64,000 bases of DNA, from IMG/VR virus record IMGVR_UViG_3300042922_001473; one strand, written 5' to 3'. This document shows positions 1 to 64,000 of this stretch, one piece after another. This stretch comes from a virus. Taxonomy: Duplodnaviria; Caudoviricetes. Made by a program: the position numbers and the translations under genes. Numbering within the stretch: position 1 is the stretch's first letter; every line of letters starts with the position of its first letter. The notes below the pieces were generated by a model. It was given only the letters and a program-made list of their open reading frames with translations. It did not search any database and had not been told where the DNA came from.

Positions 1-78
1 GTACTGCCATAATTGAAACATTATCGCTATTGCAATCGCATATTATTTTCATATTTTCAACACCTTATTTTTCGTATT

Positions 79-576
79 TTATTTTTTCAATGGATAAACT
101 TTTTCCATTACTTCTTCATACCAATTAAGAACAGATTGTACTTCGTCTTTAGTTATATCATTGGTAAGTAATGACACTGCAGTTAACCCGTAAGAATAAC
201 TATCGTCGCCAAATCTTGAAGTTTCGTCTATGCCCTCTATTATTAAGGCAAGTTTTTCATTAAAAATCAAAATATCTAACGTATCACAGTCTTGTGGATG
301 AACAAACTCATTAAAGGGTTGTAGCGTGTAAAATATTTCTTCACATTCAATTATTGCTTCATTTAATTCATCAGCAAGCTTTGAAGCTTTCCCTGGACTT
401 TCTACTTTTAATTTATATTTTGTATTTTGAAAAACTTCTAACACCATTTTTGTTATATTGTCATTTATCCCACTAATTGGACTAAATGGTGCATTTTTTT
501 CTACATTTATTAATCTATTATATCTCTTGACATCTACCCAAAAGCTATGTCTGTTTTGCAAGTATTTTATTTTCAT
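79..576 (-). CDS. hypothetical protein
   Basis: 165-aa ORF with GGAG RBS, co-directional with neighbours. Confidence 0.7.
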   Translation of the reverse strand: MKIKYLQNRHSFWVDVKRYNRLINVEKNAPFSPISGINDNITKMVLEVFQNTKYKLKVESPGKASKLADELNEAIIECEEIFYTLQPFNEFVHPQDCDTLDILIFNEKLALIIEGIDETSRFGDDSYSYGLTAVSLLTNDITKDEVQSVLNWYEEVMEKVYPLKK

Positions 577-603
577 TAATTCTCCTTTATTTTGTTTATT
601 TTA

Positions 604-819
604 CTATTGTAATGTAATTATTGGCATATTATCAATGCTATCTACGAACATGTTAGCTTTTTTAAGAAAACTCTCTTTACACTCAATTCTATAAAGTGAA
701 GTGAGTGGTGCAGGATACCTTTTGTAATTTACATTATTGTTATTACAGAGTTCTTCAAAATACTTTTCTTTACCATCTTTAATCCTAACTTTAAATTTAG
801 AATTTTTCATATACAGCAA
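604..819 (-). CDS. hypothetical protein
   Basis: 71-aa ORF, AAGGAGG RBS upstream. Confidence 0.65.
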   Translation of the reverse strand: MLYMKNSKFKVRIKDGKEKYFEELCNNNNVNYKRYPAPLTSLYRIECKESFLKKANMFVDSIDNMPIITLQ

Positions 820-837
820 AATCCTCCTTAATAAATT

Positions 838-1198
838 AGGTGTTCGACATTAATTGTGGTATAATCATCCAGAAAGGAGTTGCTCTTTAATGCTTCTCCT
901 TTTTAATCAGTTTCATATTCATGTAAATTACAAACATTGTTTTTACTTATTCCACTATTATAAAATTCGCTTAATGGGTTTTGACAATTACAATTTTCTG
1001 TGTCTATAACCATATTATTAACCGATATTAATGTTATATTATTACCATTAACTATTCCAGTACCATTCCATACTTTTATATCAATTTTTGATTTGCAACT
1101 ATTACACTTTCTCATTTTCTATCTCCAATAACCACATTTAAATTAAAATCTTATTCTTTATCAAAATCATTCAATACCACAACTAATATCGCTAACTC
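838..1198. mobile_element. ISL3-derived non-autonomous mini-cassette 1 with passenger gene
   Basis: Imperfect terminal IRs (GGTGTTCGACATTAATTGTGGTAT / revcomp GAGTTAGCGATATTAGTTGTGGTAT); flanking direct repeat AATAAATT(A) at 830-838 and 1199-1207; ends homologous to element 3183-3801. Confidence 0.75.
903..1115 (-). CDS. small Cys-rich passenger protein of cassette 1
   Basis: 70 aa with CxxC and CxC; RBS and ATG lie in the conserved cassette end. Confidence 0.6.
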   Translation of the reverse strand: MRKCNSCKSKIDIKVWNGTGIVNGNNITLISVNNMVIDTENCNCQNPLSEFYNSGISKNNVCNLHEYETD

Positions 1199-1261
1199 AA
1201 TAAATTAAAAGCAATCCATACGGTTTATTTCTTAACTATATAGCTTTTAAACAATTAACCA

Positions 1262-1564
1262 TTATTGCTCTTTATTACATTTCTCACAACAAATAGAATT
1301 GTCTTTGATAATGTACTTATCATCTTCTGAAATATAATTACTACATTTACTACACTCAAATATCCAACCATTATCAAGCTGTGCCTGAATTAACTTAGAA
1401 GGTTCATTTTCTAAGTTATCAGCATACTTTGCTCTTTTAATACGAATATCAATATATTTAGTACATTCCATAGCTTCACTTTTATATATAGCATCAATTC
1501 TTCTATCTGCGAATACAATCTCTTGCATATCGCCTTCATTATCTTGAACATGCCATGCTTTCAT
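1262..1564 (-). CDS. phage-type hypothetical protein with C-terminal Zn-ribbon
   Basis: GWIFECSKC...CCEKC; AGGAGG RBS. Confidence 0.7.
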   Translation of the reverse strand: MKAWHVQDNEGDMQEIVFADRRIDAIYKSEAMECTKYIDIRIKRAKYADNLENEPSKLIQAQLDNGWIFECSKCSNYISEDDKYIIKDNSICCEKCNKEQ

Positions 1565-1580
1565 TTAACACCCCTCCTAT

Positions 1581-2348
1581 TTACAGACTTAAAGCTTTAA
1601 GAATTACATTATTCATGTAATCTAATGATATTAATTTATCATCGTCTAACCACTTAACATAACTGTATTCAATATTTTTATGTTCTGACATAAAATCTAA
1701 TAATGCCTTTTTACAAGCCATATGGTCTTCTTTAGAGTAATGTTTATCACTATCTTCTGAAGCAACTTCAAATTTTATATAACATAAAAGTAATTCACCA
1801 AAATCTTTTTCATTCATATACTTATCATCAGCAACCCATTTTTTATTAAATACACCAAAAGTCTTTTCTGTAAGTTCATTTAGTTCAGATTCTTTAGATT
1901 TAAATTCTTCTCTATAATTTTTAAGTGTTTCATTAAATCCTTTAGGTAATAATTCTTTTTTCCCATTTTCATACTTTTTAAATGTATTATTAAAATCGTT
2001 CGAAATGCGTTTAAAATCTCCTAAATTATTAATGCTTATTTCAGTACCATAATAATTTACTACTGAATCGCCAATGTCAGCTTTTTTTAATTTATAATAC
2101 TTTTTAATTTCTTTAAACTTTCCGTCTTTTATTATAAATACATCTTTATTTCCTCTATAATCAAACACACAAAAATTCTCTGGATATTTGTAGTAAAGAG
2201 TTTTTAAAGGAAGTCTATCATTTGTTCCAAAACTAAGAAGACTACCTCCACTATGCACTGTTACAATTTCACCAAAGAAATCTTTATCAAAAATAGGACT
2301 ATAGAATATTTTCACTTGTTCTCCACCAAGATAATCATACATTCCCAT
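1581..2348 (-). CDS. hypothetical protein
   Basis: 255 aa, MGMYD start typical of phage proteins, RBS present. Confidence 0.75.
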   Translation of the reverse strand: MGMYDYLGGEQVKIFYSPIFDKDFFGEIVTVHSGGSLLSFGTNDRLPLKTLYYKYPENFCVFDYRGNKDVFIIKDGKFKEIKKYYKLKKADIGDSVVNYYGTEISINNLGDFKRISNDFNNTFKKYENGKKELLPKGFNETLKNYREEFKSKESELNELTEKTFGVFNKKWVADDKYMNEKDFGELLLCYIKFEVASEDSDKHYSKEDHMACKKALLDFMSEHKNIEYSYVKWLDDDKLISLDYMNNVILKALSL

Positions 2349-2386
2349 TAAACATCACTCCTTTTTGCTTTTTTATACCTTAAGTT

Positions 2387-2635
2387 TCATTTAGTAAAAT
2401 CATATCCAAACGAAATATTGAAAATTTCATTGTTATATAAAATATCTTTTATTAATAATCCTACATTTTTTAAAAAATTTAGATTTTCGAATTGAAGTGT
2501 ATAATTATCATGCCATATATCATATATGTTAGATTCTTCGTTATACACATAACCAAAATTCACTTCTTGATATTTATTTTTTAGCTTAGATATAAATATT
2601 TCTATATATTCTTGTTGCTTTAATTTATCTGGCAT
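2387..2635 (-). CDS. hypothetical protein
   Basis: 82-aa ORF downstream of promoter 2683-2711. Confidence 0.6.
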   Translation of the reverse strand: MPDKLKQQEYIEIFISKLKNKYQEVNFGYVYNEESNIYDIWHDNYTLQFENLNFLKNVGLLIKDILYNNEIFNISFGYDFTK

Positions 2636-2682
2636 TTAATTATCCTTTTAATTATATTTATAATTGTTTATTTCCTTTAATC

Positions 2683-2711
2683 ATTATATCACAATAATAT
2701 AATTTTGTAAA
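2683..2711 (-). promoter_or_regulatory. sigmaA-type promoter TTTACA-N17-TATAAT (extended -10)
   Basis: Minus strand TTTACA aaattatattattgtga TATAAT; same design at 20388, 24600, 52185, 59619, 63218. Confidence 0.75.
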
Positions 2712-2796
2712 TTATTTTTTCTTTTATAGCACAAAAATAACCCCTTATATATAAATAAGAGGCTATTTTGTAAATATGCAAACTAATAAGAAATCA

Positions 2797-3024
2797 TTAA
2801 TTTTCCAATTTATCTTTTTCATTATTTTCAAATTTTATTAATTCATTATGAGTGCAATACCCTGCACAAGCAGGACACATTTGTTTTCTATACATAGCTT
2901 TTTCATATTCATTACATGATTCTAAACCCCACAAATCTATTTTCACTAATACTTTATCAGCAAAAGTGTTAATGGATAACCAACTAAATTCATTATTACA
3001 TTTTTGACATTTCTCTTTAATCAT
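2797..3024 (-). CDS. Cys-rich hypothetical protein
   Basis: CQKC and CPAC motifs; GGGAG RBS. Confidence 0.6.
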   Translation of the reverse strand: MIKEKCQKCNNEFSWLSINTFADKVLVKIDLWGLESCNEYEKAMYRKQMCPACAGYCTHNELIKFENNEKDKLEN

Positions 3025-3272
3025 ACTACTTTGCTCCCTTCAATAAAAATTCTACAATTTATTATACATAAAACATTTTCATATATAACTTTTATTGTAT
3101 TAGAAGCATTATTACTAAGCTAATGTCTCAATTATATTCCCATCTTTATCTTTTACAACTATTGTTGGCAATTATAAGTTTCGGATATTCGACATTACCT
3201 GTGGTTTTCTTCATACCACTTCACCTTTTTTTCATTAATTTGCATTCGACTTTAATTGTGGTATAACCATCC

Positions 3273-3437
3273 TTGAATAATAAAACTACAACTGTTAAAT
3301 CATATTTGCGAACTTTGGCTTTGGACAAGGATGTCTGTACATGCGTTGCAATGGATATTGCAAGTGCTTACGCAAGTGCTGTTAAAGCTATCTTACCTAA
3401 TGCAACAATTGTTATTGATAAGTTTCATGTTATTTAA
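3273..3437 (+). pseudogene. ISL3-family transposase internal fragment
   Basis: Translates to ...VAMDIASAYASAVKAILPNATIVIDKFHVI*, the ISL3 DDE-region signature. Confidence 0.85.
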
Positions 3438-3718
3438 TTAATAGGACTGTTGACAGTGTTCATATTTAAATACGGTTCAGGTAATGTTTGCCATGCTGTT
3501 ACATACCTGTTATAATCTTCTGCTCCATATTTCCAGCCAAATATTTCTGAAAAGAATATTGTTCTTGTCTGAGGTTCATAATCTGCAATTTTAATTGTAC
3601 ATATAAAGCTTCTGTAATTTGGATGTTCTACATCAAACTTTTTACACTCTTCTTCACTTGGCAATCTTTCTTCAACAGGAATCCAACTACCATTTAATTT
3701 TTTTTTAATATCACTCAT
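3434..3718 (-). CDS. DUF551-like phage protein (passenger of cassette 2)
   Basis: WIPVEERLP...VTAWQTLPEPY motifs. Confidence 0.8.
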   Translation of the reverse strand: MSDIKKKLNGSWIPVEERLPSEEECKKFDVEHPNYRSFICTIKIADYEPQTRTIFFSEIFGWKYGAEDYNRYVTAWQTLPEPYLNMNTVNSPIN

Positions 3719-4009
3719 TTTCTACCTCCAATACCACAATTTTAATTTAAATTTTATTATTTATAAAAACCATTCGATACCAAACATAATGTCGCTAACC
3801 CTAAGTTTCCTGCTCAACTATATATTCTCCACTCATAATCTTTTCATAAATATTTTCTAATATTTAAAAATTTACAACCCCAATTCCATCGTAATCATTC
3901 AATTCGCCCAGTGTAACATAATATACCTTTTCACCAGTAAATTTAAGTATTTCTTCTTTAGCTATTTTCTATTAAAATTATAATATATATTTCCCATATC
4001 AATATCCAC

Positions 4010-4771
4010 TTAACTTATTAGCTTTTGATTATAACAATTTTCTAAATCAGTATATGGGATATTGAATTCTATTCTTAAGGAAAACCCATTATAGTCATTC
4101 TTTCTTCCTGAAAATTTATAAATTACTGCATTAGGAAAATCGGACAACAAAAGTTCTTGAAATCTTTTTTTATTATTATCAGTATCTAATAGTTCAGATT
4201 TAAATTGAGCATTATGAATATCCCAACCATCATCTGTCTTTTGTTTTGTTCCATTATTATTTTTAAATACTTTAAAAATTTCTTTATCAGCTAAATGTGC
4301 TTCCTTTTCCATGCTCATATCAGAAGATAAATCTGCAATTATTCCATATGCTGAATAAGATACGGAAGCATAATGCCATCCTTCACTTTCATACCACGCT
4401 CTTAAAATATTTTCATATCTATTTATTGCCCCAGTAACTGCTTCTGGAGAGACTCCTTTTCCAAGCAAATCAATTAATCTTCGTATTTCTATGTTCTTTT
4501 CACGTATTTCAACATGTCTTTTTTCCTTTTCATTTAAAAGAATAGAATCATATCCTACCATTTTTGACAAATCTGAATGAAAGCCCTCATTTAATCCAAG
4601 ATTTGTCCATACATTAGTTTTATTTACAATGTCCCCTTCAACTAAATCTCTAAAAAAGAACATATTTGACAACATTTCATTTATTTTCTTTATAACCTTT
4701 TTCTTATCTTCAAAAGATAATGAAAGAAGCGTATCATCTCTAAATATTTCTAATTTACTCATACTATTCAC
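4010..4771 (-). CDS. hypothetical protein
   Basis: 253-aa ORF; AGGAG RBS; last gene of the hen1 operon. Confidence 0.75.
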   Translation of the reverse strand: MNSMSKLEIFRDDTLLSLSFEDKKKVIKKINEMLSNMFFFRDLVEGDIVNKTNVWTNLGLNEGFHSDLSKMVGYDSILLNEKEKRHVEIREKNIEIRRLIDLLGKGVSPEAVTGAINRYENILRAWYESEGWHYASVSYSAYGIIADLSSDMSMEKEAHLADKEIFKVFKNNNGTKQKTDDGWDIHNAQFKSELLDTDNNKKRFQELLLSDFPNAVIYKFSGRKNDYNGFSLRIEFNIPYTDLENCYNQKLIS

Positions 4772-4920
4772 TCCTAATTCTATAATCTATGGTCAACAAC
4801 TTCATTTGTCATACATAAAATAGCAAGTCATGCCACGTTTAAAACCTTTCGCCATTTGTTAAAGCGTTTTAAAGCCTCTAAGCAATGAAGTAATTCGCTA
4901 TAATGTAATGACTTTTTTGT
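4760..4920. repeat. degenerate direct repeat of pnkp 3' end + RBS + next start (other copy 5614-5780)
   Basis: ctataatctatggtcaacaacttcatttgtcatacataaaatag is identical in both copies; the rest diverges by indels and substitutions. Confidence 0.9.
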
Positions 4921-4929
4921 TTAAAATCA

Positions 4930-5625
4930 TTAATTTGTTCCTTCATTTTCAACACTTGTTTGACAACTAATTAATGTTGCCTGAATAGAGTCTATAACAC
5001 TACAAATCGAATATTTAAGAAGAAAGTATAAATTACTATATTCAGGATATTTGTCTTTTGCTTTTCTGATAAGTGGTAAAATATATTCGTAAGTTTCATC
5101 AATATATGATTGTAATTTCTCATTACTAAATACACCTGCCATTGAAGATACGTTATGACATCTATCAATACATTTTACTATAATTACTCTCTTATCATCT
5201 AACATTGAATTATAGTATCGTTTTTTTGCTTCTTCTTTTGTTTCTCCATCTAAAACTTCAAATGTAAGTTTTTTAACCCCAAGTTTAATATCATCATTAA
5301 CAGGAAAGTCACTTATAGGCGTATTGCAATCCTCTGCCACATCATGAAGCATAATCATTGCAATTATTGAGTCATCTTTTATGCCCATTGATACAGCATA
5401 AGATGCCATAGTTAATGGATGTATAAAATATGGTGTTCCATCTTTTCTTTTTTGGTCTTTATGCTTATCTCTTGCATATGAAAGAGCTTTTAAAGTTTCT
5501 GTCATACCTGCACCCATTGCAAAACCTTTATTATAAGTATAAAGTTTATAAACATCAAATAATTTATTTCCCATATGTTCCAATTCTACTCTTTTTTTAA
5601 TTGCATTTGTTGTCATATTATTCAC
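4930..5625 (-). CDS. SpoT/Mesh1-like HD-domain hydrolase (small alarmone hydrolase-like)
   Basis: RKDGTPYFIHP, LHDVAED and KCIDRCHN motifs. Confidence 0.85.
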   Translation of the reverse strand: MNNMTTNAIKKRVELEHMGNKLFDVYKLYTYNKGFAMGAGMTETLKALSYARDKHKDQKRKDGTPYFIHPLTMASYAVSMGIKDDSIIAMIMLHDVAEDCNTPISDFPVNDDIKLGVKKLTFEVLDGETKEEAKKRYYNSMLDDKRVIIVKCIDRCHNVSSMAGVFSNEKLQSYIDETYEYILPLIRKAKDKYPEYSNLYFLLKYSICSVIDSIQATLISCQTSVENEGTN

Positions 5626-5633
5626 TCCTCACT

Positions 5634-6872
5634 CTATAATCTATGGTCAACAACTTCATTTGTCATACATAAAATAGTAAGTATATACTCATGCCACGTT
5701 TGAAAATCTTCACCATTTGAAAATCGTTTTAAAGCCTCTACGCCAAGAAGCAATTCCCTATAATGTAATGACCTTTTTCTGCTTAAGCTTCTATTTTTTA
5801 ATTTTGCTATTACTGTAGGGTTGTCATAGTTAATTCCATATATAATCCTTAAATAATCCTTACCCCTTACTTTCATCATAGGAAGGATTAATTCACCCTG
5901 GTCATTATGTTCGAGAAAATATTCTGTCTTTAATATAAATCCCTCATACCCTTTAGAAGTTAATTCATCCCAAAATTTTATTGAATTACTTATGCTTTCT
6001 TCTTTGGTAAGGTCTATAAGCACATATGGTGTTTTAATAAATAAGTTATCTTCATTTTCAGCAAACATATTAAAGTGATTTAAGTGCCATTCATGCTCTT
6101 TGTCAAAAAATGTTTTTCCTTCATGTGCTAATAAATGAAAAGGTGCAATTTTTATATTTTCAATATTTGTATCCCAGCAATAGTTCTCTAATTGTTGTTT
6201 ATATTTATTTATGTTTGTAAGATTATTTTCTACTTCTTTAAGCATTTCTTCTTTAATTATAGGAGTATCTTTTAAGTTTTCATATAATTTAGTGTTTAAA
6301 GCTAATGCACTATCAAGTACAGGTAGATATTGATTAAAAAGTAATCCTTCACCTTTAGCATTCCATGGAAGAATTTCAGCGTCTATTATTACAAACCCAG
6401 TATCAAACCTATTAAAATAATCAATACTATTTAAAATAGCTTTAATCCTTAATGATATAGTTTCATTTTCTTTTTCATTGAAGAATTTCTTGCCTGTTCT
6501 TGAATAGATAATTACTTCTTCTTGTTGGTTAGTAAACTCTATTGCTTTTTCTTTATCTTTAAAAACAATAATAGTGCTTCTGCTTCCCATATGTTTTAAT
6601 TCAGCAATTAATCTTTTAGCTCCAAGAGATTTATATTCTTCAATTGCCTCTATAGGATGTTCAAGAAAATCTATATTTTTAGAAGTTCTGCATGGGCTAA
6701 TTGTTGGTGGAATATATGGTAATACATTCGTAGGCATTAACCTAAAACTTATTTCATCAAGTGCTGATTGCACATTTTTAGGGTGTATATTTATTTCTCT
6801 ATTATCAACTGCTATGTTAAACCCATTTATATATTTAGCTATATCAACAGCTTTAAATCTATTATTTAACAT
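5634..6872 (-). CDS. Pnkp-type RNA ligase (adenylyltransferase) domain only
   Basis: PPTISP, motif I ELKHMGSR, DAEILPW, APFHLLA, EGFILK, KVRGKDYLRIIYG and C-terminal VDHRL; no kinase or phosphatase domains. Confidence 0.9.
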   Translation of the reverse strand: MLNNRFKAVDIAKYINGFNIAVDNREINIHPKNVQSALDEISFRLMPTNVLPYIPPTISPCRTSKNIDFLEHPIEAIEEYKSLGAKRLIAELKHMGSRSTIIVFKDKEKAIEFTNQQEEVIIYSRTGKKFFNEKENETISLRIKAILNSIDYFNRFDTGFVIIDAEILPWNAKGEGLLFNQYLPVLDSALALNTKLYENLKDTPIIKEEMLKEVENNLTNINKYKQQLENYCWDTNIENIKIAPFHLLAHEGKTFFDKEHEWHLNHFNMFAENEDNLFIKTPYVLIDLTKEESISNSIKFWDELTSKGYEGFILKTEYFLEHNDQGELILPMMKVRGKDYLRIIYGINYDNPTVIAKLKNRSLSRKRSLHYRELLLGVEALKRFSNGEDFQTWHEYILTILCMTNEVVDHRL

Positions 6873-6898
6873 TATTTATCCTCCAAATACCTGATATT

Positions 6899-8443
6899 TT
6901 ATATATTTAACTTTGTAAATACTGCCATCATAGTCGGTTGTATATCATCAATAACCTTTCCGAAAGAAGAAACCTTATAGTCATATCCATAAGTTTTACT
7001 AATATTTTCACAGAAACTCATGAATTCATTTTTAGTAAATTCAAATCTATGGTCATAATGTCTTAACCTATTAGAACTATTAAAGAATTTGTTAAATTCT
7101 ATATTTGGTGTTGAAATTATTAAGTTCTTTGGTTCAAGATACATTACATTGTCAATAATTCCTGGTATTCTTTCAAGTTCATTATGCTCAATTACTTCAC
7201 AAAGAACTATTGTATCAAATCCCTTTAATCTTGAATCTCTATAATACAGAGAGCTTTGCAATAGTGTTATGTTGTTAAATTTATTACCCCTAAATCTATT
7301 CTTAGCTTTATAGATTATATCAGCATTAGAATCAACACCTGTAATTTCTAAATTTTCATATACTAATTTATCAATCAAATTTCCTTCGCCACAACCAAAA
7401 TCCAGAACTTTTTTGCATTTTGTTTCTAAAATTGCTTCTTTTACCTTAATTAATCTTAAAGTATTTAACTTTAATCCATTTTCTCCATATCCTTTATCTA
7501 CAACTTCTTCTATTTCTATCTCGTTATTAATTTGATTTATTTGTTTATTTTTCTCCTCTATTTCATTTAATAGCTCTGTTGCATAAGTAGAATATGACAA
7601 ATATCTTTGAGTAATTACTTTTCTCATTGAATGAGTATCAAGCCAGCCTTCAGTATATCTTTTAAATTTTTCTAAATCCTGTTTTTCTGGTTTAAAATGC
7701 CTGAAATTATCTATTGCGGTAATAGTTACAATGAGTTCTCTTAATATATCTCTCACCTTTCCTGTTTTCTCTAATTTGATAAAACAAATTTCTTTTCTTC
7801 TTGAAGTAAAAGAAACAGGTTCATTAAATTCTTCTATCGCAACTTTATACCCAAGTTCTTCATACATCTTTATTATATTTTCATTAGTTAGTTTTGGTTT
7901 AAATGGTCCTACTTCTAATTGAATATCATACTCATTTTCATAGATGTCGCCTTCTTTATTCAATGAAGTGTTTAATACATTCATTATTTCTTTTTGAAAT
8001 ACCGAAGTAGCAAGATACTCTTTTTCGTTTACATATCCATTGAAATCTTTAGCAAATGCTAATGTATCTGGTAATGAGTACAAAACTGCCTCAACCTCAG
8101 TTTCAGTATATTTTTTATAAAAGAAAAATGTATCAATTATCTCTCCTACTTTTTTTCTTATTAATTCACCATTTGACGTGATATATTTTACCTGCGTGTT
8201 CTCATTTATTACTTCAAGTTTTTCATTAATAACTCTATCTTTTTTTAATAATTTAATTAAATCCTTTGATAATGTCTTTATATTTAATGAGACCTCTCCA
8301 TTTTTTAATAAGTCTTTTATTTTATAATCTACATCTACAGCTACAGCTCTTTCACTATTCACAAATACTTTGTTAGGATTTTTACCATATACGTAACTTA
8401 ATAAATTCGCATTATTACCCTTTGCGTTTATCTTTAAAAACAT
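6899..8443 (-). CDS. hen1: Hen1 RNA 3'-terminal 2'-O-methyltransferase
   Basis: N-terminal GKNP ligase-activating region; VLDFGCGEG, EVIEH, STPNIEFN, RHYDHRFEFT; adjacent to Pnkp ligase. Confidence 0.9.
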   Translation of the reverse strand: MFLKINAKGNNANLLSYVYGKNPNKVFVNSERAVAVDVDYKIKDLLKNGEVSLNIKTLSKDLIKLLKKDRVINEKLEVINENTQVKYITSNGELIRKKVGEIIDTFFFYKKYTETEVEAVLYSLPDTLAFAKDFNGYVNEKEYLATSVFQKEIMNVLNTSLNKEGDIYENEYDIQLEVGPFKPKLTNENIIKMYEELGYKVAIEEFNEPVSFTSRRKEICFIKLEKTGKVRDILRELIVTITAIDNFRHFKPEKQDLEKFKRYTEGWLDTHSMRKVITQRYLSYSTYATELLNEIEEKNKQINQINNEIEIEEVVDKGYGENGLKLNTLRLIKVKEAILETKCKKVLDFGCGEGNLIDKLVYENLEITGVDSNADIIYKAKNRFRGNKFNNITLLQSSLYYRDSRLKGFDTIVLCEVIEHNELERIPGIIDNVMYLEPKNLIISTPNIEFNKFFNSSNRLRHYDHRFEFTKNEFMSFCENISKTYGYDYKVSSFGKVIDDIQPTMMAVFTKLNI

Positions 8444-8480
8444 AATTTCCTCCTGTTTATTGTCATTATAATAATCTTTG

Positions 8481-8494
8481 TTGACTTTAGTCTG
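8481..8494. promoter_or_regulatory. palindromic operator variant TTGACTTTAGTCTG upstream of hen1
   Basis: Matches TTGAC-N4-GTCAA copies at 13402, 14609, 34071, 34610. Confidence 0.55.
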
Positions 8495-8552
8495 TTTCGA
8501 TATTATAATAATTTTATAGACTATTAAAATTTATGTAACTTCTATTAATTCC

Positions 8553-8581
8553 ATTATATCATAATTATTTCTTTTTGTCAA
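8553..8581 (-). promoter_or_regulatory. consensus sigmaA promoter for hen1 operon
   Basis: Minus strand TTGACA-N17-TATAAT with TG extension. Confidence 0.8.
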
Positions 8582-8682
8582 TTTTACTTTACATTAGAGT
8601 AATATAAATATCTGATAATTACATATAATATATAAATTTATATATTAGGTTCATAACAAATGACAATTAGAAGGAGTATTTT

Positions 8683-8880
8683 ATGAAATCAATAGTGGAA
8701 AAATTTAAAAAGAAATCAACTCAAAGCAAAACTAATAATGAAGAATCAGTTAGACATTTCTCAATGAAGGAATTAGAAGAACTTGAATACATTATGGAAT
8801 GTAAAGAAGATGGATTCATTGTACCAGAAAAGCCTGAGAAAAAGAGTTTGTTTTCAAAAATAAGGACATTGTTTAATTAA
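8683..8880 (+). CDS. small protein with amphipathic C-terminal helix
   Basis: Ends KKSLFSKIRTLFN; AAGGAG RBS. Confidence 0.65.
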   Translation: MKSIVEKFKKKSTQSKTNNEESVRHFSMKELEELEYIMECKEDGFIVPEKPEKKSLFSKIRTLFN

Positions 8881-8909
8881 AAAATTTACGAATACAAAAG
8901 GAGATAATC

Positions 8910-9686
8910 ATGGAAAACAATCAAAAGGAACTAATCATGGAAAAAAATAAAAAGGAACTAACACCTACAGAGTACTTTGATAATGTAAAAGGTAGAAAGC
9001 AACAAATAACAGATGAAGAATTGTTATCAATTTATGATAATTGTTTAACTCTTGCTAAAAAGTATACAACTACTGGACAAGTATCAGGACTTCGTAAATT
9101 AATGTTTCATTTAGAGACTATTGAAAAAGAAAGAAACATAGTTAAGATGGGTATTAATACTTTTGTCTACAGAGACGATATTGAAGAGTATATTGATAAT
9201 ATTGCCAATAATGCTGTTAAAATTATTGAGTTAGAGAATTACGAAAGAGAAATTCCTGATGAAATAGTTGAAATAATTGAAAAGGTCAAAGATGAATTTA
9301 CTCAGCTTTATGTTCTTTATACAGATTATACTGGTAAGGAAGAAAAAAGAGTTGAGAAAATAAGAAGGGATAAAGACCCTATACTATTCGGCACATTCAG
9401 AGATGAAAAAAGCAGAACATTAATTGATAGGTTTTATTTCTTAGGCGATTGGATTGACGAATACTGTGATTTGACGCTTGATAAAATGGTGACTGAAATT
9501 AAGAAGAAAAAAGGTAAAGATGTTACCAGAACAATCAGCACTCCAACAACAATTGAGGAATTAAAACAACAATTAGAAACTTTGGAAAGAAAAAATGGGA
9601 AAAATGATGTTTTCGTTATTAATAATAACAGTCCTAAAAAAACAGGTTTCTTTAGCAAAATAAGAACATTTTTAGGAGATAAATAA
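8910..9686 (+). CDS. conserved phage-type hypothetical protein
   Basis: DPILFG...FYFLGDWIDEYCDLTL motif; C-terminal KKTGFFSKIRTFLG. Confidence 0.8.
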   Translation: MENNQKELIMEKNKKELTPTEYFDNVKGRKQQITDEELLSIYDNCLTLAKKYTTTGQVSGLRKLMFHLETIEKERNIVKMGINTFVYRDDIEEYIDNIANNAVKIIELENYEREIPDEIVEIIEKVKDEFTQLYVLYTDYTGKEEKRVEKIRRDKDPILFGTFRDEKSRTLIDRFYFLGDWIDEYCDLTLDKMVTEIKKKKGKDVTRTISTPTTIEELKQQLETLERKNGKNDVFVINNNSPKKTGFFSKIRTFLGDK

Positions 9687-9734
9687 TGGATGATATTATG
9701 GAAATAAAAATAGGACAAATAAGAAGTATATAGG

Positions 9735-9953
9735 ATGGGACATATGAAAAAATTAATTATTCCGTTGTTAATTGCGATTATATTTGTATGTATCATTGGT
9801 TTTTTTGCTTTAGCTGAACAAACATATTTTATGAAAGAACAAATGCAAAGTGAAATTAATGTACAACAAGAAGAAATAAATGAACTCAAATCAACTATTG
9901 AACAACAAGACAAAATAATTGAAGAATTTAAGGGAATTATTATTAGATATTAA
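9735..9953 (+). CDS. small membrane-anchored coiled-coil protein
   Basis: N-terminal hydrophobic helix followed by heptad pattern. Confidence 0.6.
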   Translation: MGHMKKLIIPLLIAIIFVCIIGFFALAEQTYFMKEQMQSEINVQQEEINELKSTIEQQDKIIEEFKGIIIRY

Positions 9954-10038
9954 TACTTTTAGTTTTAGTAAGACTTCACTTCCTCTTAAGTTAATCATAT
10001 TAAAAATAGAGGAAATATAAGGTTTTAGGAGGTAAATA

Positions 10039-10422
10039 GTGAAAAGCAATATTGACTTAACAGAAAGTAGACACTTTCAAAAAGATACAAGAGATTCAAA
10101 AATAGCTTCATTAAATAAGATTTCTTCTGATTTTTTAGTTAATAGAATTAAACTTATTCAATTAAACAAGACATTCCCATGGGATTTTAAAAGAAAAAAA
10201 CTAAGTGAGGAAGCTAATATTGAATTATTTCTTACTGGTAGCAAAGAAGACCGTTTATACAAGAAAAACTGTATTGATTATGACATTGGTACTCAGTGCG
10301 AATGTTGTGGCTTTGATTTTAGAAAAAAACTATGGTTAAATGATAGCTCAAGACTATGCCCAAAATGTATGAATTATCTTGAAAATAGTATGAGAAAAAG
10401 TAACAGTATATTTAATATATAA
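10039..10422 (+). CDS. hypothetical Zn-finger protein
   Basis: CECCG...LCPKC; AGGAGG RBS. Confidence 0.7.
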   Translation: MKSNIDLTESRHFQKDTRDSKIASLNKISSDFLVNRIKLIQLNKTFPWDFKRKKLSEEANIELFLTGSKEDRLYKKNCIDYDIGTQCECCGFDFRKKLWLNDSSRLCPKCMNYLENSMRKSNSIFNI

Positions 10423-10441
10423 GAATAGTGAGGATATTGAA

Positions 10442-10609
10442 ATGGAAGAAAAAAGAGAAAATACTGTATTGGATTTGTTAATGCTTTTGCATAACACAAA
10501 ATTAGAAGCACCAATTAAGGTTAGATTAAATGATAAGCTTTATGATATTTCGGCAGTAAGTAAAAAAAATATGATGGTATTTATTGATGCTGAAGAAATT
10601 AAAAAATAA
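10442..10609 (+). CDS. small hypothetical protein (55 aa, not in ORF track)
   Basis: GAGGA RBS, MEEKRENTVLDLL...EEIKK*. Confidence 0.55.
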   Translation: MEEKRENTVLDLLMLLHNTKLEAPIKVRLNDKLYDISAVSKKNMMVFIDAEEIKK

Positions 10610-10687
10610 CAAAAAGCAGGTAATTTCTTACTGTTGAGTATTGATAAAAAAGTGCTATAAAATAGAATTTATGGAAGGATTGATATT

Positions 10688-10966
10688 ATGTGTGGAATAA
10701 TTAAGGAAGTTACGATAAAAATTGATTGGACTAAATATGTATCAGAAACGATTGATACTCAAAATTATTTAAATAACATTGTGGAATTTTTTAATTCTAA
10801 TGATGTTAAAGAAGTTATATTTTTTAACATAGGTACTTATTCTAAATTAGTTTCATTAATTACTGATTTAAAGTCATTAGCAGAAAAGGGAAATGTTTAT
10901 GTAGAAAAGGATTCTGTAATATACAGACCATCTCTTAACCCCCTATCTTTTAAAACATGGTTTTAA
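10688..10966 (+). CDS. hypothetical protein
   Basis: 92-aa ORF with GAAGGA RBS. Confidence 0.55.
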   Translation: MCGIIKEVTIKIDWTKYVSETIDTQNYLNNIVEFFNSNDVKEVIFFNIGTYSKLVSLITDLKSLAEKGNVYVEKDSVIYRPSLNPLSFKTWF

Positions 10967-11040
10967 ATAAACTCAACAATAACTTAAAAAGTCGTTTGAA
11001 TTGTGAATTATAGTGTAAAACAAATATTGATAAAAATTAA

Positions 11041-11070
11041 AAGAAGCAGGTAAATTCCTGCTTTTTTATT
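11041..11070. terminator. bidirectional intrinsic terminator
   Basis: AAGCAGG-taaatt-CCTGCTT hairpin with A/T tails between convergent genes. Confidence 0.75.
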
Positions 11071-11076
11071 TACAAA

Positions 11077-12078
11077 TTAATGTTTTGTATTAAAATCGTT
11101 TTTATTAAACCTTCCAGGATAAGCTGTATTAATAGCTTCATAAGGAGAATAATTATATACTTTGGCAAGCATACCAGACAAACCATTATTCATAAAAGTT
11201 TGTTTTCTTAGTTTTAAGATAACTTCTTCATTAGACCATTTAAGTTTACATTCTATTAACCATTTAGTTGCATTTATAGCATTTCCTTTTGTCCAATATT
11301 TTTTGGGAACAGAACATAATTCCCAAGGCTTAAATAAGTTTGGATAAGCAGTATTTAAACAATCATATGTAGAACCTTTAAATAGCTTATCAAGCATACC
11401 AACCAATCCATACTTTTCAAATGTTTCTTTTTTTATTTCAATATTTTTATTACTAAACCAATCAAGCTTCACTTCTAAAAGCCATTTTGTAGAATTAATC
11501 CCATTTTCCATTGTCCAATATTTTAACGGAACATTGCCTAATTCCCAAGGTTCAAACATTTTAGGATATGCGGTATTTATCGCTTGATATGGAGAGCTAT
11601 CAAATAAAAGTTGCAACATACCCCCTAATTTATATTTGACAAATATACTAACAGTAGGTTTAATTTTTTCATTAGAATTAAACCAATTAAGTTTTTCTTC
11701 CATAAGCCATTTAGTTGCCTCTATTCCATTCTCTAAAATCCAATAATTCTTAGGAACGACTGATACTTCCCATATTTTAAATCTACCTGGATATGCTGTA
11801 TTTATAGCTTCATATAAGGAATTATTATAAACATATTTAATCATTTCTTCTAATCCATATTTATTAAAAAGACTAAATTTTGTGTTGTTAATAATTTCTT
11901 CATCTGACCAATTTAATATATCTTCATATAAAGCTTTTATTATTTTGACAGAATGTTCTTTACTTTTTTTCTTAATCCAAAAGGATTTAGATATTCTGTG
12001 TAACTTTAAATATTTAATTTCTTTAAAAAATTCAGTTATAGGTAATTCATATATATCTTCATTAAAGATATTCTTCAT
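11077..12078 (-). CDS. DUF4046-like repeat protein
   Basis: Internal ~72-aa repeats YxAINTAYP..F.PWEL..VP..YW...NGIxATKWL. Confidence 0.8.
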   Translation of the reverse strand: MKNIFNEDIYELPITEFFKEIKYLKLHRISKSFWIKKKSKEHSVKIIKALYEDILNWSDEEIINNTKFSLFNKYGLEEMIKYVYNNSLYEAINTAYPGRFKIWEVSVVPKNYWILENGIEATKWLMEEKLNWFNSNEKIKPTVSIFVKYKLGGMLQLLFDSSPYQAINTAYPKMFEPWELGNVPLKYWTMENGINSTKWLLEVKLDWFSNKNIEIKKETFEKYGLVGMLDKLFKGSTYDCLNTAYPNLFKPWELCSVPKKYWTKGNAINATKWLIECKLKWSNEEVILKLRKQTFMNNGLSGMLAKVYNYSPYEAINTAYPGRFNKNDFNTKH

Positions 12079-12193
12079 GTTACCCTCCTAATTTACCATT
12101 ATATATATAATAGTACAATCTGACAAAAAAAGCAAGGTTTCCCCTGCTATTTCACTATTTTAATATTCTATAGTATTAAACTATATAGAATCG

Positions 12194-13357
12194 CTATAAT
12201 CTTTCGGTAGTAAGTGCTATCCCATTGATTATCACACTGTCATCTATTTCGATTAATAAACATTTTCTACCACGCTTATCCAATACTTGCTTTATTGAAC
12301 CTAAATCTTTAGGACTAATTGAAATATTCGCTTTATCACTATTAATATTAATTGACTTTGAATGATAGTTTGGAATTATATTTGAAGCTTTAAATTTGTA
12401 ACTACTTCCTGCTATATCATTAAATATTTTAGATAAGTCTTCGGTATCTTTTATTCCACTTTCAACTAACACTTTTTCTATATCTGGGATTCCTAACTTT
12501 AATGGTTCGCTGTTGTCATTAGCGTCATTGTATTCCATTTTGTTATTTATTTGTTCATATACTTGTTGCATTGTATCAGGTGACATTTTCTCTTTCACTA
12601 ATGAACTTAAAATGTTTTCAAATTTTTCTTTTTCTTCTCTTGCTGTAAGAGTGTTTACACAGGATAGTATGTTTTCCACAAAATTCTCATTCTTTCTATC
12701 AGCTTTCGAGGTATAATAAATGACCTTATTTGCGTCTGCAGAGTTATCATTAAATGTTGGATACATAAATCCGTCTAAAGGTGAACTAATATTTATAATT
12801 GTGTCAAATCCAGAAGTTGCTTTAAATGTTTGAGTTTTGTGGTCAAATTTTAATGCTTTTTTAGCCATATCAATTTTATTTAGACTGCACATTATGAAAT
12901 CAAATTTATATACATTATCATCATTTCCAGATTCATCGTCTTTATTGTATTCTATTGGTTTTAGATATTCGGCTTTAATAAAATTAATAACAATATCTGT
13001 TTCCCAGTTAAAATTACCAGCTATTTTTTCAACTACTTTATCTGCATTTGCTTTAAAATCGTCAGATTTTTGAGTTTTTAATATATTATGTAGCATAGTT
13101 TGGTTATCATTGTTTCCGCTATTAATAAATTCAAGTTCGAAAACCTTCGAATCAAGTGTACCTGTTAATAGCTTCTTAAAATTCTTATAGTAAAGCTCCT
13201 GCTCTGTTTCCCCTAATCTATCAAACATATTGTTTTCAGTATGTACTATTTCCTTATTGTCACATTTAAGATATACATTATAGATTTGTTTAATATTTAA
13301 TAGTAAGTTATCAGGTTTAAATTCTTTCTTTATAGCAGATATGTCTTTTTTATTCAT
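12194..13357 (-). CDS. DUF4317 family protein
   Basis: MNKKDISAIKKEFK start, GFMYPTFND and GRKCLLIEID motifs. Confidence 0.85.
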   Translation of the reverse strand: MNKKDISAIKKEFKPDNLLLNIKQIYNVYLKCDNKEIVHTENNMFDRLGETEQELYYKNFKKLLTGTLDSKVFELEFINSGNNDNQTMLHNILKTQKSDDFKANADKVVEKIAGNFNWETDIVINFIKAEYLKPIEYNKDDESGNDDNVYKFDFIMCSLNKIDMAKKALKFDHKTQTFKATSGFDTIINISSPLDGFMYPTFNDNSADANKVIYYTSKADRKNENFVENILSCVNTLTAREEKEKFENILSSLVKEKMSPDTMQQVYEQINNKMEYNDANDNSEPLKLGIPDIEKVLVESGIKDTEDLSKIFNDIAGSSYKFKASNIIPNYHSKSININSDKANISISPKDLGSIKQVLDKRGRKCLLIEIDDSVIINGIALTTERL

Positions 13358-13386
13358 TATAATTCCTCCGTTTATGTATTAAATAC

Positions 13387-13415
13387 ATTATATCATCGTT
13401 GTTGACTTTAGTCAA
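13387..13415 (-). promoter_or_regulatory. sigmaA promoter overlapped by perfect palindrome TTGACTTTAGTCAA-type operator
   Basis: TTGACT-N17-TATAAT on minus strand; inverted repeat at 13402-13415. Confidence 0.7.
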
Positions 13416-13537
13416 TGAAGAAATCAAAATTTTATATTATTCTGTGTTACACCAGATTTATTTAAAATTTACTAATTTTATATAATTTAATATATATTTT
13501 AACAACTTATAAATTTATAAAGAAAGGAGAAATTATA

Positions 13538-13960
13538 TTGACCGATTTATATACACTTGGAACAATTTATCTACTTTTGCTTTGTCTTTTAATAGTTGCA
13601 GGATACATGTATATCAAAACACTATTTTATATGCCTGGTGAAAGCTTATTGATTAGTAAAAAAATGATTAATCAAAAATGCTTATATATGTATTTTTTAT
13701 TAATTATTATAATCTTATGTCTTAATGTTTTTGTTGATGAATCAACTAAGCATATTGAAAAAGCTAATGAATATCGAGGTAAATATGTAGGATTGTTGGA
13801 TAAGCAAATAAATTTATTAGATGAATATATCGAATTACAAAACAAATATTTAATATTATTAGATAAATACGATGATACACTAATAGAATATGAAAATCTT
13901 TTGGACAAGCATGAAATATTGCAAAACGATTATCTTATATTATTAGAAAAAATAAAATGA
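13538..13960 (+). CDS. membrane protein with coiled-coil LLDK repeats
   Basis: Two hydrophobic helices, repeated LLDK. Confidence 0.6.
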   Translation: MTDLYTLGTIYLLLLCLLIVAGYMYIKTLFYMPGESLLISKKMINQKCLYMYFLLIIIILCLNVFVDESTKHIEKANEYRGKYVGLLDKQINLLDEYIELQNKYLILLDKYDDTLIEYENLLDKHEILQNDYLILLEKIK

Positions 13961-14027
13961 AAGAATCATTCAAGAGTCTTTAATAAAAACAAAACAGCAT
14001 TAATTTAATGCTGTTTTTAATATTTTA

Positions 14028-14588
14028 TCACAAAAGGAAAGAATATTGTAATAATATTTCTTTTAAATCTTTGATGTTTCTGAATTGTTGTAGATATTCA
14101 AATCCATAAAATCCCGTTTTAACATTCCGAGCCTTTAACTGTGAACTTAATATTAAATCATCATCACTATATTTTTTCATTACTTCAATAGAAGCTATTC
14201 CAAGAAGATACAAATAATCTCCGTCTTTAACTAAAATAATTTCTGGTTTTGTTGGACTTTTATGAACAATTGGGAATTTACCAAATTCTACAGTTTTTAC
14301 TCCAATATTTAATCCAATAGAATTTAAATCAGTCAAATTATAACAGTTTGAATTTCCAATAGACCAATCAAAAAACTTAATATCTAAAAATTTTTCTACA
14401 GCTAATTCTCCACTAATACCTGTTATCCAACGCTTCAACTCAGAACCATTGTCTATTCTATAAATATATTCTTTTTCTATGATAATTTTTTTCGCAAACT
14501 TATAAATTTTTTCTTTAGTTTCATTTGTGATTTTTAATCTTACATACTTTTGTTTTGATTCTTTAAAATATTTAATAAACTTTTTCAA
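14028..14588 (-). CDS. possible PD-(D/E)XK nuclease-like protein
   Basis: GELAVEKFL...DL...IGVKT pattern. Confidence 0.45.
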   Translation of the reverse strand: MKKFIKYFKESKQKYVRLKITNETKEKIYKFAKKIIIEKEYIYRIDNGSELKRWITGISGELAVEKFLDIKFFDWSIGNSNCYNLTDLNSIGLNIGVKTVEFGKFPIVHKSPTKPEIILVKDGDYLYLLGIASIEVMKKYSDDDLILSSQLKARNVKTGFYGFEYLQQFRNIKDLKEILLQYSFLL

Positions 14589-14606
14589 ACAATACCCTCC
14601 TCAAAA

Positions 14607-14624
14607 CATTGACTTTAGTCAATG
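14607..14624. promoter_or_regulatory. palindromic operator CATTGACTTTAGTCAATG
   Basis: 8-bp arms; just upstream of RBS of 14028-14588. Confidence 0.6.
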
Positions 14625-14955
14625 ATAGAGTTAAGGGTTATTAATTAATAGATTAAAACTGTTTTATATCGTTTAATATTAAAAATAACAAAATAATAAA
14701 ACTTTGAAGTTTGTTAATAGTCTAAATTTATTATTAAGTTATTTTTACTTGATAATTTAACTTACATATGAATATAATTAAGTATTCAAGATAAAAAAGT
14801 ATGCTTATATGCTATTTTTTTAAGGAAGGACATGACCAGTAAGAACTTTAAACAGTAAAAACATTGATATTAGAGAGACTTAGACAAGAGAGAAAATTAA
14901 ATTTAGAGAAAACTTTACTTAGGAAAACTTATGAGAGATTACGGAGGACAAGAAA

Positions 14956-15165
14956 ATGGTAGGCGTTGGTGTTGGATTAAAATTATCAATAATATTTGCA
15001 GGACTTGTAATAATGTTAGCTATTAGTTTTATAGGAATGGCTATAAACAAAATAATGAAGAATGCAGAAGTTGATGAAAAAGTTCTTATAAAAATAAACA
15101 TGCGTGTAGGATTTATAACCATTCTATCACTTTTATTTTATATAATAGTGTGCATAGTTTTATAG
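14956..15165 (+). CDS. small two-TM membrane protein
   Basis: GGAGG RBS; two hydrophobic helices. Confidence 0.6.
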   Translation: MVGVGVGLKLSIIFAGLVIMLAISFIGMAINKIMKNAEVDEKVLIKINMRVGFITILSLLFYIIVCIVL

Positions 15166-15323
15166 GAGCTTGGTATGAGACAAAGACAATTAAATATGAA
15201 AAAGGATACTGGTCGTTATCCTCAAAAACTTGATTTTTTAAATACATATTAAGTTAGGGGGATAATGCATAAGGCATATTCCTCTTTTTAATTTGTAATT
15301 CCCAGTTACAAAAAATAAGAAAG

Positions 15324-15920
15324 GTGGTATGCTTTATGGGAAAGAACAGTAATGAAAATAAAACAAACAAGGTAATACAAACAAATGAAGCATCTAAAAA
15401 AGAAGTTTCATTAAATAAAGCAGTTGATGAAAAGGAGATTAAACCCGAAGTACTTAATAAAGAAGTAAATAAGGAACTCGATAAAGAAGTTGTTGACAAG
15501 TTTGGCAATGCTAAAAAAATGGCTACTAATAAAATATACGATTTTTTAGCATTATTATTTAAAAATAAAGTACAAGTTTTTTTTATGACAATTGTATTAA
15601 TTTCATTCACAATTGCTACTATAGCAGGGTTTAAAACTATATTTGGTGTCTTCTCTCCCAAAGAAGATAATAAAAATGTAGATAATACACAGTATGTTAT
15701 TGAACAAATCATAAAAACAACTGAAGAAAAATGTGAACTTGAAAAACAAATAATCATTCAACAGTATGAACATGAAAAAGAAATCACATTGATTAATTCT
15801 GAACATGATAATGAAATAAAATTACTTAATTCTGAACATGATAAGGAAAAATTACAATATGAAATTGAAGTACTAAGATTAAAAGATTTACTTATTAAGG
15901 CTGAAAATAAACCTGATTAA
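15324..15920 (+). CDS. membrane-anchored coiled-coil protein
   Basis: Central TM; 11-aa tandem repeat L(I/L)NSEHD. Confidence 0.65.
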   Translation: MVCFMGKNSNENKTNKVIQTNEASKKEVSLNKAVDEKEIKPEVLNKEVNKELDKEVVDKFGNAKKMATNKIYDFLALLFKNKVQVFFMTIVLISFTIATIAGFKTIFGVFSPKEDNKNVDNTQYVIEQIIKTTEEKCELEKQIIIQQYEHEKEITLINSEHDNEIKLLNSEHDKEKLQYEIEVLRLKDLLIKAENKPD

Positions 15921-16187
15921 TAAAGGTTAATATAGAATTTTCCCATAGGGGGATATGGAAGGTGGATGGAATGAAAGAAGATTCTATAAAAAAATAAAAA
16001 GCATATATTTAAAAGAATATATGCTTTTTATTTTTTGTCTAAATGTATTATTAATGGTTAATTTTAGTAAATAAATATTTTTTTAATTTTTACTAATATT
16101 TATTTAACAATAACCGATAAATAAAAGGTAGTAAGATAAATGAAACTAAAAGGGTGGGGGTAATAATTGTGAAAAGGAATATATCTA

Positions 16188-16631
16188 ATGGGAATAGATT
16201 ATAGATTTGAAACACAACGGAAGGTTGATAATTTGGGAAGGATTATTATTCCTTCAAATTATTTAAACTTTCTTAAAATAAATATTGGCAATAAAATTAT
16301 TTCTTACATTGATAAAAACGGAAATCTTGTTTTAAAAAAAGAAAAGCAAAAATGTATTTTTTGTGATTCTGAAATTTCTTTAAGTAAGATTAGTGATATT
16401 CATGTATGTCCAAAATGCTATACATTGAATAATCGTAAACTGATAGTTAATAATAGATATTCAATAACCATTATTCAGGAAGCGTACAGATGTTTAATTC
16501 ATAAAAAACTAAGAGAAACCTTAAATATTAGTTCTAATGATTATGTCTCAATAGGTTTAATAGAAGATAAACTTGTGATAAAAAAAAGTAAGCAGTTTTC
16601 CCTGCTTACAAATCAAATAAACATTGGTTGA
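16188..16631 (+). CDS. AbrB/MazE/SpoVT family regulator with Zn-ribbon and second AbrB-like domain
   Basis: RKVDNLGRIIIP, CIFC...VCPKC, LRETLNI...D.V.I. Confidence 0.8.
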   Translation: MGIDYRFETQRKVDNLGRIIIPSNYLNFLKINIGNKIISYIDKNGNLVLKKEKQKCIFCDSEISLSKISDIHVCPKCYTLNNRKLIVNNRYSITIIQEAYRCLIHKKLRETLNISSNDYVSIGLIEDKLVIKKSKQFSLLTNQINIG

Positions 16632-16927
16632 TGTATTGTGCTATTTAATGGATTAATAAAAAAATGAGTATCTAAGCAATTCGAAATATCTACATTTACA
16701 TAAAAATCATCATTAGTCTGGTCTTTAATGTTTAAATAAAAATTCGAATCAGAAGTATATAAATTATTATTTGAAATATTATTGCCAGCGTACATTATCG
16801 GATTGTTAATAGGTAAATCATAATAAATTACATTTTTATCATTAACTTTATTATAATAAAAACAAGCTAAGAACAAAATTAATGCAACTATAATTAATAT
16901 GACAACTTTTAACCTTCTTTTTTTCAT
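16613..16927 (-). CDS. putative exported protein
   Basis: MKKRR followed by hydrophobic N-terminus. Confidence 0.5.
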   Translation of the reverse strand: MKKRRLKVVILIIVALILFLACFYYNKVNDKNVIYYDLPINNPIMYAGNNISNNNLYTSDSNFYLNIKDQTNDDFYVNVDISNCLDTHFFINPLNSTIHQPMFI

Positions 16928-17483
16928 TTATTTTACCTACTTTCATATTTGATGCTTAATTATCTCAAAAATAAATTTTAATTTAAATAGATAATTAGTC
17001 CTATACTGTTTTATGCGTAAAACAAATAATTTATTAGGAATTAATAAATAAAAAAGCAGTTATAATAACTGCCTTTTTTGACGGATAATGTTTGTGTGTT
17101 TTTGAGGAACAAAATCAAAAGTATATATATTTGTAAAATAAATAGCATTTAAATATATACAAATGAAATAATATAATATCCCATTCCTAAACCAACAACG
17201 ATAGAAAATAAGTCCAGAATTACATCAATAATCCTCTCTTGAACCCATTCTTTTTTTCTAAAGTTTTCTTTTATAGAAGATATTTTATCCTTTAATACTT
17301 TCACACTAACACATCCTTTATTATTCTGATATAGTTTTATTAGCAACGGTATTACTTTTTATATAATAAGTATATACTTTATTCATATATTATTAACTTA
17401 TATGAATTTTAAAGTTATATACTTATTATATATCATATATGCAATAAATACATAAACTATAATTATAGTTTATAAGTACTTCT

Positions 17484-18479
17484 CTATGCGATTTTTTTAC
17501 TCTTAATTAAGTAATCATTATTTATCACTTTCATTGATAAGTTAGAACATAATATTTCGCTATAACAAGGTATCATTGGAATTATAACTATGCCCTCTCT
17601 TTGATGATTTGAGCTTTCGTAAACACCTTTAGCAAGTTCTAACAATTCTTCTAATGTGAATTCAAATGTAACATTCAGCTTCATAGGCACATGCTTTAAC
17701 CCATACTTTTTACAGAAATCAATTAATTCTTCAGGGCTTAGATATGACTGAGTATCATTATTAAATATTCTAAACACGAATAATTCATTTTCTTTTAATC
17801 CTAACTTATTTTTCATTATCCCAGGACCTGCTATTTCTCCTTGTATAGAATAATTCCCTGCCTTTTTCAATATTTCAATAATATTATATTTCTTTTCCAT
17901 TTTCCAGTAAACACTATTTTCGTCTTTCAATAAGCTATGTGTATGACTGCATACATGGTAATCATCATTATTCTTTATGTAAGAAGCTGAATACCCGTCT
18001 ATTTTTGTTGTAATTGCTACTTTTTTACCCATAAATTCATCTATAAGTTTTGGGAATGATTGTACTCTTTCTTCACCTGTTTTACTTACTATAGTTGGGT
18101 GATAACCTCTTGATACGCCTATCATTTCTTCTGGAAATTCATCCTCATATTTTTCAACACCAAGCAACTCAGTTACATCTTTTCCTTCAAAAATCTCTGT
18201 ACTTGTTGGAAGAATATCGGTTGTCCAGCATAACCCTTGTGATAACTGCCCACGAAGTCTAAGAGTTTTTAATCTGTAATTATTGATTGCCATATATTCA
18301 AATTCAGGTATTTTAGGTAATATACTATCTATTTCAAAGTATATACATAAATCCCCTTCTTTAAATTGTCCTTTCTTTACTACACATTTCCAACCTAATA
18401 TTGTAGCTATATCTAATGTATCAGCATTAAAATGTGGTACAAGTTTTGTAATTTTCTGAATAGATGCTAACTTTCGCAT
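17484..18479 (-). CDS. ATP-dependent RNA ligase, DRB0094/Rnl5 family
   Basis: MRKLASIQKI OB-like N-terminus, YFEIDS, LRGQLSQGL, KIDG, QGEIAGPGI, REGIV, KVINNDYL. Confidence 0.9.
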   Translation of the reverse strand: MRKLASIQKITKLVPHFNADTLDIATILGWKCVVKKGQFKEGDLCIYFEIDSILPKIPEFEYMAINNYRLKTLRLRGQLSQGLCWTTDILPTSTEIFEGKDVTELLGVEKYEDEFPEEMIGVSRGYHPTIVSKTGEERVQSFPKLIDEFMGKKVAITTKIDGYSASYIKNNDDYHVCSHTHSLLKDENSVYWKMEKKYNIIEILKKAGNYSIQGEIAGPGIMKNKLGLKENELFVFRIFNNDTQSYLSPEELIDFCKKYGLKHVPMKLNVTFEFTLEELLELAKGVYESSNHQREGIVIIPMIPCYSEILCSNLSMKVINNDYLIKSKKIA

Positions 18480-18587
18480 TAAAATCCCCTCTTTCTTCCT
18501 AACTTTTATAATATTTTTAACTTATCTTCGGAACTTTTTATTTTTTTTTTAAATTCATTTTAGTTATATCTTGTTTAGTGTATTAAT

Positions 18588-18803
18588 TTATAAGAGCTTA
18601 CCTAATAACTCATGTTTTCCAAATGTTAATTTGTCAGAATTAAATTTACTTGCAAAATTAATATCCGTCTCTGAATACTTGCAACAAGCATCTCTAAAAC
18701 TAAATCCACTTGATACGCCTATCTTTATTTCATTATTATCCGTTTGGTAATATATTTCAAATTCCAATTTATTTTTTTCACTTGCCATAAGTTTACCTAC
18801 CAT
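18588..18803 (-). CDS. hypothetical protein
   Basis: 71-aa ORF. Confidence 0.45.
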   Translation of the reverse strand: MVGKLMASEKNKLEFEIYYQTDNNEIKIGVSSGFSFRDACCKYSETDINFASKFNSDKLTFGKHELLGKLL

Positions 18804-18836
18804 TTGCTATTTATTTATTACAAAAAAATACTGTTT

Positions 18837-19346
18837 CTATCCAATACTTCCTATATAACAATAACTAAAGTCACCCTCACTTAAATCCTCTAACTCAAGC
18901 TCAAGTTCTTTATCAATTCCATATAGTTCACCGTTATCGTCATAAACTTCCACTATGTCATCATAATCCCGTACTGCTAAATAAGTGTTTCCTTTAGTAA
19001 AGTTCTCTAATGTATCAGTATTACATTCAATTACTGTCTGTTTTGGATATTTTTTTGCACAATACATTTCAAGTGAAGTATTTAAACTATGTGCAACTCT
19101 TTCTAAATCATTTTTAGTATAATCTTTATATATGTCAAATGTTTTTCCGTTTATAGTAAGCCAATCAAGATTATCTGTAATTTTTAATATTCCATCTTCT
19201 CTTTCTGCCTTTAATTTATAAAGTATAAGGTCATGTATATCCCTTCTTTGCATAGCAAGCCCCATAACCTCGTTACCTTTTGCATGAGTTGTTTCATATA
19301 TGTTCTCGATATATTCTTTACATAATTCTTTTAAATTAGTACCCAT
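18837..19346 (-). CDS. hypothetical protein
   Basis: 169 aa; C-terminal FTKGNTY...DDNG SH3-like phage motif. Confidence 0.7.
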   Translation of the reverse strand: MGTNLKELCKEYIENIYETTHAKGNEVMGLAMQRRDIHDLILYKLKAEREDGILKITDNLDWLTINGKTFDIYKDYTKNDLERVAHSLNTSLEMYCAKKYPKQTVIECNTDTLENFTKGNTYLAVRDYDDIVEVYDDNGELYGIDKELELELEDLSEGDFSYCYIGSIG

Positions 19347-19455
19347 ATTTAATCCTTCCTTATAAGTTTTTATATACTTCTTTAGAGTTTTTGTAATTCT
19401 TTAAAATGTTGAAACCTGAATGTTGTCACATTATATAAACCATACTATCTAACAC

Positions 19456-19734
19456 CTACAACTCTACTTTTTCTGAACTAACATTACATGAATATATAAT
19501 TTTTTCTATCTCATAATGATTAAAATAAAATCCATTATCATCATAGCCTTCTTTATCTTTCTTTCCACCTTCTGGATATGGCACAGAATAATAATCCCAT
19601 GCTCTCATTGTTCCCCAGTTTATTATTCTCCTTGATACAATAAGATACATAAGCGTAGCATCTTTATGTTCAACTTCTACTATCGAACCTACATTTAATA
19701 GAACTTCACCTAATACTTTTCTATTTTCTAACAT
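19456..19734 (-). CDS. DUF4176-like protein (frame open to an ATT at 19872)
   Basis: LLNVGSIV...WDY..VPYPEG...FNHYEIEKI. Confidence 0.75.
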   Translation of the reverse strand: MLENRKVLGEVLLNVGSIVEVEHKDATLMYLIVSRRIINWGTMRAWDYYSVPYPEGGKKDKEGYDDNGFYFNHYEIEKIIYSCNVSSEKVEL

Positions 19735-19935
19735 GCCTATACTATTGGACAGCCATTCCTTAGAACAATCTGCACCATATAATAAGCAATTTATATTACA
19801 TCCTGATTCATCAGCTTTGCAGATATCTTTTCTTATAATGCTTTTTAATTTTTCAAAATCTGTTTTAATAATTAAATCCTCCTATTATTAAGATTTTATT
19901 TACTAAGATTTATAGGCTCAACATAATATCGCAAA

Positions 19936-20298
19936 TTAACTTATTTTACTAATAAATTCAGCAATCAAAAGAAGTTTTTCAGGAGATATGTTTGAGTTTT
20001 TAGCAAAAGTTACAACATTTAAATATTTAAAGTTATCTTTATATTCCAACATTTCAACGTCTAAATTAATATTTCTTCCAACTAAACAATCCAGCGAAAT
20101 ATTGAAATAATCTGCTACTTTTACTAACTTATCTATTGATGGGCAATTACTAACCCATCGTCTGATGGAATTGTTACTTAAGCCAACATTTCTTTCTAAT
20201 TCAGCGAAAGTTAAATTTCTTGTTTCACATAACTGTGTTATATTTTCCACTAACCTAACTAACATATAATTGCACCTCAACTTTATTTGTCGTTGCAA
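19936..20298 (-). CDS. XRE-family HTH transcriptional regulator
   Basis: LTFAELERNVGLS...PSIDKLVKVADYFNISLDCLVGR. Confidence 0.9.
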   Translation of the reverse strand: MQRQIKLRCNYMLVRLVENITQLCETRNLTFAELERNVGLSNNSIRRWVSNCPSIDKLVKVADYFNISLDCLVGRNINLDVEMLEYKDNFKYLNVVTFAKNSNISPEKLLLIAEFISKIS

Positions 20299-20387
20299 TA
20301 AATACTACACATAAATTTAAAATTCATGTATCATTGAATCTATTATTGCATTTTCATGAAAATTATGTTATTCTATTTATATAATAT

Positions 20388-20416
20388 ATTATACCACATT
20401 TTGTATTGTTTGTAAA
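20388..20416 (-). promoter_or_regulatory. sigmaA promoter TTTACA-N17-TATAAT
   Basis: Exact 17-bp spacing with TG extension. Confidence 0.75.
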
Positions 20417-20470
20417 TTAAAATTTACTAAATATATAATATTTTAACTTAATTTTTTTAAGGAGACTAAT

Positions 20471-21160
20471 ATGATAAACCTATCAAAAGAATCAATTGAA
20501 TATATTAACAAATACTTTCCATTAATTAAAGTACGAGAAGATAAAATTTTGATAAAAAGTGGAACTTATATGACAATTCCCTCAAAACTTTACCCATTAA
20601 CTAATCAAAAAACTATAAAGTTGTTCTGTTACGCTAATACAGAAGAAATTGAAGACGAAAAAATACAAGAGATATATGATGTAATAAATATAAAAGTAGG
20701 TAGTTGTTATACCAATTCTCTAAATGTATTTAAAGCTCTTGTGTCTAATAATATTTCTGATGTTAAAACCTATGTAGGTTGGGTTATAATTGATGAAGTG
20801 CCAATACATCATTGTTGGACAGTATACAAAGATATTCATGTTATAGATGGTAGCGTTGAAAAAACTGTTTATTTAACTCATAAATATATTATAGAAAACA
20901 ATATAACTGACATTAATGAGCAACGTAAGATACATGCTAAAGTAATTATTGAAAATAAAAAGAAGAATAATCATATGGTAAAAACCTTTGGGCAAGTAAG
21001 TCCTTTATGTTTTTATGTAGGAACTGAAGAGTATCCAATTAAAGGTGCAAACATATATAGTGAGTTAATAAAGAAATATCCTGACCATCCTTCATATAAA
21101 TCAGCAGGAATGAATCCAAATGGAGCTTCCACTCTACAAAAAATGGTGCTTGATAAATAG
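20471..21160 (+). CDS. hypothetical protein, possible transglutaminase/papain-like Cys-His-Asp triad
   Basis: GSCYTNS...HHCW...VIDG. Confidence 0.55.
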   Translation: MINLSKESIEYINKYFPLIKVREDKILIKSGTYMTIPSKLYPLTNQKTIKLFCYANTEEIEDEKIQEIYDVINIKVGSCYTNSLNVFKALVSNNISDVKTYVGWVIIDEVPIHHCWTVYKDIHVIDGSVEKTVYLTHKYIIENNITDINEQRKIHAKVIIENKKKNNHMVKTFGQVSPLCFYVGTEEYPIKGANIYSELIKKYPDHPSYKSAGMNPNGASTLQKMVLDK

Positions 21161-21272
21161 ATAATGGTATAAAATTTTAACTGTGTAATAGTGAAGCATT
21201 AAATATAAAAAAGAATGTGTTAAATTAAAATTTAATTTCTAAAGTAGTATGTGAAAGAGAGGAACTTTATTA

Positions 21273-21473
21273 TTGAAATATATAATTTATGCAATATTTA
21301 TTGCCTGTATTGTTGGATATTTAGTAAGCTTTGCATTAGCAGAAGATAATGCAAGCAAGGAAAGTGTTAAGCAAACGCCTGTTGATATTATAAAAATGGT
21401 TGTAAGTGTACTTGTTGCTTTAATAGTAGTTGTTTTAATTGCTGTCAAGTTATATTTATTTTTCATTAACTAA
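21273..21473 (+). CDS. small two-TM membrane protein
   Basis: Two hydrophobic helices; GAGG RBS. Confidence 0.55.
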   Translation: MKYIIYAIFIACIVGYLVSFALAEDNASKESVKQTPVDIIKMVVSVLVALIVVVLIAVKLYLFFIN

Positions 21474-21609
21474 ACTAAAATTTAACTATATAACATTCCA
21501 TATACCAATAAATAAAATAGTAATAAGTAATCACTCCAATTTTAGCAGAATATAATATATTTGAACAAAAAATAAGGTATTTGACAATATTATATGAGGA
21601 GTAAATTAA

Positions 21610-22230
21610 TTGAAAAAAGGTATACTAAATGACAACTTCCCTGTTATTAGTTTTGACAAGTTGTATCATGTTGGAAATATGAACAAAGAAGATAAGAAGT
21701 TAAATAGTTTAGAAGGTGAAGGATTATCAGTATCGCTATATCCTGACGAATGGAAAGACATTGCTTCTTTATCTGGCAATCTATTTTCTTTAATCAAAGC
21801 AAATAATTATTTTTTAGATTTTCACGAGCTTAATGACGAACAAAAGAGTATTATGATTAAATGGGGTTTAGAAAATAACTATATTAAGAATTGCAAGATT
21901 TACAAAGTTTCATTTTATAGTGGTGATTTGGATATGAATGTTTCATGTAACTTTGTAAATTATGAGGAAGCTCTTACAGAAGTTTGCAATGAAGAGGATA
22001 TAGAGATATTAGACGGTTATATAGCAACTGATAAAATGATTGAAAGAACCTTAAATGAATGCGAACCATCAATTTGTATAGATTTATTATCAACCATATA
22101 TGTAGAAGATGTTCTAAAAATTGATGGTGTTTACTGGGAAGATATTTTAGATACGTCTATCTTATCTGCTCCAAGAGGAGTTATTAATTTATCTCAAATA
22201 AAAAATTGGGACATTAAAAAAATCAATTAA
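21610..22230 (+). CDS. hypothetical protein (possible ART-like fold)
   Basis: LYHVG...EGEGLSVS; GAGGAG RBS. Confidence 0.65.
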   Translation: MKKGILNDNFPVISFDKLYHVGNMNKEDKKLNSLEGEGLSVSLYPDEWKDIASLSGNLFSLIKANNYFLDFHELNDEQKSIMIKWGLENNYIKNCKIYKVSFYSGDLDMNVSCNFVNYEEALTEVCNEEDIEILDGYIATDKMIERTLNECEPSICIDLLSTIYVEDVLKIDGVYWEDILDTSILSAPRGVINLSQIKNWDIKKIN

Positions 22231-22302
22231 TTTAAAACAATAGTATTTCAAGCAAAACAGTAGATTAGCTACTGTTTTTGTTTTATTATGGAAAAATTCA
22301 TA

Positions 22303-22351
22303 TTGCTAAATTATTATATAAATGATATAATCTATTTCGAACAAATGTTCG
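22303..22351 (+). promoter_or_regulatory. sigmaA promoter followed by LexA (SOS) box
   Basis: TTGCTA-N17-TATAAT (22303-22331), then CGAACAAATGTTCG (22338-22351). Confidence 0.85.
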
Positions 22352-22382
22352 GAAAATACATAAGGGAAGAAGGGGATATTTA

Positions 22383-23126
22383 TTGAAATGGGTAAAAAAT
22401 ATAGACTGTAACATAAGACATGAAATAGAAAGATTTGTTAGGAGAATAAAAAATATAAATGTTCCAACCGATAAATTATCTGAATATATTGAGAATAAAT
22501 ATTCAGGCATTATATTGGGGATAGGAAGTACTTGCTATGTTTTTGATATAAAGGGTTACGCAATTAAATATATACACTCCGAAGCTAAAAATAACTTATT
22601 TGGTGACAATATATATCCACATCAATCAAATGTATGCATTAACTATAAACAAGATTCTGATATTCTATTAGCTATGGGTAAAAAAACATATTTGCCTGTA
22701 CTTTATGGCTATGAACGCAATATAATAGTTATGGAAAAAGTTACTGGTAATACACTCGAAGATTTAATATATAGAGAAAAATTAGAGGTAGAAACTCTGA
22801 AAGAAATTGGAAATAAAATTATTTATATATTCACTGAATTTATCAATAAAGGAATATTACCTACGGATGTATTCTTTGATAACATATATATTTGTAATAA
22901 TAACGAAGTAAAAATCCTTGATTTTAACAGGTTCGTAAAGATTAATGAAATAAAGAATAGATACCTGTTTATAGACTTCAAAAAACCTCCTGAGCAATTA
23001 GCAAAAGAATACTGGTATAAGTTAGCCATGTTTGAAATGTCTGAATATTCTTTATATTTATTTGGTATATTATCTCCTGAATATTACAGAAAATCATGTT
23101 CCCTGGCATCTGCATTAATAGTTTAA
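22383..23126 (+). CDS. Ser/Thr protein kinase-like protein
   Basis: GIGSTCYVF glycine loop, YAIK, IVMEKV, PTDVFFDNI catalytic loop, ILDF. Confidence 0.8.
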   Translation: MKWVKNIDCNIRHEIERFVRRIKNINVPTDKLSEYIENKYSGIILGIGSTCYVFDIKGYAIKYIHSEAKNNLFGDNIYPHQSNVCINYKQDSDILLAMGKKTYLPVLYGYERNIIVMEKVTGNTLEDLIYREKLEVETLKEIGNKIIYIFTEFINKGILPTDVFFDNIYICNNNEVKILDFNRFVKINEIKNRYLFIDFKKPPEQLAKEYWYKLAMFEMSEYSLYLFGILSPEYYRKSCSLASALIV

Positions 23127-23436
23127 AAATAAAAAGAAGCTGTCCGTCTATTACTAATAGCTTCTTTTTATATTATGTTTCTATAATTTTATAACTGCTC
23201 ATTATTTTTTAATATATTCTTATTAGCAAATCCTTTAATACTACATTATTATATTCAGTTATGCTCTCTTATTTTGCTTCAATTTTTAAACTTTTGCAGA
23301 TTCATTTTCTGCATCAATAATCCCATCCTATAAACCATTTTATTTTAATTTTTTTACAAATTCTCGTAAAATCTAAAACTTTTATTATTTTAACATATAA
23401 AGTTCTGAACTTTCTATTATTTTAAATGATTTTTTA

Positions 23437-24051
23437 TTACTTCATACCTTTATCTTTATCGTTTATATAAGAAGTATAATCTATATTAGAATATACTACT
23501 AAAAAACCAAATAATTTTGGATAATAAAAATAATCTACTTCATAATTACTTTTATCTATATTTTCTTCTTTTTCATTCATTTGTTCTAATTGTGTTAGTT
23601 CTACTTTCCTTAAGAAATCTTCCACTTCATCCTCTATATTATCTACCGTAAAAGGAACATAATTATCTTTAAAGGAATATGTTTTATACTTTTTAAAATA
23701 CATTTCATTGATAAATGCATTGTTTTTTTTATGATACTTTAAATAAACTACTGATTGTCCTATGGTTAATGCATTATTATCTTCTCCTAATAACTTATTG
23801 TACATACTTTCATCCCAAGTAAAATCAAGACTGCTATTATTAGGATTAGTAAAATGTATTCTATAAACAGGCTCTTTTCCATTTTCTTTTAATTTACTTA
23901 TGATTTCTGCCTTATATAAAACTTCTTCAGAAGTAAAAATTGCATAACTCACATCAGATTTATCGTAAGTAGGTGTTTCATTTTTATTACTACAGCCACT
24001 TAGTATAATACTTACTGCCATTATAAAAATATTTAATAATTTTTTCTTCAT
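23437..24051 (-). CDS. lipoprotein
   Basis: Signal peptide with LSGC lipobox. Confidence 0.8.
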   Translation of the reverse strand: MKKKLLNIFIMAVSIILSGCSNKNETPTYDKSDVSYAIFTSEEVLYKAEIISKLKENGKEPVYRIHFTNPNNSSLDFTWDESMYNKLLGEDNNALTIGQSVVYLKYHKKNNAFINEMYFKKYKTYSFKDNYVPFTVDNIEDEVEDFLRKVELTQLEQMNEKEENIDKSNYEVDYFYYPKLFGFLVVYSNIDYTSYINDKDKGMK

Positions 24052-24145
24052 AAAAATTTATATTTCCTCCTCTTATATTAAATTATTTCCAAACCATTTT
24101 CAGCTTATAAACCACGAATTAATAGAATTATTCAAAACAGTAAGG

Positions 24146-24502
24146 TTATATATATTCACCTCTTATATGTCCACTTATAACTCCTGCTTCTTGCATTTCT
24201 TCCATTATATTCTCAACCTTTTCTTTCACTAAAGATGCTATCTTATGAGTAGGACTATTTTCTAATATACTCTGGTAATCATATGGCTGTAAAAAATCTT
24301 CATCTAAAACCGATATATCTAAATCTGTTACATCGTTTTTATTGATAGATATGTAAAAACATATATCATGTCCTAACCCTCTATTTAAACTCCAATAGTT
24401 TTTATTAATATTATGAAAACCTATCTTTTTCATTTCTTCTTCACTTAATTCATGGGCTTTAATACATACATTTACTCCATGTTTATTAGTTTTTATTTCC
24501 AT
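24146..24502 (-). CDS. phage-type hypothetical protein
   Basis: 118 aa, VLDEDFLQPYDY motif. Confidence 0.7.
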   Translation of the reverse strand: MEIKTNKHGVNVCIKAHELSEEEMKKIGFHNINKNYWSLNRGLGHDICFYISINKNDVTDLDISVLDEDFLQPYDYQSILENSPTHKIASLVKEKVENIMEEMQEAGVISGHIRGEYI

Positions 24503-24599
24503 TTACATTCCCCTTATTTACATATTCGGTTTTGCTTCTATTACCTCATTATTATATAAATATTGCCAGTTCAACTAATTTTTATTTTATGTATAATAT

Positions 24600-24628
24600 A
24601 TTATACCACAGTATATATTTTTTGTAAA
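24600..24628 (-). promoter_or_regulatory. sigmaA promoter TTTACA-N17-TATAAT
   Basis: Exact spacing with TG extension. Confidence 0.75.
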
Positions 24629-24815
24629 TTATATTTTATATATTTAAGATATTACGATATACTTTGTTAATTATTTAAAAAGCTATAAAATAAAAACAGC
24701 ATTCTCTAAAAACTAAGAATACTGCTTTTACGTTTCTATTTGATTTTTAACAGTTATCTCTGCTATGAGCATGAGTTTTATGTCTTCATCCCGACTTTAT
24801 CATTAATTTACTATA

Positions 24816-25178
24816 TTAGGCAATTAATAATTTTAAATTTTCTATTTCTTCTCTCATTACATTTTCTTCAGAGCTTAAAATGTTAAGAATTTTATTACCA
24901 GTTAATGAATAGGACATTCCATAATTAATTATAGTACATATATCTTCATACGTTAAAGATTTATATTCATTAAATTCTTCATTAAATTCAACATATACAT
25001 AATCTTCTTTAAAATATGACATTTTATCTATCAGGCTATTATAATATGCCTTAACATCTTCAGCTTCTCCAAACTTCATAAGACTGCCATTTTTATCTAT
25101 CAAAATAGCAGGTTTTCTAATTATGATTCCATCATTTGTGAATAAATCACCAAACTTGTCATTTACTTTTAACTTCAT
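24816..25178 (-). CDS. hypothetical protein
   Basis: 120 aa; GAGGTG RBS. Confidence 0.65.
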   Translation of the reverse strand: MKLKVNDKFGDLFTNDGIIIRKPAILIDKNGSLMKFGEAEDVKAYYNSLIDKMSYFKEDYVYVEFNEEFNEYKSLTYEDICTIINYGMSYSLTGNKILNILSSEENVMREEIENLKLLIA

Positions 25179-25188
25179 ATTTCACCTC

Positions 25189-25959
25189 TTAATTTAATTC
25201 CATATCTAAAGTTTTTACAATTTCTTCTTTGCTGTCATTCTCAGTAGCAGTCCATTCTATTTCACAATAATCATCTTCTTCATAATCAAATATTACACGA
25301 ATCTGGTAATAATAACTTTTATAAATATTACTATACATATACTCTGTTTCAATGGTTGCCCTTTTTTTACTACTATTAGATATTATTTTATATGTTATTA
25401 TATTATTCCCTAATTGATTAGAAATCATCCTATCTACCAATTCTTCAATTTGATTTAAAGGAAACTCTCTTATGGCTTTCTTATTATTAGTCTGACTATG
25501 TTCTTCATTTTTAATTTCTTTAGCCTGTTTGTCCTTTAATCTTTTAATTTCCTTTGAAGCTTCCTTTTTAGTGGCAAATATAACTCTTTTCCCAAAATTT
25601 TTCAGACTGTATTCGATAGGAATATTAAATTTACCCCAGCCACTCTCCCTGTATCCATGAGCTGTAATATTGTCTTCAAAAATCTTTATGCAATTTATTT
25701 TAAAGGATAAAGGTTTTTTATATCTTTCATCAGCAATCCAAACTATATCTCCTACTTTACATGGAAATTCTATAACTGTCTTATCTCCGTTTTTAAGTTC
25801 TGGTGCTGACAATAATAAATCATTTAAATTTGACACAACATCTTCTAACGCATTTCTTATTCCAAAATACATATCAGAATCTTCATAATGTTTTGTATTT
25901 TTATTTTCACTTATCTCTTTTTCATATTTTTTAATAAGTTCTTTTAATTTTTCTTCCAT
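25189..25959 (-). CDS. mosaic phage-type hypothetical protein
   Basis: Contains FPCKVGDIVW...FGK.VIF.TKKEA phage module. Confidence 0.7.
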   Translation of the reverse strand: MEEKLKELIKKYEKEISENKNTKHYEDSDMYFGIRNALEDVVSNLNDLLLSAPELKNGDKTVIEFPCKVGDIVWIADERYKKPLSFKINCIKIFEDNITAHGYRESGWGKFNIPIEYSLKNFGKRVIFATKKEASKEIKRLKDKQAKEIKNEEHSQTNNKKAIREFPLNQIEELVDRMISNQLGNNIITYKIISNSSKKRATIETEYMYSNIYKSYYYQIRVIFDYEEDDYCEIEWTATENDSKEEIVKTLDMELN

Positions 25960-26307
25960 AATTAAATAATTTCTCCTATTTTTTATTTTATATATTCAGT
26001 TATGTGATAATTTTGCTATTCATTTAAAAATTCGATTACACAAAATATCAAATATATTATGAAAGCAACTACTACATCTCCCCAAATTACCTTAAAAAGT
26101 AATTTTAAAACCTCTAATATTTCATAAAATGTCATTTTTATATTTCAGTTTTTCTCCTGTTCAAATTGTTATATTTAAATAGCTCCTATTTATTATTTTT
26201 ATTATTATATGTATAATACTGAGATTAATAAAGTATCAAAACAATAATTAAGTGAATACCCCCTCTACTTATTAAACCTTAGTAGTTATGAAGGTATTCA
26301 CTTATGA

Positions 26308-27513
26308 TTAAAGTTCATAATTTGAAATTGTATTTCTTGAAGCTCCATAACTTAAATATCCTTCATTAAAACCTACACTATTAAATGTATCAGTAATAAA
26401 TTGTTTAATAGACGAAATTTTTTCTTTTGAATTAGTTATGTATTTTGCTTCATTATTTATCTGGTCTAAGCAAGTTATCGCAAGTTTTGCATTAAAGTTT
26501 AGACTTTTTGCATATTTTAAGTCATTTCGTATGGTTTTTCCAAGTAAATCTATATCAAGTATTCCAAATCTTAATGTTCCTTGATATGGATTTGGCACAT
26601 TTGTCAAATCTATAATCTTTTCATATGGTTTATTTCTTGTTTCAGTCGGGAATGTCCCTACACCATGTCTTGTAAGGTACGCTCTTGTAACATAAATAAT
26701 TTCTATATCTTCTTTTTCAAATCCTATTCTATTTATGAGTTCTACTACATTTTTAATGCCTGTGTTTGAACGGGTGACATATGGGAAATACTCATGTCCC
26801 TGGTCGAGCATTAATCCCTGTGCTCCCTCAAATATAATATTATCAAATTCTTGTAGGATTCCAATGTCTCTCACTTTAATTTTATCCAACATATTGTTAA
26901 TGTCATATATATAATTCTCTATAATTCCTTCGTTATTAAGTAAAGAACAATATCTTTCAGGTACAGAAGATACTCCTAAGTTATAAAATCTATTCATATT
27001 ATATTGTTCTTTGATTATAGCTAACTTTTCTCTTAGTAATTGTTCATTAAATAAATCATTAACAGTTATTTTGAATTTTTCATCTTCTAAACTTCTTGTA
27101 ATCGTCTCATTAAAACCAAGACCACAACTTCCATGTTTTAAATTTCCTCTAAACGCTTCAACAGCTTGATTAATAATCATATCAAAAGGGGTAGTTACAA
27201 TACAATTTTTATCAACATAAACAATAGGGTTTACTCCTAAACTATTTAGGCTATTAATTTCTTTTTCAAAAGTCATTGGATTAACAACGAAGTATTCGCT
27301 AAGATAAGTAGGTTTGCCAGTAAAAGAACCTGCACCAAAATGCCCAAACACATGTCTCTTACCATCAGGAGTTTCTATTGTGTGACCTGCTTGTGCTCCC
27401 CCATTAAAGCGAACAACTATAGCATTTTCTATTCCTGCTGATAAATAATCAGTCATTAACCCCTTTCCTTCATCTCCAAAATTGCTTCCTATGACTACTT
27501 TTATATTTTTCAT
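26308..27513 (-). CDS. divergent adenylosuccinate-synthetase-like (PurA fold) enzyme
   Basis: GDEGKG, RFNGGAQAGHT, FEGAQGLMLD, PYVTRSNT, YLTRHG; Asp-binding TTGR loop and TKLD motif replaced. Confidence 0.85.
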   Translation of the reverse strand: MKNIKVVIGSNFGDEGKGLMTDYLSAGIENAIVVRFNGGAQAGHTIETPDGKRHVFGHFGAGSFTGKPTYLSEYFVVNPMTFEKEINSLNSLGVNPIVYVDKNCIVTTPFDMIINQAVEAFRGNLKHGSCGLGFNETITRSLEDEKFKITVNDLFNEQLLREKLAIIKEQYNMNRFYNLGVSSVPERYCSLLNNEGIIENYIYDINNMLDKIKVRDIGILQEFDNIIFEGAQGLMLDQGHEYFPYVTRSNTGIKNVVELINRIGFEKEDIEIIYVTRAYLTRHGVGTFPTETRNKPYEKIIDLTNVPNPYQGTLRFGILDIDLLGKTIRNDLKYAKSLNFNAKLAITCLDQINNEAKYITNSKEKISSIKQFITDTFNSVGFNEGYLSYGASRNTISNYEL

Positions 27514-27553
27514 AATTAACCCCCTCTTTTTCTCTTAATAGAAGGAAGTTAGG

Positions 27554-28477
27554 TTAAAACCTAACTATACCTCCTGCAGTATCTATCTTACTTAAAGAAC
27601 TAACCGCTTTTTCCACAACCAATGAAGTTGAACCATCCCAGCTCTTAATAACTTTGTCTGTGTCAGCTCCATTTTCTATTTGTAGTGTAGAAACAATGAC
27701 CTCTGCTAACTTAGTATGGTCAGATAGTCTTATAGCTCTTTGACCTAATAATTCTGTCCAAGCATTTACCACTTGCTCTCCTCTACTTCTAAAATAATTA
27801 CCATTTTCGACCATAATATGATAAACTTCATATTGCCTTGATACCATTGTTAATAATTCTTGTACTTCAATCTTATCAAATTGTGGTTTAATTCCAAATA
27901 CTCTTTCTATATCACAACCTCTTAAATAAGGTGTCGGAAGTTCATCTCCAATAGTAAATAAGTATCCTTTCTTTCCACGCTTTTCAAAACTATCAATTCT
28001 TGTATACATTGAAGCAAAGTACCAAGCTAAAGCATATGATTCATAATTATTTCCTCCACCACCCTTTTCAAGGTAAATTTTAGATAATTGTTCGGCAATA
28101 CGAATATCTGCTTCAAATTGTGTTGCTTGAAGTGGTGCTCTATCTCCTTCCTCTACATCTCCAATACCTAAAAACATGATATGTGGGTCTGTAATCGGTT
28201 TTCTGTTATATACTTCTGTTGCAAGTGTTTTTAATCCATCCCTTGCCATTACATCAAGTACTGAACCCATTGAACCCGTAACATCAAGTGCTACAATAAG
28301 TGGACTTGATAATGGGTTATCTACTGAATCACATGATTCTCTCATTTTAATATCTTTCGGGTTTAAATCTTTATCAATATTTTTTGCAGTATAAATTTCT
28401 TCAACAGTAGCCTTTCCTATTATATTTTTAGTTGCATACCTTACCCAGTCGCTTTCTTTCCATCTTCCTTCACCCAT
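27554..28477 (-). CDS. vWA-domain protein
   Basis: MIDAS-like DVTGSMG, GGGGNNYESY, IGDE. Confidence 0.85.
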   Translation of the reverse strand: MGEGRWKESDWVRYATKNIIGKATVEEIYTAKNIDKDLNPKDIKMRESCDSVDNPLSSPLIVALDVTGSMGSVLDVMARDGLKTLATEVYNRKPITDPHIMFLGIGDVEEGDRAPLQATQFEADIRIAEQLSKIYLEKGGGGNNYESYALAWYFASMYTRIDSFEKRGKKGYLFTIGDELPTPYLRGCDIERVFGIKPQFDKIEVQELLTMVSRQYEVYHIMVENGNYFRSRGEQVVNAWTELLGQRAIRLSDHTKLAEVIVSTLQIENGADTDKVIKSWDGSTSLVVEKAVSSLSKIDTAGGIVRF

Positions 28478-28483
28478 AATTTA

Positions 28484-29527
28484 TTACCTCCTATTATTTT
28501 TATTATATAATTCTTCTTTATTAACAATCATTTCAATAAATTTTCTTTCTCCAAAGCTTTCTTCTAAGACTTTTCCCCATTTTGAATATTCTTCTAATGC
28601 ACTTTTTGATGATGAAGTACCTCTTAACCAATTCGTTAATGGAAGGGGGATATCATTCATTTGTACTAATTTTGTTCCATTCTTATCCCCTAAAAGCTCT
28701 CTTCCAATCATTCTAACAGATTCTAAATCTGTCAATAAGCTACCATTCTTCTTGTTTTTTATATGTGGAGGCATAATAGTGTAGATTTTTTCTGGCACTC
28801 CTATCATTTTCTCCCCTTGATTTACTGAATACCACCACCCACCTAAAAGAACTCCACTATGATATTTTGGTGATATGAAATATGTTTCTAATGATATTGC
28901 ATTATGAGATATTCCTGAATAATCAAAATAGCATAAAAGATTGTATAAACTACTTAGTATCCATGCCACATGTCGAGGTGAAACTCTTTCATCATAATAA
29001 TTAAAAATATCTTTTAAAAGGAATACATCTGGTGTTTTATCTATAATTAATCCAATTTTATAATCAATTGTTTCAAAAGTCGCTTTTATTTTAGGAAGAT
29101 ACCTCGATATTTCTTTTTCCATATTCTCATTTGCATACTTAAAATCATTGATTGTTCTTTTAGCATTTTCAACTAAATCACTATTTTTCTTGTCTACTAT
29201 AAAAGCTACTGAAGCATCACCTACATACATTGTTCCTAATTCAAAAGAATGAGATTTGTGATACTTTATTTCATTTACATTACCATTTACTCCTGATAGC
29301 TTTATAACTCCTGGTTTTTTATATGTGCCAGTCCTAATCATCTCAACACATTCGTTATAAAGTTTATTAACATTCGCCATTACTTCATTTGATTCTTTTG
29401 AATTGCTATTTAAATCAGGATGCCACTGTTTAGCTAATTGTGAATACTTCAGTTTAATTTCATTTATATTGTCAGAAAATAACTCACCAGCTTCTTTAAT
29501 ATTTAATATTTCACTTGCAGATAACAT
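28484..29527 (-). CDS. J-domain fused to kinase-like (probably pseudokinase) domain
   Basis: LAKQWHPD; HVAWILSSL...GISHNAISLETY...LLGGWWY in place of HRD and DFG. Confidence 0.75.
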   Translation of the reverse strand: MLSASEILNIKEAGELFSDNINEIKLKYSQLAKQWHPDLNSNSKESNEVMANVNKLYNECVEMIRTGTYKKPGVIKLSGVNGNVNEIKYHKSHSFELGTMYVGDASVAFIVDKKNSDLVENAKRTINDFKYANENMEKEISRYLPKIKATFETIDYKIGLIIDKTPDVFLLKDIFNYYDERVSPRHVAWILSSLYNLLCYFDYSGISHNAISLETYFISPKYHSGVLLGGWWYSVNQGEKMIGVPEKIYTIMPPHIKNKKNGSLLTDLESVRMIGRELLGDKNGTKLVQMNDIPLPLTNWLRGTSSSKSALEEYSKWGKVLEESFGERKFIEMIVNKEELYNKNNRR

Positions 29528-29549
29528 CTCACTACCTCCTTTCCTGAAA

Positions 29550-29618
29550 TTTGATAATATCGTTTTGTTATTATCTATTTGATATTATCATTATAATACT
29601 AATTATATTATATGTCAA
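29550..29618 (-). promoter_or_regulatory. operon promoter (TTGACA-N17-TATAAT, 29590-29618) with three 12-bp direct repeats at 14-bp period
   Basis: tttgataatatc 29550, tttgttattatc 29564, tttgatattatc 29578. Confidence 0.7.
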
Positions 29619-30009
29619 TATAAAATATTCCAAATAATGTTCTATATAGTTTTAATTAATAATTACTTTTCTATGTTAGTGAGTAAAAGTTTATTATGAA
29701 TGTACTTGTTTTGGATTTATAGGGACTTATTTACTATTTAAAGGCTATAATGTTAATATCTCGCATTAGTTGTTAGTGATTTTATGTCCTCTTAAAATAG
29801 TGTTTAAATGGCTTTAAAAACAAAAGAAAATAGAAAAATAACAACGGATTCATTATTGATGCGTAAAACTAAAAATCACGTCAAAGTTCACAGTGGTTTT
29901 TACATCAAATTTTGATAAACATTATAAACAAATAATTGATGCATATAATACAATGTGAACCATTATAATGTAGTTCAATAACGAACATCTTAACAGGTTA
30001 AATTAATAT

Positions 30010-30372
30010 TTGGAGGAAACAAAAATGACAGGAAAAATGATGAATTTTGATGGTGTTCCATTATTTATTCCAAACGATATAAGTATCCAAACAACAGAAT
30101 TTTATATTAGTTACAATGACAGGGATACATCTTTGTATGGTGATGTCACTACTGCTTTAGTGCAAAATAATCCAGTAAAGTTTTTAATATTGAATGGTAA
30201 TCATTCTAAAGAATATAAGGAGATAATATCAAAAGGTGGTGGTTACTCAGATTGTTTGGAATATTTTAAAAACAACCTTGATAAAAAGTCCAAGTTCAGT
30301 GAAAACTGGGATGAAACAATAATAGTTGAAGAAGATGGAAGTCTTCATGTTGTTAAGGATTTCAACAATTAG
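30010..30372 (+). CDS. hypothetical protein (likely start 30025)
   Basis: FYISYN..D...YG..TTALV motif; GGAGG RBS before ATG. Confidence 0.7.
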   Translation: MEETKMTGKMMNFDGVPLFIPNDISIQTTEFYISYNDRDTSLYGDVTTALVQNNPVKFLILNGNHSKEYKEIISKGGGYSDCLEYFKNNLDKKSKFSENWDETIIVEEDGSLHVVKDFNN

Positions 30373-30590
30373 ATAAATTGAAATTTGAACGATTAGCTAA
30401 GAAATAGCAGAGGATAAGAAAATTTATCCTCTGCTATTTCTGTAAAGCTGTTAAATAAAAAAGTAATCGCCATAATCCTTGATTTGTATAGTACAAAAGC
30501 ACATGTAATTTTACATGTGCTTTTGCTTGTGAAAATTTGTGATTTTGCTTTTCTTTTTGCTTTATATTAGAGTTGGGGGGAGAAATATTA

Positions 30591-30971
30591 TTAGTTAATA
30601 TCTCTATTAATTGAATACCCATTTTTATCAAGGCTAAACCCTAATTCTTTAAATTTTTTAATATGTTCTAAAACAAACGCCTTTCCTTTTTCTTCTGCCT
30701 CTTTTTCGGTCTTAAAAACCTTTAAATTCCAATTATTTAAAATCCAACCAAGATTATCTAAAGTTAGAATAATATGTTCTGTTCCCCTGAATCTTGTATG
30801 ACATGATTTGTCCATTCCACAACGACCATCTATCGTTTTGGGAAACAGTTTATCAAATAATTCTTTTTGAAATAAACAAGCATCGCAACAGTTTGTATTA
30901 AATCTATATACCGTTTGTCCTAATTCAACAGGCAATGTGATTTGTTTTTTATCTTCACTTATAAAATTCAT
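30591..30971 (-). CDS. phage-type hypothetical protein
   Basis: LPVELGQTVY...VFKTEKEAE. Confidence 0.7.
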   Translation of the reverse strand: MNFISEDKKQITLPVELGQTVYRFNTNCCDACLFQKELFDKLFPKTIDGRCGMDKSCHTRFRGTEHIILTLDNLGWILNNWNLKVFKTEKEAEEKGKAFVLEHIKKFKELGFSLDKNGYSINRDIN

Positions 30972-31032
30972 TATATACCCCTTCTTTCCTTCTTAATTTC
31001 CTCTGTTAGTAAAAAATAAAATTCATATTTTT

Positions 31033-31278
31033 TTATAAATCTTTATCTAAAGGTACTTCAAATACAATATCTTTGCCATTAGCATCAACTATACATTGTG
31101 CTATTTTTTTTATTAAATTTTCTGTTTTATTACATTCAAATCCAAATCTGCCTAATATTATTTGTTCATTTCCATTTACTGCTATCAATTCCATACAATC
31201 ATTTCTATGATTTGTTTTTAAAGCGTAATTTGTTAAACAACATATTACATCATTATATTGTGATTTAATATATACCAT
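31033..31278 (-). CDS. small phage-type protein (paralog of 33003-33215)
   Basis: YIKSQ...ILG.F...IVFEVP. Confidence 0.65.
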   Translation of the reverse strand: MVYIKSQYNDVICCLTNYALKTNHRNDCMELIAVNGNEQIILGRFGFECNKTENLIKKIAQCIVDANGKDIVFEVPLDKDL

Positions 31279-31471
31279 GATTTTTCTCCTTTAGAATATC
31301 AATTTTATTTACTTCTTCAACGCTTTCTACCTCAACTCTGCAACGACCTCTTAATTGTAAATATATTTCATCACATTTTGATTGTGCAATTTCTTTTGCT
31401 TCTTCGATATCTCTTACACTATATACTCCACCTACTTCAGAAACATTAATTACTATTTTATAATCTTTCAC
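31265..31471 (-). CDS. small hypothetical protein
   Basis: GGAGG RBS; EEAKEIA motif. Confidence 0.6.
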   Translation of the reverse strand: MKDYKIVINVSEVGGVYSVRDIEEAKEIAQSKCDEIYLQLRGRCRVEVESVEEVNKIDILKEKNHGIY

Positions 31472-31533
31472 TGTTATTTTCCTCCATTAAATATAAAGTT
31501 GCCATTTATCATAGAAATTTAATTCCTGCAAGC

Positions 31534-31839
31534 TTACCTTATATCACCTATTATGGTTAAATGTTTAGTATTTATCATTTCTTGGTCAATATCCCAACCA
31601 ACACTACTTCCATGCCTACTTTCAAAGCCTATAAAAACTTTCCCTTTCATATTTATGCCTACCACAACTTCACTGGCTGAACAGCCACGTAAAGTGGCAA
31701 TATGTCCTGTTAATAAAGGCGTACCATTATAATCGTATAATCCAGTAGGGGTATGGTCTGGAATCCACTGAGACGATATACAACAGTTATCTCCCAAATA
31801 AACTAATTCTTTATCAGTATCAAGTTTCATAAATTCCAC
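31534..31839 (-). CDS. YopX-like protein
   Basis: TGLYDYNG...G.I...IIGDI. Confidence 0.6.
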   Translation of the reverse strand: MEFMKLDTDKELVYLGDNCCISSQWIPDHTPTGLYDYNGTPLLTGHIATLRGCSASEVVVGINMKGKVFIGFESRHGSSVGWDIDQEMINTKHLTIIGDIR

Positions 31840-32019
31840 CTATTCTTTACCACTTTTCTTTTTAATTTCCTCTGTTATTAAATATGGAGTACCATTTGCC
31901 ATAAATTTAACTCCTGTAACCTTTATAGATTGGTTATTTACTATTACAGTAATATCTTTATTTCTTAAATTTCTTACTGGTTGCTTTCCTAATTTATCAA
32001 ATAACGTCAACCACTGCAT
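31840..32019 (-). CDS. small hypothetical protein (59 aa, not in ORF track)
   Basis: GAAGGA RBS; MQWLTLFDKLGKQP...EEIKKKSGKE*. Confidence 0.6.
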   Translation of the reverse strand: MQWLTLFDKLGKQPVRNLRNKDITVIVNNQSIKVTGVKFMANGTPYLITEEIKKKSGKE

Positions 32020-32037
32020 AATAATCCTTCTTTCTTC

Positions 32038-32634
32038 TTAGTTGCCTACAAAAACTACTTCATCGTCACTTGTGAAGCTTTTTTCTACATTAAATCCAAA
32101 CATATTACTTAAAAAACAAGAAACATTTTTTAAATTAAGCACCATTGTTTTGTAATCGCATTCATCAAAAGCTTCTTCTAACGAGCAATCTAAATTAAGT
32201 TTTTCGATAAATTCTTCTGGAATTTGTTTGTCAGTATACTTAATTACTAACACAAACTCAAAATCTTGTCTATCAGCCTCTGCAGATTTAATAAATGAAT
32301 AATTATCAGTCAAATATTTATTTATTTTGTGTTCTGCTTCTTCCCATGTCATGCAAACTGATTTAGAAATATGAATTTCGTCTTCATAACCAACTAAAGT
32401 AGTTTTATAGACTTTAGAAATCCAAATATACTTACTTTTATCCTTAACATTATCCAACATTAAGTTACCTGTAAATTCTTTTTTTTGTGAATCAATAACC
32501 CATCCTGCTTTTTCTAATAAAGCAACATGTTGTGTTCTTTCATCTTCATTTTCATATATATATTTTTCATATATTTCACTTGCGACCTTTTTCATATCAA
32601 CTGTTTCATTTTTCTCACTAAAAACCTTTTTCAT
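32038..32634 (-). CDS. hypothetical protein
   Basis: 198 aa; AAGGAG RBS. Confidence 0.7.
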   Translation of the reverse strand: MKKVFSEKNETVDMKKVASEIYEKYIYENEDERTQHVALLEKAGWVIDSQKKEFTGNLMLDNVKDKSKYIWISKVYKTTLVGYEDEIHISKSVCMTWEEAEHKINKYLTDNYSFIKSAEADRQDFEFVLVIKYTDKQIPEEFIEKLNLDCSLEEAFDECDYKTMVLNLKNVSCFLSNMFGFNVEKSFTSDDEVVFVGN

Positions 32635-33002
32635 ATTTATTCTCCTTTTATTATGTATAATAGTATTCCTTCTTTATATTTGTAAATTTTTCATTTACAT
32701 ATTGTTACTATTATAGAGAATACTTTACTAAATTATTATTCTTTTGGCATTTCAAAGACCACATTTTAAAATATCACAGGTTGTAGCTACCTAAAAATAT
32801 TTGACAACATAAACGTATCCAACTTATTGCATTTGTCTCAGTTATTTCAAATATTTTTCCAGAATATACATATGCACTAAATACAAATATTGTCATCATA
32901 CCTCTTAATGCAATTAATATTAAATGATAAAGTACTGTTATTTGTATTAGCAATTTTATTGTTTTACGAACAAAATTTCCTATTTTACTTAATACTAAAT
33001 TC

Positions 33003-33215
33003 CTATTCATTTGGCATCTCAAAAATTATGTTTTTATCCTGTGAATTAATGCAATATGCCTCTGCCATTACTTCCATAGTTCTTACTACTGAAGAATATG
33101 TTCCCAGCAATACTTTTGGCTTTTTTATATTTTTAGGTTGTCCAAATAAATTACAACCATTTTGTTCTAATTGTAACACTTCTTGTTCTTTTCCATTTTG
33201 GTCTAATATTTTCAT
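33003..33215 (-). CDS. small phage-type protein
   Basis: MKILDQ...LLGTY...IIFEMPNE; AGGAGG RBS. Confidence 0.65.
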   Translation of the reverse strand: MKILDQNGKEQEVLQLEQNGCNLFGQPKNIKKPKVLLGTYSSVVRTMEVMAEAYCINSQDKNIIFEMPNE

Positions 33216-33276
33216 AGTTCCTCCTATAAATTTATGTTTTAAACGATATTGATATATTGTATTAAGCTTTAACTAA

Positions 33277-33444
33277 TTAAACTATATACCCATCTATTTT
33301 AGTAATTTCTCTTACATTTACCCAAAGTAAACAAGACCAATCAATAATTTGTACCTTTTCCTCTGCTTCTTCCTTATTATCTGCTACAACTAATATAGTT
33401 TCAGAATCATTATCATCCATTAAATCAACTTGATATAGTTTTAT
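33277..33444 (-). pseudogene. 55-codon ORF starting ATA after an RBS
   Basis: (I)KLYQVDLMDDND...VVADNKEEAEEK...IDGYIV*. Confidence 0.5.
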
Positions 33445-33460
33445 ATTTTACCCTTTCTCT

Positions 33461-33862
33461 TTATAAATCTTTTATATCAAATACAATGCCTTCACAGTAT
33501 TTATTACCTTCACAATATATATAAAATGTTTCATGCGGAATTGTGGTTTCATATTTGAAAACAAAACTCCTATCATGCAATACTTTTATGATTTTAGCTT
33601 TTTCTTTTGCTCTCATAAAATACTTACATTCACACTCACATTCTTTGATAATACCATCTTTTTCAATATATATCTCAACATTTCCATAACTGCCAACTTC
33701 ATCATAAATTGCACCTTCAAATTCAGTACAATCATCAGAAAATCCGAAAACAATAACATATCCTAATTCTTTAGCTATTTCTATTTCTTCTTTAGTTAAT
33801 TCATTTCCATATTCTCTATTATTTAAGCTATTAGCAAATTCTTTAATATCTATTTTATTCAT
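33461..33862 (-). CDS. conserved phage hypothetical protein
   Basis: VFGFSDDCTEFEGAIYDE...IPHETF...YCEGIVF. Confidence 0.75.
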   Translation of the reverse strand: MNKIDIKEFANSLNNREYGNELTKEEIEIAKELGYVIVFGFSDDCTEFEGAIYDEVGSYGNVEIYIEKDGIIKECECECKYFMRAKEKAKIIKVLHDRSFVFKYETTIPHETFYIYCEGNKYCEGIVFDIKDL

Positions 33863-34175
33863 TTTGTTCTCCTACTTTTAAAATTTTTTATAATTTCCCT
33901 TAATTGGAATTTCTTTTCTGAATTAAATTACAATAATCAAAACACATCTGCATACCTTCTGGGATTATCTTTCCGCAGAACACACATCTGTTATCTATAT
34001 TTACTCCCTCTATTTAATAGCAGTACTATCTTGATAATCTTTATTGATTATATATATTATACCATTAATGTTGACTATTGTCTATATTAACATTTTTATT
34101 ATGCCTTTTTGAGAAAATAAAAAAGACACTATATTATAAGTGTCTTCAAATTTACTATTTACTATTTACTATTTA

Positions 34176-34547
34176 TTAATTTGAAAATTTGCTTAAAGCA
34201 GTTGCAACAACATCTGATTTAAAAGGTTTTACAATAAATCCTTTAGCTCCTGCAGTTACAGATTCTAAGACTAAAGATTCTTGCCCCATCGCACTAACCA
34301 TTACTACTTTTGCATTCGGATTTATTTTTAAAATATTTTTCAATGCTTCTATACCACCCATTTCTGGCATTGTAATATCCATTGTTATAATATCAGGAAT
34401 ATAGGTTTTATACTTTTCAATGGCTTCAACTCCATTATAAGCGTTACACACTACTTCGTATCCATTAGTTTTTAATACGCCTCCTAATACTGTATGCATA
34501 AATTTTGAATCATCAACTATCATTACTCTTTTCATTTTTATTAACAC
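34176..34547 (-). CDS. stand-alone CheY-like response regulator
   Basis: IVDDS, MDITMPEMGG, VSAMGQ, FIVKPF. Confidence 0.9.
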   Translation of the reverse strand: MLIKMKRVMIVDDSKFMHTVLGGVLKTNGYEVVCNAYNGVEAIEKYKTYIPDIITMDITMPEMGGIEALKNILKINPNAKVVMVSAMGQESLVLESVTAGAKGFIVKPFKSDVVATALSKFSN

Positions 34548-34616
34548 TCTCCATTTTATGATTTTATTCTTGATTTCTATAATTGTTTATATTATAATAG
34601 TCCATATCATAGACTA

Positions 34617-34955
34617 TTGTCAAATACTTATTTGTTCAATATAAGTTTATTAGAAGATATAAATAGTAAATATCAAGGAGCTTCAATGTTAAGAAAAAAA
34701 ATTAATAAAGAAATATTTGAAAATAAAAGAAATCATATACCTCATGGAAAATATTGTTACGATGCAAATACATCATGTCCATTTTGGGAACTTGACACAT
34801 CAAAACAACTCTGTTCTAATGGATTTTGTCATTTATTAAAAAAGGGTGATTGGGAAGAAAACTTAAATGTAAATAATAATACTAAAGGAAACCTCTGGGA
34901 TTGTATAAAAGAGTGTAATATTAATACTGAACATTTACTACTCCATTCCAATTAA
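34617..34955 (+). CDS. Cys-rich hypothetical protein (likely start 34686)
   Basis: IPHGKYCY...CPFW...GFC...LWDCIKECNIN; AAGGAG RBS before ATG 34686. Confidence 0.65.
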   Translation: MSNTYLFNISLLEDINSKYQGASMLRKKINKEIFENKRNHIPHGKYCYDANTSCPFWELDTSKQLCSNGFCHLLKKGDWEENLNVNNNTKGNLWDCIKECNINTEHLLLHSN

Positions 34956-35044
34956 TTAAATACCTAATTTCATATGCATTTTAAAATATTGAAATAAGGC
35001 TAATATAAAAACTCTCTATATAGAGAGTTTTTTATTTTACAATA

Positions 35045-36712
35045 TTAATTTTCAATTATTAAGTTTCCATCAGAGTCATAAATACTTATATTAAAATCTC
35101 TTGGAACTACAGTAACATTTATATCAATTGAGCTTGCTCCATCTAATGTTGTTAGTGTTACTACAGAAGTTCCTTCTTTTAATCCAACTATATTGTATTT
35201 AGAATTTCTTGCTTGTAATGCTTTTACTACTTTTTTATCTGATACAGTTGTTTTTATTTTCTTAGAAAGAGTTTCTTCTGGTATTACTACTGCGGAAAAT
35301 TCATATCTATCCCCTACTTTAATAGTTATGTTTGTTTCGGGAACAATAATTCCGTCAACAGTACTTATTGTACTTACTAAGCAAGAAGCTGTATATCCAC
35401 CATCTTCTGTTGTTACAGTTATTACTGCATCCCCAGCACTTACTGCATACACTTTACCTTTAATTACTTTTACTACTTTACTGTTGCTTGATGACCATTT
35501 AACATTTTTATTAACTGCATTTTCTGGGTAGACTGTAGCTGTTAGCATTTCATTTTCTCCAACTTTAAGTTCAATCATATCTTTATTTAAAGATACACCA
35601 GTAACAGTTGAATCAACATTAACTACAAAATCTATTTTTGCTTCATCAGAGTCCTGAGTTACAGTAGCTGTAATAGTTGCAGTTCCGTTTGAAATTGCTT
35701 TTATTTTTCCGTTTCTAATAGTAGCTATTGATTTATCAGAAGTTGTCCATTTGATTTTATAATCACTTAAAGATTTTGAATTACTTAAATCATCGGTAAC
35801 AATAATTTCAAGTTCTTCACCAACATTTAAGTCTGCAGAGCTTATTTTGTTATCATTTTTATCAAGAATAAATAGTTTTTCTACATCTGATACAACTACA
35901 ATAGTTGCTTGACCAGTAAAACCACCGTCTCTTGACTTGAAATGAACAACTGTTTCACCCTCATTTAATCCTGTAACAGTACCTTCTTTATCAATTCTAA
36001 TTAAGCTTTTTTCTGCAATTTCATAAAGTATTGTTTGGTCAAAAGCATTTTCTGGATAAACTTTTACATCAAGTGTAAATTTTTTTCCAACTTCTATAAT
36101 GACATTATCTGTATTAACCTTTAACCCAGTGACCATTGGTGTAACAGTTACCTCACATATAGCTTTGTATCCACCATCAACAGTTGTTACTGTAATTATT
36201 GCTTTTCCTTCTTTCACTCCTGTTACTACACCGTTAACAACCTTAGCTACAGCAGGATTATCAGTAGACCATGTTACATCTTTTTTAAATGCATCTGTCG
36301 GCAGTATATTTGCTGTTAATTTAACTTTTTCTCCGACATTTATGTCAAGATTTGTTTTATCAAGTTCTACTCCAGTAACTGTTGAATGTACATTTACTGT
36401 AAATTTTACCAAAGTTTCATTATCTTTTATTTTTGCAGTAATTATTGTTTGTCCTTCTGAAACACCTATAAGTTTTTTAGATGCATCTATTCTTGCAATT
36501 TTATTATTATCTGAAGTAAATTGAGTAACAAGAGTATCTATCTCTTCATTAATGTCAGAAGCAACAATAACTGTTTCAAGTGAAATTTTGTCTCCAACAA
36601 GTATATCTAAGCTACCCATATTTTCTGCATTAACCGCTAATGGATTAAATACAAATAGACAGCAAAGAATAATCAATGTCATTGACATTTTTAACAAATT
36701 ATTATTTTTCAT
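35045..36712 (-). CDS. secreted Ig-like (Big_2) repeat protein
   Basis: Signal peptide; about six V.WS(S/T).N..VA.V..G.V.....G.A.IT repeats. Confidence 0.9.
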   Translation of the reverse strand: MKNNNLLKMSMTLIILCCLFVFNPLAVNAENMGSLDILVGDKISLETVIVASDINEEIDTLVTQFTSDNNKIARIDASKKLIGVSEGQTIITAKIKDNETLVKFTVNVHSTVTGVELDKTNLDINVGEKVKLTANILPTDAFKKDVTWSTDNPAVAKVVNGVVTGVKEGKAIITVTTVDGGYKAICEVTVTPMVTGLKVNTDNVIIEVGKKFTLDVKVYPENAFDQTILYEIAEKSLIRIDKEGTVTGLNEGETVVHFKSRDGGFTGQATIVVVSDVEKLFILDKNDNKISSADLNVGEELEIIVTDDLSNSKSLSDYKIKWTTSDKSIATIRNGKIKAISNGTATITATVTQDSDEAKIDFVVNVDSTVTGVSLNKDMIELKVGENEMLTATVYPENAVNKNVKWSSSNSKVVKVIKGKVYAVSAGDAVITVTTEDGGYTASCLVSTISTVDGIIVPETNITIKVGDRYEFSAVVIPEETLSKKIKTTVSDKKVVKALQARNSKYNIVGLKEGTSVVTLTTLDGASSIDINVTVVPRDFNISIYDSDGNLIIEN

Positions 36713-36833
36713 TTTTTCCTCCTTTTTTGAATTTATATATTATAGTTAGTTTTTTAATAATTAATTAATAAAAAAACAGCAATTTAAAATAAAATTGCTG
36801 TTTAATATTATTTTTAAGGCTTAGTTTATAGTA

Positions 36834-37085
36834 TTACTTATTATATTCTTCAAGTAAAGCATCAGTAAGTTCTTTTCTAAAGTCTTTGTCAGTTGAATGA
36901 GCAATATCTTTAAACTCACCGTCTTTAGTTTTTCTACTTGGCATAGCAATAAATAATCCATTTGCACCATCCACAATTTTTATATCATGAACTGCAAATA
37001 CATTATCAAATGTAACAGATGCAAATGCTTTTACTTTACTATCTCCCTCAAATTTATTCAATCTAACTTCTGTAATTTTCATCAA
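36834..37085 (-). CDS. spoVG: septation/sporulation regulator SpoVG
   Basis: ASVTFDNVFAVHDIKIV.G..GLFIAMPSRKT.DGEFKDIAH. Confidence 0.95.
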   Translation of the reverse strand: MMKITEVRLNKFEGDSKVKAFASVTFDNVFAVHDIKIVDGANGLFIAMPSRKTKDGEFKDIAHSTDKDFRKELTDALLEEYNK

Positions 37086-37379
37086 AACACCTCACTTTCT
37101 CGTAATTTCTATATAATACGTTCCAAATTCTTGAATTATAAAATAAAAAGTGTTTAATATGGTTTTATACTGCTTTACTAAATAAAAAGTTAAGTATTGA
37201 TACCAATTTGAAGATTAAAAAACAGCACTATATAAATGCTGTTTCTTATTCAACTAAATTAACTTACTTATTTGATTAAATAATCTATATCTGCAAAATT
37301 ATCTAAAAACAGAAAAGAATACCCCTCCATCTTCTAAAGTTGGGGATGAATTTTTACGTCTGATAAGACGTTATATGTA

Positions 37380-37422
37380 TTGAAATTTCATCATTTAGAT
37401 GATATAATAAGAACATAAGTTC
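37380..37422 (+). promoter_or_regulatory. tnpB promoter with LexA-type box
   Basis: TTGAAA-N17-TATAAT, then GAACATAAGTTC at 37411-37422. Confidence 0.7.
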
Positions 37423-37433
37423 TTTAAAAGGAT

Positions 37434-38699
37434 GTGAATATACATATGCGATTGTCATTTAAATTCAAACCACAACTAAATAGTTTGCAAGCTAACATTA
37501 TTGAAGAGTTAAGTTATCATACTACAAAATTATATAACATAGTTAACTATGATAATTTAACCTATGGTGTAAAATCATATTACAAAATGAATGAAGTATA
37601 TAATTCTAATTGGCATAAGGAATTTCTTCATAGTCATAACTATCAGCATAGTCTAAAGGTTTTAGAGCAAAACTGGAAAAGTTATTTTAAATCAATTACT
37701 GATTTTAAGAAAAGCCTTTCAAAATACAATGGTATGCCAAAACCACCAAAGTATAAAAATTTAAATGATAGGAAAAATGAAATAATATTTACTTCTGCAG
37801 GAATTAGAATTAAAAACAATACTTTAATGCTTTCACTCTCTAAAGCTATGCAATTAAAATATGGTGTAAATAGTCTTAATTTTGAAGTTTCTAATAAACT
37901 TCAAAGCCTATTTAATTGGAATAGCCTTCAACAAGCAAAGATTTGCTGGAACAGTTCATTAAAAGAGTGGAGCATAATTTTAATATATCTAAAAGAAGAA
38001 GTGGTTTTATCAAATGACTTTAATAACATTATGGCAATTGACCTTGGTTTAAGCAACCTTGCAACAATGACATTCTTAAACAATGAAGAAAGCTATATAA
38101 TCAATGGAAAACCACTTAAGTCAGTAAATAGCCATATTGATAAGAAGATTTCACATTTGCAAAGAATATCAATGCACATGGTTGGCAGTAAAAATCATAA
38201 GGATTCTAAAGAAATAACACGTCTTAGAACTTATCGTGAAAATTATATTAATAACTATTTGCATAAAGCAAGTAAAATTATCATTGAATTAGCACTAAAA
38301 CATAAGTGTAGCACTATAGTTATTGGCGATATCCATGGTATTAAACAAAACTTAAACTACAATAAGACATTTGTTCAAATACCAATACTTAAACTAAAAG
38401 AAATGATTAGCTATAAAGCAAAATTACAAGGGATAGAAGTAAAACTTCAAAATGAAGCATATACTTCTGGTTGTAGTGCAATTGATTTAGAATTAATAGC
38501 TAAATCACATTACAATAAAAAAAGAAGAATATGCAGAGGCATATTCCAAAGTAACACAAACATTAAAATTAACTCAGATGTGAATGGTAGTCTTAACATA
38601 TTAAGGCTATATACAAAAGACACATGTATTCCCAAACTAATAACAACAGCAAGGGATAAGGGCTACGTGAATAGCCCAATAAAGCAAAGGGTGGCTTAG
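37434..38699 (+). CDS. tnpB: RNA-guided endonuclease TnpB
   Basis: AIDLG, VIGD, EAYTS, NSDVNGSLNI. Confidence 0.9.
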   Translation: MNIHMRLSFKFKPQLNSLQANIIEELSYHTTKLYNIVNYDNLTYGVKSYYKMNEVYNSNWHKEFLHSHNYQHSLKVLEQNWKSYFKSITDFKKSLSKYNGMPKPPKYKNLNDRKNEIIFTSAGIRIKNNTLMLSLSKAMQLKYGVNSLNFEVSNKLQSLFNWNSLQQAKICWNSSLKEWSIILIYLKEEVVLSNDFNNIMAIDLGLSNLATMTFLNNEESYIINGKPLKSVNSHIDKKISHLQRISMHMVGSKNHKDSKEITRLRTYRENYINNYLHKASKIIIELALKHKCSTIVIGDIHGIKQNLNYNKTFVQIPILKLKEMISYKAKLQGIEVKLQNEAYTSGCSAIDLELIAKSHYNKKRRICRGIFQSNTNIKINSDVNGSLNILRLYTKDTCIPKLITTARDKGYVNSPIKQRVA

Positions 38700-38756
38700 G
38701 TAGTACCTAAGTGAAAACTTAAATACAACTACTTTATAGAAGCCCCACTTTTAGCG

Positions 38757-39314
38757 TTAGCGTAAGTGGTGGGAGTATTCACCAAATGTTCTTAATTCAT
38801 AACCAACAGTTTTATCTTCAATACTATTTTCAACAGCATTTAGACACACCCCATAAAGATATTGTGCTAATTTATAATATTTTTTTGGTATTATACAATA
38901 TTTTTTTTCTTGATGACTAACCAAGTAATAGGTTATATTTCTACCTTCTGTTAGATAATATATTTGTTGCTCCTGCATTTCTTCACACCTCTTTACTTTT
39001 TCACAATCGAACCAAATACCTACTAACCTTACAAAAAAGGCGTTTGGAATAATATTTCCATTCATATCAGTAGCACAACCAGAACATACTTGATAAATAT
39101 TATGATTTGTGTCATACCATAAATGTTCATCATTTTTAATTTGTTCTGCACCTTTAACTTGTTTTGCTGTAAATTTATGAAATTCGCCTCCACAAGTTAC
39201 TGATTTCATAATATCTCTATCCCTTTGTTCACACATACACTCTGTATCCGTTGGTGCATAAACCATTAATTTTTCAGTATCTCCCCAATCTATCATTTCA
39301 ACCTTTTTAATCAT
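38757..39314 (-). CDS. hypothetical protein, C-terminus replaced by IS insertion (original tail 37268-37302)
   Basis: Joining 38783 to 37302 gives ...GYELRTFDNFADIDYLIK*. Confidence 0.75.
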   Translation of the reverse strand: MIKKVEMIDWGDTEKLMVYAPTDTECMCEQRDRDIMKSVTCGGEFHKFTAKQVKGAEQIKNDEHLWYDTNHNIYQVCSGCATDMNGNIIPNAFFVRLVGIWFDCEKVKRCEEMQEQQIYYLTEGRNITYYLVSHQEKKYCIIPKKYYKLAQYLYGVCLNAVENSIEDKTVGYELRTFGEYSHHLR

Positions 39315-39525
39315 TATATTTCCTCCTTTAAATTAAGTAAATATCTCCAAATAATTTATTTGTTATAAAACGCCTTACCTTTTTATCTTCTATATTATAT
39401 ACAAACTCCCTCACATAAATCAAAAAAATAATCAACTTGTTTTATTAAAGCAATACCAAATGAATATGATATAAAAAGAAATTAAGAAGGAGAACTTCGA
39501 GTTCACTTTAAAAAAGGAGGATTTT

Positions 39526-40194
39526 ATGGAAAATTTAAAATCTATTAAAAGACTTGAAAAATTTCATAACGGAGGTTTAATAGCAGATACTTTTACATTA
39601 TTATCAATTTTACTTATTAAAGACTTACGTTCAAAACTTATATTAGTAGCTTTTTTTATTACTTTTACAGCATTTTTATTTATAACTAAATCAGAGATAA
39701 AAAGCATGAGAGAAGAAAGGGTAAGAAGACGCAACAACTTTAATAAAATAACTCAGGCTTATAATGAATGTATGAGTATGCTTTATTACATTGAACAATT
39801 ATATATAAGCAATGGTTATAGCGTAGAAAAGATACCAAGTCTTAATAAATTGCATAAGGAACTCAGCAATTGTCATTTTCCTGAAGACTTTATTTCTCTT
39901 CAAGAAAAATTGAATATAGAATTTGAAGATGCTCTTAATTTTATATATTCAAAAAAGAGAAAGTCCAAAGAAGATACAGTTAGTGATTCTGAGAAAGAAA
40001 GTTCAGTAGTAAAGTATTTAAGAATATTAGGATTAAATGAAGATACTTCTAATTCTTCAGACATTAAAAAAGCATATATAAAGATGATTAAGAAATATCA
40101 TCCAGATTTTAATGGTAATTCTATAGAAGCAACAGAAAAATCAAAAGAAATAAATGATGCTTATGACAATTTGCAAAATTACTTTTATGCATAA
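39526..40194 (+). CDS. membrane-anchored J-domain (DnaJ-like) protein
   Basis: N-terminal TMs; ILGL...IKKAY...YHPD...INDAYD. Confidence 0.85.
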   Translation: MENLKSIKRLEKFHNGGLIADTFTLLSILLIKDLRSKLILVAFFITFTAFLFITKSEIKSMREERVRRRNNFNKITQAYNECMSMLYYIEQLYISNGYSVEKIPSLNKLHKELSNCHFPEDFISLQEKLNIEFEDALNFIYSKKRKSKEDTVSDSEKESSVVKYLRILGLNEDTSNSSDIKKAYIKMIKKYHPDFNGNSIEATEKSKEINDAYDNLQNYFYA

Positions 40195-40257
40195 GGTTAA
40201 GGGAGATTTAATAATCTCCTTTTTATTAATTGAATAATTATTCCAGGAGGATTTATT

Positions 40258-40983
40258 ATGGCAATATTTTACCATATATCAACAGAATTAAATCATAATG
40301 GTCAGTTCGAACCAAGAATACCAGAACATAGACATAAGGATGCTGAGAATATAGAAATTAAAAGAGTATGTGTAGCTCCTTCCTTAGAGGATTGTTTAAC
40401 TGCAATTCCCAATGGAGGTATGAGACTTGAATCATATGATATTGATAGAAGAGGATACTTTTTAGTTATTACGATTGATACTGATAAATTAGGTATATCT
40501 TCACAGAGTATTATTACATCAGAAGAACTTTACGAAAAAGATTATGTTCGTGACGCTAACATAACAAATGAGCATTGGATTACTTGCTCTTTTACTGTCA
40601 GCCAGGAAGATATGTTTATCATCAAGCTAAATGGTTGGCAGGAACAAGTTTATGACGTATTACCACATTGTATTTATGCTATTGCAGATGAAAAATATGA
40701 AGGAGATTATTTTGAGGCATATGAAGAAGAATATGATAAAGGAGTTCCTTGTTGTACTGCGATAGAAGATTTAGATTATACATGCGAAAATGTAAATGCA
40801 GGTGAAGAAGTAAACTTAAGATATTATGATGATTTTGAACAGGAAGATATTCTTGATTTACTTAAAAATTATCCAGTTGAAACTATGGAAGTTTCTATTG
40901 ATGGAGTTTTATTTAAGGTAAAATCAAGTTGCAATTTAAAAGATTTATTCTTGTCACATTACAATATGTTAGGTTTTGTATAA
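40258..40983 (+). CDS. phage-type protein, possible ART-like fold (paralog of 44763-45491)
   Basis: FYHIS...FEPRIP...KRVCVA...DA..TNEHW. Confidence 0.65.
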   Translation: MAIFYHISTELNHNGQFEPRIPEHRHKDAENIEIKRVCVAPSLEDCLTAIPNGGMRLESYDIDRRGYFLVITIDTDKLGISSQSIITSEELYEKDYVRDANITNEHWITCSFTVSQEDMFIIKLNGWQEQVYDVLPHCIYAIADEKYEGDYFEAYEEEYDKGVPCCTAIEDLDYTCENVNAGEEVNLRYYDDFEQEDILDLLKNYPVETMEVSIDGVLFKVKSSCNLKDLFLSHYNMLGFV

Positions 40984-41046
40984 AGCAAAAAAAACACTTT
41001 ACGAATAATTCATAAAGTGTTTTTTTGTCTTAGCGAAGAGTGCTAA

Positions 41047-41256
41047 TTATACTAAAATATTAGAGTTTTCTAATATTCTTGTATCTATTAAATCATCATC
41101 TGCTATTACAAACTTATTAATTCCATTTTCTTTTAACACTATACATATTGCTCTTTTAATTTTATTTTCCAAATTTATTTGTTCAACAGTATTGTCATTA
41201 GGAAAAATGTATGTTATAAGCAAATTTCCCCTACCATTCTTATTTATACTACTCAT
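41047..41256 (-). CDS. hypothetical protein
   Basis: 69-aa ORF overlapping upstream stop. Confidence 0.5.
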   Translation of the reverse strand: MSSINKNGRGNLLITYIFPNDNTVEQINLENKIKRAICIVLKENGINKFVIADDDLIDTRILENSNILV

Positions 41257-41548
41257 ATTTTATCCTTTTTGTTAAATCCTTAAATCCAATACTAAGAAGC
41301 ATTTCAACCATTTTATTTATTGTAAGCACTTCCTTAGTTTTATCAATTTTAGCAAGCAACTCAATAAGCTCAGGCATCTCAGCTAAAGTACTCCATCCAT
41401 CATAATATACTTCAAGTCTTGGAAAAGGATTCCACCTAATAGCAAATTCGCCTTGTGTTCCTTTATCGTTTTCAGAATAAAATCCTATCATTATTTCATT
41501 TGAATAAGCTTCCGAATCTACAAGAAAACCTTTAATATATGTATCCAT
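41249..41548 (-). CDS. hypothetical protein
   Basis: GEFAIRW...LEVYYDGW...GFKDLT; GAGG RBS. Confidence 0.7.
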   Translation of the reverse strand: MDTYIKGFLVDSEAYSNEIMIGFYSENDKGTQGEFAIRWNPFPRLEVYYDGWSTLAEMPELIELLAKIDKTKEVLTINKMVEMLLSIGFKDLTKRIKYE

Positions 41549-41854
41549 AAATACCTCTTTTATTTATTTGATATATTATTATAGGCTATAAATTTAGAAA
41601 TATTTAGAAAAAATATATTTTTGTTTTTTAATTTTTGTTCATACTATACTTTGTTGTATCTATCATTACTTTGATGAAAAAATATGTAATACTAATTATT
41701 GCAACAATTCCACCAAAAGTTAATAATACCAAACTCATATTTTCAGACATATCAACTATCCTCCTTTTAAAAGTTTATAAAAAGATATAAAAAATGTTTA
41801 TAAAAAATATTTTTGCTCTTGAATAATCTATTTAATTTGTGGTATAATACATAA

Positions 41855-41940
41855 AAAGACACAGTTTCCTTTTTCAAGTTTGTACAAATTAAAAGTATTT
41901 CTTTATTAGTGAGCTATTCCCAGTAGCTCTATTTTTTTTT
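41855..41940 (+). ncRNA. candidate antisense sRNA (type I antitoxin)
   Basis: TG-G-TATAAT at 41843-41848, no ORF, GAGCTA/TAGCTC hairpin plus T-tract; convergent with 41929-42186. Confidence 0.5.
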
Positions 41941-42186
41941 GTTGCTTTTCTTATTGTTTTTCTTATTGCTTTTTTTGTTGCTTTTTTTGTTGCTTTTTTT
42001 GTTGCTTTTTTTATTCTTATCAATTTTCGTATGAGTTTCATATGTAGTAATACCAAGATTTATTTTTGAACTATGGTCTATTTGTGGAAATACACTTAGT
42101 TTTAAGCAAAGAATAAATACTGCTATAATCCCAATAAATGATATTATCCCTATAACGAAAATCAAAATTTTCAAAATTTCTATCAT
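41929..42186 (-). CDS. small TM protein with Lys-rich tail (candidate type I toxin)
   Basis: Hydrophobic N-terminal helix, (NKKS)n tail, GGAGG RBS in a self-complementary leader. Confidence 0.6.
   Translation of the reverse strand: MIEILKILIFVIGIISFIGIIAVFILCLKLSVFPQIDHSSKINLGITTYETHTKIDKNKKSNKKSNKKSNKKSNKKNNKKSNKKK
41932..42012. repeat. 12-bp tandem repeat (about 6 units) encoding NKKS
   Basis: ttgctttttttg units. Confidence 0.85.
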
Positions 42187-42439
42187 AGTATGTTCCTCCT
42201 TTGTACTTATTTCTCAAAATACGAGATTTATCTTATTAACTACAAGTTAACAATTGTAAGTACAAAACTTTCAGGACACTGTGTCTATTGGCATAAATTG
42301 TCTATAGAAGGAACATATCTAAGGGGAAAATTTAATTTGTACATTTTTAAAATCAATTTACATATATATTATAACATATTATTCCAAATTTTTAAAGAGG
42401 TACGTATGATTTTTTTTAAATATTTTTATAGATAAATTT

Positions 42440-42664
42440 TTTAGGTTTTAATTTTTAAATACAAACCTTGAGTTTCCCACTCCTAATGTATGCTTTCACA
42501 TGCAGTAGGAAAAACCTCTGGTATAGGATTAAATTTTTTCGCCAATTCTATTGAGTATATAATAACTTATTCTGGGATTTGTTCTGCACCATATCCATTC
42601 CAGTTGTGCTTCAAATCTTTAAAACCTTCAATCTTCTTAATTGATTCTTCTCTTTTTTATTCAT
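42440..42664 (-). pseudogene. decayed small phage-type gene
   Basis: MNKKREESIKKIEGFKDLKHNWNGYGAEQIPE* followed by broken frames; 3' boundary approximate. Confidence 0.5.
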
Positions 42665-42677
42665 AACTCCCCCACTT

Positions 42678-43457
42678 TTATTTAATACCTTTTATTTTTA
42701 CTTTAACTCCTGGTAAATCTTTAACTAATGCAAGTTCTTTTTCAAGATTATTAGCCATAATTTTTTTATTCCATAAATGATTGTTAATACCATATCCATT
42801 TTTATAATATTTAAGTGCCCCTAAATAATTTTCATATTTATCTGCGTTTAATAGAGTTATATAATAAACTGCTTTAATATCTATTTCATTTGCACTACAA
42901 ATGCTGACATTTTCCATATCTATAATCTTACTTAGAAACGCCTTCTCTTCATTTTCCATATCCATATTTATTATTTTTTCCCAGGATTGTTCAAGTGGAG
43001 AATATCTATATCCTCTTTCTTTTAGCTTATCTTTTATTTTATAACAGTTTCTCACTTTTACAGCAAGTTCATTATTTTTATAGCTTAAAAGAGGCACTTT
43101 CCAATTATTAATATCACCAAAATATTTTTCCAATCTAAATTTATCAGCATTATCACTAACTGCTATAATATCTTTCTTTGAAATAATGCCCATACCAATA
43201 GCATTAATCAGTAATAAATGCATTATCTCATAAAATTCTTTAGTATGGTCACTATCATATCTTATCATGCAATCAATATGATGACTTACCTCATGTATAG
43301 CAGTTGTTATTATATGATTTGTTGGGCGTGATAAATTAAATATCTCTATTTTCTTTTGTTTTAAATAATACCTTCCATGAATTGTTTTTCTTTCTTCTGA
43401 CTTTATTTCTATATCAAATTTTTTAAATTTATAATTTTTACTATCAGGATAAGCCAT
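42678..43457 (-). CDS. SprT-like HExxH metallopeptidase-domain protein
   Basis: TAIHEVSHH...H.KEFY; frame open to an ACG at 43502 after the RBS. Confidence 0.7.
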   Translation of the reverse strand: MAYPDSKNYKFKKFDIEIKSEERKTIHGRYYLKQKKIEIFNLSRPTNHIITTAIHEVSHHIDCMIRYDSDHTKEFYEIMHLLLINAIGMGIISKKDIIAVSDNADKFRLEKYFGDINNWKVPLLSYKNNELAVKVRNCYKIKDKLKERGYRYSPLEQSWEKIINMDMENEEKAFLSKIIDMENVSICSANEIDIKAVYYITLLNADKYENYLGALKYYKNGYGINNHLWNKKIMANNLEKELALVKDLPGVKVKIKGIK

Positions 43458-43819
43458 ATCTATAATATCTCTTAATATATTGTAAATCTTGTATGATAAC
43501 GTTTTAAATTCCCCCTTTTTTCTATTTTTATATTCTATGCTCTTGTATTTTTATTAATAAAGAAATAGTAATTAATAACATCTGATAGTAAAAATGAAAA
43601 AGCACTGAGAAAATTTTAATGGACTCTATTTCAGAGTCAAAAAACTTAGTTAAAATCACATCCGATTTTTAATGTAACTATTGGTGTTATTTTTTAATAA
43701 ATATCAAGTATAATATTAGAAAATATAAATTAGGGGTTTGTCATTTGACGAATATGTTGATTGCATTACGAACAATAAAATAGAAATTCTTCTATTTAGT
43801 TATAACAGTAAGGAGAAAA

Positions 43820-44170
43820 ATGAAAATGAAGGAAGTATTAATAGTAGGACAACACACTTTTGAGATAGTAGATTTTATTCCTTATGGTTATCATATTTGG
43901 AATATTGGAAAAAACATGAAAGAAGATTATTTACCTTTAGTACAACTTGGTGGGTATGATGGTTGTCAAGTTATTGGAATTATGAAGGCTTTACCTTTAA
44001 AAAATGCACAAAAAATACTAAGTGTAATTGGCGAAGGTAATAATACTCCAGGAAAAATGAAGGTTTGTATTGATAAATACGAGGTTAACGGCATAAACCA
44101 AGAGAAAACCGAAAAAATGAAAGAAGCATTGGAAATTATGCTTAAAATTAAAGGGATAGATAACCTATAA
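43820..44170 (+). CDS. hypothetical protein
   Basis: FEIVD.IP.GY.IWNIG; AAGGAG RBS. Confidence 0.7.
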   Translation: MKMKEVLIVGQHTFEIVDFIPYGYHIWNIGKNMKEDYLPLVQLGGYDGCQVIGIMKALPLKNAQKILSVIGEGNNTPGKMKVCIDKYEVNGINQEKTEKMKEALEIMLKIKGIDNL

Positions 44171-44404
44171 TCAGTAAAGTGAATATCTTTTCAACTAAAG
44201 TAATTCGTTTTATAATTCTATTGTAAACAAAATAACACAAAACGCAGAGAAAAATTTCTCTGCGTTTTTGCATATGATTTATTTAAATTAAATTAGTTAC
44301 AATTAAAAATTGTATGTGCATTTAACTATAAAAATAAATTTTGCACCTCAAAACTGAACCCTTTAAGAAAATTTCAGTGCTTTTAATATTATAGTATAAA
44401 GTTT

Positions 44405-44677
44405 TTAAATATTTAGTAGATTGATATTATTGTTATCGTATTTTTGACCTTTTCCTAACCAATAATCAAGAATTTCTCTCCTTCCATCTCTTGAATTAAG
44501 ACAATCTATTACGAAAATATCTATATGTTTGTCATTTTTGGGAAATTTAAATTTAGAAATCCCAACAACTTCAGAATATGATGTCTTAATTTTAAGGTGC
44601 TTAATAAATTCATCTATTTCCTTTTGTGTAACACCTGTTAACATTAAAGAATATCCATCTTCTTCTACAATAATCAT
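44405..44677 (-). CDS. hypothetical protein
   Basis: 90 aa; AAGGAG RBS. Confidence 0.6.
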   Translation of the reverse strand: MIIVEEDGYSLMLTGVTQKEIDEFIKHLKIKTSYSEVVGISKFKFPKNDKHIDIFVIDCLNSRDGRREILDYWLGKGQKYDNNNINLLNI

Positions 44678-44762
44678 TGTAAAAACTCCTTCCTTTATTT
44701 TGAAGTTAATAACTAATATCCATATTTCTTCTATTAGGATAACTAATCTTTTTATTTTTGTC

Positions 44763-45491
44763 TCAACTTACTTTTTTATAACAAGTACTTAGAATAATAT
44801 CTACAGAAGTAGCTCTTTCGTTACTTGATTTATCTTTCAAATATGACCTAAGAACACTCCATTTTAAATTACTAACTTTCTCCCAAACCTTGCCAATATT
44901 AACATTAGGAGGAGCTATTATTGTAATTTCATTTAGATTATCGTATTTAATAATGCAACCAGCTTTTTTAGCTAATCTACCTACAGATTTACATTCTTTA
45001 TCATTTAAAAGTTCATATACATATGTTCTTTCAAATGGTTCTATTGAATGTTCATATTCAATATTTTTAACCACATATTTTGACCTATATCCGAAACATT
45101 TATATTTCTTTAAAATAATATCCATATTTGTAATTCTTATAATTTCTTCTTTACATATTGCATCTTGGTTTATAACCCAGACCTCTTTCCCCATTAAAGC
45201 ATCAGGAACTAAGTTTCTTCTAACCAAGGAAGCTGAATTTATCAAATTTTCTTTACTTATACTGTTTTCGTCTAAACTGTATAAGTATATTATTGAAGGG
45301 AAATTTAAGCTCTTCTCAAATTGAATAAGATTTTTTGCTTTTAAAACACCTGATGGCATTGTAGTTAAAGCTCTATTTATGTTTGTAGAAAAACATATTC
45401 TTTTTATAGTTTTATCTTCTCCCTCTATTCGACATTTAGGTATTCTTGGATAAAACTTTTTTACTTTTCTTACAGAAAAATGATACAACAT
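44763..45491 (-). CDS. phage-type protein, possible ART-like fold
   Basis: LYHFS...FYPRIP...KRICFS...VPDA...EVW. Confidence 0.65.
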   Translation of the reverse strand: MLYHFSVRKVKKFYPRIPKCRIEGEDKTIKRICFSTNINRALTTMPSGVLKAKNLIQFEKSLNFPSIIYLYSLDENSISKENLINSASLVRRNLVPDALMGKEVWVINQDAICKEEIIRITNMDIILKKYKCFGYRSKYVVKNIEYEHSIEPFERTYVYELLNDKECKSVGRLAKKAGCIIKYDNLNEITIIAPPNVNIGKVWEKVSNLKWSVLRSYLKDKSSNERATSVDIILSTCYKKVS

Positions 45492-45507
45492 TTAATCACC
45501 TTCTTTT

Positions 45508-46248
45508 TTATTTCCAATAACAATATAAGCACTGATATTGGCAACCATAACCATTTTTATGAGTTGAGTATGTTAATAGTTCAGTTTTACTTGCTAAACA
45601 TAGACAGGTTCTTCTTTGACCTTTTAAAGTGTCATTATCTGTTTTAAGATTTAACAAATCCAAATCTTTTTTAGAAACACAACCAGTTTGTGATGCCTCT
45701 GTTAGATATGTTTCTGAACAGCTTTCAAAAACTAAATTCCGACTATCCTTCATTTCTTTTATTAAGCGATTTACTTCATTAAATTCAGATTTCATAGCTT
45801 GGAAATCTCCTGTAAATGGAACTGGAATGCCTGCAGTTTTAAATCTTTCTCTAACATGAGGGTACATATCTATAACGCTTATTCTAAATCTTTTCACATC
45901 ATTACTAATGTAATCAATTACGTTTTTTACATTTTCAAGACCTTTTTTTGTTGGAATAATCGGGTCGATTCTAATAACTATATTTTGACTTGGAAATCCT
46001 GAGTTTATCAACCTTTTGACCTGATATAATTGTTTTTTAAAATCGGGAATATTTGGTTCAACAATTGTTCCACCATATCCAGTGCAAGTCGCATGAAGTA
46101 TTACCTTATCTTTATATTTTAAAATTTCCTCAATAAATTTATCAGTTATATTTTTAGTTATTATAATAGCACCGTCTATTGAGTTCATTTTTTCTACCCA
46201 GGTATAATCTAAACTTGCATCTCCTGCTTCTGTTATTCCTATTTTCAT
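45508..46248 (-). CDS. DUF1848-like / spore-photoproduct-lyase-related Fe-S protein
   Basis: VEPNIP, RIDPII, SCSE, GC, QR..C.C and C-terminal CQYQCLYCY. Confidence 0.7.
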   Translation of the reverse strand: MKIGITEAGDASLDYTWVEKMNSIDGAIIITKNITDKFIEEILKYKDKVILHATCTGYGGTIVEPNIPDFKKQLYQVKRLINSGFPSQNIVIRIDPIIPTKKGLENVKNVIDYISNDVKRFRISVIDMYPHVRERFKTAGIPVPFTGDFQAMKSEFNEVNRLIKEMKDSRNLVFESCSETYLTEASQTGCVSKKDLDLLNLKTDNDTLKGQRRTCLCLASKTELLTYSTHKNGYGCQYQCLYCYWK

Positions 46249-46275
46249 ATATTAATTCTCCTTTGCTCTAAATTA

Positions 46276-46671
46276 TTACGATTCAAGAATATCTTTTATT
46301 CTTTTAAGCTTGTCTAATGATAATTTGTTTATATAATCTGAAAAGTAATTTTTCCTCAATTCATCATATAAAGCAATGCTTTCTTTTTCATCTAACGCAT
46401 TTTGACGTTTTGAAAATAGCTTATAGTTTGAACAACCTACTGTATAATGTTCTCTATAGTCATTAGCTACTACAAATTTCATATTTAAATTTTTATAAGT
46501 TCCATATTCTACAGTAATGAATTTTTTACCAACAGATATAACTTTACATTCTAAAAGCCATTCTCCTACATTTTCTAAAGTCATACCTTCTTTTATTCTA
46601 TGAAAAGCATTGCTTTTTTCTTCTACCATCATGTAAGCTATCTGACCTCTTATGAATTCTTGATTTTTCAT
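46276..46671 (-). CDS. phage-type beta-barrel hypothetical protein
   Basis: V..VGKKFITV...LSLDKL.RI. Confidence 0.7.
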   Translation of the reverse strand: MKNQEFIRGQIAYMMVEEKSNAFHRIKEGMTLENVGEWLLECKVISVGKKFITVEYGTYKNLNMKFVVANDYREHYTVGCSNYKLFSKRQNALDEKESIALYDELRKNYFSDYINKLSLDKLKRIKDILES

Positions 46672-46852
46672 ATATCTACTCCTTAATTAAATATTTTAAT
46701 ATAAAATTCCTTTTACATAATATTTTTATATTATAGTTGTTTTTTTATTGCATTATAAAAGCAGTTATAATCATTTATAACTGCTTTTATAATTTCTTAG
46801 TTCCTCAACATATGAAAATCTCTAAGCATTAAAATTTTAATACATATTTATC

Positions 46853-47194
46853 TTAACATTTAATATCTTCTACATAGCAATCAAATCTCCAATACGGGAA
46901 TCCATTTGATATATTTTTGCATTCAATGATACTAATTACTTTTACATTAACTTCTATATATTCTTTTAAAAATTCTTCTAATTCATCTTTATTTACATTA
47001 TTAAAGTATTGGCTTTCATTACCAAAAACTTTTTTATGACAACTATTATATTTTTTACTATCCCATTGGTATAGCCTATCGCTAAAATATGTTCTGTTTG
47101 GATTAATTCCCTCATAAAATTTTATAGGAACAATTTCAATATTACCATTACTATCCTCAATATAGTAATTATAATCATCAAGTATTTTATTCAT
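46853..47194 (-). CDS. hypothetical protein
   Basis: SDRLYQWD...N.SNGFPYW. Confidence 0.7.
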   Translation of the reverse strand: MNKILDDYNYYIEDSNGNIEIVPIKFYEGINPNRTYFSDRLYQWDSKKYNSCHKKVFGNESQYFNNVNKDELEEFLKEYIEVNVKVISIIECKNISNGFPYWRFDCYVEDIKC

Positions 47195-47395
47195 GCTGTT
47201 AACACCTTTCTTATTAATTTATATTAGTGTTTTCTTTTAACCATTATTTTCTCACTTTTTTATACTTACTTATTTCATTCTTTAAATAGAAAATAGCATA
47301 GCCATCAGTTGTTCTTCTTATAGCTATAATATTGTTATATTTAAACGGTAAATATTTCATTGTTAACCTATCGCATTTAATATATCTTACAAACA

Positions 47396-47647
47396 TCATG
47401 CCTCCAAATAAATTAAATATTTAATTTCATTTTCAAGATTTTTGATACAATCATGCATGGTGTAGCTAATATAAAAACCTTCTTTGTGTTTTTTATATTC
47501 TCTTATTATATCTTCTACTGAATAAGTATAATATCTACCTTTTATGAATTTAATGATTTTGTTAGTATTTTCCTGCTTAAAATATTCTTTTTGACCTTCT
47601 GCTGAATATTCATCATACAAATCAAGCATTCCGTTTCCACTACTCAT
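47396..47647 (-). CDS. hypothetical protein
   Basis: 83 aa; GAGGTG RBS. Confidence 0.55.
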   Translation of the reverse strand: MSSGNGMLDLYDEYSAEGQKEYFKQENTNKIIKFIKGRYYTYSVEDIIREYKKHKEGFYISYTMHDCIKNLENEIKYLIYLEA

Positions 47648-47662
47648 AGTCCCACCTCTTTA

Positions 47663-48286
47663 TTATCTAATTAGTTTATCATCAGGCACATTATGTTCAG
47701 ATAATAATTTCCCTTCTGATAGTGCCATATCATATATTTCTTTTGCGTTATCTGAAGTATAGTTTTCTAAAAAGGTTTCTCTATCTTCACCTTGAAGTTT
47801 ACTTACGAACCAAATCTTATCAACATCAAATTCCTTAGTTGCAATTACACTGCCTCTGTCATCGTAAGTATCAATTTGTAACCCTATTGCTTTATCAAAA
47901 TCAGCTTCTGTTTTTTTAATAGTTAATTCATTTACTAATTCAAATAAATTAGTCCTATCTAAAAGAAATTTTTCTTTTTCTTCTTTTGCATACTTTTCGA
48001 ATTTAATTAAATGGTAACGCTTTTTTTCTAAATCATTCTCTATAGAAGCTATTATTACATTTAACTGATTAATTCCTTTCATAATTAATCCTTTTGTAAT
48101 TGGAACAAATTCACACGTATCTTTGTCCTGAAATTTTTCAAGCCTTACTTTATCATCCTCAGTATAAATGCCAGCATGTGGAATAAATGCTGTATATCCC
48201 TTTTCATTTGCTTTCCACCATGTTTCTACATTGTTAATCCTTGTCCATTTATTACTTTTAATAAAATATTTTCCTGTTTTAAACAT
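47663..48286 (-). CDS. hypothetical protein
   Basis: WWKAN..GYT....AGIY phage motif. Confidence 0.7.
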   Translation of the reverse strand: MFKTGKYFIKSNKWTRINNVETWWKANEKGYTAFIPHAGIYTEDDKVRLEKFQDKDTCEFVPITKGLIMKGINQLNVIIASIENDLEKKRYHLIKFEKYAKEEKEKFLLDRTNLFELVNELTIKKTEADFDKAIGLQIDTYDDRGSVIATKEFDVDKIWFVSKLQGEDRETFLENYTSDNAKEIYDMALSEGKLLSEHNVPDDKLIR

Positions 48287-48413
48287 ATATAAATTTCTCC
48301 CTTTAATTTTATTTTGAATTTAAAATACCTTTTTTTATATCTCTTATATTATATTTACATTTTGAACAATTATAAAGAACTGTTAATGTAAAACAGTTCT
48401 TTATAAAACAGTA

Positions 48414-49046
48414 TTAGTCAAGATTTTCATTCTTAACTTTCTTTAATACACTTAATAGTTTAAAATACTTTTCTTGACTATCAATGCAATTAATAATAAT
48501 TCTTTTAAATTTCCCCTCTTTTCCGTAAAGCCAATTATCTAAGTCAAGTTCTTTATATATAGTCTCAGATACATAAACCTTTTTATAATAATCAATATCC
48601 GCTTCAACTTCATCAAGAGTATGATTTTTAATAATAAGTTGTTTAGAAGATAACTCCATTACCATATTAACAATATTTTCAAAGTAATCAATTCCATTCC
48701 AAGTATTATAATCATAATCACTATCGCTACTGTTTTGAAAACTTACCCATGTTTTAAACATTCCTTTAGCTGACATTGGGAAAACAGTTCCCGATACAGC
48801 TAAAATTTCTTTTTCTTCCCAATATATAAAAGAAATATTAAATAATTGATATAGCCACATTTTATCTAATTTAAATCCAATTTTAGTATTATCTGTTTCT
48901 TCCATATCATAAGATGGGATATCGTATTTACAATCATTAATAAATTCATATGAATTTTTAGTGCATTCATTTGTAAAGTTTAAACAAAAATCAAGAACTT
49001 CTTCTTTTTTCATATTTATAAAACCTAAACTAAATTTATAACTCAT
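48414..49046 (-). CDS. hypothetical protein
   Basis: FQNSSDSDYDY..W motif. Confidence 0.7.
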   Translation of the reverse strand: MSYKFSLGFINMKKEEVLDFCLNFTNECTKNSYEFINDCKYDIPSYDMEETDNTKIGFKLDKMWLYQLFNISFIYWEEKEILAVSGTVFPMSAKGMFKTWVSFQNSSDSDYDYNTWNGIDYFENIVNMVMELSSKQLIIKNHTLDEVEADIDYYKKVYVSETIYKELDLDNWLYGKEGKFKRIIINCIDSQEKYFKLLSVLKKVKNENLD

Positions 49047-49092
49047 TTATATACATCCCTTCATTTTATCATGTAAAATACTTTTACATTAT

Positions 49093-49986
49093 TCATATCC
49101 CTGGATTGTAATGCCCTTTTACTTTGTTACAGGCATTAGTGCAATCAAATTCTTTTAAATCAGCATTTAAAATATCTTCTGTTATTACAGGAATAAGTTT
49201 TTCTTTAACACTTTCAGTTTTCTTTAAAAGTGCTTCTTTTCCATCTTCTGTTTTTAACCAATCAATTGCTTTAAAATATAAATTCATCTTATCCACCGAT
49301 TCATTTTCAGCTAATTCATTCATTTTATCAGATATAGAGATATTTTTTGCTTGACTTAAAGCTCTATCTTCCAAGGACTTAATATTTTTAAGTATATTGT
49401 TTATGTTTAAATCTATAAAACTTGGCACTTCACCAACTAAAGTTGCAAGAAATCCGTTTTTTGAAGGAATTCCTATGCCAGGCAAAGCAACATCCCAATC
49501 TTTTTTCCTATTTTCCCATTGTTTCTTTGTAACCTTTTTTGGTTTCTCAACATTACTCCAATAGCCATAATATTTTACAAATTCAGAGTTTTCCCATATT
49601 TTTGCGTATTCTTCATTTTCACTATAAAATAAACATAATATTTTCCTATTACTTGGAATAAATCATATACTACATTCTATATCAAACGTAGGGTTTCGCT
49701 GTTCAGTTTTCTTAATTTTTTTATTTTTATCATAGATATTTAGATATGTATTAAAAAAAGCAGAATAATTTAAATATTTCTTATCTTTTTTAAATACATT
49801 TAAAAATTCTTCTTCACCTTTTAGCGTCAGTGTATCTATCATATTTACAGCTATTTGTGATATTAGTTCTTCAGTTATTTTAATTGATACTAATTTCATT
49901 TTTTGTCTTAAATCCATTGTAAAATCTTGAAGCTGTTTTAAATTCATACTCGGCAATTTATATCCATTGTATATTTTAGTACTCAT
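49093..49986 (-). pseudogene. single 297-codon gene with one in-frame TGA at 49663-49665
   Basis: ORFs 49663-49986 and 49093-49485 share a frame and the intervening DNA is open (FIPSNRK...YW.N...W..R..DW). Confidence 0.8.
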
Positions 49987-50705
49987 TAAACACTCTCCCT
50001 TACAAACCTTGGATTATTACCAAATATATTTAAACTTATATGCCCAACATCAAATGACCAATTTTCATAATCTTTTAAACTTTTTAAATTATTTATACAT
50101 TGGGTAGCGTCATCAGGTAATTGGAATTTCGTTGCATCATAAAGATTTCCTTGAATCATATACCCATCTTTAAAATCAGAAACAAAAGACGGATAACTTC
50201 TATCTTTTAAATATGCTAAAACCAAATAAACCTGCCTATCTTTTAATGATTTTTGTTTAATTTCAAATAGATTATTATTTTGGAAGTCTGATTTCAACTC
50301 TGGATTTTCATATATACTATCCAATATTTCATATGAAGATGTTAAACTACCAACTATTTCTGATAAAGAATATAATCTTCTTTCTCCTACGGAATTTATA
50401 CCGTCTATGCACCAACCTAAGTTACTTTTTACCACTATTCCTTCCCATTTATTTTCAGGTTCTTCATACCCATAAGCTATTACTTCAATATAATCGCCTT
50501 GATATATGTCAGCACCTGTTTTAGTATCATTTATTCCAATACTCCAAACAATTTCATAATTAAAAACTTCTTCTAATCTGTAGTCAGACTGTGGTAATTG
50601 TTCATTAAACCATAATTTACTCTGTTGGTCTATTAAAAATCTACCACAATTTGAAGTCATCCATTTTTCATTTCCATTGTCCCATATTTTATATTTTTCA
50701 TTCAT
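49986..50705 (-). CDS. YopX-family protein with C-terminal extension
   Basis: YKIWD...G..D..G.DIYQGD...EIL..IYENPEL. Confidence 0.8.
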   Translation of the reverse strand: MNEKYKIWDNGNEKWMTSNCGRFLIDQQSKLWFNEQLPQSDYRLEEVFNYEIVWSIGINDTKTGADIYQGDYIEVIAYGYEEPENKWEGIVVKSNLGWCIDGINSVGERRLYSLSEIVGSLTSSYEILDSIYENPELKSDFQNNNLFEIKQKSLKDRQVYLVLAYLKDRSYPSFVSDFKDGYMIQGNLYDATKFQLPDDATQCINNLKSLKDYENWSFDVGHISLNIFGNNPRFVRESV

Positions 50706-50732
50706 ATATCTTCTCCTTAAGTTAAGATTACC

Positions 50733-50987
50733 TTAGTTATATTCTGTTTCATTAATTATTTCAGGATTAATAGCAAAATCTTTACATATATCTGTCAAGT
50801 TGACTATACAGTAATTGTTTTGCAAAGAGCCTTTTATGCCACTTCTGTCCATATAATCTTCTCCAAGTATTTCAGTAAATGCTGGCAAATCCTTTAATTC
50901 TACATTTAATAATAATTTATCCCCTTGGTTTTGTACTTGATTAATTTCACAAAATGCCATAAATGCTTTTAATGCTGTTTCATCCAT
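50733..50987 (-). CDS. hypothetical protein
   Basis: 84-aa ORF with RBS. Confidence 0.6.
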   Translation of the reverse strand: MDETALKAFMAFCEINQVQNQGDKLLLNVELKDLPAFTEILGEDYMDRSGIKGSLQNNYCIVNLTDICKDFAINPEIINETEYN

Positions 50988-51011
50988 AATTTTTTGTCTT
51001 ACCCCCTATAT

Positions 51012-51488
51012 TTATTCTTTTAGATTCTTAATAAAGCTTTCAAGTTCTTCAATTGTTTTAAACCGAAAAAATTCATCATCTTTTTTCAATGAAAGTGTAA
51101 TTTCCTGAGTTTCCCCACTACATATACTCATTGAATAATCTTTTAAAATAGTTTTTGAATCAAAAATTAATTGAAATACTTCAGTTGAGGAATGTCTATC
51201 ATCCTTAGCAATTTCTTCAAGTGTTTTTGCTATTTTAGACATTGTTCCATTATAAAATCTACTTCCTGCGTTAGTTTGAAAAAAAGATATTGATTGATTA
51301 GAACCATCATACATCGCTTTAAGAAAGCTACTCATTAAACTTCTAATGTCAGCTAAATGACGCATAGAATTAGAATTTTCATTATCATTTAATTTTATTG
51401 CTATAATTTCAAGACTTTTTGCTATTGAAGGGATATGAACACTAAAATATTTTTTACCCATACCTGTATTATGAAAATTTATACCCAT
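51012..51488 (-). CDS. hypothetical protein with internal duplication
   Basis: F..T..G..(Y/F).....IAK.LE.IA occurs twice. Confidence 0.65.
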   Translation of the reverse strand: MGINFHNTGMGKKYFSVHIPSIAKSLEIIAIKLNDNENSNSMRHLADIRSLMSSFLKAMYDGSNQSISFFQTNAGSRFYNGTMSKIAKTLEEIAKDDRHSSTEVFQLIFDSKTILKDYSMSICSGETQEITLSLKKDDEFFRFKTIEELESFIKNLKE

Positions 51489-51573
51489 AAGTATATCTCC
51501 TTTAGATTATTAGTTGTTTTAACAAACACCTTTATTACTTGTTTTTATATTATAGATAATTTTAAATAATTAA

Positions 51574-52155
51574 TTAAGCAATTTTGACAATTAAATAATC
51601 GTCTGACTTATCAATAGAAACTATTTTCTTATTTGACGTATCTACCAGCATTTCTTCTTCATGGATATAAGGGTTTTCTTTATATATTTTATTTATGTCT
51701 AAGCCAATACAGTTATCTTCTAAAATAAATAGAACATTTAAAACCCTATCATATACTTCATCCCAGGTTATTAATCCATTATCCACTTTTTTTTCATAAA
51801 TTCTTAAATAACTTTCATTATCGTTTTCTCTAAAATGCTTATCCTTATCTTCTTCCAAAATTTCAATATCTTTTTCATTTAGTACTTTCTTAGAGATTTT
51901 CCCCAATGTTTCTTCAGGTATATATTCATCTTTAGCAAATCCTACTGCAATGTTTAAGTTTTTACTCCAACTACTATAATTATCCCAATATGGAAATAAA
52001 CTACCTACTTTTATTTCTTCTGCAGGAACTCTTGCCCCTCTATATAATTTTCCATTTATATTTTCTTTATATTTTTCAATTACTTCTTCTAAACAAGCTC
52101 TATCCTTTGGTCCTACATAATCTTTAATTATTTGTTTTTCTCTATCATTTAACAT
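51574..52155 (-). CDS. ADP-ribosyltransferase (R-S-E clade)
   Basis: LYRG, YSSWSK...IA..FA, HEEEML. Confidence 0.7.
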   Translation of the reverse strand: MLNDREKQIIKDYVGPKDRACLEEVIEKYKENINGKLYRGARVPAEEIKVGSLFPYWDNYSSWSKNLNIAVGFAKDEYIPEETLGKISKKVLNEKDIEILEEDKDKHFRENDNESYLRIYEKKVDNGLITWDEVYDRVLNVLFILEDNCIGLDINKIYKENPYIHEEEMLVDTSNKKIVSIDKSDDYLIVKIA

Positions 52156-52179
52156 ATATGTACCTCCGAATAATTTATA

Positions 52180-52213
52180 TTTACATTATATCATATTTAT
52201 GGTATAATGTAAA
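52180..52213. promoter_or_regulatory. palindromic bidirectional sigmaA promoter pair
   Basis: TTTACA-N17-TATAAT on both strands within one near-palindrome. Confidence 0.75.
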
Positions 52214-52327
52214 TTATAAATTACATATTTATTAATAAATAATACATTTGTTATTCTATTGATTCTTAGTATATTTTCGAAATGAATATTAAAGATAAAA
52301 TTTAAAATAAGAAAGGATATATTTTAT

Positions 52328-52537
52328 ATGAACGATATTAAATTAAATCAAATAAGAAAATGGAAGACTGATACAAATAATGAACATTTTAAAATAATTG
52401 TTGATAATGGCATACATTATGGAAATCATTTTTATATAATTGAGTATTTAACGGATAAGAGAAAACAAACAGTAACAGAGCCAGAGTTAATTAGGTCTGT
52501 TATATCAAATGTATATGATGATATTGATTTAAATTAA
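52328..52537 (+). CDS. hypothetical protein
   Basis: 69 aa; AAAGGA RBS. Confidence 0.55.
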   Translation: MNDIKLNQIRKWKTDTNNEHFKIIVDNGIHYGNHFYIIEYLTDKRKQTVTEPELIRSVISNVYDDIDLN

Positions 52538-52741
52538 TTTTTAATTGGAGGTCAATATGAAGGTATTAAGATTTCAAAGAACTAAAGAAATAGAAGCAAA
52601 AAGTTATTATGAGGACTTAATGGATATATGGTTTGCTTGTTAACATTATAAATATTGCTAATATTTATGAGACACCTAAAAATTTGATAATGAAAAAGAA
52701 ATCATACAGGTAAAAGTACTGTTATATAAAGGAAGAAAATT

Positions 52742-53191
52742 ATGAGCATTAGTAGTAAATATAATCTGCATTATGGTGACGAAAGAAGAACAATTATTAG
52801 TATAGAAAATATTAAAAGTGTATCTGAAAAAGAAAATAGATATGATTTATTTGAATTAAATAATATAATAGAACACTCATTAGGGTTTAATACAAGGGGC
52901 TGTGAAAATAACCTTATAAAATTAGGATTTGACATACCAATATCAGAGTGTTTTAAAGGTGAATATGAATATTGTGATTTTTGGCATTATCAAGTGGATG
53001 CAGTATTTAGAAGGTTTGTCAGGAATGATAGTTGCAATTCAATATATGTAGGAACTAAAGAAGGTATAGATTATAAAAAACTAAAGAAAAAACCTAATAA
53101 TTGGCAAAAAATGATGTTAGAAAAGTGGAATGAATTACTATATCCTTTAGCGGATAAAAACGGATGGATAAAATTAGTTATTTGGTGGTAG
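52742..53191 (+). CDS. hypothetical protein
   Basis: DFWHY...NDS...WW* motif. Confidence 0.65.
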   Translation: MSISSKYNLHYGDERRTIISIENIKSVSEKENRYDLFELNNIIEHSLGFNTRGCENNLIKLGFDIPISECFKGEYEYCDFWHYQVDAVFRRFVRNDSCNSIYVGTKEGIDYKKLKKKPNNWQKMMLEKWNELLYPLADKNGWIKLVIWW

Positions 53192-53325
53192 AAACTAAAA
53201 CAAGAATAGTCGGTTAAATAAAAAGGTAGTTTAGGTATGATAATGAAAAAATAATCATATAGTTATATAAATTTTAAATATTACAGTATAATAAAATAAT
53301 TACAAAAGAAAAAGGAGAACATAAC

Positions 53326-53985
53326 ATGTTTAATAATACAGAAACAAAACACCCAAGTTTTGGAACATTATCATTTAGTAGAGTAAATGGAGGTACAAGA
53401 AATTTATTTGGAAGCTCTATAAAGCACAGAGACACTATAGTAATGCGTTTATATGAGGCATGTATTGAAAGAAATTTGAATCGTGATTGGATTCGTGGAG
53501 ACAAGGTTATTGCAGAAGCTGAAATGTCTTATAGTCAATTTGCAGAAGCTATTACTGCAATGAATATGGGTTCTGGTGTTCCTGTTACATTAAGATATAT
53601 AAAAAGTGTTGGAGTTATTGAAGAATGTCCTTTTGTAGACAAAGTACAACAATTTGAAGAAGAGTTTTCAGAGCATGTTGATGAATCTAACCAAGCAATT
53701 AACAATATAATAAACGAAGTTTCTTCAATTTTTAGCGAAAAGAAAAACTTAACAAAAGCAGACAAAGAAAATATATTAAGAAGCTTACAACAACTTCAAA
53801 TGAATGTTGGTTCAAACACTAAATTCATATATGAACAATTTAATGAACAAATGGATAAAACTGTATCTGAAGCTAAAGGTGAAATAGAAGCTTTCATACA
53901 AAATAAAATAAATTCTATTGCCAATGTAGCTTTAGTTGAGCACAAAGATGAATTTAAGAAATTAGATAGCCCTATAAACTTTTAA
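53326..53985 (+). CDS. conserved phage/plasmid hypothetical protein
   Basis: HPSFG...LFGSSI.H...MS.SQFAE.IT.MN.GSGVPVTL. Confidence 0.8.
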   Translation: MFNNTETKHPSFGTLSFSRVNGGTRNLFGSSIKHRDTIVMRLYEACIERNLNRDWIRGDKVIAEAEMSYSQFAEAITAMNMGSGVPVTLRYIKSVGVIEECPFVDKVQQFEEEFSEHVDESNQAINNIINEVSSIFSEKKNLTKADKENILRSLQQLQMNVGSNTKFIYEQFNEQMDKTVSEAKGEIEAFIQNKINSIANVALVEHKDEFKKLDSPINF

Positions 53986-53999
53986 AGATAGAGCCGACT

Positions 54000-54581
54000 A
54001 TGTATTTAAATAATGATGATTATAGATTAATAAATCAATTTAAAGATATTATCAAAGCCAATAAAACAATTATGAATACATTGTCCATTATGGAATCTTT
54101 GAATTTATCAGATTGTTGGCTAACAGGTGGGGCAATACGTTGTGCTGTATGGAACTGGATACATAACTATGAATCGGACAGAAATTTAAAAGATTTGGAT
54201 ATTGTTTATTATTCAAAAGAAAAAATTAAAATTGAACATGATGGCAAATTTGTAAATTCTGTGCCCATGGAATTTACAAATCAAGCTTTCATTCATGAAT
54301 GGTATGAGAAAAAATACGGAATTAATTTAAAACCATTAGTAAGCGTAGAAGATGGCTTATATTTATGGAGTGATTCTTGTAATTCTATTTTATTAAGACG
54401 TATTAATGGAGGATTAGAGATAAAATCATTAACAGGTTTATCTGATTTGTGCAACGGAATTATTAGACCAATTAAAGAACGTTATGAAAAATATGGATTA
54501 CCAGCTTCTGATTATTACAAAAGGCTGGAAAAATGGGATGTAATAAATAATTATCCTAAAATAAAGATTTTATATGAATAA
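54000..54581 (+). CDS. nucleotidyltransferase family protein (DUF925-like)
   Basis: GGAIRCAVWN, DLDIVYY, NQA, GL.DL..GIIRP. Confidence 0.8.
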   Translation: MYLNNDDYRLINQFKDIIKANKTIMNTLSIMESLNLSDCWLTGGAIRCAVWNWIHNYESDRNLKDLDIVYYSKEKIKIEHDGKFVNSVPMEFTNQAFIHEWYEKKYGINLKPLVSVEDGLYLWSDSCNSILLRRINGGLEIKSLTGLSDLCNGIIRPIKERYEKYGLPASDYYKRLEKWDVINNYPKIKILYE

Positions 54582-54610
54582 TAACTAAAACAATAAAAAA
54601 ACAGAGAATA

Positions 54611-55294
54611 TTAATTCTCTGTTTTTTTATTGTTATCTAAATATGTTTCAAGTTTATTTTTTGCGTCTTCCAAATATCCTTTTCTTGATGCATAAATTAA
54701 TTCGTTACATTGATTTTCCGTTAATATACCTGAGTTTCTTTTCGTTACACAATTATATGCAAAATCAAGTATTATTGTAAATTCTCCAACATGCTTTTTA
54801 TCGCATAGTTGGTCACTTGGAATTTTAGTTAAATCTTTACCTTTGAATCCTCCTTGTACTATATGAAATTGATATTCATAAGGAATAAAGCTAATACCCA
54901 CATTATTTTCTGTAAGTTGTACTTTATAATACTCACTTACTATATATGCAGGTTTATTATTTCTGTGTAATTTAAGAATGTTATAGTCACCATCTTTAAG
55001 GGACTTTGTAATAAAGTCTTCTGCTTCTTTTGTAGTAAATACCATTTCGAAAAACGGTCTTTCTTCTCTCCACTGCACGACTTTAGTATCATAATTTTCA
55101 ATCATTTCATCTAATGTGCTTGTATCGTTATCAGTAAACTTATCAGCATAAAAATCCTCATAGCCAAGAAATTTAAACTCCTTTAACATATCCAGTGGAT
55201 AAAATGTAGTAATTTTACCTTCTGTATATCCATAAACACCTATTTTTATTTCTTCATCTTCAACATGATTTCTGTTTTTAATGTATTCGCCCAT
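54611..55294 (-). CDS. hypothetical protein
   Basis: 227 aa; AAGGAG RBS. Confidence 0.7.
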   Translation of the reverse strand: MGEYIKNRNHVEDEEIKIGVYGYTEGKITTFYPLDMLKEFKFLGYEDFYADKFTDNDTSTLDEMIENYDTKVVQWREERPFFEMVFTTKEAEDFITKSLKDGDYNILKLHRNNKPAYIVSEYYKVQLTENNVGISFIPYEYQFHIVQGGFKGKDLTKIPSDQLCDKKHVGEFTIILDFAYNCVTKRNSGILTENQCNELIYASRKGYLEDAKNKLETYLDNNKKTEN

Positions 55295-55341
55295 TTTTAA
55301 AGCTCTCCTTTTTTATAGTTTTCTTTTAATATCTTACAATG

Positions 55342-55785
55342 TTATGACGCATAACTTAATCTAAGTTTTTTTAATATTTCATCATGTAATACCCATCTTT
55401 CAGGAACAGACCCATATTTCAGTAAAAAAGCATTTCTTTCTTTTTCAGTAGTTTCAACAGAATTTAATAGAAAATTAGCTCTATACTTAGGATTAATTCC
55501 TGCTGTCTGAATAATATTACAGCCAGGGAACTCCACTTTGTACTTATTCTTAAAGTAATTTACTGCTTCATCCATATCTTTGCAATTATCAATCGTTGCA
55601 ATAAAGTTAGGAACTACATCATTTATTGAACTATTAATCATTCTATATGACTGATTTTTTAATGCATCTTCCCTTTCTTTTCTTCTCTTTTCCTTTTTTG
55701 CCTCTCTTTTATCCCTTATGACTTTAACTTCTTTCTCCATACCAAGCAAAATATCTAAACTTTCAAAACCTTTAATTTTTGCCAT
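55342..55785 (-). CDS. hypothetical protein
   Basis: 147 aa; GGAGG RBS. Confidence 0.65.
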   Translation of the reverse strand: MAKIKGFESLDILLGMEKEVKVIRDKREAKKEKRRKEREDALKNQSYRMINSSINDVVPNFIATIDNCKDMDEAVNYFKNKYKVEFPGCNIIQTAGINPKYRANFLLNSVETTEKERNAFLLKYGSVPERWVLHDEILKKLRLSYAS

Positions 55786-55910
55786 TTTAAAGCCTCCATT
55801 ATATAAATATTTAATTTATTTCCCTATTTTATATATTTATATATTATAGTAAAGCTTTAGTTTTTTAATTATTGATAAAAATAAAAAGCAGTAAAATTAC
55901 TGCTTTAATT

Positions 55911-56489
55911 TTAATAATTTTCAGCTTCAGCTAATATCCAGTTTTTAAATTTGTTTTCCTCTTTAAAAACTTTCTTTATTCCATCTTCGTGAATGACTTC
56001 TAAATCCCCATTTTCTTTTTCTTCAAAACGCCACCCATCTTGAATTAAATTCTGAACCGTCATAGTCAGTATTCTTGTTTCACTAATAAATGGAGCAATT
56101 TTTTCTTCAAAGGGCGTTTCTTTTTCGAGCTTAGTCTCTAAAGACGCAATAATACTCCCAAAATCATTATCAGTAGGGCATAGAATAGTATTGTCCATTG
56201 TATCTACAACATAATAATCACTTTTATCATTCGCAAAACGAGAATTGCCCTTGAACCCGTAATCAACATATACCTTGTATCGTTCACCTATTATTCTTAA
56301 ACATTTTAAGGCAACTGATTTATATATAAACAGCTTATCTTCCCTATATTCTAAAGAATCCCCTACATATTGTTTAAATAATAAGTTATTATTAATAGGT
56401 TGAATCCGTTCCATGTGTATCCTCCTAAAAAATCTTAAAATTACTTTTATTATATATTTATAATACCACACAAATGACGCTTCCACCAC
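55911..56489 (-). CDS. hypothetical protein (likely start 56414)
   Basis: AGGAGG RBS precedes internal ATG (MERIQP). Confidence 0.65.
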   Translation of the reverse strand: MVEASFVWYYKYIIKVILRFFRRIHMERIQPINNNLLFKQYVGDSLEYREDKLFIYKSVALKCLRIIGERYKVYVDYGFKGNSRFANDKSDYYVVDTMDNTILCPTDNDFGSIIASLETKLEKETPFEEKIAPFISETRILTMTVQNLIQDGWRFEEKENGDLEVIHEDGIKKVFKEENKFKNWILAEAENY

Positions 56490-56503
56490 TTTTTGTGTGA
56501 GTT

Positions 56504-56761
56504 TTAACTACTTAACATATTTCTATACTCGTTCAAAATCTTATTAGAATTTTCTGCTACTTTCTTGACTGAATATTCAGGTGCATTCATTCTTTTTTCA
56601 TTTTTTAACAATTGTTCAAGATAAAAATATATTAAGCTATAAACAATCCCTAAATTATCACAGCTTTCTTCATCATGACATGTTTCCCCTACTGCATTAA
56701 TATGTCCTATTATTTTTTCACATATATCTGTTATTCCAAAAAGACCTTTCACCTCAAACAC
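56504..56761 (-). CDS. hypothetical protein
   Basis: IG.I..VGET..D...NL motif. Confidence 0.65.
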   Translation of the reverse strand: MFEVKGLFGITDICEKIIGHINAVGETCHDEESCDNLGIVYSLIYFYLEQLLKNEKRMNAPEYSVKKVAENSNKILNEYRNMLSS

Positions 56762-56912
56762 TCCTCTTCTCTAATTTTTAATCTATTACATATATTTTTA
56801 ACGACAAACATATGTTACTGTTTATATATCCTTTATTATATTATTTTTTCATATATTGCCATGATAAAATCACCACTCCCAGATTCAATCATGGTTTTCA
56901 TCGCAAAATCCT

Positions 56913-57815
56913 TTATAATACCCTCCACCTATTGTAACAACATGGTTTTGGACATCTTTTTATCGGTTTATATTTTTTAACCAAACCTACATATTCATTA
57001 AATTCGGTTTCTTCTAAAAATATAGTAATATTTTTCCAATACTTTATTTCTTTCTTCTTTTGTTTTACAAATTCATATAGCTTTGGAACTTCACCCGAGT
57101 GTTCTTCGATTAACTGATTAATACTTCTTGTTAAGCTAATACCACCTAATGAGCCATTCTTAAAACGTTCATTTTTGCGACATACATATATTGCAGTGTT
57201 ATTATCTTTTATTATATCTACTTTAAAGTATGGACTTAATTTTTCAAGAAATGTTTCTTCCGAAATCCACGCAAACTCTGTTTCATGTTTTTCATATCCT
57301 TCTCTTTCTTGTATATGGTGAACTATATCCCCCTCTTTCAAATAAGAAGTTTCTATGAATTTAACTCCATCAATTTCATATTCTTTTATTATAGGCTCTT
57401 TTGTAGGTTTTTTACTGAATGTATTAAATATAAATACCCCATTAGGAATTAATAGTTCTGAAAACTTTGCAATTGAAGTGCTTAAAAACCAATAAGTTAC
57501 TGCTTGTTGGCAGAATATTGCATTAAATCTCATTCTATTATGAAATTGATTTACGAACTCTTCTACAGATAAATTAAAAAAGCTTATATGACGTTTTTTT
57601 AATTCTTCAATAGGAGTCATTTCTATTTCTTGGTCTACATAAAAGACAATACCACCTTGATTATGTGCTTCAAAAGTTAATCTTCCATTTCCTCCACATA
57701 AATCAAGAACTGAATCACCCTTCTGTATCTTCGCAAGGTCTACTAAAACTTTTGAGCTTCTATTAAAATATCTTTGATACAATTTTTCATATTCTGTATA
57801 CTTAGGATATCTCAT
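56913..57815 (-). CDS. class I SAM-dependent methyltransferase
   Basis: VLDLCGGNGRL, CQQAVTYW, L.PNGVFIFNTF. Confidence 0.85.
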   Translation of the reverse strand: MRYPKYTEYEKLYQRYFNRSSKVLVDLAKIQKGDSVLDLCGGNGRLTFEAHNQGGIVFYVDQEIEMTPIEELKKRHISFFNLSVEEFVNQFHNRMRFNAIFCQQAVTYWFLSTSIAKFSELLIPNGVFIFNTFSKKPTKEPIIKEYEIDGVKFIETSYLKEGDIVHHIQEREGYEKHETEFAWISEETFLEKLSPYFKVDIIKDNNTAIYVCRKNERFKNGSLGGISLTRSINQLIEEHSGEVPKLYEFVKQKKKEIKYWKNITIFLEETEFNEYVGLVKKYKPIKRCPKPCCYNRWRVL

Positions 57816-57816
57816 T

Positions 57817-58965
57817 TTATTTACCTTCCATTTCTGTTATTAAATTTCCTTCTTTATCAAACAGTAAAAAACAACCATGATTTTCAATATTAAACGAACC
57901 AGTTATATTCCTAACACTATCCCTTACAGTTCCAGGAAATGCATATGGTAGTGTTGGATAATTATTATCTTCTTCATGATAATGCACTATTACATCAATC
58001 TTTGGATTTTTAAATATATTAGCAAGTAACGGTGCATTTAACGAAGCTTTTTTTATCCCATAAACAATTACCTTTTTTAAATTATGGTCTACATCCTTCA
58101 CAACAACAGTCTCTTCTAATTCTCTTTTTCCCCTTGCAGTTGTAAAAAACATTTCATTATCAATTCTTACAGCGATAGTTCCAAACTTATACTTTCCCCC
58201 ATATATCTTTTCGAACTTTTCTTTATATTTTTCTTTATAAAATTCAAACTTTCCTACTACTTCCTTTGTACTAATTGCTTCATCTTCCTTATAACATGTT
58301 GTAGAACTATGCATAGTGGAATAATGTTTGTCATTTAATGCTTCCCAAATAAAATCAGGATATGTTTCCATATTTAACTCGATGATACTTCTTTCCTTTG
58401 TTATTGCGTATTTTTTTGTAAGGTCTTTGGTGTCATTTGCAAATACAGCAGTAGCTTTAGAGTTTAATACCACTTCATAACCAGCTTCTATGAGCTGTTC
58501 ATGATTATATCCCGAAAGAAGTTTAAAACCAAAAACTGCAGTTTTAGGGCTGATAATTTTAATCATATCTATTATTCTTGGAGCTATTATAAATGGTATA
58601 TTAATTACCTCACCTGGCTCGTAGTTATGCGAAGGAAACTTCCCTTTAAAAGGTTCTTTAGGAATTAAATTAGCAACTGCACTTCCAAGAATTACTGCAT
58701 CCATTTCAGGAGCTAACTCCAATACTTTATCTTTATAATCATAATATCCGTCTTGATAAATTATCTTTATATTAGGACTATTTGGTTCTGCAAAGCCTTT
58801 AGCTACTAAATATGTAATTGATATATTGTCTTTACCAAGTTCTGATAATTCGTCAGCTAATTTTGCTATTAACCCACCTTTAAATTTATTAGTCACTAAC
58901 TTAACATCATCCAATTTTCCATAAACAGGTCCACCTGTTATTAACACTTTCTTTATATTTTTCAT
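57817..58965 (-). CDS. CoaB (phosphopantothenoylcysteine synthetase)-like domain fused to class II aldolase/adducin-like domain
   Basis: VLITGGP...LDDVK.VTNKFKG, AVAN, GFKL, AND; then GTIA.R, TTARGK, ASLNAPL, IVHYH, NHG. Confidence 0.75.
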   Translation of the reverse strand: MKNIKKVLITGGPVYGKLDDVKLVTNKFKGGLIAKLADELSELGKDNISITYLVAKGFAEPNSPNIKIIYQDGYYDYKDKVLELAPEMDAVILGSAVANLIPKEPFKGKFPSHNYEPGEVINIPFIIAPRIIDMIKIISPKTAVFGFKLLSGYNHEQLIEAGYEVVLNSKATAVFANDTKDLTKKYAITKERSIIELNMETYPDFIWEALNDKHYSTMHSSTTCYKEDEAISTKEVVGKFEFYKEKYKEKFEKIYGGKYKFGTIAVRIDNEMFFTTARGKRELEETVVVKDVDHNLKKVIVYGIKKASLNAPLLANIFKNPKIDVIVHYHEEDNNYPTLPYAFPGTVRDSVRNITGSFNIENHGCFLLFDKEGNLITEMEGK

Positions 58966-58994
58966 ATATATCCTCTCTTTTTTTATTATAACTG

Positions 58995-59246
58995 CTATAT
59001 CTGATTTATTGATTCAGTAAATTTTTCTAAATCTTCTTTTATGCTTTTTACTTTATTTATATACTGCGAACATTGTTCTTTATATACATCTGCCAATCTC
59101 CTTGTCTTGCGTAAATCAGCTAAAGTTTGTCTTAACAATTCTCTTAACAAAGCTTGATTATTATATTTCTCAATTAAGATTTCTTCTAATTCATCTTCTG
59201 ATAATAGTATTAATTTCATTGGATTATCAATTATATTGTTTTCCAT
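58995..59246 (-). CDS. coiled-coil hypothetical protein
   Basis: 83 aa with RBS. Confidence 0.6.
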   Translation of the reverse strand: MENNIIDNPMKLILLSEDELEEILIEKYNNQALLRELLRQTLADLRKTRRLADVYKEQCSQYINKVKSIKEDLEKFTESINQI

Positions 59247-59285
59247 AATCGCCTTCCTTAATTATTTCGCTATTTTTTATATTTT

Positions 59286-59582
59286 TTATGCAATATTTTT
59301 AGCAATCATTTGTATTCCTTTATATGAATTCGCATAATGTAAATATACAAAGGAAAAATTTATATTTTTATGTTCTTCTTTTAACTGAGACAAAACTAAC
59401 TCTGATATTTCTTCTTGAAATTCATAGGTAACTTTATTAAAGAATTCAATTGTTGTTGAACTTATTCCTCTTTTAACATTCTTTTTAAATTCCTGAATAC
59501 AGTATTTTTTAAAGCTTTTTACATCCTTTTTAATAATCTTGTCTTTATTTTTCTTAGCTTTTAACTCGTAATTTATAGCCAA
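59286..59582 (-). CDS. hypothetical protein
   Basis: 98 aa, downstream of promoter 59619-59647. Confidence 0.6.
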   Translation of the reverse strand: MAINYELKAKKNKDKIIKKDVKSFKKYCIQEFKKNVKRGISSTTIEFFNKVTYEFQEEISELVLSQLKEEHKNINFSFVYLHYANSYKGIQMIAKNIA

Positions 59583-59618
59583 TATATCACTTCCTGACTT
59601 ATTTTTAAATTATAATAT

Positions 59619-59647
59619 ATTATACCATAATTTAAGGATTTTGTAAA
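59619..59647 (-). promoter_or_regulatory. sigmaA promoter TTTACA-N17-TATAAT
   Basis: Exact spacing with TG extension. Confidence 0.75.
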
Positions 59648-59723
59648 TTAATTTTTACAATAATATTAATAAATAAAAAAGTCTATAAAAGATTCTAATG
59701 GAACTTCCGAATTGTTACTTCCC

Positions 59724-59777
59724 AAATATAAAAAATATCCATTTTGTAATATTACAAAATGGATATTTTTTATATTT
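59724..59777. repeat. perfect 54-bp palindrome with no spacer
   Basis: aaatataaaaaatatccattttgtaat|attacaaaatggatattttttatattt. Confidence 0.9.
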
Positions 59778-60155
59778 TATTTTTTTCTTCTAAAGAAGTA
59801 GATACTGTTGGTTCAATATCTAAACCAACACGAAGACATTAACTTACACTTGGTATCACTCACATAAGCTTCAACAGCCAAAGAATAAAACAAATTCCGA
59901 AGAACTTAGTCTTAATTAATAAGTAACGAACTTCTTCAACACATGATTTCTGCCATAATCCAATAAAGTAATCTATATCGTCAACTGTAGCACGCCCATT
60001 CACGCAGACAATAGGCAAGGTAGCCCACTCCTTCAGGGGTGGGATGAATTGCCTCTTACTATAAACTCTGAAAAGAAAAAAGGGTAAGCATTTAATTTGA
60101 CAAATGCTGAAATTTATGTATAATAGAATATTGTATATTAAAATCATGAAAGGAG

Positions 60156-61673
60156 TTGAAATATATGCCTAAATCAAATACTAAATCTTTTATACTGGAA
60201 TTAAAATTAAATGCTGAAATATTTCAAATTCAAATTTTAAACAAAAGATTTGAGATTGCTCGCAAAATGTATAATTCAACTCTTTCGTATGCTTTAAAGC
60301 AACTAAAATTGATGCAAGAAAATAAAGAATATAAAGACGCTTTAAACAACTACATTGAAGCTAAGAAAAATAATGATAAATACAATATTAAGCTTCATTT
60401 GGAAACTTTAAATAATATTAGACTTTCATTTTGTTTATCTGATTATCATTTGCAGGAATATATAATTAAATCAAAAAGAAATTATGAAAGCCATATAGAT
60501 ATAAATACCTCCCAGAAAATTGCTTCTACAGTTTGGAAAGCAACTTCAGATGTTCTGTTTAAGAAAGGCAACAAAGTTCACTTTAAAAAATTTGGAGAGT
60601 TATTATCCATAGAAGGCAAATCAAATAAACAAGGTATTCGATTTAAAGATAATTTTCTAATGTGGAATGGTCTTAAAATTTCAGTTAAAATAAGAAACAA
60701 TGATATATTTGCTAAAGAAAGTCTTGAAAACCACAATATTAAATATTGCAGAATAATTAAAAAAATAATAGGTAACAAAGAAACCTTTTATTTGCAACTA
60801 ATATTGGAAGGAGTGCCTCCTGAAAAGAAAGTTAATTCTACTGGTGAATTAAGACATAAACTTTCAGAAAACAAAAGAGTTGGTATTGATTTAGGTACTT
60901 CCACAATTGCAATAGTTTCACAAGATATTGCGGAGTTAAAAGAACTTGCTCCAAATATAATGAAATATGAAAAAGAAATAAATATGTTATTAAGATATCT
61001 TGGCAGAAGCAAAAGGGCTACAAATCCATTTAACTATAATAAAGATGGTACTATAAAAAGAGATATTAAGCTAAAGTGGATAAGAAGTAAAAAATATATA
61101 AAAGCTTTGTTTAAATTAAAAAACCTATATAGACTGAAATCGCAATATATAAACAAAACTCATAATAAATTATGTAATTTTATTTTAAAATTGGGTGATG
61201 AAATTTATACAGAAGAAATGAATTTTAGAGCTTTAGCAAAACGTTCCAAGAAAACTGAAATTTCAGTTAAAACAGGTAATTTAAAAAAGAAAAAGCGTTT
61301 TGGCAAAAGTATATTAAATAAAGCCCCAAGCAAAGTATTAACAATATTAAATAGAAAACTAAACTATCAAGATAAAGAACTTATAAAAGTAAATACCAGA
61401 AAATATAGAGCAAGTCAATATAATCATGTAACAGATACCTATAAAAAGAAAAAATTAAGCCAACGATGGAATTATATAGATAATTGTAAAATTCAAAGAG
61501 ATTTGTATTCTGCGTTTTTACTAATGTGTGCAAAAGATAAAACAAAACCAGATAAGGCACTTTGCAATAAAGAATTTCATGAATTTAAAAAGAATCACAA
61601 TGAGTGTATAGAAAAAATTAAGTACAGTGATAATAAATTAATAAACAGTTTTGGAATAAAGAAAATAGCATAA
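60156..61673 (+). CDS. tnpB: large TnpB-family RNA-guided nuclease
   Basis: RuvC triad VGIDLG, IYTEEM, IQRDLYSAF. Confidence 0.85.
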   Translation: MKYMPKSNTKSFILELKLNAEIFQIQILNKRFEIARKMYNSTLSYALKQLKLMQENKEYKDALNNYIEAKKNNDKYNIKLHLETLNNIRLSFCLSDYHLQEYIIKSKRNYESHIDINTSQKIASTVWKATSDVLFKKGNKVHFKKFGELLSIEGKSNKQGIRFKDNFLMWNGLKISVKIRNNDIFAKESLENHNIKYCRIIKKIIGNKETFYLQLILEGVPPEKKVNSTGELRHKLSENKRVGIDLGTSTIAIVSQDIAELKELAPNIMKYEKEINMLLRYLGRSKRATNPFNYNKDGTIKRDIKLKWIRSKKYIKALFKLKNLYRLKSQYINKTHNKLCNFILKLGDEIYTEEMNFRALAKRSKKTEISVKTGNLKKKKRFGKSILNKAPSKVLTILNRKLNYQDKELIKVNTRKYRASQYNHVTDTYKKKKLSQRWNYIDNCKIQRDLYSAFLLMCAKDKTKPDKALCNKEFHEFKKNHNECIEKIKYSDNKLINSFGIKKIA

Positions 61674-61911
61674 TAAATAAAATAAAAAGGTTTAGCTACG
61701 AGCCTTAAATTAGCGTCAATATTTCAATAGAAATATAGTTAATAAAGTCTAATGGAAATTAAGATACTATAACAATGTTGTAAATTTAAAGAGAATATAA
61801 AAAAGAATATGCAATGCATATTCTAAATTATATTAACAATCTTAGATTGAGAGTGTTATTAAGCTTTTTAGTACATTAGAACACCACTCTTAAAGGAGTG
61901 GGAGTAGTCAG
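61674..61911 (+). ncRNA. putative omegaRNA/reRNA scaffold
   Basis: About 240-nt non-coding region between tnpB stop and the right end. Confidence 0.55.
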
Positions 61912-62041
61912 CAAATACCTGCCATGTTTAAAATTTCATATTTTTCAAATGTAGGGTTAAAAACACAGCCTCTTGAATTATCATTTTTATAGTTAGGGCA
62001 AGTTTCAGCAGTTTCTTTTGTATATTATTTATTATTCTCCT

Positions 62042-62305
62042 CTATTTATCAATTTTTAATTTATTTGACAAATACTCATATTTTTCTCTAACATTTATAT
62101 AATTTAAGATTTCATCATTCAATTCAACATTACTGTTTTCTTCTATAAAATAATCAGAAGGTAAATTATTATCGTAACTACTAATTGTGTTTAAGACTTC
62201 TATTGTAGGTAATAGATTGCCTACTTTAAGAAAAATTAATGTATCTTCATTAATGCTCAAATTCTCTGTTATTTCTTTTACTGTATGGTTGTTTATGTAA
62301 AGCAT
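62042..62305 (-). CDS. hypothetical protein (possible degenerate HTH)
   Basis: VKEITENLSI...GNLLPTIEVL. Confidence 0.45.
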   Translation of the reverse strand: MLYINNHTVKEITENLSINEDTLIFLKVGNLLPTIEVLNTISSYDNNLPSDYFIEENSNVELNDEILNYINVREKYEYLSNKLKIDK

Positions 62306-62372
62306 CAGACTTTCATTAAATTTACTTTTATTAAATACTTTAATACAAATTCCCTCCTTCTAAATTCAAATC

Positions 62373-62774
62373 TTAATCTTTCCATTTATGATTATAGGAT
62401 TTTCCACAATTAGTACAAAACTTTATTTTATTTCTTTCATTTATCATACCTTTGTAATATCCTAATTGGTGAATTGTGTCTTTTTTACAATCTATACAAT
62501 ACATTTTTTTTTCTTTAACACAAACATCTCCAAAATCAAAACAATTAAATACATTTATCTTTTTCATTGCCTTTTCTATTTTATACTGGGCATTATCAAC
62601 AATTCTATCCATTCTTTTATATTCCTCAAAAATAACAGAATTTAAATAATCTTGTATTTCTTCAGCATTTTTATCGCATTTTCTCTTCACGCTGTTTAAA
62701 TACATTTTATTGTATACTATACATAATAGTACAACACATAAAGGCAATACTCCTAACACAATAATATTCACCAT
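62373..62774 (-). CDS. membrane-anchored Zn-ribbon protein
   Basis: N-terminal TM; CIDC...H...CTNC. Confidence 0.65.
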   Translation of the reverse strand: MVNIIVLGVLPLCVVLLCIVYNKMYLNSVKRKCDKNAEEIQDYLNSVIFEEYKRMDRIVDNAQYKIEKAMKKINVFNCFDFGDVCVKEKKMYCIDCKKDTIHQLGYYKGMINERNKIKFCTNCGKSYNHKWKD

Positions 62775-62799
62775 ATCTTAATACTCCTTTTATCTAATA

Positions 62800-63153
62800 T
62801 TATAAAAAGCTATTTACTTCCTTCATTTCCACAACTTCTTCATCAGTAAAAAATATTTGATGATATCGACTATATATTTCTTCTACATTTTTCTTTTCAA
62901 CTATATTCCATATGATTGATAATACATTCGCTAATGGGTACATAACATGGTCTTTATCCATTATGTATCCATCTCTATTTATATCATACATTAAATATTC
63001 ACCGACAGAACATCGTAACCCAGACCTATTTGCCCACTTATATGTTATACCTTCATGCTCTACCCCATCGGTAGTTTTAAATATGGGATATACTTTTTGC
63101 AATTTGCTAACAGGAATTTCTTTCTCTTTTTTAGTTTTATTAAATAATTTCAT
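62800..63153 (-). CDS. hypothetical protein
   Basis: FKTTDGVEH...YPL.NV.SI. Confidence 0.7.
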   Translation of the reverse strand: MKLFNKTKKEKEIPVSKLQKVYPIFKTTDGVEHEGITYKWANRSGLRCSVGEYLMYDINRDGYIMDKDHVMYPLANVLSIIWNIVEKKNVEEIYSRYHQIFFTDEEVVEMKEVNSFL

Positions 63154-63217
63154 TGATAAATTGCTCCTTTAAATATTATCTTTATTTGTTAAAATCATTT
63201 GCTTTTATAATATAAAC

Positions 63218-63246
63218 ATTATACCATATTTTTTATATTTTGTAAA
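63218..63246 (-). promoter_or_regulatory. sigmaA promoter TTTACA-N17-TATAAT
   Basis: Exact spacing with TG extension. Confidence 0.75.
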
Positions 63247-63360
63247 TTATTTTATCACTTTTAAATAAAGGGTTTACATTTTTAAAAAAATTATTGTTTT
63301 TATATATTATAAACTAATTAATTTTTAGTTTTATAATTTAAAAGAAAGGAGGATTATAAT

Positions 63361-63765
63361 ATGCCAGAAATTTTATTAAGCCCACAACCACCTGTTGAAT
63401 ATGATGAAAATGATATAATTGCTATGGTAACTGACGGAGAACAGATATATGATGCATTGTCAGATGCAATATCAGAAATCGGTTTAGCTAAACTTACAAG
63501 TATGATTATACCTATAATAGCAGTAGATATTGAAAATAAAACAAGATTATTGGGTGACATTCAGACGATAAACACACTTTATTGGACTTATTCAATTGTT
63601 ATATCATTAGTTAAAACAGCTCTGCAAAAAGCTAATCTACAAGACAGAATAAATAGATTAGGACCTGGGGACACATTAAGAGTGACTACAAAGTATTATG
63701 AATATCAAAGTGCAAGTGGTAATGCTTGGACAAGACGTTGTGTAATTGAATTTGATGTAGGATAA
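63361..63765 (+). CDS. hypothetical protein
   Basis: AAGGAGG RBS; terminator-like hairpin downstream. Confidence 0.7.
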   Translation: MPEILLSPQPPVEYDENDIIAMVTDGEQIYDALSDAISEIGLAKLTSMIIPIIAVDIENKTRLLGDIQTINTLYWTYSIVISLVKTALQKANLQDRINRLGPGDTLRVTTKYYEYQSASGNAWTRRCVIEFDVG

Positions 63766-64000
63766 AAAGCAAAAGGGCTAATTTTTTAATTAGCTCTTCT
63801 CTTATTCGTTAAATATTGTCAGTATTTACATACAATTCTATTTGTGGTATTATAATTTAAATAGAAAAAATTATATAAAGAGGGGGAATAATAATATTGA
63901 ATGACGATAATGATTTTTTAAATCATTGGGATGAAGAACGAAAAAAAGGTAAACTTAAATATGTACTAAATGAAAATAAAGTATTTTTATTTATAAAATT

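Follow-up and report, generated by a model that had tools for sequence, protein, structure and literature searches.

Two probable MIC-like, non-autonomous derivatives of an ISL3 clade with passenger genes in a viral contig

The window (the whole 64,000-nucleotide stretch of viral DNA analysed here) very probably harbors two non-autonomous derivatives of a passenger-carrying ISL3 clade that is found chiefly in clostridial phage and prophage DNA, both resembling mobile insertion cassettes (MICs). The two units are homologous to this clade and share its layout, they are bounded by target duplications, and cargo has been swapped among the clade's members. The hallmarks of ISL3 are all present, namely a DDE_Tnp_ISL3 transposase (as a fragment in Element 2 and intact in the relative L001), imperfect inverted repeats (IRs) starting with GG, and an 8-bp duplication. 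An intact transposase was found neither in the two elements nor anywhere else in the window and its 5-kb upstream flank, and both are thus derivatives rather than functional insertion sequences (ISs). Element 1 has the full structure of a MIC (IS-type IRs, a passenger, no transposase, a target duplication), and so does Element 2 save for a dead transposase remnant.

Element 1 (839–1198) forms a clean unit of 360 bp whose two ends are both present, and Element 2 spans 3183–3801. A preceding sequence-only reading had placed the former at 838–1198; its position stands, while the left boundary moves by 1 nt to the true start at 839, and apart from this shift all sequence statements of that reading were located as described. 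This includes a separate target duplication for each element, both copies of which were found: AATAAATTA at 830–838 and, identically, at 1199–1207 for Element 1, and TAAGTTTC at 3175–3182 and 3802–3809 for Element 2. ISL3 elements are expected to duplicate 8 bp of target; the duplication of Element 1 measures 9 nt, and its ninth base may be chance. The related imperfect terminal IRs proposed for both elements were likewise borne out by sequence and by end profiles. They start with GG throughout (GGTGTTCGAC.. and GAGTTAGCGA.. in Element 1; GGATATTCGAC.. and GGGTTAGCGAC.. in Element 2, where 17 of 25 positions match). The left-end motif TTCGACATTAATTGTGGTAT occurs three times in the 64 kb (at 843, 3188, and 3245) versus 0.03 expected occurrences, the right-end motif twice (1174–1196 and 3777–3799, minus strand) versus 0.00, and matches of the window to family profiles of the ends are restricted to these places (E values from 1e-22 to 4e-5). 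Chance similarity of the ends is ruled out by the shuffle counts, the duplications, and the existence of a full-length relative.

The left end of Element 1 (839–870, plus strand; profile E 3.6e-5) is a fusion of the terminal GG with the inner repeat TTCGACATTAATTGTGGTATAATCATCC and contains the extended −10 box of the transposase, TGTGGTATAAT (855–865). As had been suspected, it equals the terminal GG of Element 2 joined to that element's inner repeat (28-nt match, 93 %); it is 96 % identical to L001 6853–6880. A remnant of the transposase ribosome binding site (RBS), AAAGGAG, follows and is succeeded by a terminator hairpin (GGAGTTGC..GCTTCTCC plus a T-run; together 871–904), which folds with −14.5 kcal/mol (z −3.8, plus strand). 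Transposase sequence is entirely gone from this element, the whole open reading frame (ORF) being deleted at a 5-nt AGGAG microhomology (compared with L001 6880–6890 and 8328–8353). The cargo (903–1115, minus strand) encodes a 70-aa Cys-containing protein (CxxC...CxC) without a family match in Pfam or PHROG. Homologues are P0122 (64 %) and P0123 (52 %), in which five Cys are invariant and the CxxC...CxC pattern is conserved; P0123 is located in L196, exact look-ups of P0122 and P0128 returned no contig, and an Atlas search with the 70-aa protein gave solely sub-threshold leads to small viral hypothetical proteins. The right end (1116–1198, minus strand; profile E 4e-11) comprises an RBS (CTCC, 1123–1126), a subterminal repeat (1127–1136), promoter-like boxes (TTGATA-17-TTAAAT), and the terminal IR (1174–1198).

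Element 2 possesses a complete doubled left end (3183–3272, plus strand; profile E 1.4e-22; 94 % identical to that of L001) with the outer IR GGATATTCGACATTACCTGTGGTTT (3183–3207, plus) and the inner repeat TTCGACTTTAATTGTGGTATAACCATCC (3245–3272, plus). It is followed by an internal remnant of an ISL3 transposase (3273–3475, plus strand; about residues 187–252 of 479) that carries an in-frame stop codon at 3435–3437. The predicted 54-codon transposase fragment is real: 3273–3437(+) matches positions 35–87 of DDE_Tnp_ISL3 (PF01610; E 1.3e-12) and is 79 % identical to residues 187–241 of the L001 transposase (tblastn), while at the nucleotide level the remnant gives a match of 85 % over 190 nt (blastn). 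The cargo (3434–3718, minus strand) encodes a 94-aa DUF551 protein (DUF551 E 2e-4, over the gathering score; phrog_15198 E 5e-13). According to an alignment with eight homologues, its last 11 residues (..NMNTVNSPIN) come from the antisense strand of the transposase remnant, so that the native 3′ end (..LPEPYKEV) has been lost. The right end (3719–3801, minus strand; profile E 1.5e-12) again contains an RBS (CCTCC, 3725–3729), the subterminal repeat AATACCACAATT (3730–3741), promoter-like boxes (TTTATA-17-TAAAAT, 3767–3739), and the terminal IR (3777–3801). Element 2 shows signs of decay: it has undergone two internal deletions, and the 3′ end of its cargo runs into antisense transposase sequence. 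It probably decayed at its present site rather than arriving as a mini-element.

The derivation of both units from ISL3, advanced in the sequence-only reading, is supported not only by this remnant but also by an intact ISL3 with the same IRs, which was sought and found on L001, a viral contig matched by both end motifs. L001 combines the doubled left end with a 479-aa ISL3 transposase (its cluster carries PF01610 and PF13542), the hairpin also present in Element 1, a convergent, antisense 274-aa PAPS-reductase-like passenger gene, and the same right end. Even in this closest full-length relative, the ends are just about 84–94 % identical to those of the window elements, and L001 is thus a cousin and not the parent. 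Transposase homologues number 605 at E<1e-20, and the anticipated further copies with other cargo exist, about 20 such elements having been located in phage contigs and in MAGs of Clostridia. Related loci from genome collections as well as viral and metagenome ones share the layout of L001: full-length elements measure about 2.2–3.2 kb and encode a DDE transposase of 475–490 aa; the left end consists of an outer IR and an inner repeat, each ending in TGTGG, the latter overlapping the −10 box of the transposase; a short terminator hairpin in the interior is common to the transposase and a single convergent passenger gene; and the right end, ~75 nt long, has a subterminal TTGTGGTAT repeat in addition to the terminal IR and promoter-like boxes. 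Seven elements are flanked by exact 8-bp duplications, namely the two in the window and L006, L010, L101, L102, and L203, and the duplication of L083 matches at 7 of 8 positions; comparison of the flanks of L001, L199, L004, and L008 revealed no matching duplications. In L006, L010, L083, L101, L102, and L203, the duplication encloses the transposase together with the cargo, which places the passenger inside the IRs and implies that it moves with the transposase. Searches (blastn) with positions 800–3850 gave no match in cultured phages and, in plasmids, solely an unrelated hypothetical gene and weak ISL3 matches.

Two other element classes were considered for the window units. Miniature inverted-repeat elements (MITEs; short, non-coding, with IS ends only) do not fit, as both units carry a complete ORF with homologues elsewhere. 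Integron cassettes were rejected as well, since an integrase gene lies neither within nor next to the units and the cargo 3′ ends meet the backbone hairpin instead of a cargo-specific attC. A rival and somewhat unlikely reading, which is that of the sequence-only reading, is that both units, or at least Element 1, are true mobile insertion cassettes that reached their present sites already devoid of a transposase, mobilised in trans by a cognate ISL3 enzyme whose gene lies elsewhere in the same replicon or host. Such a history would suit Element 1, a clean unit that has both ends and a terminator as well as a complete cargo ORF and an intact duplication, and two related elements with different cargo only 2 kb apart in one genome fit a past period of activity. 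However, a full-length insert that lost its transposase in place would leave an intact duplication just as readily, a transposase was not found within 69 kb, and Element 2 is decayed in the way typical of an insertion that has been abandoned, with a stop codon in its transposase remnant and a truncated 3′ end of its cargo. Moreover, a second copy of either mini-element turned up neither in the window nor in the public collections that were searched, an empty-site allele (defined as a single AATAAATT for Element 1 or a single TAAGTTTC for Element 2) was likewise not seen, and a profile search of the window and the adjoining 5 kb upstream detected no further ends.

Common to both elements is the right end. 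As the sequence-only reading had noted, stretches of ~85 nt (1111–1196 and 3714–3799) align through GGAG(A/G)TAGAAAATGAG with 81–84 % identity, and unrelated cargo (a 70-aa Cys protein in one element, a DUF551 protein in the other) lies behind them; the homology spans the RBS (CTCC/CCTCC), the start codon (CAT), and two further nucleotides and then ends. The right end bears promoter-like boxes and may, judging from their resemblance to the consensus, drive transcription of the cargo. A sigma-70 consensus scan of the region gave 22 promoter-like hits versus 25.6 expected from shuffles, such a scan being non-discriminating in DNA of 26 % GC, and a corresponding terminator consensus scan called zero terminators. 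The string TATTGGAGRTAGAAAATG (RBS plus ATG) was also tried as an element marker and discarded: it matched 16 viral contigs, none of which had an IS end upstream, so that by itself it represents a common RBS context.

The notion of interchangeable cargo on a conserved backbone holds well beyond the window. Between L001 and L199, identity amounts to 95.8 % across 1565 nt (i. e., a backbone identity of 96 %) and to 92 % across the last 77 nt, yet their cargo DNA is unrelated, and such near-identical backbones with unrelated genes indicate that the cargo was swapped. Across 13 elements, DNA homology is limited to the left end plus transposase and to the last 67–87 nt, and different cargo classes sit on sister transposases in the tree. 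The cargo includes PF01507/phrog_424 (PAPS-reductase-like) genes, PF00145 and phrog_757 DNA methyltransferases, PF07505 (DUF5131), and phrog_9298 (radical SAM). Its relatives occur as ordinary phage genes outside any IS (e. g., L010:8183–8986, 54 % to the L001 cargo, and P0123 in L196), and in L197 a DUF551 gene lies between a methyltransferase and a DUF5131 gene. Wherever the orientation of the cargo was examined (13 cases), it agrees with that of the flanking phage genes.

Less uniform are the junctions. The 5′ breakpoint is confined to the stretch from the subterminal TTGTGGTAT repeat to the start codon, and the ATG is reached in two of about seven pairs. Exchange at the start codon, as originally proposed, therefore holds for Element 1/Element 2 (+84..+88) and L004/L083 (+134..+139) but not for five other pairs, in which homology ends about 73–77 nt from the terminus, just past TTGTGGTAT(T); in the same way, a built-in RBS and ATG are found in the two window copies, whereas in these five pairs the cargo brings its own RBS. 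The variable ends of homology and the separate RBSs place the junctions in a short 5′-UTR interval, neither at a single site nor at random. On the 3′ side, backbone homology ends 0–20 nt from the cargo stop codon, directly after the terminator hairpin. This proximity, together with the two independent pairs in which homology extends across the start codon and breaks off behind it, could point to a dedicated mechanism that swaps ORFs exactly at start and stop codons, with the backbone providing promoter, 5′ UTR, RBS, and ATG. We nevertheless consider this improbable: the five other pairs, among them L001/L199 as the most recent swap, end at +73..+77 and feature an own RBS and spacer, the DDE transposase is the only recombinase encoded, an attC-like site is absent, and alignments reaching the RBS and ATG are partly forced because every gene needs both. 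That the shared right end is instead a repeated phage regulatory cassette (a promoter/RBS module like the T4-type early-promoter stem-loop cassettes) spread by recombination without transposition is extremely improbable, as it would account for ~85 nt of promoter-like sequence ahead of two small genes that are unrelated to one another and lie in a phage-like array but is contradicted by the inverted repeats and exact duplications bounding both units, the ISL3 transposase remnant inside one of them, and the same ends bounding an intact, full-length ISL3.

For the MIC-like derivatives favored here, the following history can be proposed. The transposase would move the whole unit and thereby generate the 8-bp duplications, with the TGTGG repeats as its putative binding sites. 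Cargo may be replaced by illegitimate or microhomology-mediated recombination beside the hairpin and in the 5′ UTR. In Element 1, a clean deletion has removed the transposase ORF from the RBS AAAGGAG up to the AGGAG in the stem of the terminator, and the left end has collapsed its outer and inner repeats into one. Element 2, in turn, has kept both left repeats, with two internal deletions leaving 54 transposase codons and clipping the last codons of the DUF551 gene. A far-reaching and rather speculative extension, which we deem unlikely, is that the clade acts as a natural expression vector for phage accessory genes, offering a promoter, sometimes the entire 5′ UTR including RBS and ATG, and a bidirectional terminator used in common. 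Replacement of ORF-sized cargo would then take place preferentially at two points, namely at the terminator hairpin and at the subterminal, putatively transposase-binding repeat, through a process tied to replication or transposition of the element, for example, template switching at these structures. Such an integron-like platform would spread DNA-modification and anti-restriction genes among phages, and the window cassettes would be its stripped-down, trans-mobilisable form.

Several known systems resemble these elements in part. MICs carry passenger genes between IS-type inverted repeats without a transposase, and MIC231 is modular with varied passengers (PMC3913671); MICs are counted among the IS derivatives (PMC3129680). 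The window units share with MIC231 the passengers inside IS-type IRs, the lack of a transposase, and the target duplication. MIC231, an IS231-derived cassette of Bacillus cereus from the IS4 family, has reportedly been shown to be mobilised in trans by the IS231A transposase. By contrast, the window cassettes are ISL3-derived and reside in phage-like DNA, their movement in trans is putative, and their cargo occupies a defined antisense slot behind a promoter-like end. Within ISL3, the 3372-bp ISPpu12a carries a CzcD module (PMC4447125), in line with the concept of transporter ISs (PMC3129680). Like the present clade, it unites an ISL3 transposase and genes without a function in transposition within one IR pair. 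ISPpu12-type elements are found on proteobacterial plasmids and chromosomes and carry fixed passengers (regulator, lspA-like, and efflux genes), and we take their transposases to be only distantly related to those described here. The present clade, on the other hand, occurs in Clostridia phages and MAGs and has one convergent slot whose content (methyltransferases, PAPS-reductase-like, DUF5131, and DUF551 proteins, or the orphan Cys protein) varies between close relatives. The genomes of Bacillus phage BSP9, Clostridioides phage phiCD211, and Burkholderia phage Bcep22 also contain ISL3 transposases, with at most 37.5 % identity to the present clade in a comparison that covered transposases and their neighbours; in BSP9 and phiCD211, the neighbouring genes are arranged differently. 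A search of the literature on phage ISL3 elements with passenger genes yielded no description. Integron cassettes offer a functional analogy only, being near ORF-only or promoterless interchangeable units behind a platform promoter, whereas the elements discussed here have no tyrosine integrase, attI, or attC, hold one cassette each, and move as a whole by DDE transposition.

Methyltransferases, PAPS-reductase-like enzymes, and DUF5131 and DUF551 proteins are phage accessory genes that are distributed in a mosaic fashion between phages; to our knowledge, the vehicles of such single genes are poorly known. The ISL3 clade represents a concrete single-gene vehicle with exactly one accessory gene, predicted to be expressed, in a fixed slot. 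It inserts between phage genes and along the direction of phage transcription, and its cargo is exchanged between near-identical backbones. The window displays the end state, in which the transposase is lost and the gene remains as a fixed cassette. If the breakpoints are mechanistically preferred, this would constitute a new route of single-gene exchange among phages and, if true, the TGTGG-containing ends would provide a simple signature for recently acquired counter-defence genes.

Two transposase-less cassettes derived from ISL3 insertion sequences lie close together in 26% GC DNA that is dense in small minus-strand genes. Element 1 (839-1198) is flanked by the duplication AATAAATTA at 830-838 and 1199-1207, and Element 2 (3183-3801) by TAAGTTTC at 3175-3182 and 3802-3809. 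Three copies of the left-end word TTCGACATTAATTGTGGTAT, with up to three mismatches, are present in the 64 kb (0.03 expected), and two of the right-end word (0.00 expected). The two right ends share 81-84% identity over 86-87 nt, in an alignment that spans the RBS, the start codon and two further bases, beyond which the genes are unrelated: an ORF without family in Element 1 (903-1115, minus strand) and a DUF551 protein in Element 2 (3434-3718, minus strand), where an ISL3 DDE fragment also lies at 3273-3437 on the plus strand (PF01610, E 1.3e-12). The statements that the sequence-only reading made about this DNA all held on re-check, save for a 1-nt shift of one boundary, and the finding itself is genuine, with clear boundaries. 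DNA 100% identical to the window region is present in one NCBI MAG contig and one Logan contig. The latter, the independent assembly SRR35185192_33790, stops at window position 3537, inside the DUF551 cargo, and is thus uninformative on the presence or absence of Element 2. The 534.7-kb contig that carries these genes also has a paralogue of this cargo (P0128, 85 aa, 83% identical), so a repeat may have caused the assembly to stop there.

In a scan of IMG/VR, either end motif led to one single contig, L001, with a full-length element that runs from GGGTATTCGACTTTACCTGTGG at 6792 to the reverse complement of GGGTTAGCGACATTAGGTGTGG at 9271. It comprises a doubled left end (94% identity with the Element 2 left end), an ISL3 transposase of 479 aa, the hairpin GGAGTTGCTCTTTTGGGCTTCTCC, a convergent cargo gene for a PAPS-reductase-like protein of 274 aa, and a right end where the same terminal IR recurs along with subterminal TTGTGGTAT. 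Judged by its sequence, Element 1 is an L001-type unit minus the transposase ORF: in ..TATAATCATCCAGAAAGGAG|TTGCTCTTTAATGCTTCTCC.. the transposase RBS is fused to the hairpin at a common AGGAG, and the outer left repeat has merged with the inner one. Element 2 keeps both repeats. Its transposase remnant corresponds to residues ~187-252, is 79% identical to L001 and contains a stop codon; transposase-derived DNA extends to about 3475, so that the DUF551 ORF takes its final 11 residues from antisense transposase sequence. DUF551 homologues terminate in ..LPEPYKEV. The original interpretation as ISL3-derived cargo cassettes was therefore right, given the matching ends of L001 and the PF01610 remnant. 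Mobilisation in trans, also proposed there, may occur, with the clean Element 1 as the better candidate, but is unsupported, because the window and 5 kb upstream hold no intact transposase or further ends. Element 2 gives the impression of a copy that is decaying where it sits.

For the L001 transposase, 605 homologues were found at E<1e-20, and an alignment of 25 of them served to fetch loci from species genomes, viral contigs and metagenomes; further loci came from exact look-ups. A convergent ORF directly follows the transposase stop in almost every close relative (at least 43% identity). It encodes a PAPS-reductase-like protein (L001, L083, L098, L199), a C5 DNA methylase (L010, L203), a phrog_757 DNA methyltransferase (L004, L005, L084, L101, L109, L111, L112), a DUF5131 protein (L088, L132) or a radical-SAM protein (L085), and in a Lachnospiraceae sub-clade methyltransferase-like proteins, HAD hydrolases and small unknown proteins. 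In this sub-clade, a conserved ORF of ~84-100 aa on the opposite strand overlaps the 3' end of the transposase gene (L006 5415-5720, L099 4060-4314, L100 4915-5163, L102 3547-3807, L110 958-1233, L121 1136-1390). It has the motif ..SEKEY.LSQ..MTEDDY..WQKL...MT..ARMMGL.., matched no Pfam family and is followed by further, variable cargo.

Delimited by motif search, many elements measure 2.2-3.2 kb, and exact 8-bp duplications enclose transposase and cargo in L006, L010, L101, L102 and L203 (7/8 match in L083). Both ends are conserved family-wide. The left end reads GGGTAT..G....T....TGTGGTTTT, ~35 nt, CAT.CGRATTTA..TGTGGTATAAT and the transposase RBS; the right end reads GGGT..G.GR.ATTAG.TGTGGTATTG, ~35 nt with a TAtAaA-like box, and AAATTGTGGTATT. 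In all 13 judgeable cases the cargo runs in the direction of the phage genes around it, and the transposase against them. A putative promoter in the right end rests on the conserved consensus-like boxes; a promoter consensus scan is non-discriminating at this base composition.

All-against-all blastn of 13 elements confined the homology to the left end with the transposase (~1300-1570 nt) and to the last 67-87 nt, the right-side homology being as long as 143 nt in L004/L083. The clearest case of a swap is L001/L199: 1565 nt align at 95.8% identity and the last 77 nt at 92%, yet the DNA in between is unrelated; the two cargos are members of the PAPS-reductase superfamily, but have only ~33% identity in short stretches. 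On one side their common backbone extends precisely to the cargo stop codon, just past the hairpin, and on the other side it ends just beyond TTGTGGTATTTGA. In the tree of transposases, L098/L101 and L004/L010 are sister pairs that differ in cargo class. To go by these alignments, the backbone stays constant while the cargo is exchanged. Outside any IS, too, relatives of cargo genes are found as ordinary genes of phages: 1.6 kb past the IS of L010 there is a gene with 54% identity to the L001 cargo, phage contig L196, where ISL3 ends are absent, has a homologue of the 70-aa Element 1 protein, and L197 has a DUF551 gene between MTase and DUF5131 genes. In L196 (2900-3215), copies of the direct repeat TTAGTCCGTTGTTTG stand on either side of the gene for this homologue (P0123), at 2977-2991 and 3195-3210, and a related CCGTTGTAAA lies ~70 nt upstream; the arrangement may represent another kind of cassette bounded by repeats, or else a repeat with a regulatory role.

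The 5' junction was placed where homology between elements with different cargo ends, counted from the right terminus. All 5' junctions fall in the short interval from the subterminal repeat to the start codon. The suggestion that cargo is exchanged at the start codon holds for two pairs, w1/w2 (Elements 1 and 2; +87, through ATGAG) and L004/L083 (about +137, through ATGGAA, both start codons at +134), but not family-wide, because homology mostly ends at +73 to +77 (L083/L088, L010/L083, L004/L010, L001/w1, L001/w2, L001/L199). L004 (2328-2400), L083 (6442-6515) and L005 have a common ~60-nt leader after the subterminal repeat despite different cargo, with an RBS and TTG short upstream ORF and a palindrome with a compensatory change (AAACAGTCTGTTT vs AAACACGTGTTT). 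The other junction lies 0-20 nt from the cargo stop codon, adjoining the backbone-owned terminator hairpin (in Element 1, -14.5 kcal/mol, z -3.8). Recombination, illegitimate or mediated by microhomology, would presumably replace the cargo; an event of this kind is seen at the 5-nt AGGAG, in the loss of the transposase ORF from Element 1. Comparison of flanks gave no matching 8-bp duplication at L001 (6792-9271) and L199 (2402-5021), whose 96%-identical backbones carry different cargo, and likewise none at L004 and L008. Elements without a duplication might have arisen through recombination between two insertion sites, and L001/L199, at least one of them a recent recombinant, would fit cargo capture of this sort.

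Elsewhere in the window, a 401-aa protein matching phrog_1211 (PurZ-type adenylosuccinate-synthetase-like, E 2e-67) adjoins a phrog_2971 protein and a kinase-like protein, and this region (26308-29527, minus strand) may be a 2-aminoadenine (Z-base) DNA module. A direct duplication of ~160-180 nt (4759-4939 and 5613-5799; 78-94% identity; repeat families D2, D3, D6) encloses the HD-domain gene of a Hen1 / Pnkp-ligase / HD operon (4930-8443). Other mobile-element genes encode TnpB (OrfB_IS605 plus Cas12f1-like TNB; 37434-38699, plus strand) and a 505-aa phrog_506 transposase (60156-61673, plus strand).

Mobile insertion cassettes, first known from IS231/MIC231, are transposase-less, bounded by IS ends, accompanied by a duplication and reportedly modular (PMC3913671; PMC3129680), and the window elements have this structure. 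Their source is a transporter-type ISL3; such passenger-gene ISs ('transporter ISs') are a recognised class (PMC3129680), with ISPpu12a and its CzcD module as an ISL3 member (PMC4447125). A literature search found no account of these phage ISL3 cargo elements, and transposases from cultured phages are at most 37.5% identical to the clade. The ISL3 clade resident in Clostridia phages itself, its single convergent slot behind an end with a putative promoter, and the way in which phage DNA-modification genes recurrently replace its cargo thus appear undescribed, and the interest of the cassettes would rise if the breakpoints prove mechanistically preferred.

Follow-up and report, generated by a model that had tools for sequence, protein, structure and literature searches.

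The 64,000-nt stretch of DNA analyzed here (the window) is part of a giant, AT-rich, phage-like element, and includes four minus-strand ORFs, from position 8443 down to 4010, that share a single promoter. This sigma-70-type promoter (8553..8581, minus strand) consists of TTGACA, 17 nt and a TG-extended TATAAT, and matches the consensus at 12/12 positions. An operator-like half-palindrome, GACTAAAGTCAA, is situated between the promoter and the ribosome-binding site (RBS) of the first gene, hen1. An earlier interpretation, made from the letters alone (hereafter the sequence-only reading), had described hen1, a ligase-only gene, an HD-domain gene and an unknown ORF; all four are present on the minus strand, at positions that agree. 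The arrangement of RBS-coupled genes behind a single consensus promoter favors the operon being a phage-type RNA-rescue unit, a proposition on which confidence and doubt are evenly matched.

The hen1 gene (6899..8443, minus strand) encodes a putative RNA 3'-terminal ribose 2'-O-methyltransferase of 514 residues, identified by matches to Pfam, TIGR04074 and the PDB. Pfam detects Hen1_L (83.5 bits) and SAM methyltransferase domains. As in the Pnkp/Hen1 system of Clostridium thermocellum and Anabaena variabilis, the protein combines a ligase-activating N-domain (1.2e-12 against PDB Hen1-N, 4dqz) with a Mn-dependent 3'-terminal 2'-O-methyltransferase domain (1.6e-35 against 3jwg/3jwh), in which the SAM and metal motifs GCGEG, EVIEH and HxDHRFE are retained. 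The match to TIGR04074 spans model positions 71-462 and reaches 256 bits, below the equivalog cut-off of 340.

The second gene (5634..6872, minus strand) has its own RBS, GGAGG, 26 nt past the hen1 stop codon, and encodes a 412-residue ATP-dependent RNA ligase domain of the Pnkp type, without kinase or phosphatase (PF16542, TIGR04075, PDB). This protein scores 371 bits against PF16542 (PNKP_ligase), and matches the crystallized Pnkp ligase-domain constructs end to end (4drf_A, 3ty5/8/9; 266-277 bits). That is, the C-terminal adenylyltransferase domain of Pnkp is present with its motif I lysine (KHMGSR); EILPWNAK, EGFILK and KVRGKDYLRIIYG are likewise intact, and motifs III, IV and V align with 4drf/3ty9. 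Only positions 457-851 of the 851 in TIGR04075 are aligned, at 368 bits against a cut-off of 750, so that both NCBIfam equivalog scores at this locus lie under their thresholds. In the same alignment the N-terminal P-loop 5'-OH polynucleotide kinase domain is absent from the 412-residue protein, which also has no Pfam match to Metallophos, the central 2',3'-phosphatase domain of Pnkp. Domain and motif searches therefore agree with the sequence-only reading, which had seen here the Pnkp ligase module alone, with KHMGSR intact and its own RBS, and neither kinase nor metallophosphoesterase.

The third gene (4930..5616, minus strand) encodes a SpoT/Rel/MESH1-type HD_4 hydrolase of 228 residues, without a synthetase domain (PF13328, TIGR00691, phrog_15275, PDB). 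A GTG at 5625 was considered as its start and rejected in favor of the ATG at 5616. The protein scores 46.2 bits against PF13328 (cut-off 27.2) and 3e-36 against phrog_15275, and matches the hydrolase part of TIGR00691; its best structural matches are Rel/SpoT hydrolase domains and MESH1, with the catalytic motifs aligned (7e-17 for PDB Rel hydrolase domains). R/K-x-G-x-PY-x-x-HP, LHDVAED and DRCHN align with Bacillus subtilis Rel, and all residues used for (p)ppGpp hydrolysis are retained. With a single HD_4 domain, all hydrolase motifs and no synthetase, the protein resembles the small alarmone hydrolases MESH1, ATfaRel and PaSpo; in contrast to these, its subfamily repeatedly neighbors RNA-repair genes, and no toxic synthetase partner was seen. 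Nor is it an HD-Pnk end-healing enzyme, in which HD is fused to a P-loop kinase, as it has HD_4 only and no Walker A motif. The subfamily is distinct, mostly metagenomic and phage, 205-230 residues long, and separated from the long RSH proteins by a large score gap. The HD_4 fusions found are only to signaling (PAS-GGDEF-EAL, in one relative) or unknown domains, and none is to a repair domain.

[quoted passage not shown] Copy A (5613..5799, minus strand; direct-repeat families D1-D3) comprises the functional ligase 3' end and the RBS and ATG of the HD gene. In copy B (4759..4939, minus strand), found by repeat search, the ligase 3' end is a decayed pseudo-copy carrying a deletion of 7 nt, and is followed by the RBS/ATG of the next gene. 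The copies are 94%, 84% and 78% identical in three collinear blocks, and they share a 45-nt core that has exactly two occurrences in the window, against 0 expected. Copy B resembles the ligase end of the window itself more closely than those of four relatives. Because the HD gene is flanked by this duplication, and the other six loci of the ligase-only clade described below lack it at this position, we conclude that it entered the operon secondarily, by insertion. Its nearest relatives, at 77% identity, are found in unrelated contexts, behind TelA- and vWA-family genes. The proposal that the HD protein is a conserved part of the module is thus not borne out.

The fourth ORF (4010..4762, minus strand; real start, ATG 4762) encodes a protein of 250 residues that matches no Pfam, NCBIfam or PHROG family. 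Its AlphaFold model (pLDDT 94.9) shows two long helical hairpins and, after them, a small alpha/beta domain, and a structure search with this model gave no convincing match. In this lineage it was probably the gene that followed the ligase before the HD gene arrived. It has 303 homologous cluster representatives, and in other contexts it does not adjoin repair genes. The wider neighborhood is loosely devoted to RNA repair: a second RNA ligase of 331 residues (17484..18479, minus strand; PHA02142 OB-fold and PF09414 RNA_ligase, Pfam 98.6 and 92.2 bits) is encoded on the same strand 9 kb upstream of the operon, and 10-12 kb downstream the element has a Macro/NADAR gene as well as one for RlaP.

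The tight hen1-ligase pair, with all ligase motifs, is kept in seven diverged loci of one clade (39-60% identity), i.e., here and in six others with differing neighbors (L002, L003, L004, L005/6, L012, L013/14). In the tree, the seven ligase-only rows are monophyletic (SH-aLRT 98), with long internal branches, and are nested with full-length viral Pnkp (L015, L020, L021). Across 19 clade members, at 39-60% identity, the catalytic columns are invariant and the length is nearly constant (404-427 residues). The ligase-only form is therefore old and conserved, in contradiction to a recent truncation of a full-length Pnkp in close relatives, and the hen1-ligase order survives in all six other loci. 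Among the best 80 cellular loci, Pnkp is full-length in 80/80 and hen1 lies just upstream in 77/80, as it does here. It follows that the hen1-pnkp order is ancestral and the domain loss specific to mobile elements. At least eight non-redundant viral contigs encode Hen1-ligase fusions without the Pnkp kinase-phosphatase, other splits also occur, and in one viral locus (L034) Hen1 is fused to a T4-type Pnkp. Given these fusions and splits, and the nesting of our clade among full-length viral Pnkp, comparison of the sequences indicates at least three origins of modules that lack a fused kinase-phosphatase, and such modules are recurrent in phage DNA.

Compared with the Clostridium and Anabaena systems, the ligase is of the same lineage, but the operon differs in its lack of the polynucleotide kinase and metallophosphoesterase, in a ~70-residue clade-specific insertion near the Hen1 N-terminus (seen in the alignment), in its phage-like carrier and in the accessory genes after the ligase. 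The Pnkp1-Rnl-Hen1 system of Capnocytophaga gingivalis (PMC4411300) likewise has a ligase that is a separate polypeptide working with Hen1; there hen1 is far away, whereas here it adjoins the ligase. Our ligase matches the C. gingivalis Rnl (4xru_B) at only 39.7 bits over 134 residues, a distant relationship, and no P-loop protein, hence no T4-type Pnkp1 (kinase plus HAD phosphatase), is encoded in the window. The repair cluster of Runella slithyformis consists of a ligase, the HD-Pnk healing enzyme, Tpt1 and a methyltransferase-HIT protein (PMC6097658). It shares with our locus the combination of ATP-dependent ligase, HD-domain phosphoesterase and methyltransferase, and Tpt1 is present in our relative L002; here, however, the HD protein is SpoT-type HD_4 and not kinase-fused, the methyltransferase is Hen1, and the ligase is of a different family.

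The best explanation, which we judge to have about an even chance of being correct, is a phage-type operon that rescues RNA (probably tRNA). Its conserved core would be a two-protein seal-and-mark machine, to which HD_4 was recruited later. The core would derive from a hen1-pnkp operon via loss of the Pnkp kinase and phosphatase domains. Where the RNA is broken, Hen1 would place a methyl group on the 2'-OH of the 3'-terminal nucleotide. The stand-alone ligase, activated by the N-domain of Hen1, would then seal 3'-OH to 5'-phosphate; the repaired junction would withstand re-cutting by transesterifying ribotoxins. As the Pnkp kinase and phosphatase domains are lost, end-healing would be supplied in trans. 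The SpoT-like HD_4, having joined by recombination, would most likely unblock RNA 3' ends (3'-pyrophosphate, 3'-phosphate or 2',3'-cyclic phosphate), leaving a 3'-OH, the end on which RlaP, Hen1 and ATP-dependent ligases all depend. The small alarmone hydrolases MESH1 and ATfaRel strip the 3' pyrophosphate of tRNA, an activity that the study's authors compare with the 3'-phosphatase of T4 Pnk (10.1101/2021.04.30.441581), and RlaP extends damaged RNA by 1-2 nucleotides at its 3'-OH (PMC12776372).

A role of HD_4 on RNA 3' ends is suggested by gene order elsewhere, since six further viral loci, of which an HD-centered survey gave five and the ligase survey one (L019), have phage HD_4 genes that directly adjoin RlaP, RNA ligase or Hen1/Pnkp genes. 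The neighbor is RlaP in L112, L128 and L062, a PF09414-type RNA ligase in L054 and, in L055, a PHA02142-OB ligase-like gene in which Pfam detects no catalytic domain; the type of the second ligase in our window thus also adjoins HD_4 directly in L054 and L055. In several of the six loci the start and stop codons of HD_4 and the repair gene overlap. In the HD loci, 5/13 RlaP/ligase matches lie within 0.5 kb of the HD gene, compared with 5% for a uniform spread (binomial probability 3e-4), a count that related phages in the sample may inflate. In L019, HD_4 stands next to Hen1 and a complete Pnkp, so we regard it as an accessory and not as a replacement for the lost domains. The linkage of an HD gene to RNA repair is confined to this locus within the clade but recurs beyond it; the earlier idea that the HD protein acts on RNA 3' ends gains indirect support from these adjacencies, though not from conservation within the module.

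Alternatively, the HD gene may be an unrelated passenger that entered the operon by chance, an ordinary small alarmone hydrolase acting to reduce (p)ppGpp/(p)ppApp in the host (for stringent-response reprogramming or against alarmone-making toxins), in which case Hen1 and the ligase would rely wholly on healing enzymes encoded elsewhere. The intact RSH hydrolase motifs and Rel/SpoT- and MESH1-like matches fit this account, as do the recent insertion between duplicated sequence, the gene's absence from the other clade loci, the relative fused to PAS-GGDEF-EAL and the usual reading of phage small alarmone hydrolases (PMC12846349). In the HD-centered survey, moreover, 0/78 viral HD_4 loci have Hen1 or a Pnkp-type ligase within 10 kb. 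A pure nucleotide-signaling role is nonetheless hard to reconcile with the recurrent adjacency of HD_4 to repair genes in six diverse viral loci, several with overlapping codons, and we consider the passenger explanation rather improbable.

The source of 5' healing bears on a further alternative. The window's ORFs of at least 50 residues contain no Walker A motif ([GA]x4GK[ST], or variants with R or D), and a profile of full-length Pnkp N-termini gives zero matches there; the suggested search for a separate kinase or phosphatase thus came out negative over these 64 kb. The ~13-kb flank beyond the window's start adds one loose GKD motif match and no other candidate 5' kinase, and no kinase or phosphatase is found near the seven close-clade loci (3-10 kb of flank covered for the close relatives). 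With no P-loop kinase in the window, the 5' kinase either acts in trans or is not needed. Metal-dependent ribotoxins leave 3'-OH and 5'-phosphate ends. If Hen1 and the ligase repaired such breaks, made by metal-dependent nucleases (PIN- or Toprim-type defense effectors), no healing would be required, which would account for the repeated loss of kinase and phosphatase in phages, single-chain Hen1-ligase fusions included; in PMC4411300 these toxins figure as exceptions among ribotoxins. Against this, the known gain from the Hen1 2'-O-methyl mark is a block on transesterifying nucleases, which leave cyclic-phosphate/5'-OH ends (PMC6097658), the Hen1 methyltransferase motifs are strictly kept, and several distant fusion loci have separate kinase-like genes a few kb away (L028 and L030, Pfam-confirmed; L023 and L031, by P-loop motif only). 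We therefore think it unlikely that healing is dispensable. For the rescue operon with end-healing in trans, the 5' kinase would come from elsewhere in the very large element, or from the host; the idea of outsourced healing thus finds support near some distant relatives, though not in a local kinase. Finally, it is extremely improbable that a full-length pnkp is decaying here, with the ligase ORF as its remnant, in an operon that no longer works: the low equivalog scores and the decayed ligase fragment close by could be read in that way, but the frames are full-length and open, and the RBS, motifs and clade-wide conservation contradict it.

Taken together, the domain content identifies what is new here as a predicted sealing-only, kinase- and phosphatase-free version of the known Pnkp/Hen1 repair system. 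It is also possible, if doubtful, that phage SpoT-like HD_4 proteins are RNA 3'-end healers and not alarmone hydrolases. Acting on damaged tRNA, they would remove 3'-pyrophosphate, 3'-phosphate or cyclic phosphate and pass the 3'-OH to RlaP, to ATP-dependent ligases or to a kinase-free Hen1-ligase, as parts of a modular, shuffled phage toolkit against tRNA-targeting defenses.

The operon consists of four co-oriented ORFs on the minus strand of the window, behind a single promoter (8581-8553, minus strand) of perfect sigma-70 type, with TTGACA, a 17-nt spacer and a TG-extended TATAAT. An operator-like element, GACTAAAGTCAA, lies at 8481-8500, between this promoter and the hen1 ribosome-binding site (RBS), and matches the palindrome TTGACTWWAGTCAA. 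The first gene, hen1 (8443-6899, minus strand), encodes a 514-aa protein with Hen1_L and SAM methyltransferase domains and a TIGR04074 match; comparison with solved structures shows that the GCGEG, EVIEH and HxDHRFE motifs of bacterial Hen1 are kept. A 26-nt spacer containing a GGAGG RBS separates hen1 from the ligase gene (6872-5634, minus strand), whose 412-aa product is the Pnkp ligase domain and nothing else (PF16542, 371 bits). Its TIGR04075 alignment covers positions 457-851 only, and it aligns end to end with the crystallized Pnkp ligase-domain constructs; motif I (KHMGSR) is intact, as are motifs III, IV and V. The HD gene begins 17 nt past the ligase gene, its true start being the ATG at 5616 (minus strand), and encodes a 228-aa HD_4 hydrolase of the SpoT/Rel/MESH1 type with the HP, LHDVAED and DRCHN motifs. 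The fourth gene (minus strand, from an ATG at 4762 to 4010) encodes 250 aa without a family match. These domain matches and ORF positions confirm what had been read from the sequence alone, namely a four-gene operon that combines Hen1, a ligase-only Pnkp and an HD protein. The lack of a P-loop kinase near the ligase, noted in the same reading, is borne out across the 64-kb window, in which no ORF of at least 50 aa carries a Walker A motif.

The window has a G+C content of 26% and many small genes. Among these are an Ig-domain structural protein (35045-36712, minus strand) similar to major tail proteins (phrog_215, phrog_341), a DUF551 protein, and two phrog_506 transposases (37434-38699 and 60156-61673, both plus strand). 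A PurA/PurZ-like adenylosuccinate-synthetase homologue (26308-27513, minus strand; phrog_1211, 2e-67) is the first or last member of an operon of three genes, the others being the ORFs at 27554-28477 and 28484-29527. Neither tRNA genes nor Rfam families at gathering score were detected in the window; 64 kb with no Walker A motif, tRNA gene or Rfam family is unusual for a phage-like element of such size. Phage GenBank records gave no match in a DNA search and only distant matches, of 24-25% identity, in a protein search. The identical ligase is recorded on two contigs, one of them from an NCBI assembly (99 kb), and the longest listed contig measures 534,699 bp.

A search of 5.8 billion proteins returned 18 further clusters of ligase-only proteins, with lengths of 404-424 aa and 39-60% identity, and in the resulting 19-member alignment the catalytic columns K93, E166, E310, G311, K315, K334 and R336 are invariant. 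Conservation of gene order, which the sequence-only reading had proposed to survey, holds for the hen1-ligase pair: hen1 is followed directly by the ligase-only gene, with a gap of 1 to 10 nt or an overlap, in all six of the other diverged loci of the clade (L002, L003, L004, L005/6, L012 and L013/14), and the neighbors of the pair all differ among them. In a quick maximum-likelihood tree of 40 ligase domains, the seven ligase-only rows form one clade (SH-aLRT 98), which falls within a group containing the full-length viral Pnkp genes of loci L015, L020 and L021; on this tree, ligase-only forms have at least three origins. The Hen1 proteins of the clade contain an insertion of ~70 aa near the N-terminus that is absent from canonical Hen1. 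The best matches in 80 species genomes reach only 35-42% identity. Because all 80 of these cellular loci encode full-length Pnkp, and 77 have hen1 directly upstream, the hen1-ligase gene order is ancestral, and loss of the healing domains a trait of mobile-element lineages. A recent truncation of full-length Pnkp, which the sequence-only reading had set as a case against itself, fails to explain these data; the ligase-only form of this monophyletic clade is old and conserved.

Two Hen1 proteins of this clade, of 690 aa (L003 2756-4828) and 722 aa (L004 5843-8011), carry a C-terminal extension of ~230 aa, with 29% identity between the two and neither a Pfam match nor a P-loop in either. The extension was considered as a relative of the fourth gene, and no similarity was found. 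A small P-loop ORF after the ligase in L004 was set aside as too short and fragment-like. Tpt1, an RNA 2'-phosphotransferase, is encoded directly upstream of hen1 in L002 and again near Hen1/Pnkp in loci L040 and L047.

No HD gene lies beside the hen1-ligase pair in the six other clade loci. In the window, a stretch of ~185 nt that takes in the ligase 3' end, RBS and ATG (5799-5613) occurs a second time at 4939-4759, in the interval from the HD stop to the fourth-gene start. The two copies match in three collinear blocks (94%, 84% and 78% identity), and the second carries a 7-nt deletion. Similarity of this pseudo-copy to the ligase end in the window is far higher than to the ligase ends of four relatives. 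The simplest reading is that the ancestral order would have been hen1, ligase and the 250-aa gene, the HD gene having entered by a recombination that duplicated the junction. In agreement with a secondary insertion, other phage-like contigs carry the nearest HD relatives (77% identity) behind TelA- and vWA-family genes, no Hen1 or Pnkp-type ligase occurs within 10 kb at any of 78 viral HD_4 loci, and the HD family is large, with 272 clusters of similar length. A weak HD match (31.7 bits) two genes after pnkp in the cellular locus L184 is compatible with chance. Thus, the module as first proposed is supported in part: the ligase-only module is real and old, with its hen1-ligase pair conserved, but the HD gene is not a conserved member and appears to be a later insertion.

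The fourth gene has 303 homologous cluster representatives. Its structural model (pLDDT 94.9) consists of two helical hairpins and an alpha/beta domain, and structural searches (Foldseek against the PDB, VIA-align wide and ESM Atlas) returned only generic helical-hairpin or weak matches, the best at TM 0.40. In ESM Atlas the closest shape is that of a long protein of RelA/SpoT type (TM 0.40 by query), a match that is too weak to use, if curious next to a SpoT-like hydrolase gene; there is also a weak profile match to 5a2v (E 0.002). The gene is absent from the ~200 other loci collected, is found in viral contigs at one short locus only, without repair genes, and is not beside repair genes in the two other contexts seen. 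We treat it as a putative lineage-specific passenger.

Phage DNA commonly carries seal-and-mark modules that have no fused kinase-phosphatase. A scan of IMG/VR with a single ligase query gave no matches, and alignment-based scans were required; 36 IMG/VR loci were then scanned with profiles representing the ligase, Hen1, HD_4 and the Pnkp kinase-phosphatase. A full-length Pnkp gene appears 16 times in these loci, in nearly every case with Hen1 as a separate gene. At least eight non-redundant proteins of 734-1324 aa are single-chain Hen1-ligase fusions without the Pnkp kinase-phosphatase. The fusions (L016 8621-11050, L018 8420-11074, L023 8513-11146, L026, L027, L028, L031 and L042) join the Hen1 N-domain, methyltransferase and ligase; Pfam detects the ligase domain in 8 of 8 and Hen1/methyltransferase domains in 7 of 8, the Hen1 part of L031 being assigned by an in-house Hen1 profile. 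Other arrangements also occur: L037 and L043 pair a ligase-only gene with Hen1, L022 spreads Hen1, kinase-phosphatase and ligase over three genes, and L035 and L040 keep the kinase apart from a phosphatase-ligase. In L034 (9962-13456), a ligase-only gene precedes a gene for a 709-aa protein in which Hen1 is joined to a T4-type kinase (AAA_33) and a HAD_PNKP phosphatase, an arrangement that resembles a compact form of the Pnkp1-Rnl-Hen1 system. Within the searchable literature, beyond whose reach lies the main comparative survey (Burroughs and Aravind 2016), no account of Hen1-ligase modules without a fused kinase-phosphatase was found.

Separate kinase-like genes are found near some fusions, with an AAA_33/Zeta domain in L028 and L030 and as a P-loop protein without a Pfam match in L023 and L031, and further RNA ligases occur near some fusion loci. 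With these kinase-like neighbors, some distant relatives visibly leave healing to separate genes. Within the clade of the window, the flanks examined (up to 10 kb per locus, less in some) contain no kinase candidate. The L027 fusion has an extra unexplained N-terminal part of ~350 aa, its Pfam Hen1_L match starting at residue 363. In two further proteins, P0088 (523 aa) and P0024 (481 aa), Hen1_L is joined directly to the ligase domain without a methyltransferase domain; these could be real fusions or gene-calling run-through.

Phage SpoT-like HD_4 genes cluster with RNA repair genes. In L019, a 371-kb viral contig from the ligase survey, an HD_4 gene sits between hen1, whose stop it overlaps, and a full-length pnkp, with a gene for the nucleotidyltransferase RlaP 0.8 kb further on. 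RlaP is followed by HD_4 in overlapping ORFs in L112 and L128, and HD_4 is followed by RlaP 0.4 kb away in L062, by a PF09414 RNA ligase 77 nt away in L054, and by RlaP 1.2 kb and an RNA ligase 8 kb on in L087; in L055, HD_4 comes after a ligase-like protein (PHA02142 OB-fold; no catalytic domain by Pfam). Of 13 RlaP or ligase matches within 10 kb of an HD gene, five are at most 0.5 kb away, where uniform placement predicts 5% (binomial probability 3e-4, ignoring phage relatedness). In the nearest viral relatives, the HD gene has Macro-domain genes no more than a few kb away. The window's element repeats this pattern. A Macro/NADAR fusion (305 aa) followed directly by RlaP (PF10127, 360 aa; both at L130 6562-8579, same strand as the hen1 operon) lies ~5-8 kb before the window start and 10-12 kb downstream of the operon. 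At a distance of 9 kb from the operon, and sharing its strand, is a second RNA ligase of another family (17484-18479, minus strand; PHA02142 OB-fold plus PF09414).

The class II CCA-adding enzyme unites in one protein a Pol-beta nucleotidyltransferase and an HD domain that acts as a 2',3'-cyclic phosphodiesterase and phosphatase. The gene pairs of RlaP and HD would have a direct analogue in this fusion. RlaP extends the 3'-OH of damaged RNA by one or two nucleotides (PMC12776372), and the small alarmone hydrolases MESH1 and ATfaRel strip the 3' pyrophosphate from tRNA, an activity that the authors compare to the T4 Pnk 3'-phosphatase (10.1101/2021.04.30.441581). A Runella cluster combines a ligase with an HD-Pnk healing enzyme, Tpt1 and a methyltransferase (PMC6097658). 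From this published work, a link between HD_4 and RNA repair is chemically plausible. Evidence against such a role is that the window HD protein keeps every residue used in (p)ppGpp hydrolysis; among the long forms of the HD family, fusions are to signalling domains or domains of unknown type and none is to a repair domain. Because the HD protein of L019 accompanies a complete Pnkp, the HD gene is not a replacement for the lost Pnkp domains.

The core of the operon is a conserved Hen1 and ligase pair that, by homology, would be able to methylate a terminal 2'-OH and to seal a 3'-OH to a 5'-phosphate. As in the known Pnkp/Hen1 system, the Hen1 N-domain would activate the ligase, and the methyl mark would block re-cleavage by transesterifying nucleases. 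Because such nucleases leave cyclic-phosphate and 5'-OH ends, healing would have to come from elsewhere, and the HD protein would be the best candidate on the 3' side. Alternatively, the module may act on breaks whose ends are already 3'-OH and 5'-phosphate, as left by metal-dependent nucleases; metal-dependent ribotoxins do exist (PMC4411300). The finding is real, and the seal-and-mark pair belongs to the Pnkp/Hen1 system as a variant rather than as another kind of system.

In the textbook view, the Pnkp/Hen1 system is a heal-seal-mark machine, and the three activities of Pnkp stay linked. Its seal-and-mark half has become separate both here and in many viral contigs, either as two genes or as one fusion protein. 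This raises the questions of who heals the ends during infection, and of whether the ends made by some defence nucleases require no healing. The most interesting results extend past the window, to the widespread modules without a fused kinase-phosphatase and to the clustering of HD_4 with repair genes. The recurrence of SpoT-like hydrolases beside RlaP, RNA ligases and Hen1/Pnkp suggests that a large and uncharacterised family of phage proteins may have a new role, one that can be tested. That role would link alarmone-type chemistry to RNA end repair, a link that bears on counter-defence against anticodon nucleases and tRNA-pyrophosphorylating toxins.

Follow-up and report, generated by a model that had tools for sequence, protein, structure and literature searches.

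A mobile gene module pairing a PurA-like ligase with a vWA protein, found on a phage-like element and tentatively linked to NAD+ depletion

In a 64,000-nucleotide stretch of DNA (hereafter the window), one operon on the minus strand (26308-29618) carries three open reading frames in series, encoding a J-domain pseudokinase, a vWA protein and a PurA-like ligase, and this gene set is a widespread cassette common to large phages and many bacteria. Because the module often adjoins the gene for NrtR, a sensor of NAD breakdown, destruction of cellular NAD+ is probably the condition under which it acts. Our preferred reading, held tentatively at a probability of roughly 0.45, is that of an ADP-ribose-derepressed nucleotide-ligase module for NAD+ depletion, carried here on a phage-like element.

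Operon layout and the two partner proteins

The operon was as tight as the sequence-only reading had claimed, with intergenic gaps of 6 and 40 nt, and it has its own sigma-70-type promoter (TTGACA-17-TATAAT; 29590..29618, minus strand) that agrees with the consensus at 12/12 positions. An operator array (29549..29590, minus strand) directly follows the -10 box, and the genes then run along the same strand in the order P0003, the J-domain pseudokinase (28484..29527; 347 aa), P0002, the vWA protein (27554..28477; 307 aa), and P0001, the PurA-like ligase (26308..27513; 401 aa). An 8-bp hairpin with a T-rich run behind it (27547..27566, minus strand), picked up by consensus scan only, overlaps the vWA stop codon and may be an internal attenuator or terminator before the PurA-like gene. 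Beyond that gene, a terminator-like hairpin (26236..26304, minus strand; stem 26304-26249, then a U-rich tail) had a dG of -22 kcal/mol and a z of -5.1, and an equally good fold was obtained in 0/200 shuffles. Folds and motifs of the encoded proteins were checked by Pfam, AlphaFold2/Foldseek and alignments.

P0003 proved to be the HPD kinase-fold protein that had been proposed: a J domain (PF00226; 28.8 bits against a cut-off of 27.8) with an invariant H36-P37-D38 is followed by a protein-kinase fold. The three best Foldseek matches to its model (pLDDT 93) included the J-PKAc chimera 4wb7, and the kinases PKA, PAK4 and MST3 were matched at E values of 1e-8 to 1e-6. With catalytic positions assigned by sequence alignment and secondary structure, not by superposition, HRD has become SHN (N209), DFG has become LGG (G229) and the N-lobe has no invariant beta3 Lys; the kinase is, as predicted from these losses, catalytically dead.

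P0002 had no Pfam match and matched phrog_2971; its AF2 model (pLDDT 84, pTM 0.87) adopted a Rossmann-like vWA fold with Foldseek matches to integrin I-domains, NorD and the Ku80 vWA (probability 1.0, E about 5e-6). The MIDAS site attributed to it was confirmed, as D65-V-T67-G-S69, T119 and D178 were invariant in 19 sequences, with Thr in place of the first Ser of the DxSxS...T...D pattern. An ESM Atlas look-up of P0002 returned unnamed clusters only, and a complex prediction for the PurA-like and vWA proteins gave a score of 0.00, which weighs neither for nor against binding.

Substrate pockets of the PurA-like protein

P0001 matched Pfam Adenylsucc_synt (PF00709) at 4e-52 (177.7 bits; cut-off 27), whereas against the PDB it matched PurA at 8e-28 and PurZ at only about 1e-3. 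All of the synthetase motifs quoted in the sequence-only reading were located in P0001, namely GDEGKG (residues 13-18), GGAQAGHT (38-45), HGSCGLGF (127-134) and TCLD (347-350), as was the aspartate-loop sequence TNVPNPYQGTLR (residues 304-315). Pocket residues, given here in E. coli numbering, were read across 27 clade members. The clade keeps D13, E14, K16, H41, Q224, T239, G274 and D333 in 25-27 of the 27 (D13, K16 and H41 in every sequence, D333 in 26), and it changes seven other positions in 21-27 members each: N38 to Q (26/27), T129 to C (24/27), V273 to H, T301 to Q, R303 to a deletion, R305 to a hydrophobic residue (mostly Leu, 21/27) and K331 to C. The position of R143 is variable, with no consensus. 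Ligands of the IMP 5'-phosphate (Asn38, Thr129, Arg143) and of aspartate (Thr301, Arg303, Arg305) are thus absent, and R315 is at most the sole arginine retained in the aspartate loop; R303 has been described as an aspartate ligand (PMC8342488). Judged from the alignment, residues for GTP and phosphotransfer are kept and those binding the IMP 5'-phosphate and aspartate are lost, so that the remodelling claimed for these ligands holds clade-wide. The one pointer to a possible ligation of an amine other than aspartate, or of a protein, is the loss of the arginines.

The claim that P0001 is neither canonical PurA nor PurZ was supported by the retention of Asp13 and by module-bearing genomes, in which a second, canonical PurA was present in 5/5 cases (540-640 bits, versus 127-178 bits for the module protein). 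In a quick tree, a branch with SH-aLRT 88 separated the module-linked proteins from PurA and PurZ. The identity of a housekeeping purA was rejected on the coexistence of canonical PurA elsewhere in these genomes and on the replaced aspartate and IMP-phosphate ligands. Clustering of neighbouring ORFs at 89 loci found no adenylosuccinate-lyase-like gene with the module; host PurB would be needed were aspartate still the substrate.

Distribution of the module and its linkage to NrtR

The 99 loci surveyed came from phage genomes, from megaplasmids and from a collection of 185,579 species-representative genomes, in which 523 stretches matched and the best 80 were taken. The joint conservation claimed for the three genes was borne out by this neighbourhood survey, the PurA-like gene adjoining the vWA gene in 97/99 loci and the J-pseudokinase gene, which lies upstream of the pair, being present in 81/99. 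The pseudokinase is thus a frequent but dispensable third part, and it is missing from two jumbo phages, Vibrio phage phiKT1024 and Rhizobium phage TM30, whose ORFs ahead of the pair did not align with it (hhalign probability <1%). The vWA and PurA-like pair occurs in about 220 phage genomes, mostly Mycobacterium smegmatis myophages (Bixzunavirus), the whole group included, and a protein search recovered 21 megaplasmids with the module. At the DNA level, a search of plasmids with the operon sequence gave no match, and a 24-kb part of the window found none by megablast among the INPHARED phages either, which indicates that the element itself is absent from that collection. Module neighbourhoods are unrelated to one another, with sites beside transposases and on megaplasmids. 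We regard the module as mobile and self-contained, with the vWA protein and the PurA-like ligase as its core and the J-domain pseudokinase usually added. It had also been claimed to lack characterisation, and we found none in literature searches for PurA-like proteins together with a vWA, kinase or NrtR partner, with jumbo phages or with mycobacteriophages, which yielded genome announcements and PurZ papers only; GenBank records label the PurA-like protein adenylosuccinate synthetase.

An NrtR homolog was adjacent to the module in 52/99 loci, and ORF clustering of 89 of the 99 loci (L011-L099) yielded no other widely recurrent neighbour family. The regulators carried NUDIX and NrtR_WHD domains in 5/5 tested loci from several lineages. 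NAD-salvage and ADP-ribose genes lie close to some copies: prs-like, pncA and NAMPT genes lie upstream of the trio in the C. beijerinckii group, a microbial PARG gene sits between NAMPT and the trio in one locus (L035), and a 182-kb viral contig (L012) has prs-like and NAMPT genes 3 kb downstream of the module. NrtR was not detected beside the module in 47/99 loci, it adjoined the module in 0/9 IMG/VR viral contigs and in none of the annotated phage genomes inspected, and the 64-kb window contains no nrtR, NAMPT, prs-like or pncA gene. The sequence-only reading did not mention ADP-ribose-sensing NrtR, the only recurrent neighbour of the module, nor the sharing of the cassette between phages and bacteria, the candidate operator in the window's promoter or the dispensability of the pseudokinase.

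The operator array at 29549-29590 comprises three 14-bp units of the form GATAWTAWCAAAW and includes a 25-bp palindrome, TGTTATTATC-N5-GATATTATCA, at 29566-29590 that is unique within the window. Three loci (L086, L088, L096) have an almost identical site upstream of nrtR, four more (L007, L034, L043, L048) have a similar one upstream of nrtR or of the trio, and the tandem units of the window recur at the trio promoter in L005, L022, L023, L027 and L029. The core TATC-N5-GATA with one mismatch was found at 0.97 per kb overall versus 4.2 per kb upstream, but it is too common in AT-rich DNA at that tolerance, and 25-mer matches were used instead. The pattern TGATAATAACAAANNGATAATAACA, built from other genomes only, had the operator as its sole match in the window (1 mismatch; 0.00 expected by chance). 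By comparison with the nrtR-linked copies, the array is a candidate NrtR site at which NrtR would be predicted to bind, although it does not have the GT-N7-AC core that has been described in the majority of NrtR groups (PMC2330246).

Possible functions and comparison with known systems

ADP-ribose is a cleavage product of NAD+. In vitro it releases NrtR from DNA (PMC2330246). On the preferred reading, NrtR would normally repress the module and a build-up of ADP-ribose would switch it on. The PurA-like enzyme most likely would still phosphorylate the 6-oxo group of a purine nucleotide with GTP, whereupon an amine other than aspartate would displace the phosphate; the nucleotide may differ from IMP at its 5' end. 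The vWA protein would be an obligate partner, whether as substrate, scaffold or regulator via its MIDAS site, and we propose that the J-pseudokinase recruits host DnaK/Hsp70 to the vWA and PurA-like pair. Since the window operon comes without its own regulator gene but has a putative host-type operator, it would be held off by host NrtR; release would come with NAD+ destruction, such as an NADase-type defence would cause, and the output would help the element or the cell to cope with NAD+/adenylate loss. Against this reading count the 47 loci and the viral contigs and phage genomes in which NrtR was not detected beside the module, the window's lack of nrtR, NAMPT, prs-like and pncA genes, the atypical operator core, the jumbo phages without a J-pseudokinase and the missing adenylosuccinate-lyase-like gene, and the vWA requirement is left without explanation.

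The sequence-only reading had labelled the operon a candidate conflict system, and an anti-phage role, in which the trio would be a host immune module, carried by some phages as well, that detects infection and then poisons the nucleotide pools or alters a target, is unlikely. The mobility of the module, its unrelated neighbourhoods beside transposases and on megaplasmids and the resemblance of vWA and kinase-like pairs to TerY-P triads would all fit such a role, and NrtR control would suit a response to NADase activity. However, the three proteins matched 0 families of PADLOC-DB 2.0 (E up to 0.1; TerY-type included), no effector-like domain (nuclease, TIR, pore) accompanies the dead kinase, and the pair resides in the roughly 220 phage genomes noted above, all of Bixzunavirus among them; the label was not supported as stated.

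We consider it improbable that the system nucleotidylates protein, transferring an activated purine nucleotide onto the vWA N-terminal glycine amine or another protein amine, with DnaK aiding assembly. The M1-G2 of P0002 is invariant and its N-terminal 45 residues are predicted to be flexible, aromatic or hydrophobic residues stand where the aspartate pocket of PurA has its carboxylate-binding arginines, and the near-constant adjacency of the two genes is in keeping with the idea; an invariant Met-Gly, however, could also reflect, among other things, the start context or the removal of Met. Quite improbable is the specific form in which the PurA-like protein would be a protein-modifying ligase that joins purine C6 to the vWA N-terminal glycine amine, only upon the ADP-ribose signal of NAD+ destruction and with DnaK-aided maturation. 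GTP-dependent activation of a 6-oxopurine nucleotide would there precede the joining, and the product would be an N6-linked protein-nucleotide conjugate, to our knowledge a type of modification without precedent.

DNA modification is frequent in large phages, and P0001 matches PHROG 1211 at 2e-67, a family whose annotation was taken from PurZ; together with RNA-repair genes elsewhere in the window, these points favour a PurZ-like route in which an unusual (deoxy)purine nucleotide would be made for DNA or RNA of the element, a reading that we nevertheless hold to be very improbable. Ser stands at the Asp13 position in 100% of 147 phage PurZ/PurZ0 sequences (PMC12884076), and its claimed presence in PurZ holds for phage phiVC8 (GSTGKG), whereas P0001 retains Asp13 and barely matches PurZ in the PDB. 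Moreover, Pfam and PHROG searches of ten neighbouring ORFs within ~7 kb found no DatZ, MazZ/DUF550 or DpoZ domain, no such Z-cluster family was recurrent across 89 loci, and the same module occurs in bacterial chromosomes with NrtR. The candidate of a PurZ-type Z-genome gene was rejected on the retained Asp13 and the Z-cluster neighbours not found. An auxiliary but ordinary adenylosuccinate synthetase that raises AMP synthesis in infection or stress would suit the PF00709 fold, the intact P-loop with Asp13 and His41 and the GenBank annotation, but it is scarcely credible given the clade-wide replacement of the aspartate (R303, R305, T301) and IMP 5'-phosphate (N38, T129, R143) ligands, the canonical PurA in 5/5 genomes and a strict vWA pairing that has no place in purine synthesis.

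Among known systems, the TerY-P triad (vWA, Ser/Thr kinase and PP2C phosphatase) is likewise a mobile three-gene set in which a vWA/MIDAS gene lies beside a gene for a kinase-fold protein. The module differs in having a dead kinase with a J domain and a PurA-like ligase as its third gene; TerY-P identity was rejected on these grounds, on the missing phosphatase and on the lack of a PADLOC match. The phage NAD+ reconstitution pathways NARP1 (Adps and Namat) and NARP2 (Nampt and Nmnat) are also phage-carried gene sets tied to NAD+ breakdown products, and prs-like and NAMPT genes beside the module in some bacteria and one viral contig add to the likeness; the three module proteins, however, are not homologous to Adps, Namat, Nampt or Nmnat, and we could propose no NAD-forming reaction for a PurA fold. 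NAD+ depletion, to which the frequent NrtR adjacency ties the clade, is a battlefield of phage defences (TIR, SIR2 and similar) and of counter-measures such as the NARP pathways.

The NrtR regulon (Rodionov et al. 2008, PMC2330246) resembles the module in its adjacent NUDIX and winged-helix NrtR gene, divergent or co-directional (52/99 loci), in the prs-like, pncA and NAMPT genes sometimes nearby and in a palindromic candidate operator at the promoter, whereas the window copy has this candidate operator without an nrtR gene and without the usual GT-N7-AC core. The published arrangement of nrtR divergent from two unknown genes, nrtX-nrtY, resembles that of the module, e.g., on Allorhizobium plasmid pAtS4e, and these genes might gain a function if they are the same as the module's.

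P0001 shares with PurA (EC 6.3.4.4; E. coli 1ADE/1KJX, L. pneumophila 6BS7) the PF00709 fold, the GDEGKG P-loop with catalytic Asp13, His41, Gln224, Thr239, the guanine-reading Asp333 and a C-terminal SxGPxR element. It differs from PurA in the replaced N38, T129, R143, T301, R303 and R305 and in the clade-invariant residues that stand at V273 (His) and K331 (Cys), and its clade is separate, coexists with true PurA, is paired with a vWA gene and often adjoins an NrtR regulator gene. PurZ/PurZ0 (phiVC8 6FM1; S-2L 7ODX) is, like P0001, a phage-borne PurA paralog in PHROG 1211, one that was recruited to a new substrate; it has Ser at Asp13, still uses aspartate and is accompanied by DatZ, MazZ and DpoZ, whereas in P0001 Asp13 is retained and the aspartate pocket is gone, and its companions are the vWA protein and the J-pseudokinase. 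We know of no described counterpart to this fixed partnership of a PurA-like protein with a vWA protein and a dead kinase predicted to recruit Hsp70. PF00709 enzymes were long regarded as single-function, with PurZ a phage paralog that rewrites DNA chemistry. Among 481 phage homologs counted, only 147 were assigned to PurZ (PMC12884076). Beside PurA and PurZ, the module clade stands as a third, much larger PF00709 clade with rebuilt substrate pockets, and its reaction, once worked out, would probably bring to light either a nucleotide metabolite or a protein modification not described before.

The transcription unit and its setting

The trio occupies the minus strand at 26308-29618, the interval in which a sequence-only reading had placed an operon for a J-domain/pseudokinase, a vWA and a PurA-fold protein. 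Its three co-directional ORFs were called at 28484-29527 (P0003, the J-domain pseudokinase, 347 aa), 27554-28477 (P0002, the vWA protein, 307 aa) and 26308-27513 (P0001, the PurA-like protein, 401 aa), with intergenic gaps of 6 and 40 nt. A perfect TTGACA-17-TATAAT promoter lies 5' of the trio on the same strand (29618-29590), and a strong hairpin that leads into a U-rich tail lies 3' of it (26304-26236, minus strand; dG -22 kcal/mol, z -5.1). Because the three ORFs are thus framed by a promoter and a 3' hairpin, the bounds given by that reading mark a real transcription unit. Between P0002 and P0001, a short predicted hairpin across the vWA stop codon (27566-27547, minus strand) may damp read-through to the PurA-like gene, the last in the trio.

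The surrounding region has about 26% GC, carries no tRNA genes and is full of small orphan ORFs. Besides transposases and a Big_2 structural-type protein, it encodes an RNA ligase and a Hen1/Pnkp-ligase set for RNA repair; the contig of the window protein measures 534,699 bp. These features fit an element of a Clostridium-like host, either a very large phage or a megaplasmid. The RNA-repair set (4010-8443, minus strand) consists of Hen1 (Hen1_L plus methyltransferase, 514 aa), a 412-aa protein with a Pnkp ligase domain only (PNKP_ligase, 9e-111), an HD_4 protein and an unknown ORF, while the RNA ligase (17484-18479, minus strand), with a PHA02142 OB-fold N-terminal domain, is another RNA-repair-type enzyme in the window. 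At 34176-36712 (minus strand) a response-regulator receiver domain encoded on its own (123 aa) adjoins a 555-aa four-Big_2 protein with matches to PHROGs of phage structural and tail proteins. Mobile elements are abundant in the region, which has plus-strand transposase genes at 8910-9686 (phrog_10081, 3e-100) and 60156-61673 (phrog_506, 1e-38); the window also encodes a full-length DUF4317 protein (12194-13357, minus strand; 5e-98) and, beside a methyltransferase, a DFP-like (CoaBC C-terminal domain) protein (57817-58965, minus strand).

Conservation of the module, and its vWA and J-domain proteins

Adjacent PurA-like and vWA genes were found by tblastn in about 200 Bixzunavirus mycobacteriophages, in jumbo phages of Vibrio (phiKT1024 group) and Rhizobium (RHph_TM30 group) and in one gut phage scaffold. 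Nine IMG/VR contigs, 21 megaplasmids and 523 stretches in one-genome-per-species contigs also matched the module, whose lineages include Bacillota, Competibacteraceae, Massilia, Pyrinomonadaceae, Geobacter relatives, Melainabacteria and one Thermoplasmatales MAG. The vWA gene was followed by the PurA-like gene in 97 of the 99 loci compared, the two exceptions being truncated contigs, and a P0003 homolog stood upstream of the pair in 81; the Bixzunavirus gene annotated 'Ser/Thr kinase' is such a homolog. No J-pseudokinase was detectable in the Vibrio and Rhizobium phage versions, and the core of the module is therefore vWA plus PurA-like. When neighbouring ORFs from 89 loci were clustered all against all, four families recurred widely, namely PurA-like, vWA, J-pseudokinase and the ADP-ribose-sensing regulator NrtR, and no fifth. 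The PurA-like gene is shown to be obligately paired with a MIDAS vWA gene, frequently accompanied by an HPD J-pseudokinase and linked to NrtR. We found no paper characterising the module in the searchable literature. In addition, a PurA-like protein with 30% identity to P0001 is encoded at 345350-346270 of LR756501.1, an uncultured phage of 735,411 bp that is among the largest known phage genomes.

P0002 matched PHROG 2971 and no Pfam family, and its AlphaFold2 model, built from 19 homologs (pLDDT 84), was matched by Foldseek to vWA domains with a probability of 1.0. In the homolog alignment D65-x-T67-x-S69, T119 and D178 are invariant and constitute a MIDAS site; the N-terminus reads M-G-x-G-R-W, with an invariant G2. 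Across 80 species-genome loci (the best 80 of 523), vWA identity to P0002 was 49-72%, a range that indicates strong constraint together with horizontal spread.

P0003 begins with a J domain that scores slightly over the cut-off of PF00226 and has an invariant HPD, and continues in a protein-kinase fold (model pLDDT 93) for which the human J-PKAc fusion 4wb7 was among the top Foldseek matches. SHN stands in its catalytic loop and LGG in place of DFG, and the alignment contains no conserved N-lobe lysine, which together mark P0003 as a pseudokinase.

NrtR linkage and a candidate operator

An NrtR homolog adjoins the module in 52 of the 99 loci, just upstream or divergent, and NUDIX and NrtR_WHD domains were present in all five NrtR loci tested with Pfam (Competibacteraceae, Pyrinomonadaceae, Lachnospiraceae, Anaeromicropila and Geomonas). 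In C. beijerinckii nrtR, prs-like, pncA and NAMPT precede the trio in this order; in strain HUN142 the last of these is separated from the trio by a microbial-type PARG (L035:4067-4897, plus strand). A Lachnospiraceae MAG has a DUF4291 protein between nrtR and the trio (L088:4378-4947, plus strand), and a 182-kb IMG/VR contig has prs-like and NAMPT-like genes ~3 kb downstream of the vWA/PurA-like pair (L012:11458-12845, plus strand). Directly 3' of the module on Allorhizobium ampelinum pAtS4e (L102, 7408-10918) are AAA ATPase, DUF5682 and DUF4132 proteins, which resemble a MoxR/vWA-style set and may form a system of their own.

No nrtR was found in the 64-kb window. Immediately 3' of the -10 box, three 14-bp units, GATAWTAWCAAAW, form a candidate operator (29549-29590, minus strand) that includes the palindrome TGTTATTATC-N5-GATATTATCA. 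Three Lachnospiraceae loci have the 25-mer palindrome of the window, with one change, upstream of nrtR; related sites precede nrtR or the trio in four loci of Clostridium and relatives, and five Bacillota copies with no adjacent nrtR carry the same tandem 14-bp units at the trio promoter. A pattern derived from these other genomes alone gave a single one-mismatch match in the window and, overlapping it, a further match with three mismatches; both fall at the trio promoter, with zero expected by chance. ADP-ribose frees NrtR from DNA in vitro (PMC2330246). We infer that a host NrtR-type repressor would hold the window operon off at this candidate operator until ADP-ribose rises. A further unit, GATAATATCAAAA, lies with 1 mismatch at 30222-30234 (plus strand), ~630 bp upstream of the operon and inside or near ORF 30010-30372.

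The PurA-like protein compared with PurA and PurZ

P0001 matched Pfam Adenylsucc_synt at 4e-52 and PHROG 1211 at 2e-67; against solved structures it scored 8e-28 with PurA but only about 1e-3 with PurZ. In a quick ML tree one branch (SH-aLRT 88) set the 27 module-linked PurA-like proteins apart and another (99) the six housekeeping PurAs, while PurZ was separate, on a very long branch. All five bacterial genomes with the module that were considered also encode a canonical PurA.

When the 27 clade members were aligned to E. coli PurA, whose numbering is used here, D13, E14, K16, H41, Q224, T239, G274, D333 and the C-terminal SxGPxR, the phosphotransfer and GTP machinery, were found to be retained. 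Among the IMP 5'-phosphate ligands N38 is Gln, T129 is Cys and R143 is variable; among the aspartate ligands T300 is aromatic, T301 is Gln, R303 is deleted and R305 is hydrophobic (mostly Leu). Furthermore, His replaces V273 in every member and Cys replaces K331 in nearly every one. R303 of PurA touches both the IMP 2'-OH and the substrate aspartate (PMC8342488). The alignment shows the catalytic core for GTP-dependent 6-oxopurine activation to be intact and the aspartate and 5'-phosphate pockets to be rebuilt. The enzyme may join a non-acidic amine, on a small molecule or on a protein, to an activated purine nucleotide, with the vWA protein as its possible partner or substrate and the J domain of P0003 possibly recruiting DnaK. 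The module would serve in NAD+/ADP-ribose stress and, on a phage, could plausibly counter NADase-type immunity.

Among 481 phage PF00709 homologs, the 147 PurZ/PurZ0 proteins all have Ser at D13 (PMC12884076), as in the GSTGKG of phiVC8 PurZ, whereas the PurA-like clade keeps D13; that study left the homologs beyond the 147 uncharacterised. The arrangement of nrtR beside two unknown genes (nrtX-nrtY) in the described NrtR regulon (PMC2330246; Proteus mirabilis, Hahella chejuensis and Streptomyces) resembles the layout on Allorhizobium plasmid pAtS4e.

Follow-up and report, generated by a model that had tools for sequence, protein, structure and literature searches.

The window that we analyzed, a 64-kb stretch of viral DNA, carries a fusion gene (P0001) that joins a CoaB-like domain to a class II aldolase-like domain and, directly after it, a methyltransferase gene (P0002). 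The original prediction of such a fusion, with a methyltransferase starting 1 bp downstream, agrees exactly with the reading frames and coordinates (Table 1), and both predicted folds were found. The fusion gene's TAA stop (57819-57817) is followed by a 1-nt spacer (57816) and the methyltransferase ATG (57815-57813), and a Shine-Dalgarno-like GGAAGG (57829-57824) lies 8 nt 5' of that ATG. A promoter-like site stands upstream of a six-gene block on the same strand, and a terminator-like hairpin (55906-55885) follows the two ORFs downstream of the methyltransferase. These two ORFs match no family, and the same is true of the two small ORFs upstream of the fusion gene, which are not kept beside the module in other loci. 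As had been predicted, P0001 has no CoaC flavoprotein domain, and no CoaC homologue was found in the window; none was found in 27 related loci either. No NAD gene was found in the window.

Table 1. Features of the two-gene module and its surroundings
Feature	Coordinates	Strand	Description	Basis
Fusion gene P0001	57817..58965	-	CoaB-like plus class II aldolase-like domains, 382 aa	ORF and translation, Pfam DFP, folds, homologues
CoaB-like domain	58321..58965	-	DFP/PPCS fold, aa 1-215 of P0001	Fold and profile alignments
Aldolase-like metal domain	57838..58287	-	Class II aldolase fold, aa 227-376 of P0001, trimmed	Fold and invariant columns
Methyltransferase gene P0002	56913..57815	-	Class I SAM methyltransferase, 300 aa	Orthologue alignment, model, nearest structures
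Methyltransferase catalytic core and lid	57168-57815	-	Core plus beta-rich lid, aa 1-216 of P0002	
Methyltransferase tail	56913-57167	-	85 aa, low-confidence, Cys-rich, this phage only	
Translational-coupling junction	57813..57829	-	Between fusion gene and methyltransferase gene	Direct sequence reading
Promoter-like site	59619..59647	-	TTTACA-17-TATAAT, with TG, 11/12 matches	Consensus scan only
Two small upstream ORFs	58995..59582	-	98 aa and 83 aa, upstream of fusion gene	
Two downstream ORFs, then hairpin	55885..56761	-	85 aa and 192/167 aa, downstream of methyltransferase	

Folds and active sites of the three domains

The N-terminal part of P0001 matches Pfam DFP (PF04127; E = 1.2e-14, 54.9 bits against a cutoff of 22), and in the AlphaFold model of the protein (pLDDT 85) it aligns by VIA-align with Streptococcus pneumoniae CoaB 2gk4 (Z = 22.0, rmsd 2.8, 193 aligned residues, 20% identity) and with 6ai8, 5int, 1p9o, 4qji, and 6tgv (Z = 15 to 19). 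By both VIA-align and Pfam, the domain has the DFP/PPCS Rossmann-like fold, shared over its entire length with CoaB/PPCS enzymes (PF04127) such as the streptococcal monofunctional 2gk4, Mycobacterium smegmatis 6th2/6tgv, and Escherichia coli Dfp (1u7z). The glycine-rich start ITGGP, the GFKLL and AND motifs, one lysine of the active-site loop, and the LD.VK..TN motif, whose Asn matches E. coli N210, are also kept. Unlike these enzymes, P0001 has an aldolase-like domain fused on rather than a CoaC in front, and it falls under every NCBIfam CoaB equivalog cutoff (PRK06732, 62.5 versus 265 bits; TIGR02114, 44.1 versus 217.2 bits; TIGR00521, 47.7 versus 219.7 bits).

Profile alignments to 2gk4, 5int, 4qji, and 6tgv were used to compare the active-site motifs. 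The CoaB-like domain has GGPV..LD.VK..TN.FKGG where CoaB has GGT.E.ID.VR..N.SSGK, the N-x-S-S-G-K of CoaB being replaced by N26-K-F-K-G-G; the KxKK loop has become K107-G-K109-F-P-S-H-N-Y, with one or two lysines kept; and AAVANL aligns opposite the AAVADF, AAVADY, and AVSDY of CoaB. In M. smegmatis CoaB, D281 of the AAVAD motif coordinates a cation with the CTP triphosphate, and the K-x-K-K loop contacts the triphosphate (PMC7794376). The residue corresponding to this cation-binding Asp is here N99, which is invariant, as are N26 and F110-P-S-H113, in an alignment of 24 family members. Because Asn replaces the cation-binding Asp, the CoaB-like domain may merely bind a nucleotide-like ligand and not catalyze ligation, and the acyl-CMP chemistry that had been assumed by analogy with CoaB finds no support in a site where Asn invariably stands in for this Asp and both SSGK and KxKK are rebuilt. 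Judged by its sequence, the fusion is not an ordinary CoaB.

The C-terminal domain (residues 224 to 378 in VIA-align) is closest to FucA 4c25 (Z = 11.8, 136 aligned residues, rmsd 2.6), YgbL/OtnC 6voq (Z = 11.7), and 2irp and 2opi (Z = 11.3 each), and it has the class II aldolase fold (Z = 10.3 to 11.8, about 135 aligned residues). H328, H330, and H363, which make up a three-histidine metal site, are invariant in 24 homologues, and the spacing within this triad (33 residues) is shorter than that in FucA. The Z values are middling, yet the matches span the whole domain and all come from one family. In the Pfam search P0001 had no PF00596 match at E ≤ 1, a precomputed PF00596 match exists for 3 of the best 120 homologues of 666, and the match to MtnB is weak (E = 0.028). 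Only 279 representatives at 50% identity were recovered in an exhaustive search for the aldolase-like family, and short forms of the domain were fragments for the most part.

The class II aldolase/adducin superfamily (PF00596), which includes FucA 4c25, YgbL/OtnC 6voq, the MtnB dehydratase, and HMPDdc 2z7b, has in common with this domain the core fold, the His-x-His...His metal triad, and, where the phosphate-binding elements lie, GT..A.R, TT.RGK, and PGT motifs. YgbL/OtnC is a 3-oxo-tetronate-4-phosphate decarboxylase, and HMPDdc is likewise a decarboxylase. In contrast to the full PF00596 domain of about 210 residues, the domain here has about 150 (~60 fewer), missing the helical segment after HxH and the C-terminal helices, and, unlike the PF00596 enzymes, it is never seen without a methyltransferase and a CoaB-type partner. 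The catalytic Glu of FucA, E73, acts as acid/base and as fourth metal ligand; the invariant N310, in the motif K-A-S-L-N-A-P-L-L, occupies what we take, from a comparison of motifs, to be its position. Given this presumed Asn-for-Glu replacement and the ~60 residues fewer, the domain may have a binding or scaffold role.

P0002 (model pLDDT 81, tail below 50) has the Rossmann-like fold of class I SAM methyltransferases together with motif I; its best Pfam match (23.1 bits, cutoff 27) is below the gathering score. Foldseek matched it to 9icz (E = 1.4e-12) and to many other structures, the structural neighbors having E values of 1e-12 to 1e-10, TM scores of about 0.5 to 0.65, and identities of 12 to 19%. 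Nearest are PsmD/SgMT, TylM1/DesVI, GSMT, CypM, and ToxA, and these lid-bearing N- and C-methyltransferases of small molecules suggest a small-molecule character for P0002 as well. With the TylM1/DesVI sugar N,N-dimethyltransferases, glycine-sarcosine N-methyltransferase, the PsmD/SgMT C-methyltransferases, and ToxA it shares the SAM Rossmann-type fold, a beta-rich substrate lid, motif I, and the acidic residue following strand 2. In 18 aligned orthologues, motif I (D38-x-C-G-G42) is conserved, and D38, C40, G42, C102, Q104, Y108, W109, E155, H167, Q169, and H177 are invariant; unlike those of its lid-bearing relatives, the invariant set (CQQA.NYW, FNTF, E155, H167, Q169, H177) fits no described family. 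Complex prediction for the fusion and the methyltransferase gave a score of 0.00, which speaks neither for nor against binding.

Conservation and distribution of the gene pair

P0001 has 666 homologues at E ≤ 0.001, of which the best 120 cover 95 to 98% of the protein at 46 to 61% identity. In 25 of 28 independent loci, which come from huge phages and CPR bacteria, the methyltransferase gene immediately follows the enzyme gene; in the remaining three it is 1.2 kb off (L025), one gene off (L038), or fused to the enzyme (L031). Among the fusion proteins, the triple fusion P0122 matches the methyltransferase profile at its C terminus (96% probability, E = 2.8e-9), and P0148 and P0201 join the aldolase-like domain to the methyltransferase. 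No longer fused forms (670 to 2,000 aa) appeared at E ≤ 1e-10, which is weak evidence. The pairing is not due to chance, the three-way association is obligatory, and this survey of architectures and neighborhoods bears out the predicted conservation of both fusion and pair. Flanking genes differ in every CPR locus, indicating a self-contained unit, and all-against-all BLAST and Pfam searches of 114 flanking ORFs detected no generally conserved neighbor besides the methyltransferase.

The module is common in jumbo phages but seldom seen in cells. It was found on 16 IMG/VR contigs of 25 to 548 kb, the ESM Atlas clusters of the family are 77 to 100% viral, and a protein search of INPHARED matched two huge-phage records, both unannotated, with no match to INPHARED phages at the DNA level. 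Among cellular genomes, 2 of 201 sampled Patescibacteria (CPR) carry it, and a split form is present in 1 of 121 genomes from the order of the small bacterium G221 described below. Phage and bacterial copies are about 45 to 60% identical, with about 280 representatives at 50% identity. Neither P0001 nor P0002 matched PHROGs. The search for plasmid copies gave only another stand-alone CoaB-like gene, located beside fabH/fabZ on Priestia plasmids and outside the cassette, which was set aside. In the literature searched, no paper describes the fusion, and the papers on phage NAD and jumbo phages do not mention it, in line with the earlier statement that no described function is known for the combination. 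As one part of our best reading, and with about even confidence, we regard the module as an accessory of huge phages that moves horizontally and occurs only sporadically in small-genome bacteria.

CoA, NAD, and nucleic acid genes around the module

None of the five CPR genomes carrying the module has CoaE or a second DFP/CoaB gene, the sole DFP match being the fusion itself, and the phage and CPR loci also lack the aminotransferase described below; the fusion is accompanied neither by CoaC nor by the remaining CoA pathway, with the CPR genomes possibly being incomplete. A plain phage CoaB, or a CoaBC with the aldolase-like domain as decarboxylase in place of CoaC, either one feeding CoA synthesis, would account for the DFP match and CoaB fold and for the homologue records named phosphopantothenate-cysteine ligase, and it would agree with the existence of decarboxylases among class II aldolase-fold proteins (2z7b and 6voq are among the matches). 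We nevertheless regard it as extremely improbable in view of the missed equivalog cutoffs, the altered Asp, SSGK, and KxKK motifs, the CPR genomes searched without CoaE or another CoaB, and an obligatory methyltransferase that has no part in CoA synthesis. Moreover, CoaC chemistry requires flavin, and locus L037 has both a true CoaC and the aldolase-like domain.

At this locus, in the small bacterium G221, an overlapping operon runs CoaC-CoaB-P0201-class I/II aminotransferase. Its CoaC matches TIGR00521 (E = 1.5e-62); its CoaB is near-canonical (PRK06732, E = 4e-72, 242.7 bits), with canonical GGTSEDID..NRSSGK and AVSDY motifs; and P0201 is 42 to 47% identical to the phage proteins. A second contig carries a DFP gene (397 aa), an Aldolase_II-like gene (366 aa), a stand-alone aldolase-like gene, and one further gene, with the first two junctions overlapping. 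In the G221 genome, possibly incomplete, we found no CoaE, PanC, or PanK of type I or III, so that CoaB and CoaC seem to be dedicated to the cassette there. One of the weaker matches of the L037 aminotransferase is the aminotransferase of beta-methyl-arginine synthesis, which combines an aminotransferase with a C-methyltransferase.

Both contigs, the apparent dedication of CoaB and CoaC, and the beta-methyl-arginine match would suit a pantothenate/CoA-type side branch. The aldolase-like domain, methyltransferase, and cassette aminotransferase would produce or modify either an acid resembling phosphopantoate or phosphopantothenate or the amino acid to be ligated. The CoaB-type ligase would couple the two, and the cassette CoaC would decarboxylate the product to a pantetheine-like thiol or antimetabolite; in phages, the scheme would be present in shortened form. 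We consider this quite unlikely, as phage and CPR loci have neither CoaC nor aminotransferase, the phage CoaB-like domain has lost canonical CoaB residues, CoaE is absent from the CPR module genomes, an acyl carrier protein occurs in only one module phage, and G221 may be incomplete, with PanK searched there as types I and III. The original prediction of a non-CoA pathway is thus favored by CPR carriers without CoaE or a second CoaB but was worded too firmly, given an operon with near-canonical CoaC and CoaB. A link to acyl carrier proteins, suggested by locus L015, was dropped, with a PP-binding gene in only 1 of 15 module phages.

NAD synthesis clusters are known from jumbo phages (PMC11662467, PMC9503650). 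Of the 16 IMG/VR phage loci, 6 have a PncB-type NAPRTase and 4 have NadE within 6 kb of the module; at L032 the order is pncB ... fusion, methyltransferase, a 94-aa ORF, nadE. Other neighbors at these and related loci are a weakly matching isochorismatase (PncA-like), YAcAr/YpsA SLOG proteins, a Macro domain, Tpt1, and an NAD-dependent ligase, and all five CPR genomes with the module have PncB (8 of 14 controls do) and NadE. The module might accordingly serve an NAD/ADP-ribose economy, processing nicotinate, NaMN, ADP-ribose, or an NAD-derived signal so that the phage restores NAD or blunts NAD-based defenses; the nucleotide moiety would sit in the CoaB-like pocket, leaving the ribose or ribulose-phosphate moiety for the metal domain to act on. 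We rate this as unlikely. The NAD-gene adjacency is confined to two clades of the tree and is missing in most copies, including the one in this window; four module phages with CheckV completeness of 92 to 100% have no NAPRTase domain match, three others have the gene 24 to 46 kb away, and in CPR genomes the NAD genes do not adjoin the module. The module does resemble phage NAD clusters (NadV/NadM-NadR; jumbo pncB-nadD-nadE; PMC11662467, PMC9503650, PMC7824862) in standing beside pncB and nadE in two huge-phage clades, but its proteins are homologous to none of their enzymes, and neither homology to nor constant association with NAD salvage enzymes (Nampt/PncB, NMNAT/NadD, NadE, Adps, Namat) was found. 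There is no obvious pathway gap for the module to fill, as the 548-kb phage G001 has a NadD-like gene and all five CPR genomes have CTP_transf_like (NadD/CoaD-type) genes, and the idea of a NadD replacement was dropped on the same grounds. The NAD reading would also leave the canonical CoaC-CoaB cassette unexplained. A 195-aa ORF conserved beside the module in the NAD-adjacent clades has no family or fold that we could find.

Phage neighborhoods rich in nucleotide, NAD, and RNA-repair genes would also suit a nucleotide-derived or nucleic acid substrate. Under such a scheme, the module would serve DNA hypermodification or the modification or repair of RNA/tRNA ends, with the methyltransferase acting on base or ribose. 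Consistent with this are the phage-dominated distribution with sporadic cellular copies, the RNA ligase, PNK-type kinases, Tpt1, RlaP, and Pnkp-like protein near some copies, and a PADLOC match of the methyltransferase to the mad2 methyltransferase region only, which is generic (E = 2e-10 to 2e-13). However, the methyltransferase has no nucleic acid-binding domain, and its structural neighbors are small-molecule enzymes with a closing lid, not DNA/RNA methyltransferases; each of these nucleic acid neighbor families turned up in at most 3 of the 114 flanking ORFs that were scanned; conserved partners do not include a transglycosylase, glycosylase, hydroxymethylase, or DNA kinase; and the cellular counterparts are operonic with CoaC, CoaB, and an aminotransferase. 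We therefore hold nucleic acid modification to be very unlikely, and a nucleotide or DNA modification as the product, which the original prediction had offered, found no specific support.

Proposed function and significance

Our best reading, held with about even confidence, is that the two genes specify a self-contained set of three enzyme domains, which acts on a small metabolite and forms a mobile accessory of huge phages. The set probably tailors a small carboxylic acid, which is itself probably phosphorylated. The phospho-acid idea comes from the phosphorylated substrates of both parent families, the natural substrate of CoaB being a phospho-acid and those of class II aldolase-fold enzymes being phosphorylated ketoses or keto acids, and from the structural neighbors FucA and YgbL/OtnC. 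We infer a substrate class, an order of steps, and a ligation chemistry. The three-His metal and phosphate-type pocket of the aldolase-like domain would bind a small keto or hydroxy carboxylic acid, probably phosphorylated, and the domain would enolize (or dehydrate or decarboxylate) it; the lid-bearing methyltransferase would then methylate that substrate on carbon or nitrogen; and the rebuilt CoaB-type domain would bind a nucleotide and use it to activate or couple the acid's carboxylate.

As a more tentative extension, the trio could be an undescribed three-step pathway in which the rebuilt CoaB-type domain performs a new nucleotide-dependent coupling on a methylated, metal-enolized phospho-acid, yielding either a cofactor-like metabolite (a CoA/NAD branch) or an antimetabolite. 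With it, huge phages might redirect host metabolism or outcompete it, and capture might explain its presence in a few tiny symbiotic bacteria.

The database label "phosphopantothenate-cysteine ligase" inflates the CoA synthesis predicted for phages and CPR bacteria, and the evidence says that this CoA-enzyme label is wrong as applied to the fused form. The family is compact and very strongly conserved, and its three catalytic domains are linked tightly enough to have fused in three different ways. Such a pattern is typical of a real pathway and gives enzyme discovery a well-defined target. Should the product be a cofactor analogue or affect the NAD or CoA pools, the module would represent a new kind of auxiliary metabolism or counter-defense for giant phages.

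Domain architecture and setting of the fusion protein and its methyltransferase

The 382-aa fusion protein of the window (P0001) matches DFP, the Pfam family of CoaB (phosphopantothenate-cysteine ligase), with an E value of 1.2e-14. In the AlphaFold model derived from 24 homologues (pLDDT, 85), residues 1 to 215 superpose on CoaB/PPCS structures, with Z scores of 22.0 to S. pneumoniae 2gk4 and 15 to 19 to five others, and residues 227 to 376 superpose on the class II aldolase family (FucA 4c25, Z = 11.8 over 136 aligned residues; YgbL/OtnC 6voq, Z = 11.7). Histidines H328, H330, and H363 of the aldolase-like domain are invariant, and the fold matches bear out the CoaB-like and HxH...H aldolase-like domains of the original prediction.

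The partner, P0002 (300 aa; pLDDT, 81), is the expected SAM methyltransferase, with a class I fold and a beta-rich lid in its confident part (residues 1 to 216), and the nearest structures are small-molecule C- and N-methyltransferases (PsmD/SgMT, TylM1/DesVI, GSMT, CypM, and ToxA). Its 85-aa tail is of low confidence, disordered, and Cys rich and ends in CPKPCCYNRWRVL. None of the 17 aligned orthologues has this tail, which might bind zinc or be an addition specific to the phage.

Both ORFs lie exactly where predicted, and the proposed 1-bp junction is present: a single base separates the TAA stop from the ATG, and GGAAGG lies 8 nt 5' of that ATG. The two genes belong to a block of six same-strand ORFs running from a promoter-like site to a terminator-like hairpin. 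Between this operon and a divergent 505-aa ORF lies a perfect hairpin (20-bp arms and a trailing T-run), which scores as terminator-like on the + strand. The 505-aa ORF has a weak OrfB_IS605 (TnpB-like) match (E = 0.0026) and could encode a nuclease that the phage acquired from a transposon. An NTP_transf_6 (PF06042) nucleotidyltransferase (E = 4e-26) is among the very few regional ORFs with a family match.

The window is AT rich (~26% GC), with many short ORFs lacking a family match and no tRNA genes found. Because P0001-type proteins occur on contigs as large as 534,699 bp and relatives of the module on IMG/VR contigs of 25 to 548 kb, the window is best interpreted as belonging to a huge phage. 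A gene for a small acid-soluble spore protein (SASP; PF00269), carried by this phage beyond the window, points tentatively to a spore-forming Bacillota host.

Coordinates of the module, its surroundings, and related loci (window positions unless a locus is named)
Feature	Position	Strand	Remark
Fusion gene (P0001)	57817-58965	-	382-aa ORF
Methyltransferase gene (P0002)	56913-57815	-	300-aa ORF
P0002 tail	56913-57167	-	aa 216-300
Promoter-like site	59647-59619	-	Consensus match only
Terminator-like hairpin	55906-55885	-	Consensus match only
Perfect hairpin	59727-59774		
Divergent ORF	60156-61673	+	505 aa
Nucleotidyltransferase	54000-54581	+	
SASP gene	L001:2265-2492		Phage contig of the window
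Cellular cassette operon	L037:5812-9366		CoaC, CoaB, P0201 (439 aa), class I/II aminotransferase; overlapping genes
Phage locus	L015:9006-11207		260-kb contig
Relative of the fusion gene	L038:795-12786		
Plasmid CoaB-like gene	L036:6992-7693		Priestia megaterium pBMV_2

Departure from ordinary CoaB

That the fusion protein is simply an ordinary CoaB is extremely improbable, as its scores, its changed motifs, and the genomes that carry it all indicate. P0001 falls far under the cut-offs of the NCBIfam CoaB equivalog models (62.5 versus 265 bits), and a profile alignment to M. smegmatis CoaB places AAVANL, invariant in the fusion family, opposite AAVADF. In the M. smegmatis enzyme, D281 coordinates the cation bound to the CTP triphosphate, which the KxKK loop touches (PMC7794376). 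In the fusion family, the cation-coordinating Asp is instead an invariant Asn, the KxKK loop is K-G-K-F-P-S-H-N-Y, and N-x-F-K-G-G stands in place of N-x-S-S-G-K. Like CoaB, the family keeps one loop lysine and an Asn that, following the residue numbers of published mutants, we take to correspond to E. coli N210.

CoaE, which is present in 10 of 10 bacterial control genomes, was not found in any of the five module-bearing Patescibacteria (CPR) genomes, and nothing but the fusion itself matched DFP in them. The flavoprotein CoaC was rightly reported as missing: neither the window nor the surroundings of any phage or CPR copy contained a homologue.

Conservation and distribution of the module

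Across 28 independent loci (the window, 8 CPR-type bacterial loci, and 19 phage or metagenome loci), the predicted pairing is conserved, with the methyltransferase gene directly 3' of the fusion gene in 25. In the other three, it lies 1.2 kb downstream (L025), follows one intervening gene (DUF488; L038), or is fused to the enzyme as the 540-aa P0122 (L031), whose C terminus matches the methyltransferase profile (hhalign, 96%, E = 2.8e-9). An exhaustive HMMER search of 1.84 billion proteins with the aldolase-like domain (E ≤ 0.001) recovered only 279 representatives, nearly all in the fused form; the remainder includes the aldolase-like/methyltransferase fusions P0148 and P0201. Stand-alone aldolase-like forms of ~220 to 240 aa still carry what remains of the final ~60 residues of the CoaB-like domain. 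The three domains are joined in three distinct fusion patterns, which is strong evidence that they act together.

The L038 relative shares 57% identity with the window's gene (the homologues P0003 to P0007 are as close or closer) and neighbors a 691-aa kinase-phosphatase-RNA ligase (Pnkp-like), a 537-aa PRK-family kinase, and a YpsA SLOG protein. On L015, an AcrVA2-like gene and an adenylosuccinate-synthetase homologue, possibly of the PurZ type known from 2-aminoadenine genomes, lie near the module.

Cellular copies of the module are rare: among 201 evenly sampled Patescibacteria genomes, 2 carried it, one being the seed genome. ESM Atlas clusters of the fusion family are 77 to 100% viral. 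In the family tree, whose backbone is unresolved, bacterial copies group on short branches amid long-branched phage copies. This distribution fits an accessory, mobile module better than a housekeeping function. A different orphan CoaB-like context occurs on Priestia plasmids, where a stand-alone gene annotated as phosphopantothenoylcysteine decarboxylase adjoins fabH, an acyltransferase gene, and fabZ.

A cellular cassette and the possible role of the module

A role centered on NAD/ADP-ribose is suggested by PncB-type NAPRTase and NadE genes <6 kb from the module in 6 and 4 of 16 IMG/VR loci, respectively, and by a weak isochorismatase (PncA-like) match, SLOG (YAcAr/YpsA) proteins, a Macro domain, and Tpt1 in some loci. 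However, all six NAPRTase-adjacent loci are confined to two clades of the tree, four near-complete module-bearing phages have no NAPRTase domain match, no NAD gene was found in the 64-kb window, and the PncB, NadD-like, and NadE genes of CPR genomes lie away from the module, so that we consider this role doubtful.

A pantothenate/CoA side branch, which overlaps our main small-molecule reading, is unlikely in its own right; it draws on the overlapping operon of the bacterial genome G221 (1.2 Mb, 28% GC), in which CoaC and a near-canonical CoaB (GGTSEDID..NRSSGK, AVSDY) accompany P0201 and an aminotransferase. The halves of P0201 share 47% and 42% identity with the phage proteins. A divergent LysR regulator heads the operon, and SUF Fe-S assembly genes adjoin it. 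A tandem array on a second contig comprises DFP, an Aldolase_II-like protein, a stand-alone aldolase-like protein, and one other gene. The CoaB and CoaC of G221 look dedicated to the cassette, since none of CoaE, PanK type I or III, and PanC turned up in this possibly incomplete genome. The cassette is likewise rare in the lineage of G221, occurring in 1 of 121 genomes of its order.

The component domains all belong to known superfamilies; no description of their combination, as fusion or cassette, was found in the literature searched. Three parts make up the invariant core: an aldolase-like metal domain, a dedicated methyltransferase, and a CoaB-type domain, the last of which has a canonical form in the cellular cassette and a rebuilt one in phages and CPR bacteria. 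Between the small-metabolite pathway and the nucleotide or DNA modification originally proposed, nucleic acid modification now appears quite unlikely, and the most economical reading, with about an even chance of being right, is a small-molecule tailoring or biosynthetic set acting on a carboxylic acid, probably phosphorylated. This reading draws on the phospho-acid that CoaB naturally uses, on the class II aldolase fold, which holds phosphorylated keto compounds via a metal-stabilized enolate, and on the resemblance of the methyltransferase to small-molecule N- and C-methyltransferases. Given the aldolase-like/methyltransferase fusions, methylation of the metal-bound enolate or a neighboring heteroatom would fit.
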